Shown here: positions 1-64,000 of the stretch, piece after piece
Layout of the letters: each line of letters starts with the position of its first letter
Numbering within the stretch: position 1 is the stretch's first letter
Source: Sphingobacteriia bacterium
GTDB lineage: Bacteria > Bacteroidota > Bacteroidia > NS11-12g > UBA955
Assembly: GCA_021151535.1 (NCBI GenBank)
Contig: JAGKXC010000002.1
Location: 7,174 to 71,173, forward strand
Direction of reading: 5' to 3'
Length of the DNA stretch: 64,000 nucleotides
Translations under genes and position numbers: made by a program
The notes under the pieces: generated by a model
What the model was told of the DNA's origin: nothing
Databases searched by the model: none
Seen by the model: only the letters and a program-made list of their open reading frames with translations

Positions 1-1023
1 CGCTTTGTAAGACCTACTGAAGAAATCAAGAAGGAAAAGGATTGGAATCAGAAGATTGAAATCATGGTGCGAGAAGCGCCCAATTGGGATGTAGCGATGG
101 TTGCAGGTGGACCGGCATGGATAAAAATGCTGTTGGAAAAAATAATCGATCATCACCAACTAAAAAACATACATGAAATTTGGCCTCATTTCAGTTTTTA
201 TTCTTGGGGTGCTGTAAGTTTAGCCCCTTACAAGGATCAAATTGATGCAATGTTAGGGAAGCCAATCGTATACTTTGAGACGTATCTAGCAAGTGAAGGA
301 TTTATTGCATACCAGAATAAAACAGATGCCAGTGGAATGGTTTTGGCGTTGAGGAATAACATGTTTTTTGAATTTATTCCATTTGACGATGATCATTTTA
401 CAGAAACCGGTGAGCCGCGCGATCCACATTTTGCATTGGATATAGATGAAGTTCAAGAAAGTAAGGATTATGCAATTGTGATTTCAACTTGTTCGGGTGC
501 ATGGCGATATTTAATTGGTGATACAATTCGTTTCACCAACTTGGATGCATGTGAAATAAAAATTACGGGTAGAACAAAACAATTTTTAAGTATCTGTGGT
601 GAGCACTTGAGTGTAGATAATATGAACCAAGGGGTTATTAGTACGGCAAAGAAGTTCGGTTATCAATCGCCTGAATTTACAGTGAAGGGATTTAAGAATA
701 ACAATGGGGTAATGGGTCATAGGTGGTTTGTTGCCTGCGATGATGCTGGGATTGATGCGAATGCAGTAAGGGAAGTACTGGATCAGGAGCTTTGCGAGTT
801 GAATGACGATTATGCTACTGAGCGAAAGCACGTGCTGAAAGAGATGGAATTGGTTTTGTTACCGGAGGCAGTGTTCTTGGATTTTATGGAAAAGCAAGGA
901 AAATTGGGAGGGCAGAGCAAATTCCCTAGGGTCATGCCAGATGCCATGTATAAAAATTGGGAATCTTTTTTAGATGAAACCCAAGAGAACTGGAGGGGCT
1001 CCAAAAAATTGGGAATGAATTAG
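1..1023 (+). CDS. GH3 auxin-responsive-promoter family protein (acyl-adenylate/amido synthetase-like), 5'-truncated by window edge
   Basis: Reading frame is open from nt 1 into the 64..1023 ORF, so the N-terminus lies upstream of the window. The C-terminal region (WPHFSFYSWGAV..., ...GRTKQFLSICGEHL...) recalls bacterial GH3-family proteins. Confidence 0.5.
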   Translation, partial: RFVRPTEEIKKEKDWNQKIEIMVREAPNWDVAMVAGGPAWIKMLLEKIIDHHQLKNIHEIWPHFSFYSWGAVSLAPYKDQIDAMLGKPIVYFETYLASEGFIAYQNKTDASGMVLALRNNMFFEFIPFDDDHFTETGEPRDPHFALDIDEVQESKDYAIVISTCSGAWRYLIGDTIRFTNLDACEIKITGRTKQFLSICGEHLSVDNMNQGVISTAKKFGYQSPEFTVKGFKNNNGVMGHRWFVACDDAGIDANAVREVLDQELCELNDDYATERKHVLKEMELVLLPEAVFLDFMEKQGKLGGQSKFPRVMPDAMYKNWESFLDETQENWRGSKKLGMN

Positions 1024-1033
1024 TTAAAAAAAG

Positions 1034-1852
1034 ATGAATCAATTGAACAGTACAACTGAATCGGTATCCAATTTTAATAATTTGGATGAATTGGATTTTC
1101 TATCACTTGTAACGGGTATTAATCAAGAGGATATGAGTATTGCTGATAGGGTTGCCAATGAATTGCCTGTTATAGCAAAGCTTTCGGAAGCCATTTATGA
1201 GCGTTTAAAATTGGGGGGTAGGTTGTTTTATTTGGGGGCTGGCACAAGTGGTAGATTGGGTGTGGTAGATGCCAGCGAATGTCCGCCAACTTATGGGGTT
1301 AATTTTGATAAAGTAATTGGTATAATTGCAGGGGGTGATGGAGCCATTCGAAAAGCTGTTGAATTTGCCGAAGATGATGAAGAGCAAGGATGGATAGATT
1401 TACAGGCTTATGGAATTAATGAAAAAGACGCTGTAGTGGGAATTACTGCATCTGGCCGCACGCCTTATGTGTTGTCGGCATTGAAGAATTGCAATGAAAA
1501 TGGAATACTTACAGGAGGAATTGCGTGTAATAAGGATTCAAAAATGGCTAGTATAGCTCAAATTTGCGTTGAAGTGGCAACAGGGCCTGAATTTGTAACC
1601 GGAAGTACACGGATGAAAGCAGGTACTGCAACCAAAATGGTGTTAAATATGATTACTACCTCCGTGATGATTCGATTGGGACATGTTAAAGGCAATAAAA
1701 TGGTAGATATGCAATTAACTAACTTGAAATTAATTGATCGCGGTACCCGCATGATTATGGATGAAATTCCATCGCTGGGATATGAACAAGCGAAGCAGTT
1801 ATTGCTCCAACAAGGAAGTGTTAGGAAGGCGATTGAGGCTTATTCCAAGTAA
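1034..1852 (+). CDS. murQ: N-acetylmuramic acid 6-phosphate etherase (SIS domain)
   Basis: 272 aa with LFYLGAGTSGRLGVVDASECPPTYG and GITASGRTPYV SIS motifs typical of MurQ. Tightly follows the upstream gene. Confidence 0.85.
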   Translation: MNQLNSTTESVSNFNNLDELDFLSLVTGINQEDMSIADRVANELPVIAKLSEAIYERLKLGGRLFYLGAGTSGRLGVVDASECPPTYGVNFDKVIGIIAGGDGAIRKAVEFAEDDEEQGWIDLQAYGINEKDAVVGITASGRTPYVLSALKNCNENGILTGGIACNKDSKMASIAQICVEVATGPEFVTGSTRMKAGTATKMVLNMITTSVMIRLGHVKGNKMVDMQLTNLKLIDRGTRMIMDEIPSLGYEQAKQLLLQQGSVRKAIEAYSK

Positions 1853-1870
1853 ATTGCCGAAAATCGGCTA

Positions 1871-3883
1871 TTAATTTTGATGGATATTCATCCATTTTTC
1901 AACCCATTTGGTTTTGCCTTGTTGAACCTGAATTAGGTACATTCCAGCAGATAATTCTGGTAAAGAAATCCAAGGAAGGAGAGAATGATTAGGTTCTAGT
2001 TGGATTGATTTTATTAACTGACCTTGGAAATTGTAAATGGAGATTTCTGATTTTCCAAGACTTGGGTTAATACCAGATTTTTCTAAGTCTAAACCAAATT
2101 CACCTTGTGAGGGATTGGGGATGATTTTGATTTTTCCTGTGGTAGGAAGTTGCGATAGATCTTGGCTATTTAGGCTGTAACCAACCGTAAAATCATAGTT
2201 GATATCTGTTCCGAAATCGCCATTAAAAATTTTCAAAGATTGTCCGGTTGTACCATTTCTAAGTGCCAAAGTTCCTGTGCCATCTGCAGTGTTGGCCCAC
2301 CAGCTGATGCCATCTTCATTTAGGAAATAGCTCTCAGGTGGAACACCCGTATCAGAGAATTGGAAGGTAAAGCATCCATTATAGAAATAGAAAGTATCGC
2401 GATTGATGGTGTTTGCTGTTGTAAAATTCTTTTTCTCATAAACAATATGCCCTGCAGCATCTAAGAATCTGTAGGAGTTTTCTGATGGGGCATTGTTGGT
2501 TCTAAAAAGCACCACAATTTTATTTGGTAATAATGGTGGTGTAGGTGGCAAATTAGAACGTAACTTATTGTTGCTAATATTGGTTTCAATTTGTTGATTT
2601 GATTCCATTAATTCCACTTCAAATTGAGTAGAGGTATGAGTAAAATCAACACCATAACTCAAGCGGATATTTTGTTTTTGATTGGGCGATAAAGTACCTG
2701 TCCAATAATGTGTTTTGGAATTTCCACCGACAACACCGTATTTGAAGTAAAGGTTATGAATGGTATCTGTGCCATTGTTTCTAACAATTATTTCAGGTTC
2801 GCCGCACATGGGGTTAACCCTAGCATATTGTGGATCTGTTGAAGGCCTTATAATTTCTTCAATAGCAACATCATGTTTGTGAGTGAAATCGCCATAAGTA
2901 ATGCGATAAGCAGAGATCATATAATTTGCGCCTCCGCTTGTTGTAGCATAATGCTGCATATCAAGATCGAAACTATGAGCCAAGGTATCTGCATTTGGCA
3001 TTTCAAAATTATAATCCCAAACGGATTGCCCAGGACACCAATTGGTTCTATCGTAAATCCAAGTTCCATTTTGTGGGAAAACGGGGTTGCTGCCACAGTC
3101 GTCACGCCAAACATAGGATGAATCTAGTATTTGAGAATCTATGGTTAAATATCGCATTTTGGGGCAGAATTCGGCACAATTTTCAGGTTTGTCCATACCA
3201 TGGCCGGTTTGAATAATTTTAAAACGGGTAGTTTTGGCAGCTGAGGCGATTTTTGGATCTAATTTCCAATGATATTCCGGAACGCGTGCGTCAAAAATGG
3301 AATCGTTGCCATAAGGTGGATTGATGGTATAAATTCTTTCAATATCAAGAACTGGGCGTGTTTCAGGCCCTTCTATCATAAAGAAATTAAGGTTTATAAC
3401 CCAACCTCTTCCGTTTCTTGCCTCATAGCCGGTGTGTTGATACCATATTTCAATGGAATCGCGGAAAAGTTGCTGAAAGTCTGTAATATCAAATCTCCAG
3501 GTATGTTTCCAAGAGGCATTGAATCCCAAGCCGTAAGGAGTAATTAATCGCATGATTTCCCAACCCAGTGAATCGTTAAAAGTTCCTTTTCTTTTTCCAA
3601 TTCGAATGTAATTTAGGTAATCCCATTCGCCACAGGTCATGCCTGAAGGGCATTGAAAAGATAATTCTGCATACATTTTTTGGTATGAACCGGATTTTGG
3701 AAACTGCCCCCATCCATAATAGTTTGTACTGCCTCGAGAAGGATCTGTTTGTATTAAAACTTGTTGGTGGGTATTTACAATTGTGGTATCTCCTGTTTTT
3801 GCATAAATGGTTGAGCTAAAAATGCTTAAAATGGAGAATAGGAAAAAATTGAAAGAATATTGGGCGATAAATCTGTTTGCCAT
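1871..3883 (-). CDS. Peptide-N4-(N-acetyl-beta-glucosaminyl)asparagine amidase F (PNGase F) family protein with T9SS C-terminal sorting domain
   Basis: N-terminal signal peptide. Blocks CPSGMTCGEWDYLNYIRI, ITPYGLG, FDITDF, NCAEFCPK and CGSNPVFPQNGTW...NWCPGQSV align with my recollection of Elizabethkingia PNGase F. C-terminal ~80 aa (IYNFQGQLIKSIQL...GMYLIQVQQGKTKWVEKW) is a Por/T9SS type-A CTD. Confidence 0.7.
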   Translation of the reverse strand: MANRFIAQYSFNFFLFSILSIFSSTIYAKTGDTTIVNTHQQVLIQTDPSRGSTNYYGWGQFPKSGSYQKMYAELSFQCPSGMTCGEWDYLNYIRIGKRKGTFNDSLGWEIMRLITPYGLGFNASWKHTWRFDITDFQQLFRDSIEIWYQHTGYEARNGRGWVINLNFFMIEGPETRPVLDIERIYTINPPYGNDSIFDARVPEYHWKLDPKIASAAKTTRFKIIQTGHGMDKPENCAEFCPKMRYLTIDSQILDSSYVWRDDCGSNPVFPQNGTWIYDRTNWCPGQSVWDYNFEMPNADTLAHSFDLDMQHYATTSGGANYMISAYRITYGDFTHKHDVAIEEIIRPSTDPQYARVNPMCGEPEIIVRNNGTDTIHNLYFKYGVVGGNSKTHYWTGTLSPNQKQNIRLSYGVDFTHTSTQFEVELMESNQQIETNISNNKLRSNLPPTPPLLPNKIVVLFRTNNAPSENSYRFLDAAGHIVYEKKNFTTANTINRDTFYFYNGCFTFQFSDTGVPPESYFLNEDGISWWANTADGTGTLALRNGTTGQSLKIFNGDFGTDINYDFTVGYSLNSQDLSQLPTTGKIKIIPNPSQGEFGLDLEKSGINPSLGKSEISIYNFQGQLIKSIQLEPNHSLLPWISLPELSAGMYLIQVQQGKTKWVEKWMNIHQN

Positions 3884-3912
3884 TACTTACAAAGAAATGA
3901 CAAACTGCCTTA

Positions 3913-4425
3913 TCAAGCAAGAATTTCCCAAGTTTTATCAGCTAGTAATCTTACAGTGTGAATCCATGATTCAAAGGGCATTTGCTTTCCCCATTCATAC
4001 GGGGCAACCATTGAAAGAACTTGGGTGCCGTCGGATTTTTGGTATAGGTGATAGATTCCGTGAATAACAGGTTCGAAATTGATTTCTGCTTTGTAAATGG
4101 AATGAGAAATTGCCAAACGTTCTTCAATGGCTTTTGCTTGTTCAATGAGCAATGCCGCTTGTTTTTTAAGCATGGTAATTTGCTGCTCGGCTTGGTATTG
4201 CATGCTTTCATGTGCATTGGCCTTAAGTAAGCGTTTATCTATCGGTTCGATTTTTGGTGAAGTAACGGACAAAGCATAAGGTGCAGCGTGAAGTTCACCT
4301 TGATAGATAGCTTCTCTTAAAAAACGAGGACGTGTATCAATTGTATCAGAATCAGCAGCGGTCAAATCTTCCAATGTTGGAAGAGGTTTTTCATTTTCCA
4401 TTGGCGACTGATGATGGGTTTCCAT
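3913..4425 (-). CDS. conserved hypothetical cytoplasmic protein (Bacteroidota DUF-type, ~170 aa)
   Basis: Clean 170-aa ORF with no signal peptide and a coiled-coil-like central region. No family recognised with confidence. Confidence 0.4.
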   Translation of the reverse strand: METHHQSPMENEKPLPTLEDLTAADSDTIDTRPRFLREAIYQGELHAAPYALSVTSPKIEPIDKRLLKANAHESMQYQAEQQITMLKKQAALLIEQAKAIEERLAISHSIYKAEINFEPVIHGIYHLYQKSDGTQVLSMVAPYEWGKQMPFESWIHTVRLLADKTWEILA

Positions 4426-4454
4426 AATCAGTTAACAATTGAATGTAGAATTTG

Positions 4455-5447
4455 TTAGGAAATCCAAGTATTTTTTACCAAAATTTCTGCGATTTGAACC
4501 GCATTGGTAGCTGCACCTTTTCTTAAGTTGTCCGAAACAACCCACATATTAATGGTATTGGGTGCAGATTCGTCTAGTCTTAATCGCCCTACAAAAACAT
4601 CGTCCTTGTCATGCGCGGTTAGAGGCATAGGGTAGAGGTTGATGGAGGGGTTGTCTTGCAAAGTGATTCCGGGTTCTTGCAACAGAATTTCTTTGATTTC
4701 CTGAATGGAAACTGGATTTTGGAAACTGGCGTTAATGCTTTCTGAATGTCCGCCAACGGTAGGAATTCTCACAGTGGTTGCGGTGATTTTCAACTGGGGA
4801 TGATCCATGATTTTTTTTGTTTCCATCATCATTTTCATCTCCTCTTTGGTGTAACCATTGTCTTGAAAAACATCGATATGAGGCAACACATTTAAATCGA
4901 TTGGGTGGGGATAAACTTTATCGCCCTGAATTCCGGCGCGTTCATTAAATAATTGGGAAACAGCTTTTTGCCCTGTTCCAGTAACGCTTTGATAAGTAGA
5001 AACCACAACGCGTTGTAGGTTAAATTTTTTGTGTAAAGGATTGAGAGCTACAACCATTTGAATGGTTGAGCAGTTGGGATTTGCGATGATGAAGCTGTCT
5101 TTTTTTAGGTGATGGGCATTTACCTCAGGAACTACCAAAGGAATATTGGGTTCCATTCTCCAAGCGGAAGAATTATCAACCACATAGCATCCAATTTCCG
5201 CGAATTTCGGTGCCCATTCTTTGCTTACAGTTCCGCCTGCAGAGAATATGGCTAATTGTGGTTTTAATGAGATAGCGGTTTCGGCGGTTACAACAGTATA
5301 ATCTTTACCTTTAAAACTAACCTTTTTACCAGCACTGTGAGAAGAGGCTACTGGGATTAATTCAGTTACTGGGAAATTTCTTTCTGTTAGAATTTCTAGC
5401 ATTTTCGTGCCCACCAGGCCAGTGGCACCTACTACGGCTACTCTCAT
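4455..5447 (-). CDS. asd: aspartate-semialdehyde dehydrogenase
   Basis: MRVAVVGATGLVG N-terminal NAD(P)-binding motif, the catalytic-Cys region (IANPNCSTI) and a 330-aa length typical of Asd. Confidence 0.9.
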   Translation of the reverse strand: MRVAVVGATGLVGTKMLEILTERNFPVTELIPVASSHSAGKKVSFKGKDYTVVTAETAISLKPQLAIFSAGGTVSKEWAPKFAEIGCYVVDNSSAWRMEPNIPLVVPEVNAHHLKKDSFIIANPNCSTIQMVVALNPLHKKFNLQRVVVSTYQSVTGTGQKAVSQLFNERAGIQGDKVYPHPIDLNVLPHIDVFQDNGYTKEEMKMMMETKKIMDHPQLKITATTVRIPTVGGHSESINASFQNPVSIQEIKEILLQEPGITLQDNPSINLYPMPLTAHDKDDVFVGRLRLDESAPNTINMWVVSDNLRKGAATNAVQIAEILVKNTWIS

Positions 5448-5467
5448 TTTTTAAAATTATATCTAAT

Positions 5468-5674
5468 TTATTGTGAATCTTTTGCAAGGCTATCTTGCAT
5501 CATCAATTGTTCGAATCCTAGTTCTTGAGAAGTTGAATCAGTGGAATCTTGTTCTTGTTTTTCTTCTGCAGAATATGCGCCTTCGGGGTTGTTGGAACAA
5601 CTACTTAATGAAGCTATCGCTGTGGAAGTCAGGGCAATAACAGCTATTAAAAGGAATTTGTTGGTAGAATTCAT
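5468..5674 (-). CDS. small acidic lipoprotein (hypothetical)
   Basis: Start taken at the internal Met (MNSTNKFLLIAVIALTSTAIASLSSC), which gives a lipoprotein signal with an LSSC lipobox and avoids overlap with the upstream gene. Confidence 0.4.
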   Translation of the reverse strand: MNSTNKFLLIAVIALTSTAIASLSSCSNNPEGAYSAEEKQEQDSTDSTSQELGFEQLMMQDSLAKDSQ

Positions 5675-5702
5675 ATTGAAATTGTTAGAGGATGGAAAAT
5701 AA

Positions 5703-6257
5703 TTAGAAAATATCGAGCTTTTCAAAAAGTAAGGTTAAGTTATCGAAGTTTTTCATGCCTACTACTTCTTCTTTTTGGCAGTTGATGGAGATGTTTTCCC
5801 AACCCTTTTCAATAACTGTTTCTGGATTAGTAAGTAAATCAGAAATATTAATAATGACGTGATCTTGATTGTCTGTTACCGAAACATTTGGGGTTGCGAT
5901 ATGATGCATAAAAGTTGTGGTAGATGGATTTTCTTTAGCCATATTGGTTGGCTCGCTACATTGGATAATCCAATCCCATTGTGATGATTCTGGGAACGCA
6001 GATTTTATGGTATCGATCATGTTTTCTGGACATTCAATTCCATCAACGGGTAATATGGTGATCCAGCTTTTGATGGTTTCAAAATCTATATTGGAATTTA
6101 TTTCAAGGATAAGTTTGGGTCCGGCGCACCAACCGATAATTTCTTGAACTTTTGCGATGGGGAGCGTATCCACTGTAAAGCCAATCCATTCTGCCATGGC
6201 AGCGGCGGCATATCTGGCATCGGATAAATCCTGAATGTTATTGAATTTGATTTTCAT
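5703..6257 (-). CDS. phosphoribosylanthranilate isomerase (TrpF)-like protein, divergent
   Basis: N-terminus MKIKFNNIQDLSDARYAAAAMAEWIGFTV parallels the TrpF start MKVKICGLT..A..A...GAD.GFVF. It is not in a trp operon, so function is uncertain. Confidence 0.35.
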   Translation of the reverse strand: MKIKFNNIQDLSDARYAAAAMAEWIGFTVDTLPIAKVQEIIGWCAGPKLILEINSNIDFETIKSWITILPVDGIECPENMIDTIKSAFPESSQWDWIIQCSEPTNMAKENPSTTTFMHHIATPNVSVTDNQDHVIINISDLLTNPETVIEKGWENISINCQKEEVVGMKNFDNLTLLFEKLDIF

Positions 6258-6280
6258 TTCGGGGCGATTTTAAAAGGGTT

Positions 6281-6314
6281 AAAAAAAAAGGCTGCGATTG
6301 CAGCCCTTTTCAAT
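6281..6314 (-). terminator. rho-independent terminator for the E2 gene (bidirectional A-run/hairpin/T-run)
   Basis: aaaaaaaaaGGCTGCgattGCAGCCctttt: a perfect 6-bp GC stem flanked by A- and T-tracts, lying 5 nt beyond the E2 stop on the minus strand. Confidence 0.75.
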
Positions 6315-6318
6315 ATTG

Positions 6319-7551
6319 TTATACCAATAGTGTAACGGGCTCTTCCAAGTAGTCTTTAAGTGTTTTCAGGAATTGTGCACCTGAAGCACCGTCTACTACC
6401 CTGTGATCGCAACTTAAAGTTACCTTCATCACTTTTACAGGTTTGATTTCTCCGTTTACAACACCTACAGTTTCTTTTACACCGCCAACTGCAAGAATGC
6501 AAGCATCTGGGGGGTTAATGATAGCGGTGAATTCTTCAATGCCAAACATGCCTAAGTTAGAAATGGTGAATGTATTTCCAGCCCAATCTTGGGGTTGTAA
6601 TTTTTTCTCTTTGGCTTTTTTGCCGTAATCTTTCACTTCTGCAGAGATTTGAGAAAGTGATTTGTTATCGGCAAACCTTACAACAGGAACCAACAATCCA
6701 TCTTCAACAGCCATAGCCACGCCTATATGGATGTGGTGGTTATATCTGATTTTTGTTCCTAACCAACTAGAATTGATGGTTGGATGTTTTCTCAATGAAG
6801 CTGCAGCTGCTTTTACTACCAAATCGTTCATAGAGATTTTTACATCGCTAATTTGATTCATTTGTTCGCGGGCAACTACTGCTTTGTCCATATTAATTTC
6901 TACGGTTAAGTAGAAGTGAGGAGCAGTAAATTTAGATTCGGCCAATCTTGAAGCGATTGTTTTTCTCATTTGAGAAACATTCACTTCATGATAACTTTCA
7001 ACTCCAGAAACGGCAGGTGCAGCCACATTAGTGCTAGCAGAAGCTGATGGTGTAAAGTTTTCGATATCTTTTTTAATGATTCTGCCATTTTCGCCAGAAC
7101 CGGTAACTTCTTGGATGTTGATTCCTTTGTCTTCAGCTAATTTCTTTGCCAAAGGTGAAGCTTTAAGGCGATCGTTGTTGGTAGCTGCAGGAGTAGTTGC
7201 CGCTGATGGAACTGTGGTTGATGTTGCAACTGGCTGTGTGGCGGCGGGTTCTGCGCTCGGCGCAGGGCTTGCTGCAGCAGGAGCTGCAGAAAGCAAAGAT
7301 TGAAAATCTTCACCCGCCGCTCCTACGATAGCGATAATTGAGTCTACTGGTGTGGCTTCGCCTTCAGAAACTGCAAGGTGAAGAATGGTGCCTTTTGCGT
7401 AAACTTCCATGTCCATCGTGGCTTTGTCGGTCTCAACCTCAGCCAAAATGTCGCCACTTTTTACACTATCGCCTACTTTATAATTCCATTTTACAATGAC
7501 ACCCTCGGTCATGGTGTCACTCATCTTAGGTAATTTTACAACTTCTGCCAT
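6319..7551 (-). CDS. 2-oxoacid dehydrogenase E2 component (dihydrolipoyllysine-residue acyltransferase), probably pyruvate dehydrogenase E2
   Basis: N-terminal lipoyl domain (GDILAEVETDKATMDMEV), an Ala/Pro-rich linker, a peripheral-subunit-binding domain and the C-terminal catalytic motif DHRVVDGASGAQFL. Start chosen at MAEVVKLPKMSDTM. Confidence 0.85.
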   Translation of the reverse strand: MAEVVKLPKMSDTMTEGVIVKWNYKVGDSVKSGDILAEVETDKATMDMEVYAKGTILHLAVSEGEATPVDSIIAIVGAAGEDFQSLLSAAPAAASPAPSAEPAATQPVATSTTVPSAATTPAATNNDRLKASPLAKKLAEDKGINIQEVTGSGENGRIIKKDIENFTPSASASTNVAAPAVSGVESYHEVNVSQMRKTIASRLAESKFTAPHFYLTVEINMDKAVVAREQMNQISDVKISMNDLVVKAAAASLRKHPTINSSWLGTKIRYNHHIHIGVAMAVEDGLLVPVVRFADNKSLSQISAEVKDYGKKAKEKKLQPQDWAGNTFTISNLGMFGIEEFTAIINPPDACILAVGGVKETVGVVNGEIKPVKVMKVTLSCDHRVVDGASGAQFLKTLKDYLEEPVTLLV

Positions 7552-7947
7552 GTGATAATTGGGATACAAACTTACAAGTTTTTTCTTTTGAATGTGCTTT
7601 TCTAGGTTGGAAAATTGCCTTTCGGGTTGGTTTTTGTATTGTTTTGTTCAACAAATCACAATTTGGTTTATTTGGTTTCTTATCAATGAATTAGTTACAT
7701 AAGTGTTTTGATGACACTTATTTGGGTGTGAATCTTAGGTTTTAAGCTGCAGAATTCTTGATTCCACATTATGATATTCTTACTTAAAATCTATTGATAG
7801 AATTGGGCGATGTAAACGAACTTATACGTTTAAAAACGCTTGAAATTCAAAGGATTCTTGGGAGGGTGGTAATTTTATAGTATCATTGTAGTAAGGATTT
7901 TTGGAGCTAAAAAATTCATTAATTCCTTGATATTCAATTTTATAAAA

Positions 7948-8754
7948 ATGGACTTTACAGGTTTTGAGTACGAGAAATTTTTGCAACATGTTTTAGAACA
8001 TGGTAATAGAAAAACGGATAGAACGGGCACTGGTACCATCAGCGTTTTTGGTGGGCAGTTGCGTTTTGATCTACAAAAGGGTTTCCCACTCATAACTACC
8101 AAGAAAGTGCATTTAAAAAGCATTATCTATGAATTACTTTGGTTTTTGAAAGGTGAAACCAATATCCAATATTTGAAAGAAAACGGAGTAAGTATTTGGG
8201 ATGAATGGGCTGATGAAAATGGTGAATTGGGTCCTGTTTACGGAAAACAATGGCGCTCTTGGGAAGCAAAAGACGGACGGGTAATTGACCAAATTAGTGA
8301 AGCATTGCATTTGATTAAAAATAGTCCTGATAGTAGAAGGATTTTAGTGAATGCTTGGAATGTGGGTGAAATTGATAAAATGGCTTTGATGCCTTGCCAT
8401 ACCATGTTTCAATTCTACGTTGCAGACGGAAAATTGAGTTGCCAATTGTATCAAAGAAGTGCTGATTTGTTTTTAGGTGTGCCTTTTAATATTGCCAGTT
8501 ACGCATTGTTAACCATGATGATGGCACAGGTTTGTGGATTGCAATATGGCGATTTTGTGCATACGTTTGGCGATGCGCATATCTATTCGAATCATATGGA
8601 TCAAGTGAATCTGCAACTTTCTCGTGAGCCAAAACCTTATCCAACGATGAGGTTAAATCCTGAGATTAAAGAGCTTTTCAACTTTACCTTTGAGGACTTT
8701 ACCTTAGAAGGATATGAACCATGGCCAGGAATTAAAGCGCCTGTTGCAATTTAA
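7948..8754 (+). CDS. thyA: thymidylate synthase
   Basis: Near-canonical ThyA throughout, including RTGTGT, the MALMPCH active-site Cys and the [17 protein letters not shown] block. Start at the second Met (MDFTGFEY). Confidence 0.95.
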
Positions 8755-8802
8755 TTTATATAACTTTTGTAAACCTCCCAGAGGTGGTTTTGAAAATATT
8801 CA

Positions 8803-11208
8803 ATGAAATCAATTTATAATCAATTAGTTAAATCAGTTTTTTTGCTTGGATTGGTTTTTTCCGGCATCGCCCTATTGGATGCCCAAAATTCCCAATCCAA
8901 AGCTGCTCAAATCACGGTAAGCGGATATGTTAGAGAAAAGGCTAGTGGCGAGATGATGGGAGGCGTTAGAATTGGCACGGCGAATAACAGCGAATATACC
9001 ACTACCAATAATTATGGTTTCTACTCCTATACAATGTCTGCGGGCAAACAGCAGTATTTGTATTTTTTGATGTCTGGCTTCTTCGGCGATAGTATACTCA
9101 TTGAGGGCGATAAAGACGTTGATGTAAATATGGCGTTGCAGGTAATTGAAAGGATGGATGCGGTTGAAATATCGGTTAAGAAATCAACTATTGCTGATAA
9201 AGCGGAAATGAGTAAAATTGATATCCCCATACAGCAAGTAAAGGATATTCCAGCATTGTTGGGTGAAAAGGATGTATTAAAGGTGATACAGTTATTGCCA
9301 GGCGTTCAAAAAGGCGGCGAGGGCCAAAGTGGAATTTATGTAAGAGGCGGCGGCCCTGATCAAAACCTTATTGTATTGGATGAAGCTACGGTATATAATG
9401 CCAATCATTTGTTTGGCTTCTTTTCTTTATTTAATGGCGATGCATTAAGGAGTGTGGAATTGGTGAAAGGCGGATTTCCATCGCGGTATGGCGGAAGACT
9501 ATCGAGTGTAATTGAGATGAATATGAAGGAAGGGAATCTCAATAAATACCAGGGTGAATTTGGTATTGGGTTAATTAGTTCTCGTGGCGTTTTTGAAGGG
9601 CCCATTAAAAAAGGTAAAGGGTCATTTATGGTGTCTGGCAGAAGAACATATGCTGATATCTTAGCCCAACCAATCATTATGGCGGCAACTGGAGGTAGTA
9701 ATGCTGGTTATTATTTTTATGATATGAACATGAAGGCCAATTACATCATTACGGATAAAGACAAGGTATATGTTTCTGGCTATTTTGGAAGAGATAAATT
9801 TTATTTTGCTGATAAATCTAATAACCAATTGTTCAAAACTAGTTTTGGATGGGGGAATCAAACGTTAACAACCCGCTGGAATCATCAATTTAACAAGAAA
9901 ACATTTGCCAACACATCGTTGATTTATAGCCACTATGATTTGGATATTTCTTTAAATTCTAAACAAGGCGGAACGGTTGAATTTCAATTAGGGTATAAGA
10001 GTTTGATTGATGATTATGGGTTAAAATTCGATGTTGATTGGTTGCCAAAAAACAACCATAAAGTAAGGTATGGTTTTTCAAGTATCGGTCATCAGTTTTC
10101 TCCTTCTGCTACAGTGGTGAAATTGGGGCCAAATCAACCTGTTTCTAAGAAGGCTGAAGTAATTCATACTTTTGAATCGGGTATTTACATTGAAGATCAA
10201 ATCAAATACGGAAGATTTAACTTGTATCCCGGATTTCGATTTTCGCACTACTTCGTAGAGGGCAAGCAATGGTTTAATCCAGAGCCTAGGGTATCGGTTG
10301 GTTATCAATTAAAACAAGATTTAGCAGTAAAAGCAAGTTTTGCCACGATGAATCAATATATTCATTTGTTAAGCAATACAGGAATTGGATTGCCAACGGA
10401 TTTATGGATACCGGCTACCAACAATGTAAAGCCTATGCGCAGCACGCAAGGAGCAATAGGATTGGCAAAGGATTTCAAAAAAGGGGTTTCTATTAGTTTG
10501 GAAGCGTATTATAAAAAAATGCAGCGTGTGATTACTTACAAGGAAGGCGCGAGTTTCATTTTACAAGGCGATATGTTTGACCCTACCGTTCCTGTAAGTA
10601 GCAAATCTTGGGAATCGCAAGTTACCTCAGGCCAAGGATGGAGCAGGGGTTTGGAATTATTTGTACAGAAGAAGTTTGGTAAATTTAGCGGCTGGATTGG
10701 ATACACATTAAGTTGGACGGAATTGCAATTTGATTCGGTAAATAATGGTTTGAAATATTTTGCCAAATACGATAGACGGCATGACATTTCAATTGTAGGA
10801 ATTTATCGGTTAAGCAAACGATTTACGATATCGGCAACATGGGTATATGGTACAGGAAATGCAATTACATCGCCCAATGGAATTGTGCCCATAAATGGAT
10901 TGATACCAAGTGCTTATCCTATGGTTTGGGATATTTACGGAGGGAATGGAAGTACAACTATTGATTATGGTAAGAGGAATTCATTCCGTATGGAGCCCTA
11001 CCATCGTTTGGATGTGGGGTTGCAATTTAGTAAGCCAAGAAAGCGAGGGATTGAAACGGTAGAGTTAAGTTGTTATAATGCTTATAATCATGCCAATCCT
11101 TTCTTTTATTATGGTGGTTATAATGCGGATAATACCCAACGGGTTTTGAAGAAAGTGACTATTTTCCCCATGATTCCTACCATCACATATTCTTTTAAAT
11201 TTAAATAA
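8803..11208 (+). CDS. TonB-dependent outer-membrane receptor with N-terminal carboxypeptidase-regulatory-like domain
   Basis: Signal peptide, a CarbopepD_reg-like region, a plug (DIPALLGEKDVLKVIQLLPGV, GGEGQSGIYVRGGGPDQN) and a long beta-barrel ending in an aromatic residue. Confidence 0.85.
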   Translation: MKSIYNQLVKSVFLLGLVFSGIALLDAQNSQSKAAQITVSGYVREKASGEMMGGVRIGTANNSEYTTTNNYGFYSYTMSAGKQQYLYFLMSGFFGDSILIEGDKDVDVNMALQVIERMDAVEISVKKSTIADKAEMSKIDIPIQQVKDIPALLGEKDVLKVIQLLPGVQKGGEGQSGIYVRGGGPDQNLIVLDEATVYNANHLFGFFSLFNGDALRSVELVKGGFPSRYGGRLSSVIEMNMKEGNLNKYQGEFGIGLISSRGVFEGPIKKGKGSFMVSGRRTYADILAQPIIMAATGGSNAGYYFYDMNMKANYIITDKDKVYVSGYFGRDKFYFADKSNNQLFKTSFGWGNQTLTTRWNHQFNKKTFANTSLIYSHYDLDISLNSKQGGTVEFQLGYKSLIDDYGLKFDVDWLPKNNHKVRYGFSSIGHQFSPSATVVKLGPNQPVSKKAEVIHTFESGIYIEDQIKYGRFNLYPGFRFSHYFVEGKQWFNPEPRVSVGYQLKQDLAVKASFATMNQYIHLLSNTGIGLPTDLWIPATNNVKPMRSTQGAIGLAKDFKKGVSISLEAYYKKMQRVITYKEGASFILQGDMFDPTVPVSSKSWESQVTSGQGWSRGLELFVQKKFGKFSGWIGYTLSWTELQFDSVNNGLKYFAKYDRRHDISIVGIYRLSKRFTISATWVYGTGNAITSPNGIVPINGLIPSAYPMVWDIYGGNGSTTIDYGKRNSFRMEPYHRLDVGLQFSKPRKRGIETVELSCYNAYNHANPFFYYGGYNADNTQRVLKKVTIFPMIPTITYSFKFK

Positions 11209-11219
11209 AATTCCTCTAA

Positions 11220-12164
11220 ATGAAAGTTGAATTAATCAATAAAACAATGAAGAATCAGAGCATTAAATGGGGGAAAGTTGAAACATCTGTGGTGTTTTTT
11301 ATTGCGCTGATGTTTGCAATTTTTATTTCTGGCTGTGAGGTTGATGCTACTGTTGCACCGCCTGCATTTGAGAAGAAGCCCATTGTTATGAGTTATATTT
11401 CAACGAAAGATTCTGGGGTACGTGTAAGGATTGCCTATACCCAACCGTATTATGGAAAAATTGATGCACCAATAGAGTATGTAAAGGATGCAGATGTTTG
11501 GGTAGTTGATATTACGGATAGAGATAGTTCTAAGTTAACATATAAATTGGATGAAGAATCTTATTGGGTGGATAGTTCGAAATATAAAATTCAATCCAAG
11601 CACGAGTATCGATTGAATGTGTTGTTTAAGGATGGAAAGATAACTCAGGCGGTTTGTAAAGTGCCTGATGTGAATCGCGCAACCAATTGGCAAATAGTGG
11701 ATTGGGCTTTAAATATAGATACAAGTTCTATGGCATGGGCGCCTTATTCTTGGAGGATTTCCATGCAATGCAATAATCCAGAAAGTGGGTTTTATTACCA
11801 GCCATTGTTTGATCTGATAGTTGAAGATCCTGCGACATCAGGTTTGTATAGTTTATTAGAAGCTAGAAGTTGGGATGATCCCAGTCAGAGTTTGTTAGCA
11901 ACCGAAGGTGTGATTTTGCCGGTAGTTGCTAGAGGTAGAACTTATGACCCGAGGTCGGTTGATGTTATTAAATATCAATTCAAGGGAATAGCTCTAACCA
12001 ATTGGGTATATGATAAGTATTTTCAATACCAATATTTGGCCCAATATAGTGATGAATCGAATCCATTTGCTGAACCAATATTGTTGCATGGGAATATGTC
12101 TAATGAGGTTTTGGGTTTCTTTTCGGCATATGATTTTAATGAAATCATGGTAATGGCACCTTAG
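11220..12164 (+). CDS. DUF4249-family lipoprotein (TonB-receptor-associated)
   Basis: Lipoprotein signal (ISGCEV) and a ~300-aa size, immediately downstream of a TBDR. This is the pairing recalled from Bacteroidota for the DUF4249 family. Confidence 0.5.
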   Translation: MKVELINKTMKNQSIKWGKVETSVVFFIALMFAIFISGCEVDATVAPPAFEKKPIVMSYISTKDSGVRVRIAYTQPYYGKIDAPIEYVKDADVWVVDITDRDSSKLTYKLDEESYWVDSSKYKIQSKHEYRLNVLFKDGKITQAVCKVPDVNRATNWQIVDWALNIDTSSMAWAPYSWRISMQCNNPESGFYYQPLFDLIVEDPATSGLYSLLEARSWDDPSQSLLATEGVILPVVARGRTYDPRSVDVIKYQFKGIALTNWVYDKYFQYQYLAQYSDESNPFAEPILLHGNMSNEVLGFFSAYDFNEIMVMAP

Positions 12165-12246
12165 TTTTACTTTGGTTGTTTTATTTATTAGCCATGTGGA
12201 TTCTTTGATTTGGAATCGGTGAAATATTGGCGGATTTTGCGATACT

Positions 12247-13335
12247 ATGTTGGACGCATTTTTTACGCCGGTAGATGAAAGATTTTGGGCTCCTTACAAG
12301 AGTGATAAACAACATGTTGGCGGAAGGTTAACGATACACGGAAAGGGATTTCCAAAGTTAAAAAAGTGTAAAATTGCGTTGATTGGTATTGGAGAAGATG
12401 CCAATTTGGTGAGAAAGCAATTGTATGCTTTGAATTGGCGATTTGCCAATTTGGAGATTGCTGATTTGGGTAATTTGGTATTGGCAGAAGATGAGAGAAA
12501 TCGCCAGTTTGCATTGAGTGAGGCGATGGGTGAGTTGATGGGTATGGGATTAACTGTGCTGGTTCTTGGCGGGAGTGAAAGCTATATTTTGGGCCAATAC
12601 AAGTCGTACAGAGATTGGAAGGAACCAGTAGAAATCGTGCAAGTAACGCCCGGAGTTGATTTTGATATTACTTCGCCGTTGAGGCAAATTTTAATTGAAA
12701 AGCCGAGTAATTTATTCAATATTGATTTTATTGCAACCCAAGCATATTATATAAGTGAAGAAACATCGGCGATGTTGGAAAAGATGTATTTTGAGAACCA
12801 TCGATTGGGTGAAATTCGGGATCGAATTGAAGAGACTGAGCCAATTTTGAGAAGTGCTAACATGCTTCAATTTAATATGAATGCGGTTAGGAATAGCGAA
12901 TGTCCTGGCACACAGATGAAATCGCCCAATGGACTTTATGCTGAAGAGGCTGCAAGAATTGCGCGATACGCTGGAGTTTCTAATAAATTGAATTCAGCTT
13001 TTTTTTATGGACTTGAGTCGGATGAAAATGATGTAGTTTCACCCTTGTTGCTTGCACAAATGGTTTGGTATTTTGTTGATGGATGGATGAGTAGATACCA
13101 TGATCACCCTACTGTGGATTCCCCTGATTTTGTGGTGTACAGAAATTTGTTAAGCACAACGGGTCATGAGATTGTTTTTTATAAGAGTAACAAAAGTAAT
13201 CGTTGGTGGATGTTGATACCGCATCCGTATGAGGAGAAGAATTTGTTTATAGGATGTTCTTATCGAGATTACGAATTGGTATGTGCTGATGAGATGCCTG
13301 ATCGTTGGTGGCGGGCTTATCAAAGAATGATGTAA
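12247..13335 (+). CDS. arginase/formiminoglutamase-fold family protein with degenerate metal-binding motifs
   Basis: Overall arginase-family pattern (IALIGIGEDAN..., LVLGGSESY where GGDHS is expected). Canonical Mn ligands appear substituted. Assignment is tentative. Confidence 0.3.
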   Translation: MLDAFFTPVDERFWAPYKSDKQHVGGRLTIHGKGFPKLKKCKIALIGIGEDANLVRKQLYALNWRFANLEIADLGNLVLAEDERNRQFALSEAMGELMGMGLTVLVLGGSESYILGQYKSYRDWKEPVEIVQVTPGVDFDITSPLRQILIEKPSNLFNIDFIATQAYYISEETSAMLEKMYFENHRLGEIRDRIEETEPILRSANMLQFNMNAVRNSECPGTQMKSPNGLYAEEAARIARYAGVSNKLNSAFFYGLESDENDVVSPLLLAQMVWYFVDGWMSRYHDHPTVDSPDFVVYRNLLSTTGHEIVFYKSNKSNRWWMLIPHPYEEKNLFIGCSYRDYELVCADEMPDRWWRAYQRMM

Positions 13336-13404
13336 TTGATTGAATTTGACCTTATTGGAAATGAGCGGTGCTCAATTTTCGATATATAATAAACGATTGG
13401 CGAT

Positions 13405-13442
13405 CTAAATTGTTAGAAATAGACAATACCTAAGTAACTTTG
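13405..13442 (+). promoter_or_regulatory. putative Bacteroidota sigma-A promoter (-33 TTG / -7 TAACTTTG) for the ferredoxin-NADP reductase-like gene
   Basis: TAACTTTG at 13435-13442 matches the Bacteroidota -7 consensus TAnnTTTG. A TTG lies ~22 nt upstream, and the ATG is at 13453. Confidence 0.3.
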
Positions 13443-13452
13443 CAAAATCAAT

Positions 13453-14526
13453 ATGGCAGAAGGTTTCCATTTATTAACGGTGAAGAAAGCAGTAAGAGAA
13501 ACTGCAGATGCTACCACTTTTTATTTTGATATTCCAGCGAACTTGCAATCTGAATTTGCTTATACGCCTGGGCAGTATCTAACGTTTGAGATAGAAATTA
13601 ATGGCGAAAAGGTGCGTAGGAGTTATTCGTTGTGCACCTATTCGGGTGTTGATGCAGATCCTGCTGTTACCGTTAAACGTGTGGATGGTGGAAGAATGAG
13701 TAACTTCATGAATGATCAATTGAAAGAAGGATCTACCATTGAAGTGATGCCTCCAATGGGTAAATTTACCATGAATCCTGAAGCAAATAGAGGTACACAT
13801 TATGTGCTTTTTGGTGGCGGAAGTGGAATTACTCCAGTTTTGGGTATTGCGAAGGCTGTTTTGGCGGATGAACCAAAAAGTCAAGTAACTTTGGTTTATG
13901 CCAATAGAAATCCAGAAACCGTTATTTTCAAGAGCCTTTTGGCAGAAATGGAGAAGCAATTCTCTGGGCGATTTAAGGTAATTCACAATTATGATTCAGC
14001 ACCATTAACTTGGTTTGGTTTGAAAGGAATGTTAACCAAAGAAAAGGTTGGAACAATTGTTAAAACTAAAATTGGTGGTTCTTTCGATACATATCAGTAT
14101 TTCATTTGCGGTCCGTCTGGAATGATGGATGTTGTAAAAAGCGGATTGAAAGATTTGAATGTACCTTCAGATAATGTGCATACCGAGTATTTTACTGCGC
14201 CAACCAGTTCTAGTAGTGAAACCCAACCCAATCAGGAAACAGATTTTAACGGAGTTGCAAACATCACATTAACCGTTTACGGCAAAACCCACACAATTAC
14301 ATGTGATCAAAATACTACAGTTTTGAATGCTGCTATGAAAAATGGAATCGATCCTCCATATAGTTGTACGGTTGGTGTTTGTACTACCTGCAGAGCAAAA
14401 GTGCTATCTGGCAAAATCCACATGTTGGAACGTGAAGGTTTGAGCGACTCAGAGGTTTCTCAAGGCTATGTTTTGACTTGTCAATCAGTGCCAAGAAGTA
14501 GTGAAATCGTATTGAAATACGAATAA
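13453..14526 (+). CDS. ferredoxin-NADP reductase-type oxidoreductase with C-terminal 2Fe-2S ferredoxin domain (PaaE-like)
   Basis: FAD-binding RSYS motif, NAD-binding GGGSGITP, and a C-terminal plant-type ferredoxin domain (CTVGVCTTCRAK...). Confidence 0.8.
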   Translation: MAEGFHLLTVKKAVRETADATTFYFDIPANLQSEFAYTPGQYLTFEIEINGEKVRRSYSLCTYSGVDADPAVTVKRVDGGRMSNFMNDQLKEGSTIEVMPPMGKFTMNPEANRGTHYVLFGGGSGITPVLGIAKAVLADEPKSQVTLVYANRNPETVIFKSLLAEMEKQFSGRFKVIHNYDSAPLTWFGLKGMLTKEKVGTIVKTKIGGSFDTYQYFICGPSGMMDVVKSGLKDLNVPSDNVHTEYFTAPTSSSSETQPNQETDFNGVANITLTVYGKTHTITCDQNTTVLNAAMKNGIDPPYSCTVGVCTTCRAKVLSGKIHMLEREGLSDSEVSQGYVLTCQSVPRSSEIVLKYE

Positions 14527-14566
14527 TTTTAGTAGAATTCCTGTCAAATAGTTTTTAGAAATAATA

Positions 14567-15598
14567 CTAAGCGTTTACGCTGGTGTAATTTCTAATTTTA
14601 TTCAAGAGCGTACTGAAATCTTCAGGAAGTTCGGAATTAAACATCATTTTTTCGCCTGTTCTAGGGTGAATGAATCCCAATTCCTTTGCGTGAAGTGCTT
14701 GACGTGGCATCACTTGAAAACAATTATCAATAAATTGCTTAAATTTGGGTAGAGCGGAACCTTTTTTAACCTCATTTCCGCCATATAATTCATCAGAGAA
14801 TAAAGGATGGCCGTTGCCCGAGAAATGGATTCGGATTTGGTGAGTTCTTCCTGTTTCTAATTCGCACTGTACCAGTGAAGCAAAGAAGAAATTCTCTAGA
14901 GTTTTATAATGGGTAATGGCAATTTTGCCTTCTTCTTCGTTGTAGTAATTTTTAGATCTTCTTCTATCAGATGGATCTCGAGCCAAATAACTTGTAAATG
15001 TGCCATCTGCGGGATTGGGTTCGCCCCAAACCAATGCCCAATATCTTCTGTGTATGGTGTGGTCGAAGAATTGTTTTGCTAAATGCGAAAGAGCAAATTC
15101 CGTTTTTCCGATTACCAATAAACCTGAAGTGTCTTTGTCAATTCTGTGCACCAATCCTGGGCGATGTGCTGCATTTTGTTGAGGTAACTCACCGAAATGA
15201 TAAACTAATGCATTAACCAATGTGCCGTTATAGTTGTTAAATCCAGGATGTACCACCATTCCAGCAACCTTATTTACTACCAAAAGATCATCATCTTCAT
15301 AAATAATATTCAAAGGGATGTTTTCCGGATATACTGTAGTGTCTCGTGGAGCATCTGGGAGTAAAACACGTACTTGTTCGTTGGGTTTAATTTTGTAATT
15401 GGACTTAATAGATTTACCATTTACCAACACACAACCCGCTTCAATGGCCGCTTGAACTTTGGTTCTAGAAGCATTGGCTATTTTGTGCATTAACCATTTG
15501 TCGATACGCATTAATTCTTGACCTGGGTCGGCTGTGAAGCTAAAATGTTCAAATAAGCCTTCTTCGTTATCAGGAAGTTCTTCGGGGTCAGGATTCAT
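14567..15598 (-). CDS. rluD: RluA-family 23S rRNA pseudouridine synthase (RluD-like)
   Basis: S4-like N-terminal domain followed by the HRIDKDTSGLLVIGK catalytic motif. Confidence 0.85.
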   Translation of the reverse strand: MNPDPEELPDNEEGLFEHFSFTADPGQELMRIDKWLMHKIANASRTKVQAAIEAGCVLVNGKSIKSNYKIKPNEQVRVLLPDAPRDTTVYPENIPLNIIYEDDDLLVVNKVAGMVVHPGFNNYNGTLVNALVYHFGELPQQNAAHRPGLVHRIDKDTSGLLVIGKTEFALSHLAKQFFDHTIHRRYWALVWGEPNPADGTFTSYLARDPSDRRRSKNYYNEEEGKIAITHYKTLENFFFASLVQCELETGRTHQIRIHFSGNGHPLFSDELYGGNEVKKGSALPKFKQFIDNCFQVMPRQALHAKELGFIHPRTGEKMMFNSELPEDFSTLLNKIRNYTSVNA

Positions 15599-15607
15599 TT
15601 AACAAAA

Positions 15608-16468
15608 CTACATCTCAAGCTGAACTTTACCAACTACGAGTCCTGCCCAATGTGCTTGATTTACCAACACTTGTTTACCAACTGAATTTAAGGTATCTGT
15701 TGGTTTTTCCAAAAATGTGTGGGTATGTCCACCCATAATCAAATCGATATTTTGGGTGGTTTGTGCCAGTTTTAAATCGTCTATCTTGGGGGAATTGTAT
15801 TGATAACCCAAGTGAGAGATTACCACCACAAAATCACAATGTTCCACATGTTTAAGATGGTGGGCGTGGTGATTTACAATAGAGATAGGATCTTTATAAA
15901 GTAACCCTTTTCTCATGGGTTCAGCCACCAAATCTGAGAGGTCGATTCCCACACCAATAACGCCAACTTTGCACTTGCCTACTTGATAAGTATTATATGG
16001 CTTAACAATGTCTCTTAAAGGGGTTTGTGATACGTCGTAATTGCAATTTAATAAGTCAAATTGCGCATTCTGATTGAATACATCGGCTAAGTGTTCAGCA
16101 CCTAAATCAAATTCATGGTTGCCGAGTGTTGTAGCTTTGTAGCCAGCCTGGTTCATCCATTGGTATTCTACTTTGCCGCCAAAAAGGTTAAAGTAGGGAG
16201 TACCCTGAAATACATCGCCACAATCCAATAAAATGGAATTGCTATTTGTTTCTCTATCAATCACTGTTTTCAATTGGGTGATCCCCCCTTTGCCAGCGAA
16301 AGTTTTGTGGTTGGCTGGAAAAGCCTCTAAACGAGAATGGAAATCGTTGGTATGAAGAACTGTAATTGTTTTATTGGGCGATTTTGACCAAATTAATTCT
16401 GGTGCAATGAATGATCCGGCACCCAAAGCGAAGGAATTTTTTAGGAAGGTTCTTCTATTTTGATTCAT
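15608..16468 (-). CDS. metallophosphatase domain of a UshA-type 5'-nucleotidase, Tat-signal periplasmic protein
   Basis: Twin-arginine signal (NRRTFLKNSFALGAGS) and calcineurin-like motifs (LHTNDFHS, GDVFQGT, GNHEFD, GGHTH). Confidence 0.8.
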   Translation of the reverse strand: MNQNRRTFLKNSFALGAGSFIAPELIWSKSPNKTITVLHTNDFHSRLEAFPANHKTFAGKGGITQLKTVIDRETNSNSILLDCGDVFQGTPYFNLFGGKVEYQWMNQAGYKATTLGNHEFDLGAEHLADVFNQNAQFDLLNCNYDVSQTPLRDIVKPYNTYQVGKCKVGVIGVGIDLSDLVAEPMRKGLLYKDPISIVNHHAHHLKHVEHCDFVVVISHLGYQYNSPKIDDLKLAQTTQNIDLIMGGHTHTFLEKPTDTLNSVGKQVLVNQAHWAGLVVGKVQLEM

Positions 16469-16480
16469 AGCTTTGGATGA

Positions 16481-17293
16481 TTAATATCGGCTATTAATAG
16501 GTTGCATTAATAGAATCCTTGACTTTGGTTGGGGGTTGATTTTGCCTGTTGATTGATATTCTTTTTGAAATTCCTGAATTAGGATGTCGCGGATGAGTAT
16601 ATTGGTATTGTAAGATTCCACTGCTTTGGTGAGGATTTGGTATCCATCGCCCCCTAACCACATAAAGGAATTGATTGCTACCCAAAAGAAGTCTTTGTTT
16701 TTGTTGGTAGAAATTTTTGGATTAATTGGTTTTTGTAGATCAATTGTTAGTGTTGCGTGCGATAAGTATGCGCCATTTTTTTGGGCGATGTGCTGGAAAA
16801 GTGAATCTACTTGAAATGGGGTTAATTTTACAACAACCAATTCATTATCGTAGGGCATGGCTTCATAAATATTCCCTAAATTGATGTCTCCTGGGAATAA
16901 ACTATTTCTAATACTTCCATTATTTAATACCGCAAAATCACAAGAACTTGCTTTGTTTATTGATAACCAATTGTTCGCTGCTTCAAACATAAAGTCGGCT
17001 GCTTTATTACCTAAGTTTCCTACTGTATATTGGTTGCTCAAAATGGTGTCTAAATGAAAAATCATCTTGGCCATTTTGAGATTCATCGAGTCTTTGTAGG
17101 GTTGAAGAAAATTTGCCATTTTGGCGTTATCGGTGATTGAATCTACAATTTGTATGTTGTTATAAAATGGATGAAACTTTGAAACGAGAATGAATTCTTT
17201 TTTTTGTAAATTACAAGATGTCAATAATATGTAAAATATCAATAGCACATAAATGTTGAACCTTTGAATAATATGTGTTTGCTCGTATTTCAC
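16481..17293 (-). CDS. 5'-nucleotidase C-terminal (substrate-binding) domain lipoprotein
   Basis: Lipoprotein signal (LLTSC) and a 5'-nucleotidase_C-like region (NLGNIYEAMPYDNELVVVKLTPFQV...). Lies immediately upstream of the metallophosphatase gene. Confidence 0.7.
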   Translation of the reverse strand: MKYEQTHIIQRFNIYVLLIFYILLTSCNLQKKEFILVSKFHPFYNNIQIVDSITDNAKMANFLQPYKDSMNLKMAKMIFHLDTILSNQYTVGNLGNKAADFMFEAANNWLSINKASSCDFAVLNNGSIRNSLFPGDINLGNIYEAMPYDNELVVVKLTPFQVDSLFQHIAQKNGAYLSHATLTIDLQKPINPKISTNKNKDFFWVAINSFMWLGGDGYQILTKAVESYNTNILIRDILIQEFQKEYQSTGKINPQPKSRILLMQPINSRY

Positions 17294-17427
17294 TTATGCA
17301 AATTAAGTAGCAATTTTAGATTATCATCACAGTGCTTATTTTATACTAAAATAAGTTTTTGTTAAGTACTAGTTAAATAGTGGTAATAGATTGGTGATTA
17401 ATCGCTTTTTTTTAAGAATTTTGTATC

Positions 17428-18384
17428 ATGATTAGAAGAATTGTCTTAGGTTTCGTATCGATGATGAGTTTGGTTTCTGTTCAAGCTCAAAATTGCGATG
17501 AGTTGTTTATCTCTGAATACGTAGAGGGTTCTAGAAATAACAAAGCTTTAGAGATTTATAATCCTACAGGTGCGAGTATTGATTTATCAAAATACAGAAT
17601 TACCCGTTGGCAGAATGGGTCGGCACAATGGACAGCTCAATATTCAGATTCTTTAAAAGGCACATTGGAGTCTCATGATGTATTGGTTTGTGTGTTAGAC
17701 AGAAGAGATACCACAAAAATAGGGCAGGATACTCCGGTAGTATTACCATTGAGATTAAAGGCTGATTTGTTTTTAAGTGCTAATTACAATGTAAGTTATT
17801 CAATGAGTTTCAATGGCGATGATGCGGTATCGTTAGATAAGTACAATGAAGTAACAGGAAAGTGGGTTCCGGTTGATATTTTTGGAAAGATTGGCGAGAG
17901 ACCTTCACCAGCTTGGAGTGATAAAGCACCATACACTGGAACAGGTACATGGTATTCACAAGATAAAACATTGATTAGAAAAGATTCAGTTATGGGTGGT
18001 GTGAAGAAAAATCCTTCAATTTTTAATCCATCAGTTGAGTGGGAGTTAAATCCAAGAGACATGTTTGATTCATTGGGATTCCATTATTGCATGTGTGGGT
18101 GGCCAGCAAAAGTTAATGAAATGGAGAAATTAGCGGATATTACTTTATATCCCAATCCGAGTATTGACCATGTAACTGCTTTTTTGGGATTTGTGCCAAA
18201 TCAGGTGCAGGTTTTTGGTATTGATGGCCGAGAAGTGAAAATTGTTAATCAAGTAAGAGCAGATGAAAAATCAGGAGGATTTGTAATTTGGGAAGCGGAA
18301 ACCCAAACTTTGAGTGCTGGAACTTACATGGTGGTTTTTACGTCGAGCAAGGGTGAGAAATCCGTTGCAAGATTATTCAAATAA
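17428..18384 (+). CDS. lamin-tail-domain (LTD) protein with T9SS C-terminal sorting domain
   Basis: Signal peptide, LTD signature (LFISEYVEGSRNNKALEIYNPTGASIDLSKYRI) and a T9SS CTD (ITLYPNPSIDHV...GTYMVVFTSSKGEKSVARLFK). Confidence 0.7.
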   Translation: MIRRIVLGFVSMMSLVSVQAQNCDELFISEYVEGSRNNKALEIYNPTGASIDLSKYRITRWQNGSAQWTAQYSDSLKGTLESHDVLVCVLDRRDTTKIGQDTPVVLPLRLKADLFLSANYNVSYSMSFNGDDAVSLDKYNEVTGKWVPVDIFGKIGERPSPAWSDKAPYTGTGTWYSQDKTLIRKDSVMGGVKKNPSIFNPSVEWELNPRDMFDSLGFHYCMCGWPAKVNEMEKLADITLYPNPSIDHVTAFLGFVPNQVQVFGIDGREVKIVNQVRADEKSGGFVIWEAETQTLSAGTYMVVFTSSKGEKSVARLFK

Positions 18385-18408
18385 TAAAAATCGCCCAATA
18401 GAAATTTC

Positions 18409-21147
18409 ATGCATAGAATTGATCAATTGAGACTGTTGTTTTCAATGGCAACTTTGGTGGTTGTTGGGTTTTCTAATGCCCAAGTAACTATCAAGGGTAA
18501 GGCGGTTGATGATGTATCAGGTGAATTGTTGAATCAAGTTTCAATTTCCACTCGTAACCAAACTGTTATTACGGGTAAAGACGGTCAGTTTTCGTTGAAA
18601 GTTCCTATGGGGGAATACCGATTGGTGGCTCAATTGGAGGGTTATGAGGGCGATACGATTTATGTGCAGGCGGATCGTAATATGATCACTGATCTTGTAT
18701 TTAAAATGAATAATTTAAGTACAAGTATGCAGGCGGTTCAGATAACAGCCAGTGTTGCAAAGGATAGGAAAACGCCGATTGCTTATTCCAATATTACGGG
18801 AAAAGATTTACAAGATAGGCTGGGCAGTTCTGATTTGCCGATGCTATTAAACCAGATGCCTGGCGTGTACGCCACTCAACAAGGTGGTGGTGCTGGCGAT
18901 GCTCGTATCAATATTCGTGGTTTTAATCAAAGGAATATTGCGGTGATGATTGATGGCGTTCCGGTGAACGATATGGAAAATGGCTGGGTTTATTGGAGCA
19001 ACTGGTTTGGGTTGGGTGGTGTTACGGCACTTACCCAAGTACAGAGGGGATTGGGTTCTAGTAGAATTGCCAATCCGGCGGTAGGCGGATCGATGAATAT
19101 TATTACCAAAGGTTTAAGTAATAAGCAGAAAATTGACGCGGGAGTTGAGGTAGGAGATTCAAAATATCAGCAATATTCGTTGAGTTATTCTTCTGGAAAG
19201 TTAAAGGGCGATTGGGGATTTTCTTTTGCTTTTACTAAACGCAGTAGTGCCGGATATGTAGATTATCTATATGATGACATGTATGCTTATTTTTTCAAAG
19301 TTGAAAAGCAATTTGGAAAGAAGCACACGTTGGGATTTGCTGGGATGGGTGCACCCCAAAGTCATGGTCAGAGAAGTTACAAAGCGCGTTTAAGCTTATA
19401 TGATGAGAATCTTGCCAGGGAATTGGGAATGGACACATCCATGCCAAGGATGGCGAAAAACATGGGAAGAAAGTACAACCAGCATTGGGGCGCGATTCAG
19501 GAATATGATATTAATGATGCTGGTGATACAACTTGGGGTAGAAAATATATTCAGAATGAAAGAGAGAACATGTTTCACAAGCCGCAGTTTTATGTAAAGC
19601 ACGATTGGAAGCCCAATAAGAAGTTGTTGGTAACAACATCGACCTATGCGTCTTATGGAAGGGGGGGTGGAACCTCAGCAGCCTCTGGGAAAATCGCCCA
19701 AATTCCTCAAAATTATGGTACGTTTGATTTTCAATCGGCGTATGATAATAATAAATATGGCGATGGTTTTTTTTATGATCCAATTGATCCTAAATATTCA
19801 TTAACTGAGAAAAAATCGGCGGCTATTATACAACGCGGTGTGAATAATCACAATTGGTATGGTATTTTGAGTACATGGCAGTATAAGTTAAGCAAGGAAT
19901 GGCAATTAACGGGTGGAATTGATGCTCGATCCTATCGGGGTCAACATTGGAGAGAAGTTTATAATTTGTTGGGTGGAGATTATTTTATTCCGCAAACCAG
20001 TGATTTGAATCCGAAATTGGCCAAAGATCATATGTACCGGAAGGGTGATATTTTTTATTACCATAATGATGGACTGGTAAGATGGGGCGGATTATTTGGT
20101 GAAGCGGAGTATTCAAAGGGAAGAATGAGTGCTTTTGTGAATGTGAGTGGTTCAAGGAGCAGTTATCAGCGTATTGATTATTTTAAATTGGATTCTTTGG
20201 GAAATGCGAAGAAAACAGATTGGGTGAATTTGGGTGGAGGAACATTGAAAACAGGTTTGAATTATAATGTTTCACGCAAGTTTAATGCCTTTACGAATTT
20301 GGGATATTTGAATAGACCAGCGCGTTTTAGCAATATTTTTGATAATTCTAATAAGCGTGTTAAGGGGGTTGAAAATGAGCAGGTATATGCCATTGAAGGC
20401 GGATTGGGTTATAAAACCAAACGTTTGGTGTTGAGTTTGAATGCTTATTACACATTGTGGGATAATAAACCGGTGGATTACCTAACCACATTTACAGACT
20501 TAGATGGAAATAATTATTCATTTAATATTAATGGATTGGCGGCTAGGCATAAGGGCTTGGAATTGCAATACACTTTAAGGCCTGGCGATGGAATTACCAT
20601 TGAGGGAGGGTTAGCTTTGGGTGATTGGGTTTGGAAATCTGGGAGTAAGGCCATTGTTAGAAATGATGCTGGAGATTCTATAGGTGCGGTAGATTTTGAT
20701 GCCAACGGGGTGCATGTTGGCGATGCAGCACAGAATCAGGTTAGTATGATGTTTCGATGGGAACCTACCTATTTAAAAGGGGGTTATTTTACTTTTCAAT
20801 ATTTATATTTTGGAAAACATTTTGCGGATTTTGATCCAACCGTTTTAGTAGGTAGCTATAGAGGAAAAGAATCATTTCAATTGCCAAATTATTGGGTAAT
20901 TAATTTAAGTGCTGGATATCGGGCGACGTTAAAAAATGGATTGCGATTACAGATTTATGGTATGATCAATAATGTTACCGATAATTTGTACATATCCGAT
21001 GCACAACATAGAAGTTTGAGTTATAATTTGAATGTAAGTGCTGCGGAAGCCGAGGCAAACGCAAAATATACTTTTGATCCTAAGAATTTGGAAGTATTTG
21101 TATCGCCCGGATTAAGATTTACAACTGGAATTAGAATAGGAATTTAA
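18409..21147 (+). CDS. TonB-dependent outer-membrane receptor (CarbopepD_reg + plug + barrel)
   Basis: Signal peptide, a CarbopepD-like domain (VTIKGKAVDDVSGELL), plug motifs (NITGKDLQDR, GAGDARINIRGF, IDGVPVND) and a 912-aa barrel. Confidence 0.85.
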   Translation: MHRIDQLRLLFSMATLVVVGFSNAQVTIKGKAVDDVSGELLNQVSISTRNQTVITGKDGQFSLKVPMGEYRLVAQLEGYEGDTIYVQADRNMITDLVFKMNNLSTSMQAVQITASVAKDRKTPIAYSNITGKDLQDRLGSSDLPMLLNQMPGVYATQQGGGAGDARINIRGFNQRNIAVMIDGVPVNDMENGWVYWSNWFGLGGVTALTQVQRGLGSSRIANPAVGGSMNIITKGLSNKQKIDAGVEVGDSKYQQYSLSYSSGKLKGDWGFSFAFTKRSSAGYVDYLYDDMYAYFFKVEKQFGKKHTLGFAGMGAPQSHGQRSYKARLSLYDENLARELGMDTSMPRMAKNMGRKYNQHWGAIQEYDINDAGDTTWGRKYIQNERENMFHKPQFYVKHDWKPNKKLLVTTSTYASYGRGGGTSAASGKIAQIPQNYGTFDFQSAYDNNKYGDGFFYDPIDPKYSLTEKKSAAIIQRGVNNHNWYGILSTWQYKLSKEWQLTGGIDARSYRGQHWREVYNLLGGDYFIPQTSDLNPKLAKDHMYRKGDIFYYHNDGLVRWGGLFGEAEYSKGRMSAFVNVSGSRSSYQRIDYFKLDSLGNAKKTDWVNLGGGTLKTGLNYNVSRKFNAFTNLGYLNRPARFSNIFDNSNKRVKGVENEQVYAIEGGLGYKTKRLVLSLNAYYTLWDNKPVDYLTTFTDLDGNNYSFNINGLAARHKGLELQYTLRPGDGITIEGGLALGDWVWKSGSKAIVRNDAGDSIGAVDFDANGVHVGDAAQNQVSMMFRWEPTYLKGGYFTFQYLYFGKHFADFDPTVLVGSYRGKESFQLPNYWVINLSAGYRATLKNGLRLQIYGMINNVTDNLYISDAQHRSLSYNLNVSAAEAEANAKYTFDPKNLEVFVSPGLRFTTGIRIGI

Positions 21148-21149
21148 AA

Positions 21150-23381
21150 ATGAAAATGAAACATTATATCGCGGTATTGGCTTCTGTTTTTGCAGCCATG
21201 CCATTGTTCTCACAAGCATCGTTGCCTGCTTTTTGGAATTGTAATGATCCCGCGGCTGCTCCAACGGGTTGGACTTTAAATCAAGGAACATCGGGGAATT
21301 TTGTTTACACTTCAGCTGCTTTGATTAAGAGCGCTCCTGCATCCATTCGTTTAGACAATTCGAATGAATATGTTCAAGTGAATTACTCAGGTACTGCAGA
21401 TACCGTTTACTATTATATTACAGGTACGGGTGCAAGTGGTGCAAAAAGTTGGTCTGGTACTTTTGTTGTTCAGGAAAGTGCAGATGGCAGTGCTTGGAAT
21501 GATGTGGTAACTTATAACAATGATTTGGGCTTAACCATGATTCAGCGGTTTGCAGTTTTGAAGCCTGCTACAAAATATGTTAAGTTCTTCTTTAAATCTA
21601 AAATTTCTGGTTATAACGTTGCAATTGACGATATTACCGTAAGTGACGGAATAGGTGGTTCAAAGCCAGAATTGGTGGTTGAATATGCCGGTAAAACCCA
21701 ATTGGACGGTGGTAATATTCAAACAGGTAATGCAGATAATTTTTTGATTACCCTGAAGAATAATAGTTCATCTGGCGATTTAGTTGTTTCAAGTTTGAGT
21801 AAAACAGGTTTAAATGCTAATGATTTTACGACTTTACAAACATTTCCTTTTACTATAACGGCGGGTAGTTCTAAGGACGTTCAGATTGATGTGAATACAG
21901 CAATTTTGAGTGGTTCTTTGAAAGCTACATTGCAGTTTTATACCAATGACAGCACGCAATTGCCGTTTGATTTGGATGTATATGCTATTCGTGGTAGTGC
22001 GGCCACAGAGCCTATTTCAAAGGCTTCCAAAATTGTGTTGAAATCAAATTTGGCTTGGAAGAGTGTGGTTACTTTAAATAATGGCACTGAAACGGTAGAT
22101 GGATATTTGATTTTAGTTACTAAGGATGCCGCTGGTACTGATTTGCCGATTGATGGTGTTCAGTATGAAAGAGGCGGATACATTGGCTCCTCAAGGGTGC
22201 TTTATGTTGGAAATGCTGGCGATGTTACTTATGATAATATCATTGCGAATACCCATTATTTTACTCGTGTTTTCAGTTTCAATGGTTACGGCAACTTTAT
22301 TAACTATTATACCGGTGCTAGTACCAATTTGGATTACACAACTCCAGGTTTGGATGCTGGCTCGTATTATGGTTCATTAACTGAGGCTGATACCCAATTG
22401 GTAAGCAAGTTGCGCTCAATAGTTAGACCGCACTATCAGGTGTTTTATTCAAATTACGGTGCAACCATTGCAAGTAATTTTGAGGCAAGAGATACTACAG
22501 AAGGTAAAAAAGTAATAAATTGTTTTTATAGTGGTTATCCATACGTGTTTACACCTCCGTTTTTCTTTAATACTGCAGATCCGAACTATTTGAGCAGAGA
22601 ACATTCTTATCCATATTCTTGGATGCCTGAAAGTAGCCAGGATAGTGCAAACTACAGTGATTTACATATTTTGTATTTAGTGCATCAGAATGAGGTGAAT
22701 TCTCGCAGAAGTAATTATCCCTATGGCGATTTAAAAACAGTTACTGTTGATTTTTATGGAGGCAAGTTTGGTACAGATAGTATGGGTGAATTTGCCTATG
22801 AGCCGAGAGATTTTGCTAAGGGTACGGTTGCTCGTTCTCAATTTTACATTTGTGCAACTTACAATCGCCCAGACAAAGTATTTACCATTCCTACATCAAA
22901 TGATTTCTTGGGTATGAATCAAGATCAAGCAGTTTTGAAGCGTTGGAATAAGAAATTCCCGCCAACAAATTGGGAAATTGCTAGAAGTGAATATATCTCA
23001 ACTGTTCAGAAAAATAGAAATCCATTTGTGGATCATCCTGATTGGGCTTGTTTTATTGATTTTAGTAAAATGGTATATATCCCAGGAGGCAGTTGCGGAA
23101 GTGGGCCTGTAGATGCTGTAAATACTCCTAAGAAATCCATAGTTAATATTAATGCTTATCCAAGTCCTGCAGTTGGTCAAATGACAGTTGATTTAAGTGC
23201 ATTCAAAGGAGAAAAAGTAACGGTTAGTTTAACTGATTATTTTGAAAGAACGGTATATGTAAAGGAGGTTAATGGTAGTGAATCTTTGGTAATTCCTACT
23301 GGTAATTATGCTTCTGGAACCTATTTGTTATTAGTAGAAGGTGCTCAAAAACATGCAGCAAAAGCTGTAGTTGTTGATTAA
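21150..23381 (+). CDS. extracellular endonuclease I (EndA/NucM family) with N-terminal accessory domains and T9SS C-terminal sorting domain
   Basis: Endonuclease-I catalytic blocks EHSYPYSW and DLHILYLVHQNEVNSRRSNYPYG, matching recalled EHxxP.SW and DLHNL.P..G.VN..RSN. Signal peptide plus a T9SS CTD (INAYPSPAVGQMTVDLS...GTYLLLVEGAQKHAAKAVVVD). Confidence 0.8.
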   Translation: MKMKHYIAVLASVFAAMPLFSQASLPAFWNCNDPAAAPTGWTLNQGTSGNFVYTSAALIKSAPASIRLDNSNEYVQVNYSGTADTVYYYITGTGASGAKSWSGTFVVQESADGSAWNDVVTYNNDLGLTMIQRFAVLKPATKYVKFFFKSKISGYNVAIDDITVSDGIGGSKPELVVEYAGKTQLDGGNIQTGNADNFLITLKNNSSSGDLVVSSLSKTGLNANDFTTLQTFPFTITAGSSKDVQIDVNTAILSGSLKATLQFYTNDSTQLPFDLDVYAIRGSAATEPISKASKIVLKSNLAWKSVVTLNNGTETVDGYLILVTKDAAGTDLPIDGVQYERGGYIGSSRVLYVGNAGDVTYDNIIANTHYFTRVFSFNGYGNFINYYTGASTNLDYTTPGLDAGSYYGSLTEADTQLVSKLRSIVRPHYQVFYSNYGATIASNFEARDTTEGKKVINCFYSGYPYVFTPPFFFNTADPNYLSREHSYPYSWMPESSQDSANYSDLHILYLVHQNEVNSRRSNYPYGDLKTVTVDFYGGKFGTDSMGEFAYEPRDFAKGTVARSQFYICATYNRPDKVFTIPTSNDFLGMNQDQAVLKRWNKKFPPTNWEIARSEYISTVQKNRNPFVDHPDWACFIDFSKMVYIPGGSCGSGPVDAVNTPKKSIVNINAYPSPAVGQMTVDLSAFKGEKVTVSLTDYFERTVYVKEVNGSESLVIPTGNYASGTYLLLVEGAQKHAAKAVVVD

Positions 23382-23390
23382 TTTGCTGCC

Positions 23391-24251
23391 ATGAAATTGG
23401 ATTTTAGAAGCGATGAAATTCGCGGTTTAATTCAACGTTGTTTGGCAGAGGATATTGGCCCAGGCGATTTTTCTAGTTTGGCATCTATACCACAAGGAAC
23501 TTTGGGTAAGAGTAAGCTTATTTTAAAGCAAAATGGTGTTGTTGCTGGATTGGAATTAGCCGAAGTGATATTTGATGAATTAGGTGGCGGTATCAGATGG
23601 AAATGGTTTGCGAAAGATGGTGATTTCCTTACAGCGGGAACCATTTTGGCGGAGGCAGAAGGAAGTGTGCATACTTTGCTAGCAGGTGAGCGCTTGATGT
23701 TGAATTTCATGCAACGATTGAGTGGCGTAGCTACACAGGCTAAGCAAGCGTCTGATTTAGTTGTTGGAACGAAGGCGAAGGTATTAGATACGAGAAAAAC
23801 AACTCCTGGTTTGAGATTGTTAGAAAAGTGGGCTGTGGCTATAGGTGGTGGTAATAACCATAGAATTGGTTTGTATGATATGGTGATGCTGAAGGATAAC
23901 CACAATGATTCTGCTGGTGGAATTACTGCAGCCGTTGAGCGTACAAAAAGTTATTTGTTGCGGCATAATCTTACCCTAGATATTGAAGTGGAGACTCGAA
24001 ATATGGAAGAGGTGAGGGAAGTACTCAGATTGACAGGAGTTAGGCGCTTGATGTTGGATAATTTTACACCTGATGCCTGTGCTGTTGCTGTGCAGGAAAT
24101 TGCCGGACGTGTGGAAGTTGAAGCTTCTGGTGGAATTACTTTAAGTAACATTCGTGACTATGCCGAATCTGGTGTAGATTATATATCTTTGGGTAGTTTA
24201 ACACATACAGTTCAGTCGTTAGACATCAGTTTTAAAACCAAAATCAATTAA
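23391..24251 (+). CDS. nadC: nicotinate-nucleotide pyrophosphorylase [carboxylating] (quinolinate phosphoribosyltransferase)
   Basis: 286 aa with LLAGERLMLNFMQRLSGVAT, DTRKTTPGLR and GGGNNHRIGLYD, typical NadC. Confidence 0.85.
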   Translation: MKLDFRSDEIRGLIQRCLAEDIGPGDFSSLASIPQGTLGKSKLILKQNGVVAGLELAEVIFDELGGGIRWKWFAKDGDFLTAGTILAEAEGSVHTLLAGERLMLNFMQRLSGVATQAKQASDLVVGTKAKVLDTRKTTPGLRLLEKWAVAIGGGNNHRIGLYDMVMLKDNHNDSAGGITAAVERTKSYLLRHNLTLDIEVETRNMEEVREVLRLTGVRRLMLDNFTPDACAVAVQEIAGRVEVEASGGITLSNIRDYAESGVDYISLGSLTHTVQSLDISFKTKIN

Positions 24252-24839
24252 ATGAAAAAGAATTTTTTTTCAGGGATCATCAAAGTTTGGGTGTTTTCCT
24301 TGTCTGTTACGATTGTAATTGCTGCTTGTGGAACCAAAAATAAAAGTGGAGATAATAAGTTGGACGAGAACTCAACAACTGTTCTTGGAACAGATACTCC
24401 CGTGAGTGAGGCTAGTATGGTTACAGAGGCATCTGCTTTGAGTACGGAATTAAAGTGGTATGATTTTGAGGAGGGAATGGAAAAAGCCCAAAAGGAGAAT
24501 AAGGCGCTTTTGATAGATGCTTATACAGACTGGTGCGGTTGGTGCAAAGTGATGGATAAGGAAACTTATAAGGATGCGAAGGTGATTGCTAAGTTGAATG
24601 AGAATTTTGTTGCAGTTAAATTCAATCCTGAATTAGATAAGAAATACAATGTAGACGGAACCGTTAAGAATGGCGAGGGTTTGTTATTGTGGTTAGCGCA
24701 AGGGAATCCCGGTGGTTTTCCTACCAGTTATTTTGTTTTTAATCCTTCAAAAAATATGCAAAGGGCGATGCAACCTGGCTATTTGCCTCCATCTGATTTT
24801 TTGAAATTATTGGATATGGTATTGGCCAAGAAAGGCTAA
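24252..24839 (+). CDS. thioredoxin-fold lipoprotein (DUF255/thioredoxin-like family)
   Basis: Lipoprotein signal (IAAC) and a YTDWCGWCKVMD thioredoxin-like CxxC motif. Confidence 0.6.
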   Translation: MKKNFFSGIIKVWVFSLSVTIVIAACGTKNKSGDNKLDENSTTVLGTDTPVSEASMVTEASALSTELKWYDFEEGMEKAQKENKALLIDAYTDWCGWCKVMDKETYKDAKVIAKLNENFVAVKFNPELDKKYNVDGTVKNGEGLLLWLAQGNPGGFPTSYFVFNPSKNMQRAMQPGYLPPSDFLKLLDMVLAKKG

Positions 24840-24940
24840 TTTCAACTTTCCAATTTTATTACTGTTTTTTAGGCGAATTTTGCACTTAGCATGATAGAGC
24901 TCAGCTTTAGTTGAGTTAGGTGCGATATGATTGAATTTCC

Positions 24941-26344
24941 ATGGGACGAAGACCAAAAGTTAAATTTAAAATTTACGAGCAGGTTACGATTGAATCTGCA
25001 GGAGCTGAAGGCAATGCTGTTGCACGCGTAGACGGCAAAGTAATGTTTGTTAAATACGGAGCACCAGGCGATGTAGTAGATCTGCAGGTAATTCAAAAAA
25101 AGAAGAATTACATGGAGGGAAGGATCATCAAGTTTCATGAACAATCACCGATGCGAATTCAACCAACATGTTCTCATTTTGGTGTTTGTGGTGGATGCAA
25201 ATGGCAACATCTGCCCTATTCCGAACAATTAAAAATTAAGCAACAGCAAGTAATCGATGCTATGCAGCGTATCGGTAAACTTAAGGATTTTGAAGTATTA
25301 CCTATTTTGGGAAGTACCCAAGAATATGGCTATAGAAATAAACTGGATTTGAGTTTTTCTAATCGTGCTTGGACTTTATTGCCGCCGCAGGAAGGAGAAG
25401 AAAGGCCCAAAGCACTCGGATTTCACGTTCCAGGCAGATTTGATCGCGTTTTAGATGTAAATGCATGTTACTTGATGCCAGATTTGGTTAATCGCTTACA
25501 TCGCTCGGTAAAGGCTTATTGTGAAGCAAATGGACTGAGCTTTTTTGATCCAGTTACCCAAGAGGGTTTGATGCGAAACTTGTTAGTTAGATGCAATCGC
25601 GATGGGGGTTGGATGGTTTTATTATCTTTCAAAGAACGAGATGAGACTGCAATTCAAGGGTTAATGAGCCATGTAAAGGCTGAATTTCCGGAAATTGTTT
25701 CCTTGTTATTTGTGGTCAATAGCAAACGCAACGATACTTTACAAGATTTGGAAGTGGAGTGTTTTTCAGGTGAAGCATTTTTGACTGAGCGCCTCGGGAA
25801 TCTTACTTATAAAATTAGACCACAGAGCTTCTTTCAAACCAATACATTACAGGCTGAAATTCTATATCAAATTACCAAAGATTTTGCTGGATTAACCGGC
25901 AAAGAATTGGTGTACGATTTATATACTGGCACAGGAAGTATCGCCCTTTTTGTAGCTGACGGTGCTAAGGAAGTTGTGGGAATAGAATATGTGGAAGAAG
26001 CCATCGCCGATGCAAAGGAAAACATGCAAATGAATGGAATTTCGCATTGTAAATTCTATGCTGGCGATATGAAGGATATTTTAACCGGCGATTTTATTTT
26101 GGAACATGGGAGGCCAGACGTTGTAATTACTGATCCTCCAAGAGATGGCATGCATCCGAGTGTAGTTGCAAGGTTGTTGGAGGCAGAGCCTCTGAAAATA
26201 GTTTATGTGAGTTGTAATCCTGCAACACAAGCCAGAGATGCTGCTTTGTTGGCGGAGAAATATGATTTGGTGAAAATTCAACCGGTTGATATGTTCCCTC
26301 ATACACATCACGTAGAGAACGTGGGTTTGTGGAAATTAAGGTAG
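24941..26344 (+). CDS. rlmD: 23S rRNA (uracil-5-)-methyltransferase RlmD/RumA (TRAM + Fe-S + SAM MTase)
   Basis: TRAM domain, Fe-S cysteines (CSHFGVCGGCKWQH), and SAM-MTase motifs DLYTGTGSIA and DPPRDG. Confidence 0.85.
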   Translation: MGRRPKVKFKIYEQVTIESAGAEGNAVARVDGKVMFVKYGAPGDVVDLQVIQKKKNYMEGRIIKFHEQSPMRIQPTCSHFGVCGGCKWQHLPYSEQLKIKQQQVIDAMQRIGKLKDFEVLPILGSTQEYGYRNKLDLSFSNRAWTLLPPQEGEERPKALGFHVPGRFDRVLDVNACYLMPDLVNRLHRSVKAYCEANGLSFFDPVTQEGLMRNLLVRCNRDGGWMVLLSFKERDETAIQGLMSHVKAEFPEIVSLLFVVNSKRNDTLQDLEVECFSGEAFLTERLGNLTYKIRPQSFFQTNTLQAEILYQITKDFAGLTGKELVYDLYTGTGSIALFVADGAKEVVGIEYVEEAIADAKENMQMNGISHCKFYAGDMKDILTGDFILEHGRPDVVITDPPRDGMHPSVVARLLEAEPLKIVYVSCNPATQARDAALLAEKYDLVKIQPVDMFPHTHHVENVGLWKLR

Positions 26345-26357
26345 TAGGTTGTTATAA

Positions 26358-26402
26358 AATAAAAAATCCTGCTATACTCTTGGACTATAGCAGGATTTTT
26401 TA
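26358..26402. terminator. bidirectional rho-independent terminator between convergent rlmD and sucA
   Basis: aaaaaATCCTGCTATActcttggacTATAGCAGGATttttt: an 11-bp perfect stem with an A-tract upstream and a T-tract downstream. Confidence 0.8.
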
Positions 26403-26416
26403 TGAGAGGCGTTTTG

Positions 26417-29149
26417 TTATGCGAAGCAAGCAGCAACGATTTCTGCTTGTTCTTTGTCGTAGATTTTCTTATAACCTGTTGCAGGAGAAGCGCTACTCTT
26501 TCTGCCGATATATCTTAAACTAACGGGGAAGTCATAACGTGCCAAGTGTAGCCAAGTGCCTTGGTTTTTTGGTTCTTCTTGAGCCCAAACAAATTCTGCA
26601 CCCTTGTATTGGTCGAAGATTTTAGCCAATTCCCACTCAGGTAAAGGATACAATTGTTCGATTCTCACTACAGCAACATCTTTGTGGTTGCCAGCTTCTT
26701 TTCCTGCTAAAATATCATAGTAAATTTTACCTGTACAGAATACAACACGTCTTACTTTTTTGTCAACTTGAGTATCGTTAATTACCTCTTGGAAAGTTCC
26801 TTTTTCTAATTCATCCAAAGTGCTTACACATTTTGGATGACGCAATAAGCTTTTTGGGCTCATGATTACCATTGGGACTTGGAAATTGCGTTTCAACTGA
26901 CGTCTGAATGCATGGAAAAGGTTTGCTGGTGTTGAGCAGTTTAATACCTGCATGTTTGAGCCAGCACAAAGCTGAAGATATCGTTCTAATCTAGCGCTTG
27001 AGTGCTCAGGTCCTTGACCTTCTTGTCCGTGAGGAAGCAACATAGTTAAACCTGAGAATTTGCCCCATTTGGATTCGGCACTAGCGATAAATTGGTCAAT
27101 GATGATTTGTGCACCATTAGAGAAATCACCAAATTGCGCTTCCCAGATTGTTAGACCATGGGGCATGCAAGTTGAGTATCCGTATTCGTAGCCCAAAGCT
27201 GCGTATTCACTCAATAATGAGTTGTAAACGCTGAATTTTGCTTGTTTTTCTGTAAGGTTGTTTAAAGGAGTATATTCAGCTTCGCTGTCTTCTTTCTTAA
27301 TTACAGCATGGCGATGTGAAAAAGTGCCTCTTTCAACATCTTGTCCAACTAATCTAACTGGGTGATTTTCTGTTAGCAAAGTGCCATAAGCCAATAATTC
27401 ACCCATTGCCCAGTCGATTGTGCCATTTTCAATCATTTTTGCGCGATCGGCAAACAGATTTTGAACTTTTTTAATAGGTAGGTTGTTTTCAGGGATGAAG
27501 CTTAATTTTTTGCCAATTTCAATCAGCTTTTCTTTGCTTACGCCTGTTTTTATAACGGTTTGGAAGTCTTTTGCGTTGGCGTGTTGGTAGCCTTCCCATG
27601 TGTTCTTCACTTGAGGCAATGTAGGTTTGAAATCGCCTTTAGCTTCTTCAAACTTTTCTTGCAACATTGATTTGAATTCCACTTCCATTTCTTGCGCTAA
27701 AGCAGCATCAATTTCACCGCGTTGTAATAATTTTTGCTTGTAAACTTCACGGGGATTTGGGTGCTTATCGATTAACTTGTACATTAATGGCTGAGTGAAT
27801 CTAGGTTCATCTCCCTCATTGTGACCATATTTTCTATAACCCAACAAATCGATAAAAATGTCTTGGTTAAATTCTAGTCGATAAGCCATTGCCAATTTCA
27901 CAGCATGTACTACCGCTTCAACGTCATCTGCATTAACATGGAGAACAGGGCAAAGCGTTACTTTGGCGATATCTGTACAGTATGTTGAAGTTCTTGAATC
28001 TAAATAATTGGTGGTAAAACCAATTTGGTTATTAGTAACTACGTGAATGGTTCCGCCCACATAATAACCTTCCAATCCGCTCATTTGTACAACTTCATAA
28101 ACAATTCCTTGACCAGAAACTGCTGCATCACCGTGGATGAGGATTGGGCAAATTTTGCTAACGTCGTTGTTGTATTTTTGGTCGAGTTTGGCTCTTGCCA
28201 ATCCTTTTACTACGGGGTTAACCGCTTCAAGGTGTGATGGGTTGTCTGCTAATCGAAGATGTACTTTTTTTCCGCTGGCTGTTTCAACATCTGTTGAATA
28301 ACCTAAGTGATATTTTACATCGCCCTCGAAATCTTCGAATCCTTCTTCAGTTTCATTTTGGAATACCTTTCCTTCGAATTCTGCGAAGATTTGGGAGTAA
28401 GTTTTATTAAAAATATTGGCTAAAACGTTTAATCTGCCACGGTGAGCCATTCCCATCACGAATTCTTCAACGCCCAAACCTGCCCCATATTGAACAACTG
28501 CATCCAAAGCAGGAATCAAGCATTCTAGACCTTCTAATGAAAATCTTTTTTGCCCGATATATTTGGTATGGATGAAATTTTCAAAAACTGTGGCTTGGTT
28601 TAATTTTTTCAAAAAGTGGCGTTTTTCATCCACAGTAAGATTAGGGATATTTTTGGTTTGTTCGAATCTTGATTGAAGCCATTCTCTTCTTTTGGGGTCG
28701 CGGATATAAGTGAATTCACAACCAATACTTTCGCAATAGGTTTGTTCTAAAATACTTACAATATCTTTCAATTTTGCCTGACCCAAACCAAGTTCATGAC
28801 CTGCGTTGAACGTTTTTTCAAGGTCTGCATCGGAAAGGCCAAAATTTTCTATTGCTAGAGTAGGTTGGTATTGCCTTCTTTGTCTAAGTGGATTTGTTTT
28901 TGAGAATAAATGACCACGCTGGCGATAGCCATTGATCAAGTTGAGTACATTGATTTCTTTGATCGCATCTTCTGAAATTGCTGCACCGGATTCAAACTTT
29001 TGCGTACCTAAGTCGAAACCTTCAAAAAACTTACGCCAACCAAAATCAACACTTTCGTTGTTTGATTGGTATTGCTGGTAGAGTTGATCGATGGCAGAAG
29101 GGTCTGCATTGTGAAGGAAAGAAACGTCTGGTTGGCTCATTTGATTCAA
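26417..29149 (-). CDS. sucA: 2-oxoglutarate dehydrogenase E1 component
   Basis: 910-aa protein with SucA-typical blocks (MGMAHRGRLNVLAN, ThDP-binding HGDAA..GQG, RHSSARLERYLQ). Confidence 0.9.
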   Translation of the reverse strand: MNQMSQPDVSFLHNADPSAIDQLYQQYQSNNESVDFGWRKFFEGFDLGTQKFESGAAISEDAIKEINVLNLINGYRQRGHLFSKTNPLRQRRQYQPTLAIENFGLSDADLEKTFNAGHELGLGQAKLKDIVSILEQTYCESIGCEFTYIRDPKRREWLQSRFEQTKNIPNLTVDEKRHFLKKLNQATVFENFIHTKYIGQKRFSLEGLECLIPALDAVVQYGAGLGVEEFVMGMAHRGRLNVLANIFNKTYSQIFAEFEGKVFQNETEEGFEDFEGDVKYHLGYSTDVETASGKKVHLRLADNPSHLEAVNPVVKGLARAKLDQKYNNDVSKICPILIHGDAAVSGQGIVYEVVQMSGLEGYYVGGTIHVVTNNQIGFTTNYLDSRTSTYCTDIAKVTLCPVLHVNADDVEAVVHAVKLAMAYRLEFNQDIFIDLLGYRKYGHNEGDEPRFTQPLMYKLIDKHPNPREVYKQKLLQRGEIDAALAQEMEVEFKSMLQEKFEEAKGDFKPTLPQVKNTWEGYQHANAKDFQTVIKTGVSKEKLIEIGKKLSFIPENNLPIKKVQNLFADRAKMIENGTIDWAMGELLAYGTLLTENHPVRLVGQDVERGTFSHRHAVIKKEDSEAEYTPLNNLTEKQAKFSVYNSLLSEYAALGYEYGYSTCMPHGLTIWEAQFGDFSNGAQIIIDQFIASAESKWGKFSGLTMLLPHGQEGQGPEHSSARLERYLQLCAGSNMQVLNCSTPANLFHAFRRQLKRNFQVPMVIMSPKSLLRHPKCVSTLDELEKGTFQEVINDTQVDKKVRRVVFCTGKIYYDILAGKEAGNHKDVAVVRIEQLYPLPEWELAKIFDQYKGAEFVWAQEEPKNQGTWLHLARYDFPVSLRYIGRKSSASPATGYKKIYDKEQAEIVAACFA

Positions 29150-29284
29150 TTATGTAGCTAATTTTTGTTGAAACAGGCAATGGAAATATGTATTCTACGC
29201 CTATTTAACTTTACTGCAAATTTATTTAAAACAATTCACATCTATTCAAATAAATTGTCAATAGTTAGGAATATTCGAGCAATA

Positions 29285-29310
29285 GAAAAATCCCCCGTTG
29301 ATGGGGTTGA
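29285..29310 (-). terminator. possible weak terminator downstream of cdsA
   Basis: On the minus strand: CCCCatcaacGGGG followed by GATTTTTCT. Confidence 0.3.
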
Positions 29311-29337
29311 AAAAGTTGGTGAAATTGGTTGGTGGTT

Positions 29338-30249
29338 TTAAAAAAAGAATTGGATGTAAAGCCAAGCCCAAACTAGTATCACTCCAAAGAAGAAGGAGTC
29401 AAATCGATCTAGTGCACCGCCGTGTCCTGGTAAGAAATTTCCACTATCTTTTACATCTGCTTTGCGTTTTAAGGCGCTTTCAAATAGATCGCCAGCAGTT
29501 CCAAAAACCGACATCAGTGCGCCTAGTAATGCGCCCATTATGGGAGATGAAATATGCCAACTTTGGAATAAGAAATATCCAATAACCGCAGTTAGTAAGG
29601 TTCCGCCCATAAATCCTTCCCATGTTTTTTTGGGTGATAATGAGATGTGTAACGGATGTTTCCCGATGGCTCTACCTACCAAATAGGCAAAAGTGTCTGA
29701 GCTCCATATAAAAATAAATACCATCAAAGGATATTCAAAGTGGTATAATGGATAATTGCTGATAGCTGCATTTGCGCTTCCTTCGAACAGCCATAAATGT
29801 TGTTGCCAAACGATATAATTGAATGGTTCTGCAGGGTCTTGATTCCCTAATTGTGGTAGCATTAAAAATAAAAAAGTTGGCAGTGAGAGGTAAAGTATAC
29901 CGCCCAATATTGTTTGAATATGGTTGGCTGCTTCGATGCCATGAATGAATAAAAGTAGTAAAAAAAGAAGCAGTAAACCTAGTAAGGTGATTGGCCAAAT
30001 GAGCGGTGAGCTTATAAATAATGGTCCAGCGAACATCGCCCCGAAAAAAAGAAGATTGAAAATGCCCGATGCCCACGACCCTATTAGGGATAATTGGTTG
30101 AGCTGACCATATTCTTTCCAACTAGCAAAGAGAATAATGATGGCGATAATCAACAATGCACCTGGGCCAATTATACAACCGCCAATTACTGCTGCGGCGT
30201 AAATAATCCCTGAAATGGAGCGTAACTGAAAATTTGATAATTTTGCCAT
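29338..30249 (-). CDS. cdsA: phosphatidate cytidylyltransferase (CDP-diglyceride synthase)
   Basis: Multi-pass membrane protein with the C-terminal signature GHGGALDRFDS. Confidence 0.8.
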   Translation of the reverse strand: MAKLSNFQLRSISGIIYAAAVIGGCIIGPGALLIIAIIILFASWKEYGQLNQLSLIGSWASGIFNLLFFGAMFAGPLFISSPLIWPITLLGLLLLFLLLLFIHGIEAANHIQTILGGILYLSLPTFLFLMLPQLGNQDPAEPFNYIVWQQHLWLFEGSANAAISNYPLYHFEYPLMVFIFIWSSDTFAYLVGRAIGKHPLHISLSPKKTWEGFMGGTLLTAVIGYFLFQSWHISSPIMGALLGALMSVFGTAGDLFESALKRKADVKDSGNFLPGHGGALDRFDSFFFGVILVWAWLYIQFFF

Positions 30250-30267
30250 TAGAATGAGGTTGTAAAA

Positions 30268-31260
30268 TTAATAAAGTTCGGAAGATGAAGGCGTTTTTAT
30301 CCGTTTAATTTCGGTTTTGATTAACCATCTCAAGGTAACTGTGAGCGTTATCATGCTACAAGCAACCCAAATCGGTTGGGTAAAGATTTCTTCAAAATTG
30401 AGGTATATGCCAGACTTGTTGAACTTTTGAAGAGTGATATAGTGAGCAACGATGGAAGTTGCATTAAAAAGGAAATGGATTAGGGTTGTTTGCCATAGTG
30501 ATTGGGTTTTGTACATCCAATAGCCTAGGAAAATTCCGGCTGTCCAGATACTGAAAAACTCATATGGAGAGAAGTGTATGAGTGAAAAAATGAACCCTTG
30601 AAACACGAGAGAAATCCATGGTTTTTTATATTGATTGAATAGGAATCTTTGAATCAAACCTCTGAATACAAATTCTTCTAAAAGTGCGGGTAAAAATGCT
30701 AGAATTAAAACGCAAACCACTAGTTCTAGCGGTTTTTCCATGTCTAAAGTAGCTTCTATAATTCGTTGCCGATTTTGGTTAAGATTGCCAAAAAGTTGGA
30801 TCCAATTCAAAGAGAAATATTTGTTAATGATCCAGTGGTTGATTTGATTGATGAAAGAAACCACGGGAGTTAAAGAAAGTGCTGCTAGGATTGCCAAACC
30901 AAAGTTCAAGGGTGAGGGAGCGATGTTGTATTGTCCTATTTTAATTGGGCTCCAACCGCAAATAATTGCAGTAATTAAAGCGGGAATTCCCAAGGAAATG
31001 AGGCTAGTTGAAATGTTTGTAATTCTAAGAAAATTGATGTTTTGTGCCTCATGAATGGGGTTATTTAACATCGATTGAATAGTGTTGTTATCGGTAATGC
31101 CAAATCCCAATTTTCCAATCAGATTTGTAACCATGGCAGCAATAAATGTGGCAAACATTATCAGCAACAGCAATAAACTGATGCCCAAAATTCGTTGGTG
31201 TTGCTTATTGTTTGGTAGTTCAGCAGAATTGGACGGATTGGTGGGGAATAGTGGAATCAT
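30268..31260 (-). CDS. CPBP-family (CAAX/Abi) intramembrane metalloprotease
   Basis: Polytopic membrane protein with EEFVFRG and FxxxH (HFLFN) motifs. Confidence 0.65.
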   Translation of the reverse strand: MIPLFPTNPSNSAELPNNKQHQRILGISLLLLLIMFATFIAAMVTNLIGKLGFGITDNNTIQSMLNNPIHEAQNINFLRITNISTSLISLGIPALITAIICGWSPIKIGQYNIAPSPLNFGLAILAALSLTPVVSFINQINHWIINKYFSLNWIQLFGNLNQNRQRIIEATLDMEKPLELVVCVLILAFLPALLEEFVFRGLIQRFLFNQYKKPWISLVFQGFIFSLIHFSPYEFFSIWTAGIFLGYWMYKTQSLWQTTLIHFLFNATSIVAHYITLQKFNKSGIYLNFEEIFTQPIWVACSMITLTVTLRWLIKTEIKRIKTPSSSELY

Positions 31261-31334
31261 TTGTATTTTTGCAAGCTATTTGGCGTGCGTATTTTGGCAA
31301 AATTACCCATACTAAGTAGGAAAACAATACAAAG

Positions 31335-32327
31335 ATGGTAAAGATTGGCGATATAAATCTGGGTGAATTTCCACTGTTGTTGGCTCCCATGGAGGATGTA
31401 AGTGATCCACCTTTTCGATTTGTATGCAAACAACAAGGTGCTGATCTGATGTATACCGAATTTATTAGCAGTGAAGGGTTGATTCGAGATGCGGTGAAAA
31501 GCCGACAGAAATTGGATATTTTCGATTACGAAAGGCCTATAGGTATTCAGATTTTTGGCGGAGATGAAGAAGCAATGGCGATGGCTGCCAAGATTGTTGA
31601 TGCCACACAACCGGATTTATTGGATATTAATTTTGGATGTCCGGTGCAAAAAGTGGTTTGTAAAGGTGCTGGCGCGGGTGTTTTAAAGGACATTGATTTG
31701 ATGGTGCGATTAACCAAAGCGGTTGTAAATAGTACCAGTTTGCCGGTAACGGTTAAAACAAGATTGGGTTGGGATGATTCAACCAAAAATATAGAAGAAG
31801 TTGCGGAGCGATTGCAGGATGTGGGAATAAAAGCATTAACTATACATGGTAGAACGCGTGTTCAGCTGTATAAGGGTGAAGCCGATTGGAGATTGATTGC
31901 GAAGGTGAAAGAGAATCCCAGGATTCAGATACCTATTTTTGGGAATGGCGATATAGATTCACCGGAAAAGGCAAGGGCTTATAAGGATACATATGGTGTA
32001 GATGGGATTATGATTGGCAGAGCGAGTATTGGTTATCCTTGGATTTTCAGGGAGATCAAGCATTATTTGAATACGGGAGAATTATTGCAAGGGCCAACTT
32101 TGGCTGAGAGAATTGAGGCATGTAGCGTGCATTTTGAGAAGAGTGTAGCGTGGAAGGGTGAAAAGTTGGGTGTGTTGGAAATGCGTAGGCATTATGCCAA
32201 TTATTTTAGGGGTTTGCCCAATTTCAAAGAAACGCGAATGCAGTTGGTTTCCGCCAATGACGGAAATGAGGTTAGAAGTTTGTTGGCGGGTATTTCAGAC
32301 GCCTATGATGCAGCCATGGTTCTATAA
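31335..32327 (+). CDS. dusB: tRNA-dihydrouridine synthase
   Basis: LAPMEDVSDPPFR, NFGCP and GRASIGYPWIF motifs of the Dus family. Confidence 0.85.
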   Translation: MVKIGDINLGEFPLLLAPMEDVSDPPFRFVCKQQGADLMYTEFISSEGLIRDAVKSRQKLDIFDYERPIGIQIFGGDEEAMAMAAKIVDATQPDLLDINFGCPVQKVVCKGAGAGVLKDIDLMVRLTKAVVNSTSLPVTVKTRLGWDDSTKNIEEVAERLQDVGIKALTIHGRTRVQLYKGEADWRLIAKVKENPRIQIPIFGNGDIDSPEKARAYKDTYGVDGIMIGRASIGYPWIFREIKHYLNTGELLQGPTLAERIEACSVHFEKSVAWKGEKLGVLEMRRHYANYFRGLPNFKETRMQLVSANDGNEVRSLLAGISDAYDAAMVL

Positions 32328-32484
32328 GGAGCTAAACGGTTATTGGTTCATTTTGATTGAGTTTTTGGGAATTTTTTGTAATTTTGTGGAAGAATTGTGG
32401 TGGGAAACGGGTAGGATATTTTAACGGATATCGCCCTAAAAACCATCGCCAGAAATTATTAAAACTTAAATTATTCCCATATCC

Positions 32485-33507
32485 ATGTTATTGCGAAACA
32501 TTGTGAATCGGGAGGAGTTAAAAAAGCGTATGGAGGCTGATCAGAGGCCTTACACTACCATCTCCTTCTATCGTTATTTCAACATTGAAAATCCTGTAGA
32601 ATTCCGTAACGAGCTGTATGTTAAGCTTGTGAATTTGGAAGTTGTTGGTAGAATCTACTTAGCCCATGAGGGAATCAACGCGCAAATTGCCTTGCCGTCT
32701 GAGCATTTTGAAGCATTAAAGGGGTTGATTTACAGTTATCCGTTTTTTGAAGGTCTTAGATTGAATATTGCGATTGAGGAAAAGCAAAAATCGTTTATCA
32801 AGTTGGATTTGAAGGTTAGGGAAAAGATTGTGGCTGATGGCATTACAGATCCAACATTTAACATTGAGAATTCGGGCCAGTATTTAAAGGCGAAGGAGTG
32901 GAATGAAATGATGGAGAAGGACGGAACTGTGATCATTGATATGCGGAATCATTATGAGAGTGAGGTAGGGCGTTTTAAGGGTGCTAGTTGCCCGGATACA
33001 GATACTTTTAGGGAGGAATTGGCGCGGATAGACGATTTATATTCTGAAAAGAAGGATCAAACAATTTTGATGTATTGTACAGGAGGGATTCGTTGTGAAA
33101 AGGCGAGTGCATGGATGAAGCATTTGGGATATAGCGAGGTTTATCATTTGGAGGGCGGTATAATTAATTATGTAAATCAGGTGAAGAAGGATGGGATTGA
33201 GAATAAATTCAAGGGAGTGAATTTTGTGTTTGATCAGCGATTGGCGGAGCGGGTGAGTGAGGATGTGATTGCGGAGTGTCATCAGTGCGGTAAGCCTTGG
33301 GATTTGCATGTAAATTGTGCGAATGTTGGCTGTCATTTGTTGTTTATTCAATGTCCAGATTGTGCGAAAGAACATGAGGGATGTTGTTGTGAGGAGTGCA
33401 GGACGGTAATTCATTTGCCGGAGGAAAAGCAGAAGGAGATGCGAAAGGGTAAGCCAGCTGGAAGGATATTTAGTAAGGGGCGATTTCCGGGTAAGTTAAT
33501 GGCTTAG
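32485..33507 (+). CDS. trhO: rhodanese-domain tRNA uridine(34) hydroxylase (UPF0176/YceA family)
   Basis: YTTISFYRYFNIENP...GRIYLAHEGINAQIA N-terminal domain, a rhodanese active-site Cys (MYCTGGIRCEKA) and a Cys-rich C-terminal tail. Confidence 0.75.
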   Translation: MLLRNIVNREELKKRMEADQRPYTTISFYRYFNIENPVEFRNELYVKLVNLEVVGRIYLAHEGINAQIALPSEHFEALKGLIYSYPFFEGLRLNIAIEEKQKSFIKLDLKVREKIVADGITDPTFNIENSGQYLKAKEWNEMMEKDGTVIIDMRNHYESEVGRFKGASCPDTDTFREELARIDDLYSEKKDQTILMYCTGGIRCEKASAWMKHLGYSEVYHLEGGIINYVNQVKKDGIENKFKGVNFVFDQRLAERVSEDVIAECHQCGKPWDLHVNCANVGCHLLFIQCPDCAKEHEGCCCEECRTVIHLPEEKQKEMRKGKPAGRIFSKGRFPGKLMA

Positions 33508-33701
33508 AGGCGGATACGAAATAGGTTATAGGGGATAAAAGTGCGGTTGATTAAAAATAATTTTTGTTTGGTGTAGAATAATTTGTGCATTTTGGCGTTA
33601 GTGTGTATTGAATTTTCTGCAATTGGAAGAGTATTGCGGGAGTTACAAGAATCAAGGAGTTATATTTGCGAGCATTTGATAAAAAATTACACGGGAAAAG
33701 A

Positions 33702-34436
33702 ATGACATTGAAACTGGAAGTGGCGAATTGGATAAAAGTTCGTTGGGTATTTTTAGTAGCCTTCATATTTTTTGCTAACGGTGCACAGGCACAATTTGGA
33801 TTTGGAAGTGATCCTTTTGGGGGCGGCGGCGGCGATAGTGCTCGTACTGACTCAAGCGGGGGTGGTGGTTTTGATTTAGGAGGAGCTCCAGGTGAAGAGG
33901 GTGTAGTGAGGAAGGCGCCGTACAAGCGTTTTATTCCTCCTTACGACACGATGCGGGAGATTATTTTTTATGAGAATATCATTGAGGACGAGAATTGCGA
34001 GAATTGCAATGCGGATTCCTTGTATTGGAGGGCGAAGAAATATTTAACGAAGAGATTGGGTAAGGAGCAGATAAAGAAGATGGTGATAGAGGACAAGCCT
34101 ATGGAGCGATTGGTATTGAAGGTTACGGTTCCGATGATTACCACTAATGGTAATTTTACGAAGAAGCAGGAGGGGATGTTGGAGTACAAGTTAACTTTGA
34201 GGTTTAAGGATAGTAGATATAAGTATCAATTTGGAAATTTTGTGCATGTTGAGCCGATGGATGGTACGTCTGGAAAATTAAATAGGACATATCATGAGCA
34301 TTACATGCGATTGAAGAAGGGGTATCAGAGTACGGATAAATATTTATTGGCTGCAGATGCCGAGGTGGCGAAGGTTGTAGAGGGGTTGAAGAAGAGTTTG
34401 AGAGAGCCATATCAGCCAGACGAGGACGACTGGTAA
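33702..34436 (+). CDS. secreted hypothetical protein with Gly-rich low-complexity linker
   Basis: Start at MTLKLEVANWIKVRWVFLVAFIFFANGAQA (signal peptide), then GFGSDPFGGGGGDSARTDSSGGGGFDLGG, then a globular, Lys-rich C-terminal domain. Confidence 0.5.
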   Translation: MTLKLEVANWIKVRWVFLVAFIFFANGAQAQFGFGSDPFGGGGGDSARTDSSGGGGFDLGGAPGEEGVVRKAPYKRFIPPYDTMREIIFYENIIEDENCENCNADSLYWRAKKYLTKRLGKEQIKKMVIEDKPMERLVLKVTVPMITTNGNFTKKQEGMLEYKLTLRFKDSRYKYQFGNFVHVEPMDGTSGKLNRTYHEHYMRLKKGYQSTDKYLLAADAEVAKVVEGLKKSLREPYQPDEDDW

Positions 34437-34531
34437 AAGAAATAACAGAGAAAATGTTGGGGCAAAAGAGGCTGAAATTGGGTAAGAAAAAAGTGTCTAA
34501 TCAAAAAACACTGAAAAAAAGTTGTGGATAT

Positions 34532-34561
34532 CTTGCTCATAGCAAAAAAATAACCTATTTT
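34532..34561 (+). promoter_or_regulatory. putative Bacteroidota sigma-A promoter of the rplM-rpsI-rpsB-tsf operon
   Basis: cTTGc (34533-35) ... TATTTTTG (34554-34561) fits the -33 TTG / -7 TAnnTTTG consensus with 18-nt spacing. It overlaps the TTG the ORF caller proposed as start. Confidence 0.4.
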
Positions 34562-34596
34562 TGCAACCCCAAAAATCCAATCAAGGAGTAAAGAGC

Positions 34597-35040
34597 GTGA
34601 ATCCTTTAAGTACATACAAAACGATTTCGGTTAGTAAAGCTAATGCCAACAAGGGTTGGTATGTAGTGAATGCCGAGGGACAGACATTAGGCCGTATGGC
34701 ATCTCAGATTGCCTTCGTATTACGTGGTAAGAACAAGCCTACATTCACTCCGCATTCAGACTGTGGAGACAATGTAATTGTTATTAATGCGGAGAAGGTT
34801 GTGTTGACAGCAGACAAAATGAACAGCAAAGAATATTTGCGTCATACTGGATATCCAGGAGGTCAGCGTTCAACATTAGCTAAGAATGTAAAATCTAGCA
34901 AATTGATTGAAATGGCGGTGAAGGGCATGTTGCCGAAGAACCGTTTGGGTCGTAGGCTGTTTACAAACCTTTATGTTTATGAAGGTACAGAGCATCCCCA
35001 TTCGGCTCAACAACCTAAGGAATTAAAAATTAAAGGCTGA
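34597..35040 (+). CDS. rplM: 50S ribosomal protein L13
   Basis: Aligns with L13 from (V/M)NPLSTYKTISV onwards. GTG start with AAGGAG 8 nt upstream. The TTG at 34561 lies inside the predicted promoter. Confidence 0.85.
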   Translation: MNPLSTYKTISVSKANANKGWYVVNAEGQTLGRMASQIAFVLRGKNKPTFTPHSDCGDNVIVINAEKVVLTADKMNSKEYLRHTGYPGGQRSTLAKNVKSSKLIEMAVKGMLPKNRLGRRLFTNLYVYEGTEHPHSAQQPKELKIKG

Positions 35041-35048
35041 TATAGGGT

Positions 35049-35429
35049 ATGAATAACAACTCAGGCAGAAGAAAAGCCGCGGTAGCACGTGTTTACTTGA
35101 AAGAGGGTAACGGTTCTATCGTTGTTAATAAGAAGCCATTGGAAACTTATTTTCCATTGGTATGGTTGCAGAACACTGTGCAAGCTCCATTTGTTGTTGC
35201 AGACAAAGTGGGCAAGTATGATGTACAGGTTAATGTAGCTGGTGGTGGTATTAGTGGACAAGCGCAGGCGATCCGTTTGGGTATTGCTAAGGCGTTGGTT
35301 GACATTGATGCTGAATTAAAAAGTGGTTTGCGCCACGCGGGATTCATCACTCGCGATCCGCGCGTTGTTGAACGTAAGAAGAGCGGTCAGAAAAAGGCCC
35401 GTAAGCGCTTCCAATTCTCTAAACGTTAA
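35049..35429 (+). CDS. rpsI: 30S ribosomal protein S9
   Basis: C-terminal ...KKSGQKKARKRFQFSKR and an overall S9 pattern. Confidence 0.9.
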   Translation: MNNNSGRRKAAVARVYLKEGNGSIVVNKKPLETYFPLVWLQNTVQAPFVVADKVGKYDVQVNVAGGGISGQAQAIRLGIAKALVDIDAELKSGLRHAGFITRDPRVVERKKSGQKKARKRFQFSKR

Positions 35430-35435
35430 AAACTC

Positions 35436-36179
35436 ATGGCATATACGCAACAAGACTTGTTGGATGCAGGTGTACATTTCGGACACCTTACCCGCAAATG
35501 GAATCCAAAGATGGCTTCATACATTTTCATGGAGCAGAATGGTATCCATATCATTGATTTGAAAAAGACAGAGGCGAAATTAGAAGAAGCGAAAGTTGCT
35601 GCTAAGAATATCGCTCGTTCAGGAAGAAGAATTTTGTTTGTAGCTACCAAAAAGCAGGCGAAAGAAATCGTTGGCGAATTGGCTGCTAATGCAAACATGC
35701 CTTTTGTTACTGAGCGCTGGTTAGGTGGTATGCTTACCAACTTCCAAACTGTACGTAAGAGTATCAAGCGTATGCAGGGCATTGATAAAATGTCTAACGA
35801 TGGAACATTTGAGCGTATCAACAAAAAAGAGCGTTTGATGTTGGATCGTGAACGTGCAAAGTTGAAAATTGTATTGGGTGGTATCGAAGATATGACGAAA
35901 CTTCCTGGTGCATTATTCATCGTTGACGTTAAGCGTGAGCATTTGGCTATCGCAGAAGCGCATCGTTTGGGAATTCCTACAATCGCTTTGGTTGATACCA
36001 ACTCAGATCCTACATTGGTGGATTATGCTATACCTGGTAACGATGATGCTTCAAAGAGCATTCAGTTAATCGTTGGTGAAATTGCAAATGCAATCGCTGA
36101 AGGTTCTGCAGAAAGAAAGAGAGAAAAGTCAGAAGATGAAACTCCATCAGCTGAAAAACACGAGTCTGTTGAAGCTTAA
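35436..36179 (+). CDS. rpsB: 30S ribosomal protein S2
   Basis: [20 protein letters not shown]-terminal S2 signature. Confidence 0.95.
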
Positions 36180-36192
36180 TTGAAAAAATAAA

Positions 36193-37026
36193 ATGTCGAA
36201 TATTAGTGCTGCTGAAGTAAATAAATTACGCCAAATGACCGGTGCCGGTTTGATGGATTGTAAAAAGGCATTGGCTGAAACAGGTGGTGATTTTGATCAA
36301 GCTGTAGATTATTTGCGTAAAAAAGGTGCAAAGATATCTGCAAACAGAGCTGATCGTGAGGCTAAAGAAGGTGCGGTTATCGCTATTACCAATGACGCTC
36401 GTAACTTGGGTGTAATTGTTGAATTGAATTGCGAAACTGACTTCGTAGCTAAGAATGAAGGTTTTGTTGCTTTGGCAAATGAGATTGCTACTATCGCTTT
36501 GAATCATAAGCCTGCATCATTGGACGCTTTGAAAGCATTGCCATTTCAAAATGTAACTATCGCTGACAGATTGTTAGATGAGGTTGCTAAGATTGGTGAG
36601 AAGATAGATGTAAATAAATATGAGCTTGTATCTGGTGAGAACATTGTTTCTTATATCCACGGTGCAAACAGAATGGGTGTGTTGGTTGAATTGAACCTAG
36701 CTCCTTCTGAAGCGAATTTTGTAGCTGGAAAAGACGTTGCTATGCAAATTGCTGCTATGAATCCTATCGCAGTTAGCAAAGATGAAGTAGATTCATCTGT
36801 TGTTGAGCGTGAGTTGGAGATTGGTAAAGAGCAAGCACGTGCTGAAGGTAAGCCAGAAGCGATGTTGGAAAAAATTGCTCAAGGTAAATTGGAAAAATTC
36901 TACAAGGAAAGTACTTTGTTGGCTCAAGAATTTGTTAAGGACAGTTCTAAGAATGTGGCGAAGTATTTGGATGGAGTTGAATCTGGTTTAACTGTTAAGC
37001 AGTTTAAACGAGTAATGCTCGGATAA
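36193..37026 (+). CDS. tsf: elongation factor Ts
   Basis: [22 protein letters not shown]-like N-terminus and the EF-Ts dimerisation domain. Confidence 0.95.
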
Positions 37027-37040
37027 TTTAAATCTTTTAA

Positions 37041-37075
37041 AAAAATCCCTCGTTTGTAACGAGGGATTTTTTTTG
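37041..37075 (+). terminator. rho-independent terminator after tsf
   Basis: aaaaATCCCTCGtttgtaaCGAGGGATtttttttt. Confidence 0.75.
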
Positions 37076-37081
37076 CTAATT

Positions 37082-37804
37082 ATGCAAAGTCAAATGAAGT
37101 ACAAAAGAATATTATTGAAATTAAGCGGTGAGGCTCTTTTGGGTTCTCAGAGTTATGGAATTGATGCTAAAGTATTAGAGCAATATGCTTATGAAGTTAA
37201 GGCAGTTGTAGATGCGGGCGTTGAAGTTGCTGTAGTTATTGGTGGTGGTAATATTTTTAGAGGTGTTCAAGGCGCTCAAGGTGGTGTGGTAGATCGCGCA
37301 ACTGGTGATTACATGGGTATGTTGGCTACAATGATTAATGCAATGGCATTGCAAGGTGCATTTGAAAAGGTTGGATTAAGAACTCGCTTACAATCTGCAA
37401 TCAAAATGGAACAGATTGCCGAATCTTTTATCCGTAGAAGAGCAATGCGTCATTTAGAAAAAGGCCGTGTTGTGATTTTTGGTGCGGGTACTGGAAATCC
37501 ATATTTTACAACTGATACTGCCGCCTCATTAAGAGCTGTTGAGATTGAAGCTAATGTTGTAATCAAAGGAACTCGTGTAAATGGAATTTATGATTCTGAT
37601 CCTTTGAAGAATCCGAATGCAAAAAAATATGATCAAATAACTTTTAAGGAAGTATATGATATGGGATTGGAGGTTATGGACTTAACAGCAATTACCTTAT
37701 GCCAAGAAAATAAACTCCCTATTGTTGTTTTTAATATGAACGAAGAAGGTAGTTTGATGCGCTTAATTCATGGAGAAACAGTAGGTACTGCTGTAACTGA
37801 GTAA
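37082..37804 (+). CDS. pyrH: uridylate (UMP) kinase
   Basis: [14 protein letters not shown] and [10 protein letters not shown] motifs. Start at 37082, or at the ATG at 37094. Confidence 0.9.
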
Positions 37805-37826
37805 TAAAAAAAATACATATAAAGAC

Positions 37827-37857
37827 GGCCCTGAATCTCGTGATTTAGGGCTTTTTT
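37827..37857 (+). terminator. rho-independent terminator after pyrH
   Basis: GGCCCTGAATctcgtgATTTAGGGCtttttt. Confidence 0.65.
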
Positions 37858-37953
37858 GTTTAAACAACATTTTGAGTTATGGATTTCGTCGAATATGCAT
37901 TTAAAGCATCGATACCTTTGTGAATTGGCTAATTTGTTGTTATATATTGCGAT

Positions 37954-40635
37954 ATGCAAAAACTTATACGCGCTATATTTCTTGTTTTAGTTTTGGTTAT
38001 AGTTACAGATGTGTTTTCGGATTCTAATGGCCCCAGTGGGGGATATACCGGTGCTCCATCTGAAAGCAATTGTACTAGCTGTCATGCCACTTATTCTCTT
38101 CAAACTAGTGGTACCAAATATGATAAATTAAAGTTGGAATCGAATTTTACAGGTAACGGCTATATTCCAGATTCTACTTATACTATTAAGATTTCATATA
38201 AGGAAACGGGAAAGTCGCGTTATGGATTTCAACTAACAGCATTGGATGTTGCTACCAATTCAGCAGCGGGTACATTTTCTACAACAGATTCTAGAACTCA
38301 AACAGGTACAAATACTGTTTCATCTAAAACAAGGTATTTTATTGAGCATACTAAAACAGGTACAGCAACGGTTGCCACTGATTCAACTGCTTGGATCATC
38401 AAGTGGAAAGCGCCGAATAAGCAGGTTGGTAAAATTAGATTTTATATGAATTTTAATGTTGCCGATGGGAACAATAACGACAATAATGATTACATATATA
38501 AAAAATCTTGGGATTTAGACCCTTCATCCTTATTGCCTGTGGCGGATGTAAAAATAAAAGATACCATTATATGTAGTGGCAAGGCGATTCAGTTTTTGGG
38601 ATCTGGAACACAGAGCCCCAATACCTTTGCATGGATATTTACAGGCGGGAATATTACAACTTCCAATAGTCAGAATCCTTTAGTTACGTTTCCTTCTTCA
38701 GGTAACTTTTATGCTGTTTTAACTGTGAAAAATTCAAAAGGAACATCATTGCCTGATACATTTAGATTTAAAGTTTTGGCTGGTGCTGTCAAGCCAACGT
38801 TAACAGCTCCTACTGCCGTTTCAATTTGTACTGGCGACTCCACGAGATTGTCGGTGAATTCAATTACTGGTCATACAATCACATGGCTACCCGTGGATAA
38901 CAAAAAAAGTTCACTATTTGTGAAGGATTCTGGTGTTTATTATGCGATGAGCACTAATTCTGTTGGATGTACCAAAAATAGTGATAATGTGAAGGTTTCA
39001 TTATTGAGAAAACCCGAAGGTTTGATATTTACAAAGTCAAATGATACTACTTATTGTTTAAATTCAAGTTTTCAAATTGGAGTAAAGAATAAATATGCTC
39101 CAATAATAGATTCGGTATCGTCTGTTTCTAATAAATCCGGATTCACATATGATTCAACATTTATCCAATCTTTCAATACTTCTGGCACAAAAACAGTAAG
39201 TGCTTGGTTGAAATCCAAAGAGGGTTGTGTTTCTTCAACGATACAATTAAAGGTTGTTGTTTTAGATTCGGCTATTGCGCCAATTCCTAATGCCGTTGAC
39301 GTACAATATACTTCTATCAAATTTGCATGGAAGAAGCAGAAGAATACAAATTATGAGTTTAGTATAGATGGAGGTAAAAATTGGATACTTACCAATAATG
39401 GTGGCCAAGACACTTCAACAGTTATTTTAACACCTACTGGTAATTATTTGGTGAATTTCTATGTGAGAGGTATTGTTTTGGATCGCTGTGGCAAAACAAA
39501 GGTGGGACAATTGTCGATTCGATCAAAGGCATGTTCGCCGATAATTTTTAGCGTTACTGCCAAGCCAGTTTCCAATTCTTGCAAAGATTCGATGTTGAAT
39601 TTGCAATTAAACGCGCCAGGGATTGCAAATTATCGCTGGGCAGTAGGGAAGGATACATTTGACAATAAAAATGCCGCACAATGGAAATTAATGGCAAAAA
39701 ACAATCTAATAACTTTGGGTTTGATGGATATGAATGCGATAATATGTGGATACACAGAAAAGAATTTGCAATGGATAGGTGAGGAAACGCCAATGTTAAA
39801 ATTGAATTTTTCTGGCGATTCTGTTTTCTGCAGATCCAGTCAAGATGCAACCATTGATCTTGGTGTTAAGTTTACATCGCCCGTTAAAAAGAATACACTT
39901 TACAGCTATTTCGATACAACAAAATTGAATTTTAAGGATAGTTTGTTTCAAGTTCAAGTGCGTGTAAGTGGAAGTCATCCTGGTGTTTATGTGCGTGCTC
40001 AATCCGATAGTGGTTGCGTTTCGAAAACGGATTTAACAGGATTGGTAATAAAAAATCTACCCTTGGTTTCTATTTCACAATCGAACATGGGAGATTATCA
40101 ATATTCATGGAGCATGGGGTCTACTACTGCTGTTCAATATAATTGGACCATTGAAGGGTTGGATTATTCTGGTAAAAATATAGGGCCTTTCGATTATTAT
40201 AATTATCGCGGCAAATATGTGCATGTGCGGGCCAAATTAACAGAGCCGGGAGATGGATGTTCAAATACCATATCTGATTCATTTTTAATTGATGTTTTGG
40301 GTGTGAAAAAAATGGATGCTGAGCGTCTAATAGCGTTTGGGCCTAATCCTTTAAAGTCGGGCGATAAATTAATTGTTGATTTCGGTTCCAGTAGTACCAA
40401 TTTAATTCAAACAAAAACAAAGCTACAGGTTCGTATATTTGATGCTACTGGTAAGTTGGTTCAAGAATCAGTAGAAGTTGTAGTAGAGGGCAAGTTGATA
40501 GTAGAAACAGAGAAGTTAGTTGCTGGATTGTATCAAGTTGAAATGGCTGCATTGCCTGGAGCAGAGGCTAATTTCAGTTCAGCTATAAAAACGGTATTAA
40601 GCAACAAGATGAAATTGGTTGTGTTGCAAAAATAA
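37954..40635 (+). CDS. large multi-Ig/PKD-like-repeat cell-surface protein with N-terminal CXXCH-containing domain and T9SS C-terminal sorting domain
   Basis: Signal peptide, SGGYTGAPSESNCTSCH (a CXXCH motif), several ~90-aa beta-rich repeats with conserved Cys pairs, and a T9SS CTD (LIAFGPNPLKSGDKLIVDF...GLYQVEMAALPG...MKLVVLQK). Confidence 0.65.
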   Translation: MQKLIRAIFLVLVLVIVTDVFSDSNGPSGGYTGAPSESNCTSCHATYSLQTSGTKYDKLKLESNFTGNGYIPDSTYTIKISYKETGKSRYGFQLTALDVATNSAAGTFSTTDSRTQTGTNTVSSKTRYFIEHTKTGTATVATDSTAWIIKWKAPNKQVGKIRFYMNFNVADGNNNDNNDYIYKKSWDLDPSSLLPVADVKIKDTIICSGKAIQFLGSGTQSPNTFAWIFTGGNITTSNSQNPLVTFPSSGNFYAVLTVKNSKGTSLPDTFRFKVLAGAVKPTLTAPTAVSICTGDSTRLSVNSITGHTITWLPVDNKKSSLFVKDSGVYYAMSTNSVGCTKNSDNVKVSLLRKPEGLIFTKSNDTTYCLNSSFQIGVKNKYAPIIDSVSSVSNKSGFTYDSTFIQSFNTSGTKTVSAWLKSKEGCVSSTIQLKVVVLDSAIAPIPNAVDVQYTSIKFAWKKQKNTNYEFSIDGGKNWILTNNGGQDTSTVILTPTGNYLVNFYVRGIVLDRCGKTKVGQLSIRSKACSPIIFSVTAKPVSNSCKDSMLNLQLNAPGIANYRWAVGKDTFDNKNAAQWKLMAKNNLITLGLMDMNAIICGYTEKNLQWIGEETPMLKLNFSGDSVFCRSSQDATIDLGVKFTSPVKKNTLYSYFDTTKLNFKDSLFQVQVRVSGSHPGVYVRAQSDSGCVSKTDLTGLVIKNLPLVSISQSNMGDYQYSWSMGSTTAVQYNWTIEGLDYSGKNIGPFDYYNYRGKYVHVRAKLTEPGDGCSNTISDSFLIDVLGVKKMDAERLIAFGPNPLKSGDKLIVDFGSSSTNLIQTKTKLQVRIFDATGKLVQESVEVVVEGKLIVETEKLVAGLYQVEMAALPGAEANFSSAIKTVLSNKMKLVVLQK

Positions 40636-40861
40636 TTGAATTTATTGCAGGCTTTAATTCAGGTACCTTGCAATTTATGAAGTGATAATTTTTGTTGGAT
40701 TGCTTGCTGAATAGGTTTTGGCATACACTTAAGCGCTAGGATTTTGCCTATAGGTGTTTTGATACTGAGGCTATTTATTTGATTGTTGCATTTTTTAATT
40801 AGAAGGGTTAGCCGAAATAGAAATCGGTTGGGCATTCTTTCAAAATGTATGGAAAGTGTAG

Positions 40862-40895
40862 AAACAAAAAATACAGCCTTTGATTTAGGCTGTAT
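40862..40895 (-). terminator. rho-independent terminator after rpsT
   Basis: Minus-strand ATACAGCCtaaatcaaaGGCTGTATtttttgttt. Confidence 0.7.
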
Positions 40896-40946
40896 TAATA
40901 TGGACTAATCTATACAGACCAGTCTCCAAATGTTGTTATCTAAAGA

Positions 40947-41201
40947 TTATGCTAAAGAATTAACGTGTTTCTGTAAACTTGACTTCAAATTGGAAGCCTT
41001 GTTCTTATGAATTACGTTTTTCTTAGCAAGCTTGTCTAAAGCAGCAAAAGCTGTAGCCAATAATGATTGAGCTTCTGACTTAGATTCAGACTTACGGATA
41101 TTCTTCACGATAGTACGAGCTGTTTTGTGCTGATAACGATTCAAGTCGCGTTTTGCAGCGTTTGCTCTGATTCTCTTGATAGCGGACTTATGATTTGCCA
41201 T
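40947..41201 (-). CDS. rpsT: 30S ribosomal protein S20
   Basis: MANHKSAIKRIRANAAKRDLNRY..., canonical S20. Confidence 0.95.
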   Translation of the reverse strand: MANHKSAIKRIRANAAKRDLNRYQHKTARTIVKNIRKSESKSEAQSLLATAFAALDKLAKKNVIHKNKASNLKSSLQKHVNSLA

Positions 41202-41274
41202 TTCTTCTCAAAAAAGGAGTGCAAAGATAAGGAGTCGTTGGCGAATTATCAACATGTATTGAAAAATATTCTAA

Positions 41275-41604
41275 TTAATCTTCATGTTCAGGTGCTAAAC
41301 GAACAATTAAGCCATCCATTTCTGGATTTAAGTGCAGTTGACAGCCTAATCTACTGTTGTTTTTTACAAAGAATGCTTGGTCTAGCATCGCCAGTTCGTC
41401 ATCACTTTGTTCAGGAAGCTCATGATCGCTTTCAACATACACTTGACAAGTAGCGCACATTGCCATTCCGCCGCATTCTCCTTTCACAGGAAGTTCGGCT
41501 ACTTTGCAGAACTCCATGAGGTTGAGACTCATATCGGTTGGAGCTTCGTATTTATTGCTGTTGCCGTTTCTATCGATGATGGTAATATTGATGGTGTTTT
41601 CCAT
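41275..41604 (-). CDS. fdx: 2Fe-2S ferredoxin (adrenodoxin/Fdx type)
   Basis: Cys ligands in GECGGMAMCATCQV ... LGCQ. Confidence 0.8.
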   Translation of the reverse strand: MENTINITIIDRNGNSNKYEAPTDMSLNLMEFCKVAELPVKGECGGMAMCATCQVYVESDHELPEQSDDELAMLDQAFFVKNNSRLGCQLHLNPEMDGLIVRLAPEHED

Positions 41605-41609
41605 GTAAT

Positions 41610-42260
41610 TTAAGGGATAATTGTATCTAAATGTTCTTGGCTATTTTGGGTAATGATGTTGTAATGATAGCTGCCTACTGGTTTTTCAAGTACATAAAGG
41701 CAAACATTGTTATGAGGGAAAATATCCATTTCTTGAAGAGGTGTGTTTGTAAGAAGGCAAAGAAATCCGCGCATTGCTCTTCCATGCATGCAAATAAGAA
41801 CGGGCGATAGGTTTTCTGCTTCAATTTTATTGAGCCCAACCTTCTGTCGATCTTGCATTTCAGTGGGCGTTTCTCCCCCTTCAACGGCTTCATTTAAAAA
41901 GCCCTCGCGCCATCTTTTTAATTGGTTAAAAAAGAGCTTTTTGGTGTCTTCGTCTTGGATTTTCCCTTCTAAAATTCCCCAATTAATTTCATTCAATTCG
42001 GGTAGTATTTCTATGGGTATATTCAAAGAATTGAATGGAGCCACGGTTTGGTGGGTTCGTTTCAATGAGCTCACATAAATCTTTTGAAAAGGAATATGGT
42101 TAAACCTAGAGAAAAAAGCCTCTGCTTGTTTTATACCGGTATTGTTTAAATCTGTATCAACCCCCGAACCCTGAACAATGCCCATTTGATTAAAGTCGGT
42201 TTGTCCATGTCTGATGATATAAATTGTTTTTGTGGATGTAAGGGTTGATTTTTGCAACAT
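41610..42260 (-). CDS. histidine phosphatase (phosphoglycerate-mutase-like) family protein
   Basis: IYIIRHGQTDFN RHG catalytic motif. Confidence 0.75.
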   Translation of the reverse strand: MLQKSTLTSTKTIYIIRHGQTDFNQMGIVQGSGVDTDLNNTGIKQAEAFFSRFNHIPFQKIYVSSLKRTHQTVAPFNSLNIPIEILPELNEINWGILEGKIQDEDTKKLFFNQLKRWREGFLNEAVEGGETPTEMQDRQKVGLNKIEAENLSPVLICMHGRAMRGFLCLLTNTPLQEMDIFPHNNVCLYVLEKPVGSYHYNIITQNSQEHLDTIIP

Positions 42261-42267
42261 TAACTAG

Positions 42268-43428
42268 ATGATAAAAGAAAGCAGCACAAAGATAATGCGA
42301 GATGGGTTAATGAAATGTGACTTTGGTAGGGTTGTTTTTTCTTTACCGGGTGATTTACATTGGCAAGTGTTGGAGGGTCCTGTTTTTTGGGATGAAAAAG
42401 ATACAGAAAAGGCAGGACGATTAGAGGGGTTTTTGGGCAATAAATCTTTGCATAAACAACAATTTGTGTTTCGTGAGTTTGCTGAAAATGGAGCTTTAGG
42501 ATGCATTGAAGGGGACTTATGGCGATGCAATCAATTGGATGATTTGAAGCAGAATTCTTGGTTTCAAATTGCAAAGATTGAATCTTTAAAAAAAGAAATT
42601 GAGGAAAAGGAGGTACTGGGTTATGGAGAAATCGATGAAGGTAAACAACATTCATTATTTACTACATGGGTTGCCCAAGTGAAATCAGAAATCGCCCTAG
42701 GAAATTTTTCCAAAATCGTTGCGGCTCGAAAGGAGAAGCTTTCTGTTATGTATGAAAATGTAGATGTTTTGTCAACTTTGGAGGATTTAAGAATGCAATT
42801 TGCCAATGCGTTGGTATTTGCTCTACAATTGGGCGATGAAGCGATTTGGATAGGCTGTACACCTGAAAAGTTGATGGTGTTAGAAAAGGGGTTGGCACAT
42901 GTGCACGCTTTGGCAGGAACAATCACCAAAGATCAGGAGCATTCCTGGACCTCGAAAGAGGAACAAGAACAACAGGTTACTCATGATTTTGTGGGAAGTA
43001 TTCTAAAGCAAAATGATGTTGTAGATTTTCATAGTACTGCAGTGCAGGAAGTTTCCATGGGTGATATTAAGCATCTAGCAACCGAATATGTTTTTTCTTT
43101 ATCCTATGGCGATGTTGCTCATTGGATTGAACAGCTACATCCAACGCCAGCAGTGGGAGGTTGGCCACAAAAGGAAGCATGGCGTTGGTTGAATGAGTGC
43201 GAAGTTTTGGATCGTAAATTCTATGCGGGATGGCTGGGTTTGTTGAACCCGGATGTGCAGGAGGCGCATATGTTTGTTACATTGCGTTGTGCTGAAATAA
43301 GTAAAGAGGGTGTGTTTTTGTATGCAGGGGGAGGTATTAATAACGCATCTGATCCGGAAACGGAGTGGAAAGAAACGGCTGCAAAAATGAATGTGATTAA
43401 AGGAAGCTTACGGTATTGGGAAGATTGA
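42268..43428 (+). CDS. menF: isochorismate synthase / chorismate-binding enzyme (MenF-like)
   Basis: Chorismate-binding domain blocks: GCTPEKLMVLEKG, HALAGT, HPTPAVGGWP, FYAGWLGLLNPD, RCAEI..., YAGGGI. Confidence 0.7.
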   Translation: MIKESSTKIMRDGLMKCDFGRVVFSLPGDLHWQVLEGPVFWDEKDTEKAGRLEGFLGNKSLHKQQFVFREFAENGALGCIEGDLWRCNQLDDLKQNSWFQIAKIESLKKEIEEKEVLGYGEIDEGKQHSLFTTWVAQVKSEIALGNFSKIVAARKEKLSVMYENVDVLSTLEDLRMQFANALVFALQLGDEAIWIGCTPEKLMVLEKGLAHVHALAGTITKDQEHSWTSKEEQEQQVTHDFVGSILKQNDVVDFHSTAVQEVSMGDIKHLATEYVFSLSYGDVAHWIEQLHPTPAVGGWPQKEAWRWLNECEVLDRKFYAGWLGLLNPDVQEAHMFVTLRCAEISKEGVFLYAGGGINNASDPETEWKETAAKMNVIKGSLRYWED

Positions 43429-43454
43429 AATGCTCTTGTAAACAAAATTTCTAA

Positions 43455-44423
43455 TTATTCCCCGTCGGAATTGGGGTCGGGTTTGAAAAGATTGCCCGGA
43501 CCTTTTTCTGCAGGAGGTTCTGTGGGCATGGGACGTTCGGGAAGTATATTGGGTTTTTCCTCTTGCCCGAAATCTGTTAAATCACTGGGGGCCATCACCC
43601 AAAAACCACTTTTGTTGGGTTTAAAGATGGAATAATCGCCCGTTGGGATATAGTAATATGGATTTCCTTTTACAGCAGGATATGGAGGGCCTAACTCATC
43701 GCATACAATGATATTTTTATCGGCTAAATATCGCAGTACCATTTTTGCGCCTTTGTGATATTCCCACATCCACCGCACTTCTGGGCTGGGGTCTTCTATA
43801 CTTTCTCGGAAAAGAGGTTTGCCCCATTGGGGTTCGTTGTTTTCAAAGTAAAGTACATCCATGACAGAGCGGTTTGAGTGAATATTGTGTCCATCAAAAC
43901 CGAGAACAATATAATGGTGTTTGTAAGGTTTTGAGATAGGGATTATTTGGTAATAAAGTGCACCAAACCATTCTGGGTAGCTAATCGTTGCTTCTGAAAA
44001 ATCCTTAGGCAAAGCATCAACTGAATCGCGTAACGGGAAAACTTGAATTCCTCTTCTGGTTTTTCTCTGAATGAAACCGTAATGGTAAAAAGTGCCGGAT
44101 TGGGGAATGACATTAAAGCTAAAAACGCGCACATTGCATTTTGTTGCAGAAGCAATGGCTACGGTTGTATGTTTTAGCAAATCAAATGGGTAGCTGAAAG
44201 ATGCAGGTTGTTTGAGTAATTCTTCCAATTTTGCGGCTACAAATTCAGCAGCAGCAAATTTTGCGGAATCATTTTCTCCAGCAATTATCCATGGTGAAAC
44301 TTGGATTAATTCTTGTTCCGCCATCATTATTTCCACGTTTTGGGCAGTGAGTTTGTTATTTGCCATTGCAAACAAGTTTACTGCCCAAAACAGGAAAAGG
44401 TAAAAGAGATGTTTTCTTACCAT
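43455..44423 (-). CDS. secreted hypothetical protein (~320 aa, Pro-rich C-terminal tail)
   Basis: Signal peptide (LFYLFLFWAVNLFAMA). No recognisable domain. Confidence 0.45.
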   Translation of the reverse strand: MVRKHLFYLFLFWAVNLFAMANNKLTAQNVEIMMAEQELIQVSPWIIAGENDSAKFAAAEFVAAKLEELLKQPASFSYPFDLLKHTTVAIASATKCNVRVFSFNVIPQSGTFYHYGFIQRKTRRGIQVFPLRDSVDALPKDFSEATISYPEWFGALYYQIIPISKPYKHHYIVLGFDGHNIHSNRSVMDVLYFENNEPQWGKPLFRESIEDPSPEVRWMWEYHKGAKMVLRYLADKNIIVCDELGPPYPAVKGNPYYYIPTGDYSIFKPNKSGFWVMAPSDLTDFGQEEKPNILPERPMPTEPPAEKGPGNLFKPDPNSDGE

Positions 44424-44503
44424 AGATTTTGATTCTACTTAACCGGGAAAAAGAAAACGTTATTTACCTAGATTTATTATAGTTTTTTTGGTAAAACTGG
44501 CGA

Positions 44504-45682
44504 TTAGCAGTTTTTGATTACCATTGCAGACGCTCCGCCGCCGCCATTGCAAATACCAGCACCACCCCAAGTTGCATTGTTTTGTTTCAAAACATTGATT
44601 AAGGTTACGATGATTCTTGCACCAGAAGCACCCAATGGATGTCCCAATGAAACTGCTCCACCGTTAACGTTTACTTTATCGGCAGGCAGGTTTAACAACT
44701 TATTGTTTGCCAAACCAACAACGCTAAATGCTTCATTTAATTCAACGAAATCTAAGTCTGAAACTTCAATACCTGCGCGTTTAGCGGCCAATGGCAAAGC
44801 TTTAGAAGGAGTGGTTGTAAACCATTCTGGTGCTTGTTCCGCATCGGCGAAACCTTCAATTTTGGCTAAAGGAGTAAGGCCCAATTCACGCATTTTATCG
44901 CCACTCATTAAAATAACAGCGGCAGCGCCATCGTTCATTGTAGAAGCGTTAGCGGCTGTTACTGTTCCGTCTTTTTTAAATACGGGTTTCAATCCTGGGA
45001 TTTTATCGAACATTACATTCTTGTATTCTTCGTCTTCAGCAATTACCACATCGCCTTTTCTGGTAGAAACTGTAACTGGAACAACTTCATCATTGAATTT
45101 TCCTGCAGCCCAAGCAGCAGCTGAACGCTGGTAACTTTGGATCGCGAAAGCATCTTGCTCTTCGCGTGAAAAATTCATGTCTGTGGCACATATTTCTGCA
45201 CAATTTCCCATCAAAGTTGCGCTATAAACGTCTGTTAATCCGTCATTTACAATTCCATCAATAGCAGAAAAGTTGCCATATTTATATCCGTTTCTTGAAT
45301 TAGGAAGGTAGTGAGGAACTTGGCTCATGTTTTCCATTCCGCCAGCTACAACTACATCGTTGTGGCCCAACATGATGCTTTGGGCACCCAAAGCAATGGC
45401 TTTCATGCCGCTAGCACAAACCTTATTGATAGTAGTTGCAGGAACATTGTCTGGAACACCGGCAAATTTGGCTGCCTGACGTGCAGGAGCTTGGCCAACG
45501 CCAGCTTGTAATACACAACCCATAAATACTTCATTCACCACATCGGCAGAAACTCCGCTTTTTGCTAAAGCGCCTTGGATGGCAATTGCACCTAATTTGG
45601 TAGCTGCAACTGAAGATAATGCGCCGTTAAAACTTCCCAATGGGGTTCTTGCTGCGCCAACGATGTAAACTTCTTTCGTCAT
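44504..45682 (-). CDS. acetyl-CoA C-acetyltransferase (thiolase II)
   Basis: MTKEVYIVGAARTPLGSF, catalytic-Cys region NKVCASGMKA, and C-terminal GGGASA..CNGGG thiolase signatures. The 53-aa N-terminal extension in the ORF track is rejected. Confidence 0.9.
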   Translation of the reverse strand: MTKEVYIVGAARTPLGSFNGALSSVAATKLGAIAIQGALAKSGVSADVVNEVFMGCVLQAGVGQAPARQAAKFAGVPDNVPATTINKVCASGMKAIALGAQSIMLGHNDVVVAGGMENMSQVPHYLPNSRNGYKYGNFSAIDGIVNDGLTDVYSATLMGNCAEICATDMNFSREEQDAFAIQSYQRSAAAWAAGKFNDEVVPVTVSTRKGDVVIAEDEEYKNVMFDKIPGLKPVFKKDGTVTAANASTMNDGAAAVILMSGDKMRELGLTPLAKIEGFADAEQAPEWFTTTPSKALPLAAKRAGIEVSDLDFVELNEAFSVVGLANNKLLNLPADKVNVNGGAVSLGHPLGASGARIIVTLINVLKQNNATWGGAGICNGGGGASAMVIKNC

Positions 45683-45785
45683 AAATGCTTTTGGTTTATC
45701 TGTTACAAAGATAAGCATCCTCGCCAAGTAAAGTAATCGAATGCTGTTGGAAAGCTTTAGTTTTGTGAAATAATTCGATACTAAA

Positions 45786-46547
45786 ATGATATTGCTCATT
45801 GAATCATCGGCCCAGTTTCCTTCGGTTGGATTATGCAATTTAGAAGGCGAATTGATTGCGCAAGAGGAGCGAATTGAAACATATTCGCATGCGGAGTCGT
45901 TGGCAGAAATGGTGCAATCATTATTGTATTCTATTTCTGGCGATGCATTACAGATTGGAGCTAATATCGGAGATGAGGGGGGAGCAAAAGCCGCTCAACA
46001 TGAAATTTCCGCCATCGCCATTAGCTCTGGACCGGGTAGTTATACTGGATTGCGTATAGGTACAAGTTTAGCTAAAGGGTTAGCCTTGGGTTTTCAAGTG
46101 CCTCTGATTTCTGCTTGCGCGATGGAAGGAATGGTTCAACAACAACTTGCTGAGAATCCCCAATTGAAGATTTCTTTTGCCATGTTAGATGCTCGCAGAA
46201 ATGAAGTTTATTTGGTAGCAAAAAACCAAAACGGAGAAACAGTAGTGGGTCCGGTCCCCAAGATTTTAGATCCAGAAGATTGGTTTTTGTTTTTAAAAGA
46301 ACTTGGAATTAGTGATGAAGGAATGATGGATGAATGGGGCTGTATTTCTGATTGTAACCAGAAAGTTGCAGAAATTTTGCAATTATCAAGCAGAACAATC
46401 CATGTTCAAGAAAATCCGCATGTTAAACATTTGGCCAAAATTTCGGCGCAAAAGTTTGTCAATAAAGAGTTTGAAGATTTGGCGTATTTCGAGCCTAATT
46501 ACTTAAAAGAGTTTGTTGCGGGGATTGGTAAAAAATTTCAACTGTAA
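45786..46547 (+). CDS. tsaB: tRNA threonylcarbamoyladenosine biosynthesis protein TsaB (inactive Kae1/YgjD paralogue)
   Basis: MILLIESSAQ...ISSGPGSYTGLRIGTSLAKGLA pattern. Confidence 0.75.
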   Translation: MILLIESSAQFPSVGLCNLEGELIAQEERIETYSHAESLAEMVQSLLYSISGDALQIGANIGDEGGAKAAQHEISAIAISSGPGSYTGLRIGTSLAKGLALGFQVPLISACAMEGMVQQQLAENPQLKISFAMLDARRNEVYLVAKNQNGETVVGPVPKILDPEDWFLFLKELGISDEGMMDEWGCISDCNQKVAEILQLSSRTIHVQENPHVKHLAKISAQKFVNKEFEDLAYFEPNYLKEFVAGIGKKFQL

Positions 46548-46553
46548 TTTTCA

Positions 46554-47216
46554 ATGGTAAATTCTGCAATCCAATCGGTTAAAAATGTGCTATTCTTGGA
46601 TCAATTGGATAGTTTTACCTTTAATGTTATCGATATGTTGGCTCATTTGGGAGCTTCTGTGAATGTGGTTAATGCGGAAGAAATAGAAATAACATTGCAA
46701 AACAACAGTTTAGACGAACGCAGGGAGTATTTATTGAAGTTGTTGAACCCCTATGACGCCGTAATATTGGGTCCAGGGCCTGGGAAGCCTTCTGATTATT
46801 TTTATTTGTCTGAATTGCTCACTTTGGTTGAATTACAACGTAAGCCTGTGTTGGGAATCTGTTTGGGATTGCAAGCTATTGCCGAATATTTTGGTTGGAA
46901 AGTAATTCATGCAGCAATGGCAAAACATGGTAAACAAGATTTAATAAATCATGCAGAAACAGGTTTGTTTCAAGATATAAAAACCCCTATGCAAGTTGGT
47001 CGTTATCATTCCTTGGTGGTATCGCCAGTAGAAAAAAACACTTTGTTTTTGGGCGATAAAAGCGGTGGTTTAGTAGTAATAGGAATCACCCATGGAGCAG
47101 AAGTGATGGCCTTAAAACATGAGATTTTACCTATCACGGCGGTACAATTTCATCCGGAAAGTGTACTTACGCCAAATGGTAAAATATTGTTGGGCAACTG
47201 GTTGGAATCAATTTGA
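46554..47216 (+). CDS. class-I glutamine amidotransferase, anthranilate/aminodeoxychorismate synthase component II-like
   Basis: GICLGLQ (catalytic Cys), RYHSL and QFHPES triad motifs. Confidence 0.75.
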   Translation: MVNSAIQSVKNVLFLDQLDSFTFNVIDMLAHLGASVNVVNAEEIEITLQNNSLDERREYLLKLLNPYDAVILGPGPGKPSDYFYLSELLTLVELQRKPVLGICLGLQAIAEYFGWKVIHAAMAKHGKQDLINHAETGLFQDIKTPMQVGRYHSLVVSPVEKNTLFLGDKSGGLVVIGITHGAEVMALKHEILPITAVQFHPESVLTPNGKILLGNWLESI

Positions 47217-47234
47217 TTCAATTATTTAGGGTTG

Positions 47235-48992
47235 CTAAGCCAATAATTCTTGGATTGTTTTCTCTATAGCAATGGGTGAATAACCGCACATCTCATACAA
47301 TTCTTGGTTGTTTCCATGTGTAATAAATTGATGAGGAATCCCCAAGTTTTTAAACAACAAATTTGGCATTTTAATTTGAATTTCAGCTGAGATGCCCATG
47401 CCCCATCCTCCTTGTAAACTACCATCTTCAATTGTGATAATAGAAGTCGCTAGTGGGAAAAATTCTTGTATTTGTGGGTAAGCATTTGGATGTACAAACG
47501 GCAAATGTATATGTCCAATTTTTTGTGAATTGCCTTGTATGGCTAGATTGGTAGCATGGCCTGTTGAAAGGATTACAGGTTTGTTGGCTACGATTGGGCT
47601 AATTATCTTGGGTGCAAAAATGGCGCTCAATTCTTGACGGATTTCGGAAAATTCATACTGATCAATAAATTTCGGATCAGGAATATTTCCTTTCGGGTAG
47701 CGGATTGCAACGGGTCCTTTTTCATTTAGCGACCAATTCATGATGATAGCAAGTTCCTCTGCATCTTTGGGTGCTGCGATTTTTTGATTGGGAACACATC
47801 TTAAGAATGAGATGTCAAAAGCTCCGTGGTGAGTTGGTCCATCTTCGCCCACTAATCCGGCCCTATCTATACATAGGGTAACAGGCAAGTTTTGAAGGGC
47901 AACATCATGGATCCATTGGTCGTATGCACGTTGCAAGAATGATGAGTAAATGTTTACGAAAGGCCTTGCGCCGGAGGTTGCAAATCCAGCGGCAAAAGTA
48001 AGGGCATGTTGTTCAGCAATTCCTACATCAAAGAATCTTGCGGGGAATTTATCCATTGCTAATTGCATACCACAGGAAGAAGGCATTGCAGGTGTTATTC
48101 CAATGATTTCAGGGCGATTTTCTGCGATTTTCAGAAGGATTTTTCCAAATGCATCTTGCCATTTGATGGACTGATGGGAGTTGGTGTCTTTGGTGCCATC
48201 AATTTTTACAAATTTGGTTGCGCTGTGCCATTTGGTTTGCTCTTTTTCTGCTTCGGGGAAACCTTTGCCTTTAACTGTTTTGATGTGTAACAGTTGTGGT
48301 CCATTTTGGGTTTTTAGTTGCTGAAGTGCTGGAATTAATTGTTCTAAATTATGCCCGTCTATTGGGCCATGATAATTGGCACCAAAAAACTGATAAAACT
48401 GTTCTAATTGTTTGCAGTGGTTGGCTTTGAGATGGGAATTTAATGCGCCGGTATTGGGGTCGATACCGATTTGGTTATCGTTTAAAATAATCCAAACGTT
48501 GAGTTGGCTATCCCAAAGATTATTTAGTGCTTCGAAAGTTAGGCCAGCGGTGAAAGCTCCATCGCCAATTACGGCAACGGCAATTTCCTTTTTGTTGTTG
48601 AGTTTATTGAAAGTTGCCATTCCCATAGCTGCGGAAAGGGCTGTTGAGGAATGTCCAGTTCCAAAATGATCGTATTGTGATTCGTTAATTTTCGGGAATC
48701 CAGATAAACCATTTAAGCTTCTGATGGTATTTAAGAGTGATTTTCTTCCTGTAATTGCTTTGTGGGGATATGATTGATGGCCAACATCCCAAATGAGTTT
48801 ATGTTTATCGAAATTTAAGGTGTGAAAAAGAGCAACTGTAAGCTCGATTACGCCCAGGTTGGCGGCAAAATGTCCGCCTGATTCTAACACAGATTCAATT
48901 ACAAATTTTCTGAGTGCATGAGAAAGCTCATTTAGCTGCTGCTGATTGAGCTTTTGCACGTCGGAAGGTGTATGAATTTGGTTTAAAGTCAT
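47235..48992 (-). CDS. dxs: 1-deoxy-D-xylulose-5-phosphate synthase
   Basis: ThDP-binding GDGA..GMA/NDN, a transketolase-like pyrimidine domain, and TVKGKGFPEAE...WH. Start set at MTLNQIHTPSDVQKL; the 34-aa upstream extension is rejected. Confidence 0.9.
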   Translation of the reverse strand: MTLNQIHTPSDVQKLNQQQLNELSHALRKFVIESVLESGGHFAANLGVIELTVALFHTLNFDKHKLIWDVGHQSYPHKAITGRKSLLNTIRSLNGLSGFPKINESQYDHFGTGHSSTALSAAMGMATFNKLNNKKEIAVAVIGDGAFTAGLTFEALNNLWDSQLNVWIILNDNQIGIDPNTGALNSHLKANHCKQLEQFYQFFGANYHGPIDGHNLEQLIPALQQLKTQNGPQLLHIKTVKGKGFPEAEKEQTKWHSATKFVKIDGTKDTNSHQSIKWQDAFGKILLKIAENRPEIIGITPAMPSSCGMQLAMDKFPARFFDVGIAEQHALTFAAGFATSGARPFVNIYSSFLQRAYDQWIHDVALQNLPVTLCIDRAGLVGEDGPTHHGAFDISFLRCVPNQKIAAPKDAEELAIIMNWSLNEKGPVAIRYPKGNIPDPKFIDQYEFSEIRQELSAIFAPKIISPIVANKPVILSTGHATNLAIQGNSQKIGHIHLPFVHPNAYPQIQEFFPLATSIITIEDGSLQGGWGMGISAEIQIKMPNLLFKNLGIPHQFITHGNNQELYEMCGYSPIAIEKTIQELLA

Positions 48993-49273
48993 TTTATACA
49001 AAGATACTGCTAGCAGGGGTATAGAATTGAAAAAATGAGTGAAATGACTTGGTTTAAGAAATATACCACTCGCAGTGGTATGTAGGTTTTTCAAGGGGTT
49101 GCGGTGATTTGACGCGGTAATTTTATTAAAATTTAGTATTTGTTTGTATGGGTAATTTGCATGTTTAAAAACATATTTTTGTCGAAAAAAATCAAAAAAT
49201 CATAAATATTATTGACAATAATTTGTAATAATAGTTGTTAAAATTTTTATTTGTAGTTAAATATCTAACTAAT

Positions 49274-49909
49274 ATGAACAATCCAGAAAATGAATTGGTT
49301 AATTTACCTAAGAAGCGTGGAAGGAAACCCGGTTCTAAAAACAAGGTGAAATCTACCAGAAGACCGAAATCTGCTGCGTATTTAAGCGCATTTTCGTTTT
49401 TAGAAAAGGAGATTCAGGCTTTATCTAATTCTCTAAAGAAGGCAACTGAAAAAGCCCAAAAAGAGATTGAAAAGATTGAAAAGAAAAATGCCAAAGTAGC
49501 AGATGCTATCAAGGAGAAGGCTACAAAATCGATTGCTATTTGGAAGGAGCGCGCCAAAGAATATAGAAAGAAATCTATGGCTGCTGGAAAAGGCAAAAGG
49601 GGTAGAAAGCCGAAAGAAGTTGAAAAGTTTGCTGGTAAGCCTGGTAGGCCAAAAAAATCTACTTTGTTTAGAAAAGGTGGAGGAAGAAGAAGGGCAGGTG
49701 AATTAACTAAAAAAGATATTATTATTCAGTATATGACAACCGCTCCAAAACCATTGTCATCCTCTGATTTGATTCACGAATTGTTTATTCAGAGTGGTGA
49801 AAGAGATAAGAAGAAATTTTCACAGGGAATTTACACTACTTTAACCCAGATTTATAAGTCTGGAGAATTGAAGAAAGATCCCGAGGGTATGATTTCTATC
49901 AACAAATAA
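49274..49909 (+). CDS. histone H1-like nucleoid protein: Lys-rich N-terminus with three AT-hook motifs + C-terminal winged-helix
   Basis: PKKRGRKPGSK, GKRGRKPKE and GKPGRPKKS each match the AT-hook core (R)GRP / RGRKP. A KEIEKIEKK coiled-coil-like segment follows. The C-terminal ~70 aa (DIIIQYM...LSSSDLIHEL...IYTTLTQIYKSGELKKDPEGMISINK) resembles the linker-histone winged-helix pattern. Confidence 0.55.
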   Translation: MNNPENELVNLPKKRGRKPGSKNKVKSTRRPKSAAYLSAFSFLEKEIQALSNSLKKATEKAQKEIEKIEKKNAKVADAIKEKATKSIAIWKERAKEYRKKSMAAGKGKRGRKPKEVEKFAGKPGRPKKSTLFRKGGGRRRAGELTKKDIIIQYMTTAPKPLSSSDLIHELFIQSGERDKKKFSQGIYTTLTQIYKSGELKKDPEGMISINK

Positions 49910-49911
49910 GC

Positions 49912-50730
49912 TTACTTCTGTTTTGAACAGAATATAAATCGGGGGTTACCTGAATAGTCAGTGATTATTTTGGTAGCCCCTATTTTTTTGAATAAATCTG
50001 CGGTTTCGTTGGATAATAGGCTGTTTATTTCCAGCCAAATATCAAGTTTGCCAATTTTTCTTTCCGCGAGATTTGCAATTTTTTTGTAAAAAATTAAAGG
50101 ATTTTTGTCTTTAACAAATAAAGCTATATGAGGTTCGAAATTTAAAACGTTTTCATTGATGTTTAATTTTTCGAATTCAGAGATATAAGGAGGGTTTGAA
50201 GTTAGGATGTTTAGGTTGTTATTTAAGTTTTGTATTTCTAATAAATCTTGTACCTTAAAGTCCACCTCTAATTGTAAGTTTATGGAATTTTGAATGGCGA
50301 TATCAATAGCCCCTTTTTGTATGTCAATTCCATTTATATACCACTTTGGGAAGTATTTTTTCAACAACAGCGGTATGCATCCACTTCCTGTTCCAAGGTC
50401 CAATAATTGATGAGAATCTGTGCTGCTCTGATAGTGATTTTTCATTAATTGGCATAGTTCTTCAGTTTCAGGTCTAGGAATCAATGTGAATTCATTTACC
50501 TGTAGTTCAATCTCACCGAAGAAAGCTTTCTGAAAAATATATTGTATGGGTTTGTTCGCCCGTAAATCTGAAAGCCAGCGGCTAGCGAAACTTTCCCATT
50601 GCGCTTCTTCGGCATCTAATAATGCGGGTAAGATCCAATGGCTATAGGCCTGTAAAGTATCTGGTTGAAAATCGCCCGAAAAAAAAGATTTGATAAATGC
50701 TTTTGCTTGTGCGGGTTTATTATCTACCAT
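49912..50730 (-). CDS. prmC: release-factor glutamine N5-methyltransferase
   Basis: LDLGTGSGCIPL (SAM motif I) and the NPPYI substrate motif. Confidence 0.85.
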   Translation of the reverse strand: MVDNKPAQAKAFIKSFFSGDFQPDTLQAYSHWILPALLDAEEAQWESFASRWLSDLRANKPIQYIFQKAFFGEIELQVNEFTLIPRPETEELCQLMKNHYQSSTDSHQLLDLGTGSGCIPLLLKKYFPKWYINGIDIQKGAIDIAIQNSINLQLEVDFKVQDLLEIQNLNNNLNILTSNPPYISEFEKLNINENVLNFEPHIALFVKDKNPLIFYKKIANLAERKIGKLDIWLEINSLLSNETADLFKKIGATKIITDYSGNPRFIFCSKQK

Positions 50731-50755
50731 GCTACAAACCTATACATGAGTTTGT

Positions 50756-53594
50756 TTAGGGCAAAATGGTTATGATGTTTTTTTTGTGATAATTTCTGAA
50801 TTGTGAATCTGAAGCTTGGGCATAAAGGATGTAATTTCCGGGTGGTAGGTTCAACTTTGCGATATTTTGTAAGGGCAGAGGATTGAAGGGGTCTACCCAT
50901 TGTAATGGAACGATATAACTGATGAATTTGCCTGTTAAGGTGTAAATTAATGCCTGAAATTGGGTGATTTGGAAATTTTTATTAAAAGAAATGATAGGGA
51001 ATTCTAGGCTATTGCTATATGAGAAAATGGGTTTATTGACATGAATCCATTGCTGATTGTTGGGTGGAGAAATGCTGGGTGATTCTGCTAAATTTCCTGG
51101 AGATCCATAATTATTTACAGTGATGTTAGAACATTGTTTATTGTTCACCGGTTCAGGAAGAGGGAGGTAACAACTACTTATCCAAGAACTTGGTAAAAGT
51201 CCATTGTTGTTGATATTTAAGCGCGTTAGAGAAATTCCTTTTGTTTCACTCAACATGGGATGGTGCCAATTTTGATGATAGGCAATTCGATCAATAATTT
51301 GTTGAGATTTTCGATCAATTAGTTGTAGAATTCCTTTTTCTGCCAGCAGATTTTCCATACTGTAAGAGAATTTGAAATTTTCAAATGGGGCAGATTGAAA
51401 TTGGCGATATAATTTTTGGCTATTTTCTGAGATAAGCCATGTTTGGTTGCCGCCCATGTGGGATTGGATTTCGCTTAAAGGAATTACAAACTGAAGTAAA
51501 CTGTCTTCACCATTAAAGTATTGAATTTCAATATCATCTGTTTTGAAACTCTTTTTGGAAGTATTGGTAATTTCAATGAAATCCGGAAAACCCTCTTGGT
51601 TGTTAAACATTATTTCACTGAATTTGATGTTTTTGGTTTCACTGGGTTGAATAAATTGAGCCGATACCCAGTAGATTGTTTGCGGACTTGCGATATTGTT
51701 ACTGCAATCTTGGAGGTTAGAAATTTGTAGAATTATATTAGATGGACAATTATTAAGTAAATCTTCTAATGATTGGTACTGGTTTTCTTGAAAATTAAAT
51801 GGATTTGTGATTTGATTATTATATAAGATATCGATTTTGGCAGTTGTGGAGGATTGTTGGGATATTTGAATATTTGTTTCAGGAATTTCGCAAATTTGGG
51901 AGGAATCATGGGTGTTTTTTAGTTGAAGTTTGATGCTTTGCCATTGAGTTGAATCCATAGGGAATAACAGCGTGATTTGTAGGGAGTTTCTATTTAATAT
52001 TGATGACATGATGCGGTTTTCAGGTGGACAAATTTTTTGTTTTTCAGATGATTCAGCTAATGGTGATCCGCCTGTATTTTGGTTGTTCTGCCAATTTAGG
52101 ATGTTGATACAGAAGAGTTTCTGGTTGGTTTTTTCAATGCTGTATCCGCCGTTATTATATGGCGACGTAAAATCGGAATTTACATAGGGAATTTGCACCA
52201 ATATTTCTTTTTTGTTATTTGAAATGGTGAGTGAATCGCTTGTGGTGTTAAAAGTTGGCCAAGGGGAGACGGGCAGTAGCTGTTCTTTTGGGAATGTTTG
52301 CCAAAGTGCTGAGTCTTTGGCGGGAATTAGCAGAACAAAACCTAAAGGATTCAACCATTGGTTTTTGGTAGGGAATCCTGTTGTGTATCGGTCGCTAATG
52401 CGCAACGAGTCAAGCCAATAACCTTTGTTTGTTAGGTTTTTTAGTTCTACGAATTGGGAGTTTGGCAGGTTGCCTTTAGGGGGGGAGGGTTTGTACATGA
52501 TTTCAGTAACAGCGAGCATGTTGGGTGATAAGTTGTTGCTGCATCGATGATGGAATATTGTTGTTTGTTCAGAGTCTATAGAATTGCCGGCCGTATCCTG
52601 AATGCCGAAAAATTGAATTTGGAGGGATTGGTTGCAGAATGTGGCGCATGAATCCAATAATAGGCTATTGGGGGCTATTTGGTTGGTTTTGGAAATGTGG
52701 CGGAAGGTATTTCCATTGATCCGTAAGCTACAGATTTTGTTTTGTGGGAGTTGAACGGTTTCTGTAAATTCAATTTTTAGGCTATTGTTATTGTAAGAGC
52801 GTATTTTGGATACGGCCGGCGGGAGTGTGTCTTTCCAATAATTTCCAACATAAATATTGGATATTTTGGTTTTACCTGCGGCGGTTGTTCCAGACTGCAA
52901 CAGTTCTAATCCCCAATGGGTGAACTGGGAAATTTGCTTTAATTGGTTCGAAAATTTGATGTTGATTTGGTTGACTGAGCTATCGGGTAATCGCCAGAAA
53001 ACTTGGAGTTGAGAATCTAAATTCAAGCATTTATAGATTAGGGAGTTACTGCTTTTGTTGAATAGGGATTTTGATTGAAACAGGATACTATCTATTTGAT
53101 TTTTTCTCTGGATGATCTTTACATTATCTTCTTTTCCACCCATTTCCAAAAGGTAGCCGTTGTGCAACAACGAATCTGTTAAAAGTGCAATTCGCAATAG
53201 ATTCACACTGGATGGGTTAAAGCCTTGATATAGAAAAGCGTCTGATTCGAACTTGTAGGTATGTAATTGGAATGTGAATTTGGAAATTTGAAGTTGACTA
53301 GATGCGGGTAAACAGCCTGAAATTTCGAAATATTTGTTGTTTTGTTGCGAGCAAAAGCTGCTGGCTGGGATCGCTTTTATGAGCTTAAAATGCAGAGAAT
53401 CCCAATTGGGGATTTGTGCAAATGTGAAATTATGATAAAGGCAAAATATGCCAAAAAATAGAAAAAATAATAGATTGGAGGGGTTAAAACGATGGAAGAA
53501 TTTGTATGGGAAAGTTTTGGGCGATAAATTTCTGCAGCTTTTATGTGGGTTTATCTCGCTTCTTATGTCAACTGTATATTTGTTATTAAGCGAA
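50756..53594 (-). CDS. very large secreted multi-lamin-tail-domain (LTD) protein, probable T9SS cargo; start codon unresolved
   Basis: At least two LTD signatures (AVTEIMYKPSPPKGNLPNSQFVELKNLTN; FSEIMFNNQEGFPDFIEITNTSKKSF). Signal-peptide-like LLFFLFFGIFCLYHNFTFAQ. A C-terminal segment (ALIYTLTGKFISYIVPLQ...LPPGNYILYAQ...KKNIITILP) resembles a T9SS CTD. The ORF is open to 53866, but no ATG/GTG/TTG lies between the GT2 stop (53595) and the signal peptide. Confidence 0.55.
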
Positions 53595-54791
53595 TTATGC
53601 GTTGTACTTTCTTTTTTTCCAACTGAATTGTAGGAACGGCGAAACAAGTCCCAATATGGGTAAGAATATGGTTTGAAAAGAAGATGCGATTGGAATTCTG
53701 AGATATTGGATTGTAAACCAATATCTGATTGCGAAGAAAGTTTTGTATGGGTGTTTTGTGGGGTATTGATTCCACAGGAGTAAAGTAGTTCCGAAGAGCC
53801 AATCTGTAAAGGCTTTGAAGGCCAAAGGTAATAACGCGTAAATGCCATAACCGGCATACACGGCATAAATGGTTAATCCCCAGATGGTTAGTAGTATGCC
53901 GGCCAAAAATGCCTGTTCTACAGCCGATTTTTGCGATTTTTGCAAAAAAGTTTTCTTGAACCAACGTAATCTTTGGTTCAAGAAATCGGAAATATGGGAT
54001 TGAGTTATGGTAGTAACAATTGCTTTAGGGTCGGCGTTAAATGAAATGCAATTGGGATAATGCATATGGAATTTTTCGGCGGTGAATGTGTCATCGCCAC
54101 TGGCGATTTTTAAGTGATTCTGCATTCCCCCCAATTCAAGGAATGTTGCTTTGGAATAGCAAAGATTGGCAGCGTTGGCAAATCCCAAATGCTTCTTGGT
54201 TGTTTTCTCCCAATTAAGTGCAATTAAAAATTGATTTTCTAGAAGTTCATAAGTAGAAAGTAGGTGTTTTGAAGGGGCAAATTCATATCTCACACGTCCG
54301 ATTATCATCTTGATATTTGGTTGATTCAGAATGATACTTGCAAAACTTTTAATCCAATTTTCTGGCAGCCTACAATCTGCATCCGTTGTTAGAATCCAAT
54401 CATAAATTGCGCTTTGAATTCCCAATTGTATTGCAGATTTTTTGCCGATTTGGATATTGGATAAGTGTTTTACCTGAGATAGGGAATGGGTTTTAATCCA
54501 CTGATCGATAATTTTTGGACCATAATCGGAGCTATGGTCGTTCACAAATATCAATTCCCAATCGCCCTGAAATTGAAGCGCTAATAATGAATTTAATAAA
54601 GGTTGTAAACGATTTTGCTCATCACGATAGGCGATGATGATGGAAAAGCTGGGTTTGACGGATGAAGGATGCGTGTTGTAAATCTGTTTGTTTACTGGAG
54701 TTCTATAATATCGAAATTCGGATACGATAACGCGAATCCACCAAGCCTGATACAGGATTAAAATTGCAATATTAATGGCGATCCAAGCCAT
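53595..54791 (-). CDS. membrane-bound family-2 glycosyltransferase (N-terminal TM, GT2 core, C-terminal multi-TM)
   Basis: FSIIIAYRDEQNRLQ, TDADCRLP (DxD-type) and QRLRWFKK. Four C-terminal TM helices. Confidence 0.75.
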   Translation of the reverse strand: MAWIAINIAILILYQAWWIRVIVSEFRYYRTPVNKQIYNTHPSSVKPSFSIIIAYRDEQNRLQPLLNSLLALQFQGDWELIFVNDHSSDYGPKIIDQWIKTHSLSQVKHLSNIQIGKKSAIQLGIQSAIYDWILTTDADCRLPENWIKSFASIILNQPNIKMIIGRVRYEFAPSKHLLSTYELLENQFLIALNWEKTTKKHLGFANAANLCYSKATFLELGGMQNHLKIASGDDTFTAEKFHMHYPNCISFNADPKAIVTTITQSHISDFLNQRLRWFKKTFLQKSQKSAVEQAFLAGILLTIWGLTIYAVYAGYGIYALLPLAFKAFTDWLFGTTLLLWNQYPTKHPYKTFFAIRYWFTIQYLRIPIASSFQTIFLPILGLVSPFLQFSWKKRKYNA

Positions 54792-55272
54792 GTTCCGCTA
54801 GGATTTTCTTTTCAATGGAAGAAGTAGAAAAGCCGGGAAGAAATTCGATTGTTTTTACTTTGCCACCATGCGATAGTACCCAATCTGCACCTACAATGTT
54901 CTCGATAGAATAATCAGCGCCTTTAACCAAAACATCAGGGGTTAGATATTCGATGATTTCTTTAGGGGTGGGTTCTGAGAAAATAATCACCGCGGAAACA
55001 AAACCAAGGGCAGCCATTACCCTGGATCTACCGTATTCAGATTGTAAAGGTCGAGCAGGCGATTTTTCAAGGGCCCGAACACTTTCGTCGGAATTGAGGG
55101 CTACGATTAAAGCATCGCCTAGCTTTGAAGCTTCTTCTAAATATGCAACATGACCTGCGTGAAGGATATCGAAGCAACCATTGGTAAAAACAACTTTTTT
55201 ATTGGCTGTTTTCAAGGAATTTCGCCATTCTAAGGCTTGTTCCCAGGTGTATATTTTTTCTTGACTGATCAT
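54772..55272 (-). CDS. RfaE domain-II-type nucleotidyltransferase (D-glycero-beta-D-manno-heptose-1-phosphate adenylyltransferase-like cytidylyltransferase fold)
   Basis: VFTNGCFDILHAGHVAYL, IVALNSDESV, PDVLVKGADY. Overlaps the downstream GT2 by 20 nt. Confidence 0.75.
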   Translation of the reverse strand: MISQEKIYTWEQALEWRNSLKTANKKVVFTNGCFDILHAGHVAYLEEASKLGDALIVALNSDESVRALEKSPARPLQSEYGRSRVMAALGFVSAVIIFSEPTPKEIIEYLTPDVLVKGADYSIENIVGADWVLSHGGKVKTIEFLPGFSTSSIEKKILAEHGLDRH

Positions 55273-55295
55273 GGGGATGGATGTGTAAAGGTAAT

Positions 55296-56345
55296 TTACT
55301 GCTTACTTAAATCGTGATTGGCTGTGGATTTTTCAATTTTCTGAATTTCAACCATATAAAGTATGTAGGCAATTCCCCCAAAAATAATCATTAAGAGGTT
55401 ATTGTAAGCTGCTGAAAACATGCCAAAAGTTTGGCTGTTGGCACCTGAGAATCCGTATACATACTCCAATCCAAAAGCGATAGCCGCCCAAACTCCAGCG
55501 CCTGCTGGTAAAGGAATGATGATGCCAAATGCTGAGAACATCATGAATGCCAAAGCCATGGGGATAGTACTCATTTGGGTTGCAGGAATTGCTTGCGTTT
55601 GGCAGTACATACCCAACCAATAACCAATCCAGATGCCGATACTCATTAACCAAAAGGTTACTGGTTTCTCCAAGATGAAAAGGGTTTTAAAACTTTGGGT
55701 GAATTTTTTGATGGTGCCAAGAATTCCTGTAGCTGTTTCTGTTTCTTTGTTATTCTTTGGTTGCAATAAGGGCAATATCCATTTTTTTCTAGCCCAAACG
55801 AAGATTAAAATCACTACAGTAATAAGGGCGATGGTGCCTAATAGTAAGACCCAAAACGGAAATGTATATAATTTTTCAATCAAGGGTTTAAATGGCTTAA
55901 GTAGAAAGCTACTCATTTGAGAATATTGTAGAATTAAACTCAATAATGCCATTAAAGACAACATAATTAAATCAACAAGGCGTTCCACAACAACAGTTCC
56001 GATGAGGGTTTCAACCGGTGCTTTCTCACTTTTTGCTGCCATTGCACTTCTGGCAACTTCCCCGCCTCGTGAAGTGGCAACATTTACCAAATATCCGCTT
56101 AATACGGCATAAAAAGATCTTCTTTTATTGAGTGGAAAGCCCAGTGGTTGTGTAAGTTGATTCCATCTGGCTGCTCGCAAATAATGCGCAATTAACATGG
56201 GGAAAATGCCAATGATAATCCAAAGTATGGAAGCATTTGTTAATGTTTCTGCTGTAGATTTCCAATCGGTTTTTTGCCAAATCCAATAAAACATGGCTAC
56301 ACTGAGCAACAATATCAATGCTTTAATAGCATATTTTTTTATCAT
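55296..56345 (-). CDS. lysylphosphatidylglycerol-synthase-TM-region (flippase-like, UPF0104) membrane protein
   Basis: 8-TM protein with the LRAARW...SGYLVNVATSRGGEVAR pattern characteristic of the LPG_synthase_TM family. Confidence 0.65.
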   Translation of the reverse strand: MIKKYAIKALILLLSVAMFYWIWQKTDWKSTAETLTNASILWIIIGIFPMLIAHYLRAARWNQLTQPLGFPLNKRRSFYAVLSGYLVNVATSRGGEVARSAMAAKSEKAPVETLIGTVVVERLVDLIMLSLMALLSLILQYSQMSSFLLKPFKPLIEKLYTFPFWVLLLGTIALITVVILIFVWARKKWILPLLQPKNNKETETATGILGTIKKFTQSFKTLFILEKPVTFWLMSIGIWIGYWLGMYCQTQAIPATQMSTIPMALAFMMFSAFGIIIPLPAGAGVWAAIAFGLEYVYGFSGANSQTFGMFSAAYNNLLMIIFGGIAYILYMVEIQKIEKSTANHDLSKQ

Positions 56346-56428
56346 ATAGACAAAAGGTTGAAAGGGTTGGATGCGAATCTAATCACAATTTTAAGGATAG
56401 GCAAGGATGCCTCCCCGTTTCATTGTTG

Positions 56429-56779
56429 TTAAAGAATCACCTTGTTATTTCGGTCTGGGAAAATATTTCTTGGTTGATGAACAGATAATTCATCTTTATT
56501 TAACCAAGTGAAGGTCATGATAATTAATTCGTCGCCAACCTGACCTTTTCTTGCGGCAGCACCATTTAATCCAATTATTCCTGTTCCTCTTTCGCCTGCA
56601 ATGATGTAAGTTTCGAATCTTTCGCCGTTGTTGTTGTTGACAATCAACACTTTCTGATTCGGAACCATACCCGCTGCATCTACCAAATCCATATCAATGG
56701 TAATGCTACCAGTGTAGTTAAGTTCGGTTTGCGTTAAACGAACGTTGTGAATTTTGGCTTGTAAAACCTCGATAAACAT
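56429..56779 (-). CDS. panD: aspartate 1-decarboxylase
   Basis: MFIEVLQAKIHNVRLTQTELNYTGSITID... Confidence 0.9.
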   Translation of the reverse strand: MFIEVLQAKIHNVRLTQTELNYTGSITIDMDLVDAAGMVPNQKVLIVNNNNGERFETYIIAGERGTGIIGLNGAAARKGQVGDELIIMTFTWLNKDELSVHQPRNIFPDRNNKVIL

Positions 56780-56858
56780 GTGGTGCAAAGTTAATGACCT
56801 TTTTATGATCTAACACAATTTCCTCATTTACAGCCGCGAAAGTGCTATTTTTGAAGCA

Positions 56859-57464
56859 ATGCAAATATCCTCACAGATAGTTTCAGATGCGGTAGAGGCT
56901 TTGTCGGGCTTTCCTGGAATAGGAAAAAGAACGGCTTTGCGATTGGTTATGTATTTGTTAAAGCGCCCAGAAATGGAGGTTGTTCGCTTAGCAGAATCAT
57001 TAATAAAATTAAAAACCGATTTGTTTTTATGCAAATCCTGCGGCAATGTGAGTGATGAAGAGATATGCAGTATTTGTTCTAATCATGCCAGAAATAATGG
57101 TGTTGTTTGCGTAGTTGAAGATTTTAGTGATTTGATGGCAATAGAATCTACCAATCAATTTGGAGGTAGATATCATGTTTTGGGTGGGTTAATTTCGCCG
57201 ATGGAAGGGATAGGGCCTGATGATTTGAATATTATGTCGCTTGTAAATCGAATTGAGCAGGATAATATTCAAGAGATTTTATTAGCGTTATCAGCTACGG
57301 TAGAGGGTGATACAACGATGTTTTATATCGCCAAGAAAATAAAAGACACTGGTGTGAAAATAACTTGTATTGCTCGTGGAATATCTGTGGGCGGAGAAAT
57401 TGAATATGCAGATGAAATTACTTTGGGACGTAGTATCTTGCAACGCACTGAGTATCAAGTTTAA
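56859..57464 (+). CDS. recR: recombination protein RecR
   Basis: HhH (LSGFPGIGKRTALRL), a C4 zinc finger (CKSCGNVSDEEICSIC) and a Toprim domain. Confidence 0.9.
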   Translation: MQISSQIVSDAVEALSGFPGIGKRTALRLVMYLLKRPEMEVVRLAESLIKLKTDLFLCKSCGNVSDEEICSICSNHARNNGVVCVVEDFSDLMAIESTNQFGGRYHVLGGLISPMEGIGPDDLNIMSLVNRIEQDNIQEILLALSATVEGDTTMFYIAKKIKDTGVKITCIARGISVGGEIEYADEITLGRSILQRTEYQV

Positions 57465-57470
57465 TAAGGG

Positions 57471-59414
57471 TTGAAAATGCATAAATTATCCGTAATTATA
57501 GTAAACTACAACGTAAAGCATTTTTTGGAGCAGGCATTGTTGTCTGTTGAAAAGGCGATTACGCATGTAGATACTGAAGTTTGGGTAGTTGATAATTGTA
57601 GCGTTGATGGCAGTGTGGAGATGGTAGCGGATAAATTTCCTTGGGTAAAAATCATGGCCAACAAGGAAAATGTTGGGTTCTCTAAAGCCAATAACCAAGC
57701 GATAAGAGCGAGCGAATGTGAATATGTATTGTTGTTAAATCCAGACACAGTGGTATCTGAAGATACCTTTAAAAAGTGTGTAGATTATATGGATGTACAC
57801 GGTGATGTGGGTGGTTTGGGAGTGAGAATGATTGACGGGAAGGGTAAGTTTTTGCCTGAAAGTAAAAGGGGGTTGCCTACACCTTCGGTTGCATTTTATA
57901 AAATGACGGGATTGGCTACCATCTTCAGCAAATCGCGGAAGTTTGGTCGTTATCATTTGAAATATTTATCGGAACATGAAACCCATGAAGTGGAAGTGTT
58001 AAGTGGCGCCTACATGCTAATGCGTAGTAGTTGTTTGGATGAAGTGGGTTTGTTAGATGAGGATTTCTTCATGTATGGTGAGGATATTGATTTGAGTTAT
58101 CGGATCTTGAAAGGTGGGTATAAAAACGTATATTTTGCTGATACTACCATCATTCATTATAAGGGCGAAAGTACCAAGAAGCGGAGTGCGAATTATGTGA
58201 AGGTGTTTTACAATGCGATGGTTTTGTTTGCCGAAAAACATTATTCATCACGCATGGCGGGTTGGTTTTCGGTATTGATTAACATTGCCATTTACCTTCG
58301 AGCTGGATTGGCATTTGGGGTAAGGCTTGCGCAAAAACTTTGGCTGCCACTATTAGACTTGTTGCTCATTGTAGCGGGATTTGCTTCCATTGCTTGGTAT
58401 TGGGAGATGTACAACAAATATGTGCATGGTTTTTATCCAACAGATTATTACCAAGTACACATGCCCATTTATGCGTTATTTATGATGGCGTTTGTTTATG
58501 TTAGTGGCGGGTACGATGAGCCCGTTTCTGCAAGAAGGTTGTTAAGGGGTAGTGTAGTTGGAGCAGTTGGATTGTATGCCGTTTATGCCTTTTTGCCAAA
58601 GGATTATCAGTTCTCGCGCGCCATTTTGGCTTTGGGTAGTTTCTGGGCGATAGCCGCTTTCTTCATTTTGCGTTTTTTAGCTAAATTCTTCGGTCTTTCC
58701 CAATTTCTACTGGATGAAGACAATAAGCGAAGGGTTATTTTGGTTGGCGATGAAGATGAATGTAATCGGATAGCTGGTTTGCTCCAAAAAACTAGGGTTT
58801 ATACAGAAATTGTAGGCAGGGTATCTTCTGGTAAAGAACTGCATCAACATGGATTTGTAGGTAGTATTGAGCAGTTGGCAGAGGTAGTTGCGGTTTATAG
58901 GGCAAATTTGATAATTTTTAGCGGCAAAGATATTTCCTCATCTGAGATTATTCAGCAAATGGGACAATTTCAAGACTGGGAAGTACAAGTGAAAATCGCC
59001 CCGGAAAAAAGTGAGAGTATTATTGGTTCGGATAGCAAAAACGAACCGGGAGAGTTATTTACAGTGGAAGTGAAATACCATTTATCTCAACCGCATACCA
59101 TGCGTAAAAAGCGAATCATGGATTTATTGATTGCTTTGTTGTGTTTGGTAATATCACCGGTTTTGATTTTGAAAAAAACTGGAAGATTGTATTTGGCGAA
59201 CTGGTTGTTGGTAGTTTTTGGTATGAAAACATGGGTAGGTTATTCCTTGCCAGAATCTGGAAAATCGGCCTTGCCGAGATTGAAGAAATATGTTTTAGAA
59301 GCATCAGGTAGGTTCTACAAAACCAATTTCGAGTGGGATGCTTGTTTGAATTATGCCAAGGATTATGAGCCTTTGATGGATTTGGAATTGGTGTGGAATA
59401 GGATTTGGCAATAG
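57471..59414 (+). CDS. family-2 glycosyltransferase with long C-terminal polytopic membrane extension
   Basis: LSVIIVNYNVKHFL, DNCSVDGS, NPDTVV GT2 motifs, then ~350 aa with several TM segments. Confidence 0.7.
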   Translation: MKMHKLSVIIVNYNVKHFLEQALLSVEKAITHVDTEVWVVDNCSVDGSVEMVADKFPWVKIMANKENVGFSKANNQAIRASECEYVLLLNPDTVVSEDTFKKCVDYMDVHGDVGGLGVRMIDGKGKFLPESKRGLPTPSVAFYKMTGLATIFSKSRKFGRYHLKYLSEHETHEVEVLSGAYMLMRSSCLDEVGLLDEDFFMYGEDIDLSYRILKGGYKNVYFADTTIIHYKGESTKKRSANYVKVFYNAMVLFAEKHYSSRMAGWFSVLINIAIYLRAGLAFGVRLAQKLWLPLLDLLLIVAGFASIAWYWEMYNKYVHGFYPTDYYQVHMPIYALFMMAFVYVSGGYDEPVSARRLLRGSVVGAVGLYAVYAFLPKDYQFSRAILALGSFWAIAAFFILRFLAKFFGLSQFLLDEDNKRRVILVGDEDECNRIAGLLQKTRVYTEIVGRVSSGKELHQHGFVGSIEQLAEVVAVYRANLIIFSGKDISSSEIIQQMGQFQDWEVQVKIAPEKSESIIGSDSKNEPGELFTVEVKYHLSQPHTMRKKRIMDLLIALLCLVISPVLILKKTGRLYLANWLLVVFGMKTWVGYSLPESGKSALPRLKKYVLEASGRFYKTNFEWDACLNYAKDYEPLMDLELVWNRIWQ

Positions 59415-59430
59415 TTGATATTGAAGGAAA

Positions 59431-60591
59431 ATGGCCATTAAGAGTATATATGAATCGAGGAAATATATTAAGGCTACGCTACTGATGTTGGCGGTGGCTA
59501 TTGGTTTGTTTACTCTGTATTTAAGTAATCGCTTGGTGGAGAAAATAGCCAATGAAGAAAAGAAGAAAATGGAGATTTGGGCCGAGGCGGAAAACCAATT
59601 AACAGACCCCAATATTGAGGGGGATTTGGGTTTTCAATTGCGTGTTGTTCAGGGAAACACAACCATTCCAGCTATTTTGGTTGACGACCATGGAGAAATT
59701 AAAGCAACTGTAAATATCGATACAATTGGGGTTAAAAAAGCAGATCAATTTTTAAGAAAACGATTGGTTGAGTTTCAATCAGAAAATGAGCGGATTGTTG
59801 TGCCAGTAGATGAAGATACCAATTATTATGTTTATTATGGTCAGAGTTCGGTTTTGATACAATTGAAGTATTATCCTTATGTTGTTTTGGCCATTGTTGC
59901 TTTATTCATGCTTGTGAGCTATGCGGCTTTTTCGTCTTCTACTAGAGCAGAACAGAATAAAGTTTGGGTAGGTTTGGCGAAAGAAACGGCGCATCAATTG
60001 GGTACACCAATTTCGAGTTTGATGGGTTGGGTAGATTGTTTAGAGATGGGAGTAATGCCGGAAAATGCGGGCGATGAGATGAAGAAAGACATCCATCGAT
60101 TGGAAATTATTACTGAACGTTTTTCTAAAATTGGAAGTGAGCCAGTACTGGACAAACTTGAAATGAACGCGGTGCTCTCTACGGCAATCAATTATATGGA
60201 AACCCGAAGCGGTAAAGGAGTTTCAATTCATTATCGCCCAAGTAACGATCCTATTTATTGTATGGTAAATGTGAATTTGTTTCAATGGGTAGTAGAGAAT
60301 TTAATCAAAAATAGCATTGACGCTATGGAAGGTAAGGGGTTTATTTACTGCGCTATACGTTCATTGAAGGGTAGGGTATATATTGATTTTACTGATAACG
60401 GAAAGGGAATTCCGAGAAACCAAATCAAATCAATTTTCAAACCTGGTTTTACTACCAAGAAACGTGGCTGGGGTTTGGGATTGAGTTTGGCAAAACGGAT
60501 TATTCAAGAATATCATGGCGGCGAGATTATGGTGAAGGAGAGTATTCCTTTTGAAAAGACAACCATTCGAATTGTGTTGAAAACAGTTTGA
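59431..60591 (+). CDS. membrane sensor histidine kinase (orphan)
   Basis: Two TM segments, H-box (AHQLGTPISSLMGW), N-box (ENLIKNSIDA), G-boxes (DNGKGIP; GWGLGLSLAKRII). Confidence 0.8.
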   Translation: MAIKSIYESRKYIKATLLMLAVAIGLFTLYLSNRLVEKIANEEKKKMEIWAEAENQLTDPNIEGDLGFQLRVVQGNTTIPAILVDDHGEIKATVNIDTIGVKKADQFLRKRLVEFQSENERIVVPVDEDTNYYVYYGQSSVLIQLKYYPYVVLAIVALFMLVSYAAFSSSTRAEQNKVWVGLAKETAHQLGTPISSLMGWVDCLEMGVMPENAGDEMKKDIHRLEIITERFSKIGSEPVLDKLEMNAVLSTAINYMETRSGKGVSIHYRPSNDPIYCMVNVNLFQWVVENLIKNSIDAMEGKGFIYCAIRSLKGRVYIDFTDNGKGIPRNQIKSIFKPGFTTKKRGWGLGLSLAKRIIQEYHGGEIMVKESIPFEKTTIRIVLKTV

Positions 60592-60601
60592 TTAACTAAG
60601 T

Positions 60602-61090
60602 TTGTATAGTATGATTCAGAGAATTCAATCCATCTATTTATTGGCGGTTACGCTCATTGGAATTATTTTATTTTGGGTAGATCCCATCTATGCCCAATTT
60701 GATGTGAATACTGGGATTGGACAGGCTTTAAGCTTTACACGCAGTTATTCATTTCCGGATAACCATGAAACGGCAAATGCGGTATATAGCGTAGATGTTC
60801 TGTCGATTATGTTATTGTTTTTCATTACCGTGATTCCATTTTTTACAATTTTCTTTTTCAAAAAAAGAAAGTTACAATTGAATCTTAGTCTATTGGTTTT
60901 CGGTATAACGCTTTTGTATTGGGCTGTTTTATTTGTTCGATTTTTTGCCGTTTCTTCTCAATACCACGGACAGTATCATTTTGGTATTCAGATTATTTGG
61001 CCCATTGCTTTGCTCTTACCTACGGTGATGGCCTATTTTACAATTAAGAGAGACGAGGCGATGATTAGTAATATGGATAGAATTCGTTAA
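60602..61090 (+). CDS. DUF4293-like small polytopic membrane protein
   Basis: MIQRIQSIYLLAVTLIGIILF... with four TM segments. Sits 10 nt downstream of the kinase. Confidence 0.45.
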   Translation: MYSMIQRIQSIYLLAVTLIGIILFWVDPIYAQFDVNTGIGQALSFTRSYSFPDNHETANAVYSVDVLSIMLLFFITVIPFFTIFFFKKRKLQLNLSLLVFGITLLYWAVLFVRFFAVSSQYHGQYHFGIQIIWPIALLLPTVMAYFTIKRDEAMISNMDRIR

Positions 61091-61098
61091 TTCTTTAT

Positions 61099-63303
61099 AT
61101 GAGAAATTGGACTTCTGTTTTGCCAACAAAACGCATTTTACTGGCATGTTTTTCATTGTGTTTTTTCGGGGCGATAAGTGCTCAAAACTTAGTAAATGGA
61201 GTAGATGGAGTTTGGAAAAAAACCATTGCCAATCAGAAGTTAGGTTTCAGTTATCGATACGATTATAAAGGTAAATTACCTGCCAACACGGCGACAAATG
61301 TGGAAATGCATGTTTCCCCAGAAAACCAGCAAAATGCCATTGCGCGCGGGGTTTGGGGACACCAGAATCCGCTTTCTTTGCGCAATGGTAAAACACAGTT
61401 TGGTTATGAGTTTGTTTTGCCGGGTGTTGGGTTGGGAGCATCTGAGGCCATGTTTAGGGCGGATTATTGCAGGAAAAATGCTAATAGTTTGTTAACGGAT
61501 GAACAAAATTTGTTGTTTGATAGCTTACTAACTCCCTTTGAAAAAAGTTTGGGAAAAGCTACTGCCAGTTATGATGAATGTGTTGCTTGGTATCAACAAG
61601 TGGCGAAGATGTTTCCAGGTTGGGTTTCCTTAGGGAACATTGGCACTGGAGATATTGGTAGACCAATTTATGTTTTGAGGATTGATTTGGATCGTACACG
61701 TGTAGTGGATCGGTTTGGGAATTCTTTGGGCATTATAGACGATTCTGAATATCAAAAAAGAAGACAATTTGTAACAACCCATACAGGTGAAGAAATCGCC
61801 AGAAAACAAGTAATACGTTTATTGGTAAATAATAATATTCATCCTGGGGAACCTGAAGGAACTGATGCCAGTATGTTACTGGTTAGGGATATGTTGTTTT
61901 TCCCGGGAAAGTATGCACCAGAAGGCGCTGATTTACAAATACATGTAGTTTGTCAGTATAATGTAGACGGAACGTTGAACCGCGGGAGAATGTCGCGCGC
62001 AAACCAAAACGGACCTGAGGAGTACGGTTTTAGGGGCAATGCGCAGAATTTGGATTTGAATCGGGATTTTGTGAAGATGGACAGCAAAAATGCGCAGGCA
62101 TTGGTTGCTTATATGAGTATTCATGATTTTGATTTTTTCATTGATAACCACACAAGTAATGGCGCAGATTATCAGTATGTATTAACGTATTTTCATACAC
62201 GTCCTGAAAAGTTTTATCATCCTAGAAGAACTTGGATTGAACCCATTGAAACGGAACTTGCAAAACGTTTGAAACAGCATGCTTGGATTACATCGCCCTA
62301 TGTGGAAACAGTAAGTAGCACACCAGATAGTGGCATACATGCGTTTTGGGAAACTGGTAGATATGCAACTGGATTTGCTGCGCTTCATGGTTGCGTGGGT
62401 TATACAGTTGAAACCCATATGTGGAAACCATTTGATCAACGAGTAGTGGGTACTTTGGCATTTTTGGAGGAGTTTGTGCATTCAATAATGCATTTTCAAT
62501 ATCCGAACGATGATCATTACACATTTCAAAACAATGGGGTGATTGTGCCTAATTCTTCGGGTCGTTTGCAACCGGGCGATAAAATTGCGTTGCATTTTGA
62601 ACTAGATAAAACGCGGTGGGACTCCATTGAATTTTATGGTTACACGGCTAAAAACAAGGTAAGTGAGGTTACGGGGTTGGCTAGGATGTATTACGATTTG
62701 GGATCGCCATGGAAGAAAAAAATCAAGTATTACCGCTATTTTAGACCCACAGAGGAAGTGATTGTGCCCAAAGTTTACATAGTTCCATTTGCTTATGTGG
62801 AAGTGGCTAAAAGGTTGAAATGGAATGGAGTGAATTTTAAGCAACTTCCAATGGACACCATAGTGAAGGTAAGAGTAAGTTATGTAACCCATTTTGAAAC
62901 GGGAAAATCTCCATATGAAAAGCACTATTTGCATACAAGGGTTGCCACGCGTGATACGGTTATGGCTATTCAGCTGTATAAAGGAGATTATGTGATTCCT
63001 GTGGGTAAGCAAGCGGCTTTTTTAACACAAGTACTTGAGCCTAAGGCTCCTGACTCCTATTTTTCTTGGAATTTCTTTGATGGAGTATTGCAACAAAAAG
63101 AGTGGTTTAGCGATTATATTTTTGAAGACTATGCGGCGGTTTGGTTGAAACAGAATCCTGGAAAGAAGTTGGAATTGGAGCGTAAAAAACAATTAGATCC
63201 TGTTTTTGCCAAAGATGCTTGGGCGCAGTTGGTTTGGGTATATATGCAAACACCGCTGTATGAGCCTACTCATAATTTGATTCCGGTTTACAGGATTGAT
63301 TGA
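61099..63303 (+). CDS. secreted M14-like zinc carboxypeptidase-fold protein (large, 734 aa)
   Basis: Signal peptide. NIHPGEPEG fits an HxxE zinc-binding motif in M14-like context. The extra C-terminal domain is unrecognised. Confidence 0.4.
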   Translation: MRNWTSVLPTKRILLACFSLCFFGAISAQNLVNGVDGVWKKTIANQKLGFSYRYDYKGKLPANTATNVEMHVSPENQQNAIARGVWGHQNPLSLRNGKTQFGYEFVLPGVGLGASEAMFRADYCRKNANSLLTDEQNLLFDSLLTPFEKSLGKATASYDECVAWYQQVAKMFPGWVSLGNIGTGDIGRPIYVLRIDLDRTRVVDRFGNSLGIIDDSEYQKRRQFVTTHTGEEIARKQVIRLLVNNNIHPGEPEGTDASMLLVRDMLFFPGKYAPEGADLQIHVVCQYNVDGTLNRGRMSRANQNGPEEYGFRGNAQNLDLNRDFVKMDSKNAQALVAYMSIHDFDFFIDNHTSNGADYQYVLTYFHTRPEKFYHPRRTWIEPIETELAKRLKQHAWITSPYVETVSSTPDSGIHAFWETGRYATGFAALHGCVGYTVETHMWKPFDQRVVGTLAFLEEFVHSIMHFQYPNDDHYTFQNNGVIVPNSSGRLQPGDKIALHFELDKTRWDSIEFYGYTAKNKVSEVTGLARMYYDLGSPWKKKIKYYRYFRPTEEVIVPKVYIVPFAYVEVAKRLKWNGVNFKQLPMDTIVKVRVSYVTHFETGKSPYEKHYLHTRVATRDTVMAIQLYKGDYVIPVGKQAAFLTQVLEPKAPDSYFSWNFFDGVLQQKEWFSDYIFEDYAAVWLKQNPGKKLELERKKQLDPVFAKDAWAQLVWVYMQTPLYEPTHNLIPVYRID

Positions 63304-63992
63304 TTTTTGTTGCGCAATTGATTGACGATAAACTGAAGGATGATCAATACAATCACGGCATGCCATAACCATAAAAAGCGCGCATTTAATCGCGCTAAAA
63401 CGTTGGCGAAATTTGCGGTAACAAACGCGTTGTAAACCACGAAACAGAAAATGCATAAGGCCGCAATTTTCTGTTCAAGTTTGAGTTTGCTGAATAGCGA
63501 TTTATTAAAAAGTATATAAACAAAAGTGACGTTTAAAATAAGCGCCATAATAAAATACCATTGGTTCCAAGCGCCAAAGTTGATTCCCCAGGTTTGCTGT
63601 TTGTTTTTGGTGAATAAGGCTTGATAATCTTTGGGGTAATTCGCCTTGAGTGTAGTACCAACAGCTGCATTTGAATCCAGTGGTGTAATTCCATCACCAA
63701 TACCTGTAAGAATGATTTGTTTGCCAGTTTCTTCTATTGCCGAAGCAAGTAAATAAGGCCAATACTGTGGGTGGGTAAGGCAGTGAACGAAAATCGTGTT
63801 GTAAAGTTTTTTGGAATGATGCCATCCACCGGAAATTTGAAATGGCGATTGGGGTTGATTGTTCCATACAAAATCCCAAGCATGTACTGGCAGCGATGAT
63901 TGTACAGAACATAGGTTTTCAAATTGGTGTTGAACCCCTGTATCTGTTGAAATTTGTGTGTTTTTTTCGTTGTTTATGAAGCGATTCAACAT
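63288..63992 (-). CDS. hypothetical membrane protein
   Basis: ATG at 63992. C-terminal half has 3-4 TM helices. Converges on the M14-like gene with a 16-nt overlap. Confidence 0.4.
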   Translation of the reverse strand: MLNRFINNEKNTQISTDTGVQHQFENLCSVQSSLPVHAWDFVWNNQPQSPFQISGGWHHSKKLYNTIFVHCLTHPQYWPYLLASAIEETGKQIILTGIGDGITPLDSNAAVGTTLKANYPKDYQALFTKNKQQTWGINFGAWNQWYFIMALILNVTFVYILFNKSLFSKLKLEQKIAALCIFCFVVYNAFVTANFANVLARLNARFLWLWHAVIVLIILQFIVNQLRNKNQSIL

Positions 63993-64000
63993 GCCGTTTT

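Follow-up and report, generated by a model that had tools for sequence, protein, structure and literature searches.

Within the 64,000-nucleotide stretch of contig JAGKXC010000002.1 analysed here (the window), which comes from an uncultured freshwater-type member of the Bacteroidota (Sphingobacteriia bacterium), five adjacent open reading frames occupy positions 15608-23381. ORF calls together with Pfam and NCBIfam profiles agreed with the original prediction of these genes in exact coordinates, domains, and export signals. Its description of one contiguous locus holds for adjacency, but the two 5'-nucleotidase genes lie on the minus strand, divergent from the other three on the plus strand, and the locus therefore comprises two transcription units. 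The 134-bp AT-rich region between the divergent genes (17294..17427) presumably holds the promoters of both; it has no Rfam match and contains no motif conserved family-wide. The three plus-strand genes are co-directional and tightly spaced, the third starting 2 bp past the stop codon of the second, and a NadC gene lies 9 bp downstream of this cassette.

The first plus-strand gene (17428..18384) encodes a secreted accessory protein consisting of a signal peptide, one extended lamin-tail domain (LTD; residues ~22-235; PF00932, 48.1 bits against a cut-off of 34.3), and a type A T9SS CTD (residues 240-318; TIGR04183, 28.7 against 23, with PF18962 at 25.7 just short of its cut-off of 27). The sole fold match of its AlphaFold model (pLDDT 80) is the lamin Ig-fold, with lamin A/C structures 3GEF and 1IFR as the best PDB matches. 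[quoted passage not shown] The absence of a SusD partner, as had been proposed, was borne out in that neither neighbouring product has a SusD-family Pfam match. Comparison with B12 and siderophore receptor equivalogs gave plug-region matches only (BtuB, 54.5 bits against a cut-off of 836; MxcH, 22.8 against 925).

The third gene (21150..23381) encodes a T9SS-exported endonuclease I (EndoI) of 743 aa, in which a signal peptide is followed by MAM-like beta-sandwich (~23-170), Ig-like (~172-282), and Fn3-like (~290-400) domains, the Endonuclease_1 domain (416-630; PF04231, 97.9 bits against 25), and a CTD (670-743; Por_Secre_tail, 30.7 against 27). The structural model (pLDDT 85) is similar to MAM-Ig-FN in its N-terminal part. 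Both predicted catalytic blocks are present, as SREHSYPYSW and DLHILYLVHQNEVNSRRSN, although in the second, L and NEVN are separated by two residues more than had been described. R483, E484, H485, D504, and N517 show no variation among 36 homologues in one comparison or among 40 cassette nucleases in another. The protein aligns to Vvn/EndA structures (PDB 1OUP, 2PU3), with which it shares the endonuclease I catalytic motifs, the 1OUP alignment spanning the DLH...EVN..RSN block; in the window, however, the domain is embedded in a large multidomain T9SS cargo. Both the LTD protein and EndoI carry SPI-type signal peptides and T9SS CTDs and are not SPII lipoproteins. A further T9SS CTD cargo is encoded at 1871-3883. 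No T9SS machinery was seen within the window, and one relative (L004) encodes SprA and PorZ beside the cassette.

On the minus strand, the two genes together encode the parts of a UshA-like 5'-nucleotidase. The catalytic half (15608..16468) is a metallophosphoesterase (Pfam Metallophos, 54.3 bits against 21.5) whose best NCBIfam match is to UshA residues 27-256, and its translation begins with a twin-arginine motif (NRRTFLK in MNQNRRTFLK...), which predicts a periplasmic location. Of 25 homologues, 16 were recovered by a pattern search for the Tat motif, and several more, from both locus arrangements described below, show relaxed variants by eye. The C-terminal substrate-binding half (16481..17293, with an uncertain GTG start) is a separate lipoprotein (5_nucleotid_C, 66.2 bits against 23.6) matching UshA 335-538 in NCBIfam; its lipobox, LLTSC, has no acidic export signal after the cysteine. 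Nearly every homologue of this half shows a Cys lipobox, while a strict regular expression matched just 12 of 27. The protein also gives a weak match to NadN_nucleosid_C. The halves thus jointly cover E. coli UshA but, unlike it, are encoded by two genes whose order is reversed and whose products carry different export signals; their UshA equivalog scores are 101.7 and 66.1 against a cut-off of 600, with both domains present on two genes rather than on the single polypeptide of the UshA type. Since the gene for the C-terminal domain is transcribed first, an order that is constant among homologues, the pair is not a simple frameshift split.

We compared the cassette with 88 related loci whose TBDRs share 35-75% identity, 86 of which could be assessed for the upstream gene. 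In 82 of these 86, the gene immediately upstream of that for the TBDR encodes an LTD protein with a T9SS tail. Among the upstream partners, the LTD is present in 78/78 and the CTD in 77/78. Directly downstream, the 88 loci nearly always encode a T9SS-exported nuclease, which is endonuclease I in 41 loci and an unrelated DUF5689+PLD (PLDc_2) protein in at least 26; CTDs were found in 39/40 EndoI-type downstream proteins, and by hhalign the two families have nothing but the CTD in common. DUF5689 (the DdbD domain), which has a predicted structure similar to the p202 dsDNA-binding domain (PMC12478041), is fused to the nuclease in 20 of 30 non-EndoI proteins (mostly PLD-type) and in 9 of 40 EndoI-type proteins, and is absent from all window proteins even at E<=10. 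On the TBDR tree, loci with EndoI and loci with PLD nucleases are intermixed, a sign of repeated non-orthologous replacement between these two unrelated catalytic folds. Median gaps in the relatives are 40 bp between LTD and TBDR genes and 20 bp between TBDR and nuclease genes.

Carriers of the cassette include Flavobacteriales, Saprospiraceae, Chitinophagales, Bacteroidales, and Marinilabiliales MAGs, and the genomic contexts are unrelated, as are the genes flanking loci L005-L008. The clade of the window retains a wider synteny (NadC, thioredoxin, TrmA), and adjacency there may partly reflect inheritance. The proposed linkage of the 5'-nucleotidase to the cassette is genuine in 27 of the 88 loci but not universal, as the pair was not found within 8 kb of the cassette in the other 61. 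In the window clade, with 17 loci, the pair stands upstream in divergent orientation, and in 10 loci at two separate positions on the TBDR tree it is co-directional and downstream of the nuclease. The split pair, a Tat-exported and a lipoprotein subunit, has joined the cassette in two or more arrangements.

The relationship of the window TBDR to DdbC of the gut Bacteroides ddb loci was judged through proxy TBDRs in place of WP_008762511.1, WP_005843284.1, and WP_117829583.1. It is 33% identical over ~900 aa (E 1e-132) to a Phocaeicola TBDR whose gene precedes that of a DUF5017 lipoprotein, 37% identical across the barrel to the TBDR of a DUF5689-CTD locus (L046), and 22.6% identical over ~800 aa (E 4e-46; 228 bits by HMM) to a TBDR from Aureibacter with nucleases and DUF5689 proteins encoded after it, whereas the window's other TBDR, used as a control, matches in the plug region only. 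All four PLSDB matches at E<1e-20 are from Bacteroidota, three of them beside DUF5689, DUF5017, or nuclease genes. The identity of the window TBDR to the ddb-like proxies is just 22-35%; two ddb-like proxy types are themselves 25% identical to each other, and 25% has likewise been reported between Bt and Pv DdbC (PMC12478041). Judged by these proxies, the window TBDR appears to belong to a DdbC-like clade neighbouring nucleases and DUF5689/DUF5017 proteins, and we predict that it imports nucleic-acid fragments.

Taken with these sequence relationships, the gene content suggests that the locus is probably a nucleic-acid utilization locus that corresponds, in an LTD/T9SS form, to the ddb 'DNA-utilization loci' of Bacteroides. 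The original proposal of a PUL-like system for nucleic acids gains strong support from the conserved neighbourhood and the swapping of unrelated nuclease types. The accompanying view that coupling of a TBDR to a nuclease is not established is superseded by published cases (PMC8459023, 2021; PMC8851478, 2022; PMC12478041, 2025). In B. thetaiotaomicron, ddbABCDEF is required for DNA depletion (PMC12478041). Like the window, the ddb locus (BT3560-3563 region; PMC12478041, PMC8851478) is arranged like a PUL, with secreted nuclease and extracellular accessory proteins flanking a SusD-less TBDR of the CarboxypepD_reg+Plug type; relatives of the window cassette also share its DUF5689, and the ddb-like Aureibacter locus shares Endonuclease_1. 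The ddb accessory protein, however, is a DUF5689 lipoprotein encoded downstream of the TBDR rather than an LTD protein encoded upstream, surface delivery relies on lipidation (SPII) rather than on a T9SS CTD, and there are three nucleases rather than one; the hosts are gut Bacteroides rather than uncultured environmental Bacteroidota, and the linked periplasmic split 5'-nucleotidase distinguishes the window. The locus appears to be a previously undescribed variant of the gut Bacteroides DNA-utilization loci of 2025 and no new principle; what is new is the LTD protein in place of the DUF5689 lipoprotein, T9SS in place of lipidation, and the linked periplasmic nucleotidase. Joint encoding of a surface enzyme, a TBDT, and a periplasmic hydrolase is also the logic of SusC/SusD PULs and of Flavobacterium PusCD, where TBDTs are paired with periplasmic phosphodiesterases for organic phosphorus (PMC8115612), but the window has no SusD/PusD lipoprotein and no CAZyme, and its degrading enzyme is a nuclease.

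In the proposed mechanism, EndoI would be exported via Sec and then T9SS and, on the cell surface or close to it, would cleave extracellular DNA or RNA to 5'-phosphorylated oligonucleotides. The T9SS-delivered LTD protein may work with the TBDR there in substrate capture or nuclease docking, and short fragments would be imported by the TBDR at the expense of TonB-transduced energy. Nucleosides and phosphate could then be liberated in the periplasm by the UshA-like enzyme with its two subunits and would be taken up through transporters encoded elsewhere. The locus itself encodes no inner-membrane transporter and no periplasmic exonuclease or phosphodiesterase that would convert oligonucleotides to mononucleotides. 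The physiological role is most likely phosphorus and nucleoside scavenging. B. thetaiotaomicron makes poor use of DNA as its only source of C, N, or P, and thus 'scavenging for growth' may overstate this role.

In an alternative that we consider unlikely, the cassette would take up DNA through the outer membrane for natural transformation, and the nuclease would trim the incoming DNA. [quoted passage not shown] The Riemerella partner, however, combines choice-of-anchor J, DUF5689, and DUF5017 rather than an LTD, and neither an LTD nor a nucleotidase is reported for this pair, for which transformation itself was demonstrated. A non-specific endonuclease released by T9SS together with a linked periplasmic 5'-nucleotidase is catabolic in character and would destroy transforming DNA, and DNA-uptake tests in gut Bacteroidales with related ddb loci gave only inconsistent results (PMC12478041). 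No comEC, dprA, or comF was found among about 30 of the 54 long window ORFs scanned, a 64-kb span that cannot exclude these genes. [quoted passage not shown] Import of another phosphorylated or nucleotide-like compound (e.g. NAD/NMN, polyphosphate, or phospholipid head groups) for processing by PLD and 5'-nucleotidase/NadN-like enzymes draws on the phospholipases among PLDc_2 enzymes, the NadN_nucleosid_C match, and the neighbouring NadC gene, but is equally improbable given that the PLD proteins carry the p202-like DUF5689 and alternate with bona fide endonuclease I, and that adjacency to NadC is restricted to the window clade.

Extracellular DNA and RNA are large organic phosphorus and nitrogen pools in lakes, oceans, and sediments, where Bacteroidota are the main polymer degraders. 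To our knowledge, the only characterised TBDR-based nucleic-acid systems are those of a bird pathogen (transformation) and of gut Bacteroides (nucleobase production). As a nucleic-acid utilization locus, the cassette would extend this principle to many uncultured environmental lineages and point to a modular system, in which binding is provided by LTD, DUF5689, DUF5017, or DUF6359, cleavage by endonuclease I, PLD, or EEP nucleases, and anchoring by lipid or T9SS. The combination of LTD-CTD, TBDR, and CTD-nuclease genes could serve as a simple three-gene metagenome marker for DNA-consuming Bacteroidota, and it suggests, as a hypothesis open to testing, what bacterial lamin-tail domains and the widespread split 5'-nucleotidase may do.

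We tentatively hypothesize, while regarding it as rather doubtful, that the T9SS-delivered LTD protein is a dedicated surface substrate-capture subunit of a DdbC-like TBDT, in which case the LTD-TBDR-nuclease cassette would be the main route by which uncultured Bacteroidota of fresh and marine waters turn over extracellular DNA and RNA. If so, the protein would join SusD and DUF5689/DdbD as a third type of solution, would be the first T9SS cargo acting as a TBDT partner, and would give bacterial lamin-tail domains, without an assigned function since 2004, a role in nucleic-acid or oligonucleotide handling. The earlier suggestion that the LTD protein is a DNA-binding partner remains conjectural: the domain is acidic (pI 5.3 in the window protein; family median 4.2, a crude estimate), and Shewanella ExeM does not need its LTD to degrade DNA in vivo. 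ExeM, Vibrio Xds, and F. johnsoniae EndA1/EndA2 (Fjoh_4721/4723; Fn3+LTD+Endonuclease_1, both induced by phosphate depletion) are extracellular nucleases in which the LTD is fused to the nuclease domain, unlike the separate TBDR-linked T9SS protein of the window; no TBDR linkage is reported for them, and the source paper lists them as 'orphan'. The LTD is also fused to EndoI in L030 and P0359, and one partner protein at a related TBDR locus is a DUF5689+DUF6359+LTD fusion.

The genes and domains of the original prediction were reproduced, at the same coordinates, by an ORF map and domain scans. On the forward strand, a 318-aa protein (17428-18384) combines a signal peptide, a lamin-tail domain (LTD) and a T9SS sorting domain, and it is modelled as a lamin-type Ig-fold with the sorting domain behind it. 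The gene for a 912-aa TonB-dependent receptor (TBDR; 18409-21147, +), comprising CarboxypepD_reg, plug and barrel and without a SusD neighbour, begins 24 bp past the LTD gene, and 2 bp past the TBDR lies the gene for a 743-aa endonuclease I protein (21150-23381, +) with Endonuclease_1 at residues 416-630 and a C-terminal T9SS sorting domain. This protein is alignable to the Vibrio Vvn/EndA structures, and its catalytic motifs are intact: REH (483-485), D504 and N517 do not vary among 36 homologues from databases or among 40 cassette nucleases. Its N-terminal 400 residues were modelled (pLDDT 85) as three beta-sandwich domains like MAM-Ig-Fn3. Across a divergent intergenic region of 134 bp from the LTD gene, the reverse strand carries a 5'-nucleotidase C-terminal domain gene (16481-17293, lipobox LLTSC) and, 12 bp 3' of it, a calcineurin-like metallophosphoesterase gene (15608-16468, twin-arginine signal NRRTFLK). 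A B12 or siderophore receptor, the alternative identity of the TBDR raised in the original prediction, was not borne out, with matches at the plug level only and far under cut-offs. A sigma-70 and terminator scan gave no excess over shuffled expectation, and neither Rfam families (gathering threshold) nor tRNA genes were found across the 64-kb window, over the whole of which GC skew is positive.

Conservation of the neighbourhood was assessed in 88 loci, taken from 8 metagenome contigs with TBDR homologues and 80 species-representative genomes identified by a pattern scan that returned TBDR identities of at least 35%; ORFs were called in each locus and compared with the window proteins. All 80 genomes are uncultured MAGs, several of them from the Lake Mendota series; they come from Flavobacteriales (including Crocinitomicaceae, Cryomorphaceae, Taishania, and Fluviicola), Saprospiraceae, Chitinophagales, Bacteroidales, Marinilabiliales, and Lentimicrobiaceae, and the nearest GTDB species representative has only 66-67% TBDR identity. 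The LTD-TBDR-nuclease order is kept in most of these related Bacteroidota loci, as the original prediction would have it. An LTD homologue lies immediately 5' of the TBDR in 82 of the 86 loci that include this stretch, over a TBDR identity range of 35-75%, and full-length copies of this partner carry the LTD (78/78) and the T9SS tail (77/78). In 41 loci the gene 3' of the TBDR codes for endonuclease I (of 40 scanned, all have Endonuclease_1 and 39 a T9SS tail), and in at least 26 others for an unrelated architecture of DUF5689, Fn3, PLDc_2 and a T9SS tail; among loci with enough sequence, other gene types occur in four only. The endonuclease I and PLD types are interleaved on a neighbour-joining TBDR tree, which indicates repeated exchange of the nuclease beside a constant LTD-TBDR pair. 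Median gaps are 40 bp (LTD to TBDR) and 20 bp (TBDR to nuclease), and distant members carry the cassette among unrelated genes. An invariant transporter paired with one or other of two nuclease folds is a classic signature of functional coupling, and this comparative sequence evidence fixes the predicted substrate class of the cassette as nucleic acid. The association of TBDR and nuclease is not absolute, since the Persicobacter relative L089 has no nuclease within 7 kb on either side.

A profile of the LTD partner retrieved 945 cluster representatives at E<=1e-30, many being LTD-plus-tail proteins of 300-340 aa that resemble the one in the window. The copy number and position of this module are fluid, given a tandem pair of LTD and T9SS-tail genes 5' of the TBDR in one related locus (L005, 5775-7924) and a nuclease with N-terminal endonuclease I and internal LTD in another (L030, 10747-13839). 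Among 73 upstream regions, k-mer searching found no family-wide motif, and the 9-mers common to about 9 loci probably mark close relatives. Several of the MAG records behind loci L016, L018, L019, L022, L012, L029, L041, L082, and L027 are titled Sphingomonadales, Rhizobium, Chitinophaga pinensis, Parcubacteria, Comamonadaceae, or Thalassomonas; given their Bacteroidota-type cassette (T9SS tails, CarboxypepD_reg TBDR), these titles look wrong, or the contigs mis-binned.

Coupling of a TBDR to nucleases, regarded as unestablished in the original prediction, has in fact been described. In Riemerella anatipestifer, the 'carboxypeptidase regulatory-like' TBDR RA0C_RS04915 and an adjoining DUF5689+DUF5017 protein are essential for natural transformation (PMC8459023). 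B. thetaiotaomicron BT3560-3563 codes for a TBDR and an extracellular DNase (PMC8851478), and the six-gene ddbABCDEF locus (2025), termed a PUL-like 'DNA-utilization locus', encodes the TBDR DdbC, the DUF5689 protein DdbD and three nucleases, with depletion of exogenous DNA depending on the locus (PMC12478041). The principle of TBDR-nuclease DNA utilization was thus already published; in the searchable literature we found neither the LTD/T9SS architecture and its breadth in uncultured environmental Bacteroidota nor the modular swapping of nuclease and binding domains or the repeated linkage to a nucleotidase.

The relation of the window TBDR to DdbC and RA0C_RS04915 was probed through proxy TBDRs. 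A tblastn search with the window TBDR against 72,556 plasmid records gave four matches at E<1e-20, all in Bacteroidota. The proxy from Phocaeicola massiliensis aligns over about 900 aa at 33% identity (E 1e-132) and precedes a DUF5017 lipoprotein; its exact look-up, WP_165933237.1, differs from the published Pv1/Pv2 accessions. The Persicobacter proxy has 35% identity. That of Aureibacter tunicatorum, alignable over about 800 aa at 22.6% identity (E 4e-46), precedes two DUF5689 proteins (the first also with DUF5017), an Endonuclease_1 protein and a pair of EEP nucleases, and that of Flammeovirga kamogawensis (23.8% identity) has EEP nucleases and an endonuclease on its flanks. The Phocaeicola and Aureibacter types are 25% identical, the same as the PNAS figure for DdbC of the Pv and Bt types. 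The other TBDR of the window (8803-11208, with a DUF4249 partner), used as a control, matches over 170 plug residues only. Moreover, a small protein of DUF5689 and T9SS tail lies directly 3' of the TBDR in two Bacteroidales/Marinilabiliales loci (L046, which has no LTD gene, and L052, whose upstream region is beyond the contig end), and an N-terminal DUF5689 occurs on 9 of 40 endonuclease I proteins. Together, the proxy matches and the DUF5689 of related loci suggest that the window TBDR is a member of a broad TBDR clade associated with nucleic acids.

The window locus itself has no DUF5689 by Pfam at E<=10 or profile-profile comparison. For the N-terminus of its endonuclease I, where the domain might have been concealed, Pfam at that threshold gave a weak F5/8-type C match and nothing else, comparison with the DUF5689-PLD family aligned the T9SS tail alone, and the model was MAM-Ig-Fn3-like.

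Several features of the LTD count for a role in nucleic-acid handling, namely its strict co-occurrence with the TBDR, its fusion to DUF5689 in Flammeovirga, and its fusions to endonuclease I in L030, in P0359, and in the phosphate-depletion-induced EndA1/EndA2 of F. johnsoniae. The Flammeovirga protein, a 1041-aa partner 3' of the TBDR on plasmid p1 (L092, 8704-11829), is encoded between EEP nucleases and an endonuclease and fuses DUF5689, DUF6359 and LTD, connecting the LTD with the DdbD-type domain in Rosetta-stone fashion. The LTD was not recognisable as a DNA-binding fold, having no PDB sequence match and yielding only lamin Ig-folds and generic Ig domains in Foldseek; it is also acidic (pI 5.3 in the window and, by a crude estimate, a family median of about 4.2), which argues against simple electrostatic DNA binding. 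In ExeM, LTD deletion reduces in-vitro activity and is tolerated in vivo. The LTD could thus dock the nuclease or substrate to the transporter instead of binding DNA, and its role is the weakest link in the proposed mechanism. A second LTD protein of the window (50756-53866, -; 1036 aa) has the domain in two stretches (best 741-863) and no further Pfam domain, and its gene lies between a methyltransferase and a glycosyltransferase gene.

The two nucleotidase halves together span UshA residues 27-256 and 335-538. A single frameshifted gene is excluded, as the C-domain gene is transcribed first and the two genes bear separate export signals, features that hold in at least 25 loci; this points to a genuine two-subunit arrangement. 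The pair is absent within 8 kb in 61 of 88 loci, placing it outside the universal core. It occurs in one arrangement divergent and 5' of the LTD gene, in the 17 loci of the window's clade (TBDR identity at least 49%), and in another co-directional and directly 3' of the nuclease, in 10 loci at two separate tree positions, including Taishania L066, where Pfam confirmed both halves. Subunits with Tat-type signal and Cys lipobox occur in both classes; a pattern search found the Tat motif in 16 of 25 Metallophos subunits and the lipobox in 12 of 27 C-domain subunits, most others being similar by eye. The divergent linkage could be inherited synteny, because a NadC-thioredoxin-TrmA tail is also conserved in the window's clade. 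The co-directional arrangement is independent evidence of selection for linking cassette and nucleotidase.

We infer a pathway of secretion, import and nucleotidase assembly, in which the T9SS-secreted endonuclease would fragment extracellular DNA or RNA, the TBDR would take up the resulting fragments, and the Tat-exported metallophosphoesterase and lipoprotein C-domain may form a periplasmic UshA-like enzyme freeing nucleosides and phosphate. The window locus contains no periplasmic exonuclease or phosphodiesterase and no inner-membrane transporter. The PUL-like nucleic-acid reading of the original prediction is partly supported; it gains from the conserved cassette, nuclease swapping and TBDR relatives, but the coupling had already been published and the LTD is only a putative DNA-binding partner. 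It is unlikely that the cassette is natural transformation machinery, the role known from Riemerella: a non-specific nuclease that is released, and a nucleotidase linked to the cassette, agree poorly with that role. We give even less credence to a nuclease acting purely in biofilm or eDNA remodelling, which would leave the invariant TBDR unexplained. A non-nucleic-acid phosphoester substrate is just as improbable, leaving unexplained why endonuclease I alternates with PLD nucleases that bear DUF5689.

Around the cassette, NadC (quinolinate phosphoribosyltransferase) starts 9 bp past the nuclease stop; a thioredoxin-like gene adjoins it directly, and a TrmA-like methyltransferase gene comes about 100 bp further on (23391-26344, +). 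This tail is syntenic in the window's clade only, and its co-transcription with the cassette by read-through is possible. A different TBDR-partner pair lies 5 kb 5' of the cassette region (8803-12164, +), with an 801-aa TBDR (Pfam: plug only), a DUF4249 protein directly after, and thyA (7927-8754) just 5'. A 670-aa T9SS cargo with a PNGase F C-terminal-like domain and Por_Secre_tail (1871-3883, -) indicates that the T9SS serves other secreted enzymes of the organism too. The 2-oxoglutarate dehydrogenase E2-like (6319-7569, -) and E1 (26417-29149, -) genes flank the cassette region about 19 kb apart, and in the relative L003 the E1 gene directly adjoins the nucleotidase pair, which points to local rearrangement around the cassette.

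Follow-up and report, generated by a model that had tools for sequence, protein, structure and literature searches.

Five co-directional minus-strand genes, in the order panD, flip1, rfaE2, GT2m and LTD, are best explained as three units, each conserved on its own, that were strung together in one lineage and are probably transcribed from the panD promoter; we put the probability of this reading at roughly 0.55. The genes lie within a 64,000-nucleotide stretch of DNA, referred to throughout as the window, and the locus was compared with 168 related loci. The argument draws on the genes present and their domain families, on fold class and co-occurrence patterns, on a stop-free overlapping frame and on the distribution of a promoter motif, all of them directly observed. 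The five genes constitute three separately conserved units and not one co-conserved pathway. The most unusual feature of the locus, and its new element, is the apparent start of the LTD gene deep (about 250 nt) inside GT2m.

Gene organisation and synteny

The coordinates and profile matches bear out the five minus-strand genes and the domain families put forward in an earlier, sequence-only reading. Its spacings of 83 nt between panD and flip1, 23 nt between flip1 and rfaE2 and −20 nt between rfaE2 and GT2m are also correct, but its spacing of about 0 nt between GT2m and LTD is not, these genes overlapping by at least 254 nt. The divergent neighbour recR (56859–57464, plus strand; TIGR00615, 231.1 bits) is separated from panD by the proposed 70 bp if panD is read from the TTG at 56788, and by 79 nt from the ATG at 56779, the start chosen by gene callers. 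The run of genes does not end at LTD, as had been supposed: prmC, encoding release-factor glutamine methyltransferase (49912–50730, minus strand), follows 25 nt downstream and always adjoins the LTD gene on the same strand. Its product scores 172.4 bits with TIGR03534, below the cutoff of 199.1, and 142.4 bits with the HemK family model TIGR00536, above the cutoff of 115.5; prmC lies outside the five-gene module. The window holds about 55 genes, is about 93% coding and has a median same-strand gap of 24.5 nt, and the close spacing of the five genes is usual for it, not special.

The Bacteroidota −7 box, TAnnTTTG, is present 4–37 nt upstream of 14 of the 55 starts in the window, where about 1.2 would be expected. 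It stands just upstream of panD (56786–56793, 6 nt from the ATG), recR (56846–56853, 5 nt), prmC (50735–50742, 4 nt) and dxs, and was not found in the 37 nt that precede the ATG of flip1, rfaE2, GT2m or LTD. As judged from these motifs, co-transcription of the five genes is plausible, and they are probably transcribed from the promoter directly upstream of panD.

Twenty relatives in the lineage retain divergent recR followed by panD-flip1-rfaE2-(flip2)-GT2m-LTD-prmC, together with HATPase-GT2big upstream and x-dxs-GATase-tsaB downstream. The three units, A (panD, flip1 and rfaE2), B (GT2m) and C (LTD with prmC), are joined only in this one uncultured Bacteroidota lineage and are separate outside it. 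Within the lineage, housekeeping neighbours (recR, prmC, dxs, tsaB and others) are equally syntenic, and the mixed housekeeping genes surrounding the locus form a conserved block of about 13 kb.

The panD-flip1-rfaE2 unit

The panD gene (56429–56779, minus strand) encodes an aspartate 1-decarboxylase of 116 residues from the ATG (Asp_decarbox, 154.8 bits; TIGR00223, 146.7 bits); the listed open reading frame runs on to the TTG, and identical contigs carry the 116-residue call. The spacer between panD and flip1 contains an 18-nt block, TTGTGATTAGATTCGCAT (56371–56388, minus strand), which is near-invariant across the window and two related loci (L174 and L175), while the spacer diverges on either side. 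This region is predicted to form a small hairpin (fold z-score −2.1), and the block is possibly an internal regulatory site. The flip1 product (55296–56345, minus strand; 349 residues) is a polytopic protein of the MprF flippase-domain family (LPG_synthase_TM/UPF0104/PplT), matching PF03706 with 104.1 bits and TIGR00374 with 70.2 bits, with some six to eight hydrophobic segments by hydropathy; it matches 3312 cluster representatives at E ≤ 0.001. The rfaE2 product (54772–55272, minus strand; 166 residues) is a nucleotidyltransferase resembling HldC and RfaE domain II. It scores 55.9 bits with CTP_transf_like and 179.0 bits with TIGR02199 (rfaE_dom_II), slightly below the cutoff of 181.5. Its closest solved structure is 5x9q, a putative cytidylyltransferase (E = 3.7e-30), and it shares 67–93% identity with its 120 best-scoring homologues.

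The triad recurs widely, usually as panC-panD-flip1-rfaE2. Of the metagenome loci with distant flip1 homologues, 59 could be tested on both sides: panD-flip1-rfaE2 is found in 29, flip1-rfaE2 in 6, panD-flip1 in 3 and flip1-flip2 in 5, with panC and a Glyco_transf_5 gene upstream. The conserved partners of rfaE2 are flip1 and panD (rfaE2-flip1 in 35 of the 59 loci) and not GT2m, which is present in 2 of 80 flip1-homologue loci; LTD and recR were each found in none of the 80. The normal order of the unit is a glgA-like gene divergent from panC-panD-flip1-rfaE2. The metagenome contigs are termed Bacteroidota-like on gene context (the glgA-like/panC arrangement).

The membrane glycosyltransferase

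GT2m (53595–54791, minus strand; 398 residues) is, from its motifs and fold, a membrane-embedded GT2 enzyme of the hyaluronan synthase/NodC/PgaC type. It scores 68.3 bits with Glycos_transf_2 and 23.9 bits with Glyco_transf_21. Its best NCBIfam match is PgaC_IcaA, but the scores are far below the family-specific cutoffs (54.8 versus 422 for PgaC and 35.8 versus 550 for NodC). The protein carries D,D,D,QxxRW motifs, and across 82 sequences D85, D137xD139, G232-D-D and Q273-R-x-R-W277 vary little or not at all. In an AF2 model (pLDDT 91.7), helices span residues 2–30, 287–312, 316–342 and 361–386; a simple hydropathy scan marks three of these four regions (about 1–24, 290–314 and 366–384). The top Foldseek matches in the PDB are the Chlorella virus and Xenopus hyaluronan synthases, PcManGT and BcsA, and GtrB, ArnC and DPMS are absent from the top 50. 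The polyprenyl-phosphate transferase architecture suggested earlier is rejected on the invariant QRxRW and the hyaluronan synthase-like fold. This fold is equally compatible with a secreted polymer and with a glycolipid.

The rfaE2/GT2m overlap, 20 nt in the window, is 4–20 nt throughout the lineage, as would equally be expected of genes in one genuine pathway. In 68 homologues from Cytophagales- and Flavobacteriaceae-type genomes, the other four genes are absent within 10 kb of GT2m, and the contexts are divergent ruvC and GT2m-SpoIIE-CE4 deacetylase-GT28-like-DAG kinase-TatD, or ruvC..flip2-GT2m. The flip2 gene and the second LPG_synthase_TM gene found in loci L085, L087 and L089 are homologues. 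A locus from another lineage, L107, has flip1-flip2-(HU/SPOR)-GT2m, and flip1 lies upstream of GT2m in all relatives of the window; a functional link between flip1 and GT2m, and hence a partly unified module, is possible.

The LTD protein and its probable start inside GT2m

The LTD gene (50756–53848, minus strand) encodes about 1030 residues, with two stretches matching PF00932 (48.1 bits); what had been called a giant multi-LTD protein is neither giant nor multi-repeat. An N-terminal extension of about 125 residues is followed by a signal-like segment, the two LTD domains and, at the C-terminus, a degenerate domain resembling CHU_C. The better-scoring LTD (lamin tail) domain is encoded at 51278–51646 on the minus strand (residues 741–863 of the 1036-residue open reading frame), and hydropathy reveals one hydrophobic signal-like segment, residues 126–144, ending in FAQ. 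T9SS C-terminal domain models do not match the window protein; its final 85 or so residues align with orthologues, one of which (L087) passes the Pfam CHU_C model at 29.7 bits (cutoff 27). LTD orthologues were found only in the lineage of the window, and those in flip2-bearing loci have a classical signal peptide at their very start (M...AQ|F).

Between the GT2m stop (53595) and the signal peptide-like segment (about 53414–53491) there is no ATG, GTG or TTG. Upstream, the LTD frame stays open as far as the ATGs at 53848, 53857 and 53866, giving an overlap with GT2m of 254–272 nt and a putative dual-coding region (53595–53866, minus strand) in which frame 0 encodes the 3′ end of GT2m and frame +1 the 5′ end of LTD. 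The ATG at 53848 occupies a conserved alignment column. In all 18 flip2-less loci of the clade, spanning 30–66% GT2m identity, the last 224–280 nt of GT2m contain no +1-frame stops, while the first 950 nt or so contain 13–27. None of 68 control homologues without a downstream LTD gene has this stop-free frame, their last +1 stop lying no more than 178 nt from the GT2m end. Shuffling of synonymous codons gave probabilities of 0.005–0.18 per locus of finding no stop. Most flip2-less loci have lost the canonical starts close to the signal peptide, whereas loci that keep flip2 have an ordinary ATG and signal peptide for LTD, and +1 stops in GT2m. The peptide encoded by the overlap is of odd composition and weakly conserved, and third-position divergence within the overlap is reduced only moderately and not in all pairs. 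Since the LTD frame stays open and begins at an ATG of conserved position, the sequences point to a real long overlap. The tight coupling of GT2m and LTD is real in this clade.

Interpretation

In what follows we infer substrates and flippase activity, the existence of an operon transcript and the translation of the overlapping stretch. PanD serves pantothenate synthesis, and the flip1-rfaE2 pair may activate a sugar- or polyol-phosphate that is used to modify the envelope in a process involving lipid translocation. Working at the inner face of the cytoplasmic membrane, GT2m would be a small inverting transferase that draws on UDP-hexose or UDP-HexNAc. Its product would be a β-glycosyl lipid or a short glycan associated with lipid or membrane, which a flippase-like protein would present on the outer leaflet, after the logic of HexSDF and GpgSDF. 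With flip2, the usual partner of GT2m, lost in this subclade, flip1 is the sole candidate flippase. The LTD protein would be exported by Sec and probably by a T9SS-type route. In the flip2-less subclade its gene appears to have lost its own start and to open at a conserved ATG 197–272 nt inside GT2m; with such a start, GT2m and LTD would necessarily be co-transcribed and their expression coupled. The GT2m product may be linked biochemically to the LTD protein.

Were the genes one dedicated pathway, the nucleotidyltransferase would supply an NDP-sugar or NDP-polyol, the GT2 enzyme would transfer it to a lipid or polyprenyl phosphate, and the flipped product would anchor or modify the LTD protein. 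Co-directionality, the lack of an internal −7 box, the two physical overlaps and the order retained in 20 relatives speak for this, as does Porphyromonas gingivalis, where T9SS cargo is attached to the glycolipid A-LPS (PMC5053529). The comparisons bear the single-pathway reading out only in part, and we hold it to be very unlikely, given the partners of the nucleotidyltransferase outside the lineage, the 68 loci in which GT2m lacks the other four genes, a fold unlike that of GtrB, ArnC and DPMS, the equal synteny of housekeeping neighbours and the restriction of LTD orthologues to one lineage. At the other extreme, the string may reflect genome compaction alone, its genes functionally unrelated, the +1 frame untranslated and LTD starting at a non-canonical codon near the signal peptide. 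Such an origin would suit the dense coding, the short median gap (about 25 nt), the conserved housekeeping block and the odd peptide with its modest third-position constraint. It is quite improbable in view of the 18 of 18 stop-free frames against 0 of 68, the single ATG column, the lost canonical starts and the ordinary starts, with +1 stops, where flip2 is kept.

Alternatively, GT2m might polymerise and extrude a β-linked glycan, a PNAG-, chito-oligosaccharide- or hyaluronan-type product, with LTD as an extracytoplasmic partner and the flippase-like proteins as accessories; this arrangement would account for the gene overlap. The PgaC_IcaA match, the proximity of the fold to hyaluronan and cellulose synthases, the CE4 deacetylase adjoining a Cytophagales homologue and the large exported β-rich protein encoded directly after, and overlapping, the synthase gene are consistent with this. 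The roughly four transmembrane helices of the AF2 model are fewer than in channel-forming synthases, however, and the family-specific scores, the lipid-related neighbours elsewhere (DAG kinase, a GT28/MGDG synthase-like enzyme and an MprF-like flippase) and the lack of an LTD protein beside the 68 homologues make polymer synthesis rather unlikely. We favour the concatenation of three units.

Comparison with known systems

Modules combining a lipid-directed synthase with a flippase have been described, and the earlier view of the combination as undescribed does not stand in full. HexSDF (PMC10128005) and GpgSDF (PMC12713373) are glycolipid systems, and PplT is found fused to glycosyltransferase GT-A/GT-B domains (10.1101/2022.03.11.483950). 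The idea of a membrane sugar transferase that acts with an MprF-type flippase on an envelope lipid or glycan fits these systems, though the five-gene co-conservation of a single pathway fails. In other genomes GT2m with a second flippase, or with the CE4 deacetylase, GT28-like and DAG kinase genes, recalls HexSDF and GpgSDF; the likeness is incomplete in the window, where a deacetylase was searched for and not found. On the polymer reading, the CE4 deacetylase beside the Cytophagales GT2m homologue is placed as are PgaB, IcaB and NodB, and the LTD gene after GT2m is comparable in position to BcsB after BcsA.

Gene content and spacing of the locus

HMM scans of the five minus-strand open reading frames lying between 50756 and 56788 identified, in order, panD (Asp_decarbox, 154.8 bits; TIGR00223, 146.7 bits), a flippase-like gene, flip1, a nucleotidyltransferase gene, rfaE2, a membrane glycosyltransferase gene, GT2m, and an LTD gene. 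The flip1 gene (55296–56345) encodes a 349-residue polytopic protein of the MprF-flippase family (LPG_synthase_TM, PF03706, 104.1 bits; TIGR00374 'flippase-like domain', 70.2 bits) and rfaE2 a protein of 166 residues (CTP_transf_like, 55.9 bits; TIGR02199 rfaE_dom_II, 179.0 bits). The 398-residue GT2m product matches Glycos_transf_2 at 68.3 bits and Glyco_transf_21 at 23.9 bits, its top NCBIfam match being PgaC_IcaA at 54.8 bits, and the LTD open reading frame, of about 1,030 codons, gives two LTD matches (48.1 bits).

The coordinates of the open reading frames bear out the spacings of 83, 23 and −20 nt noted from the sequence alone for the first four genes, as well as the divergent spacer of about 70 nt to recR; at the other end, prmC follows on the same strand only 25 nt past the LTD gene. 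The five genes had been noted as tightly packed. Coding sequence makes up some 93% of the window, however, and neighbouring genes on one strand are separated by a median of 24.5 nt, so that such packing is the genomic norm and therefore no evidence of a functional unit. This is a general caution for genome scans: in a streamlined genome, close gene packing is a weak sign of common function. Scans of the whole 64-kb window revealed neither tRNA genes nor an Rfam family at the gathering threshold, and a homologue search of the same 64 kb found no deacetylase, GT28-like gene, DAG kinase, panC, ruvC or flip2, the second flippase-like (LPG_synthase_TM) gene present in some relatives. Short metagenome contigs from samples of freshwater type carry identical copies of the locus.

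Conservation of gene order

A GT2m profile scanned against one genome per GTDB species identified 80 loci, whose open reading frames were searched with the window proteins. Twelve of these, with GT2m identities of 30–40% and labelled as Flavobacteriales, Bacteroidia or Bacteroidota MAGs, keep the order GT2big–recR <> panD–flip1–rfaE2–GT2m–LTD–prmC–..–dxs, where GT2big is a larger GT2 gene beside recR and <> denotes divergence. The same order was found in eight more loci, reached through homologues of flip1 (down to 39% identity) and of GT2m (58–66%). In three of the syntenic loci (L085, L087 and L089), flip2 lies between rfaE2 and GT2m. Among the GTDB species representatives, the GT2m matches reach no more than 40% identity, and the source species is therefore probably not among them.

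The kept block far exceeds the five genes, running from a histidine-kinase-like gene through GT2big, recR, the five genes, prmC, an open reading frame of 210 residues, dxs and GATase to tsaB. Such lineage-wide macro-synteny takes in unrelated housekeeping genes and cannot by itself prove a five-gene pathway. Two of the less familiar genes in the neighbourhood may be described here. The plus-strand gene at 57471–59414, which in this lineage always lies beside recR and a HATPase_c gene, encodes a 647-residue protein with an N-terminal GT2 domain; its residues 294–566 match only the first 278 of the 445 positions of TIGR03025 (polyprenyl glycosylphosphotransferase), and the Bac_transf catalytic domain is absent from it. 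An open reading frame of ~210–224 residues (49235–49909, plus strand), which separates prmC from dxs and runs opposite to them, is found in every relative of the lineage and has no significant Pfam match.

Outside the lineage the string comes apart. The remaining 68 GT2m homologues, from Cyclobacteriaceae, Cytophagales, Flavobacteriaceae and similar groups, are 27–38% identical to GT2m and retain its invariant residues, including a C-terminal W-K-x-R; in all 68 loci, panD, flip1, rfaE2 and the LTD gene are absent within 10 kb of the GT2m homologue. The Cytophagales and Cyclobacteriaceae loci (L016–L084; for example, L063 9336–14143) have the arrangement ruvC <> GT2m–SpoIIE phosphatase–CE4 polysaccharide deacetylase–GT28-like transferase–DAG kinase–TatD, the deacetylase lying two genes past the GT2m homologue in most of the Cytophagales loci, and this string is a candidate amino-glycolipid cluster. 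The Flavobacteriaceae-type context is ruvC .. C23–GT2m, in which C23 is homologous to flip2 (phmmer E-values of 1e-10 to 1e-24; the L085 flip2 matches LPG_synthase_TM at 50.1 bits). In another lineage, L107 (1395–5583) and L135 (1896–4901) show rsmA <> flip1–flip2–(HU-CCDC81/SPOR-domain protein)–GT2m-like, with neither panD nor rfaE2. This arrangement hints that both flippase-like proteins can go with the GT2, and some tie between the flippase-like proteins and GT2m is therefore possible.

Distant flip1 homologues (~30% identity) from a 50%-cluster library were used to scan metagenome contigs, giving 59 loci that were testable on both sides. These comprise panD–flip1–rfaE2 in 29 cases, flip1–rfaE2 in six, panD–flip1 in three, flip1–flip2 in five and none of these in 16. 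Upstream of the triad there is usually a panC gene (Pantoate_ligase, 326 bits), together with a Glyco_transf_5 gene that points the other way; among the varied metagenome loci L091–L170, roughly one in two has the string glgA-like(Glyco_transf_5) <> panC–panD–flippase-like–RfaE-II-like (for example, L104 6611–8496). GT2m is present in two of the 80 metagenome flip1 loci, and the LTD gene and recR in none of the 80. The panD–flip1–rfaE2 string is a widely conserved triad in its own right.

Conservation of the five-gene order thus holds for the lineage of the window, where the order is kept in 12 plus eight loci, whereas beyond it panD–flip1–rfaE2, (flip2)–GT2m and LTD–prmC part company. The sequence-only reading had seen in the five genes a minimal pathway for a lipid-linked sugar, with its flippase, coupled to an LTD surface protein. 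As observation this was largely right, and an operon is plausible, but the pathway reading finds only partial support, and the units are joined only in the window's lineage. They are therefore separate, and the view that suits the locus best is one of three conserved units, panD–flip1–rfaE2, (flip2)–GT2m and LTD–prmC, strung together in one streamlined lineage.

The rfaE2 gene and its constant partner

HldC, or RfaE domain II, is the D-glycero-beta-D-manno-heptose 1-phosphate adenylyltransferase. The rfaE2 product resembles it in its TIGR02199 score, which extends over 139 residues, and in its nearest solved structure, 5x9q (E-value 3.7e-30); cytidylyltransferases acting on ethanolamine-phosphate, glycerol-3-phosphate and choline-phosphate are more distant. 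It differs in falling just under the equivalog cutoff (2.5 bits below 181.5), in standing alone with no kinase domain and in adjoining panD and a flippase-like gene rather than LPS-core genes. Classical Bacteroides LPS is reported to be free of heptose, and the substrate of rfaE2 may therefore differ from that of the heptose enzyme. The 120 best-scoring homologues of rfaE2 are 67–93% identical to it, against ~40% or less for GT2m in syntenic relatives, which suggests a housekeeping-type enzyme; the labels of these 120, where given, are mostly just Bacteroidota MAGs and add no broader context.

The nucleotidyltransferase had been paired with the GT2 in one pathway. Its constant partner proves to be flip1, not GT2m. 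A beta-alanine-modified lipid made by panD, rfaE2 and flip1 together was considered and rejected, since panD is as a rule preceded by panC and the profile scores of rfaE2 are those of a nucleotidyltransferase for sugar phosphates. The literature was searched for bacterial LTD proteins and for RfaE-II in Bacteroidota, and nothing specific was found. The flip1–rfaE2 pair adjoining panCD is widely kept, apparently has no described function and is amenable to study in cultured species.

The open LTD reading frame extends into GT2m

The gap between GT2m and the LTD gene had been put at about zero, and this does not survive closer analysis. No ATG, GTG or TTG lies in the window between the GT2m stop codon and the segment of the LTD protein that resembles a signal peptide, and the LTD frame, which is +1 relative to GT2m, is open back into GT2m. 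A gene caller placed the LTD start at a TTG 53 nt inside GT2m. Because a canonical start is missing downstream of GT2m, public calls of the LTD gene are inconsistent: it is started after the signal peptide in L174 (7427), is cut off in L090 (11845) and is missing altogether in L086 (11565–13950).

Comparison of the loci lacking flip2, 18 in number (the window, L005–L015, L023, L086, L088, L090, L174 and L175), reveals a consistent pattern. In every one of them, the +1 frame of GT2m contains 13–27 stop codons over the first ~950 nt but is free of them over the last 224–280 nt, and in every one a +1-frame ATG, formed by a Tyr codon TAT followed by G, occupies the same alignment column. The ATG codons of the window that lie in the LTD frame inside GT2m are at 53866, 53857 and 53848 (minus strand), and the LTD-frame peptide encoded in the overlap at 53595–53848 (minus strand) reads MAFTRYYLWPSK... 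In contrast, a stop-free tail is found in none of the 68 homologues without a downstream LTD gene, the last +1 stop being 4–178 nt from the end of GT2m. The three loci that keep flip2 have several +1 stops in the GT2m tail, and their LTD gene opens with a normal ATG 37–40 nt past GT2m, leading directly into a classical signal peptide, M...AQ|F.

To gauge how readily a stop-free tail would arise by chance, synonymous codons were resampled with the GT2m protein fixed. The probability is 0.005–0.18 per locus, and the joint value over about eight diverged subgroups is of the order of 1e-9 to 1e-10. In most close pairs, but not in all, third codon positions have diverged less within the overlap than upstream of it. 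The sequence context of the internal ATG contains no recognisable initiation signal.

Read most simply, these sequence comparisons would place the start of the clade's LTD protein inside GT2m. A +1 frameshift yielding a GT2m–LTD fusion is less likely, the conserved ATG at the head of the open frame favouring internal initiation; non-canonical initiation of the LTD protein is likewise less probable, as it leaves the open +1 frame unexplained. We give a probability of roughly one-half to the full proposal of internal initiation, according to which the LTD gene of an uncultured Bacteroidota clade would have given up its own start and would be translated, out of frame, from the conserved ATG 197–272 nt inside the 3′ end of GT2m, making this a genuine and maintained long same-strand overlap. 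The output of the LTD protein would then be tied to that of the synthase, and the protein would carry a cytoplasmic leader of ~70–125 residues ahead of its signal sequence, a leader that might steer export to the site of glycan or glycolipid synthesis. Conserved long gene overlaps are rare in bacteria and are usually dismissed as annotation errors. The present one has unusually clean comparative support, 18/18 versus 0/68, and is mis-annotated by current gene callers. An apparently maintained long overlap of the synthase and surface-protein genes is the surprising element of the locus.

Transcription signals

Generic scans for sigma-70 promoters and intrinsic terminators performed at chance level in the window. 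The Bacteroidota −7 box, TAnnTTTG, shows no overall enrichment (83 occurrences versus 88 expected); 4–37 nt upstream of start codons, however, it occurs at 14 of 55 starts versus ~1.2 expected, a strong enrichment. Examples are at 15603–15610, 48999–49006, 50735–50742 and 56786–56793 on the minus strand and at 56846–56853 and 60597–60604 on the plus strand. The distance from box to start is 6 nt for panD, 5 nt for recR, 4 nt for prmC and 6 nt for dxs. Six of the 14 boxes are only 4–6 nt from the start, which suggests that many mRNAs in this genome may be leaderless or nearly so.

For flip1, rfaE2, GT2m and the LTD open reading frame, the 37 nt preceding the ATG contain no TAnnTTTG, the nearest one upstream of rfaE2 being 106 nt away, inside flip1. 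The pattern of boxes would fit a single unit that extends from panD through the LTD gene, with independent initiation possible at prmC. In the panD–flip1 spacer, an 18-nt block, TTGTGATTAGATTCGCAT (56371–56388, minus strand), is almost invariant in the window and in its two nearest relatives, L174 and L175, with divergent spacer sequence around it. It can fold into a 5-bp hairpin and may be an internal operator, promoter or regulatory element.

The LTD protein and its export

The LTD protein contains two LTD domains preceded by an N-terminal region of ~300 residues that is β-rich and has no family match. In the window, a single hydrophobic segment, residues 126–144, ending in FAQ, follows an extension of ~125 residues; the orthologues in flip2 loci have classical N-terminal signal peptides. 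The last ~85 residues of the window protein align with the C-termini of orthologues that are weak matches to the T9SS sorting domain of type B, but the FSPxNDG motif is degenerate. The orthologue in L087 scores 29.7 bits with CHU_C (cutoff 27) and 30 bits with TIGR04131 (cutoff 35), and the window protein matches no CTD model even at E ≤ 5. A single-sequence AlphaFold model of the LTD protein, with a pLDDT of 31, was discarded. From these features of the sequence, the protein is likely to be exported, and dependence of its export on the T9SS is plausible.

GT2m resembles hyaluronan synthases

Alignments of 9, 18 and 82 homologues were used to define the motifs of GT2m. The residues D85, S87, D89, D137-A-D139-C, G232-D-D, Q273-R-x-R-W277-x-x-K and W391-K are invariant or nearly so, and Q273-R-x-R-W277 is invariant in the 82 sequences. 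The D,D,D,QxxRW pattern is the signature of the cellulose, chitin, hyaluronan and PNAG synthase branch of GT2. The 82-sequence alignment yielded a confident AlphaFold model (pLDDT 91.7, pTM 0.90), in which an N-terminal transmembrane helix, a GT-A domain, an interface helix bearing the QRxRW motif and three long C-terminal helices can be seen, with about four transmembrane helices in all. Searched against the PDB with Foldseek, it retrieves first the Chlorella-virus and Xenopus hyaluronan synthases (E-value 3e-14, TM-score 0.66), then the membrane mannosyltransferase PcManGT and then BcsA. The top match is 7sp8 (TM-score 0.66), and hyaluronan synthases fill the top 13 places.

Assignment of GT2m to the polyprenyl-phosphate GT2 enzymes of the GtrB, ArnC and DPMS type is contradicted by the presence of QxxRW and by a fold nearest to the hyaluronan synthases. 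No GtrB, ArnC or DPMS chain is among the top 50 Foldseek matches in the PDB; when a GT2m profile is compared with PDB sequences, these enzymes match only the generic N-terminal GT-A half (~115 residues), so that class is not resolvable by sequence. Together, the ranking of folds and the absence of these enzymes from the top 50 argue that GT2m is synthase-like. Its product would be either a short glycan or polymer, or a glycosylated lipid as in the related GT21 enzymes.

Comparison with known systems

GT2m shares with the class I hyaluronan synthases, NodC, PgaC/IcaA and BcsA the D, DxD, GDD and Q(R)xRW motifs and the arrangement of N-terminal transmembrane helix, GT-A domain, interface helix and C-terminal transmembrane helices. 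It is nevertheless only 14–18% identical to these processive enzymes and smaller, with about four transmembrane helices in the model, and it scores under every curated family cutoff (54.8 versus 422.3 for PgaC_IcaA and 35.8 versus 550 for NodC). BcsA is the cellulose synthase and BcsB its periplasmic partner, the two being fused in some species, and the coupling of the GT2m and LTD genes recalls such fusions. In both cases, a membrane GT2 gene is followed by the gene of a large extracytoplasmic, membrane-anchored protein; the LTD protein has no sequence or domain similarity to BcsB, and the likeness is purely positional.

In Porphyromonas gingivalis, T9SS cargo is attached to anionic LPS (PMC5053529, PMC4804311), and the anchoring of surface proteins by a glycolipid is an accepted idea. 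The LTD protein would be like this cargo in its putative signal peptide and putative C-terminal β-sandwich domain, and its L087 orthologue passes the CHU_C (type B CTD) cutoff. It is unlike it in that the window protein matches no CTD model and nothing ties GT2m to synthesis of the A-LPS type.

The closest parallels are with glycolipid synthase/flippase systems. An aminohexosyl glycolipid of Clostridioides difficile is made by the three hexSDF products, namely a synthase resembling GT28/MGDG synthases, a polysaccharide deacetylase and a flippase similar to MprF (PMC10128005). In Pseudomonas aeruginosa, glucosaminyl-phosphatidylglycerol is made by the products of gpgSDF, which are a synthase of family GT4, a deacetylase and a flippase of the UPF0104 family (PMC12713373). 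A preprint on PplT describes the flippase domain as stand-alone in Bacteroidetes and fused elsewhere to GT-A and GT-B glycosyltransferases (10.1101/2022.03.11.483950). Both flip1 and, in relatives, flip2 match PF03706/TIGR00374 over their full length. Unlike MprF, flip1 has no aminoacyl-PG synthase domain, and its flippase role is putative; a nucleotidyltransferase partner is absent from the common PplT architectures of the preprint.

The window resembles HexSDF and GpgSDF in having the gene of a putative membrane-lipid sugar transferase beside a stand-alone LPG_synthase_TM/UPF0104 flippase-like gene, and the Cytophagales GT2m homologue lies near a CE4 deacetylase and a GT28-like enzyme, which are the HexD and HexS families. 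The differences are also clear. The synthase of the window is a QxxRW-type GT2 rather than a GT28 (HexS) or GT4 (GpgS) enzyme, a GT28-like gene being found only near the Cytophagales homologues; the 64-kb window contains no CE4 homologue at E < 1e-3, unlike the two systems with their operon deacetylases; and the window string has a nucleotidyltransferase and panD interposed and an exported LTD protein attached. Nevertheless, the partners of GT2m across Bacteroidota (flippase-like proteins, CE4, GT28-like enzyme and DAG kinase) match the synthase–(deacetylase)–flippase logic with another synthase family. By this analogy, the GT2m unit is a putative GT2-type relative of these systems, and such a Bacteroidota counterpart of HexSDF and GpgSDF would be a candidate route to new envelope glycolipids or short glycans.
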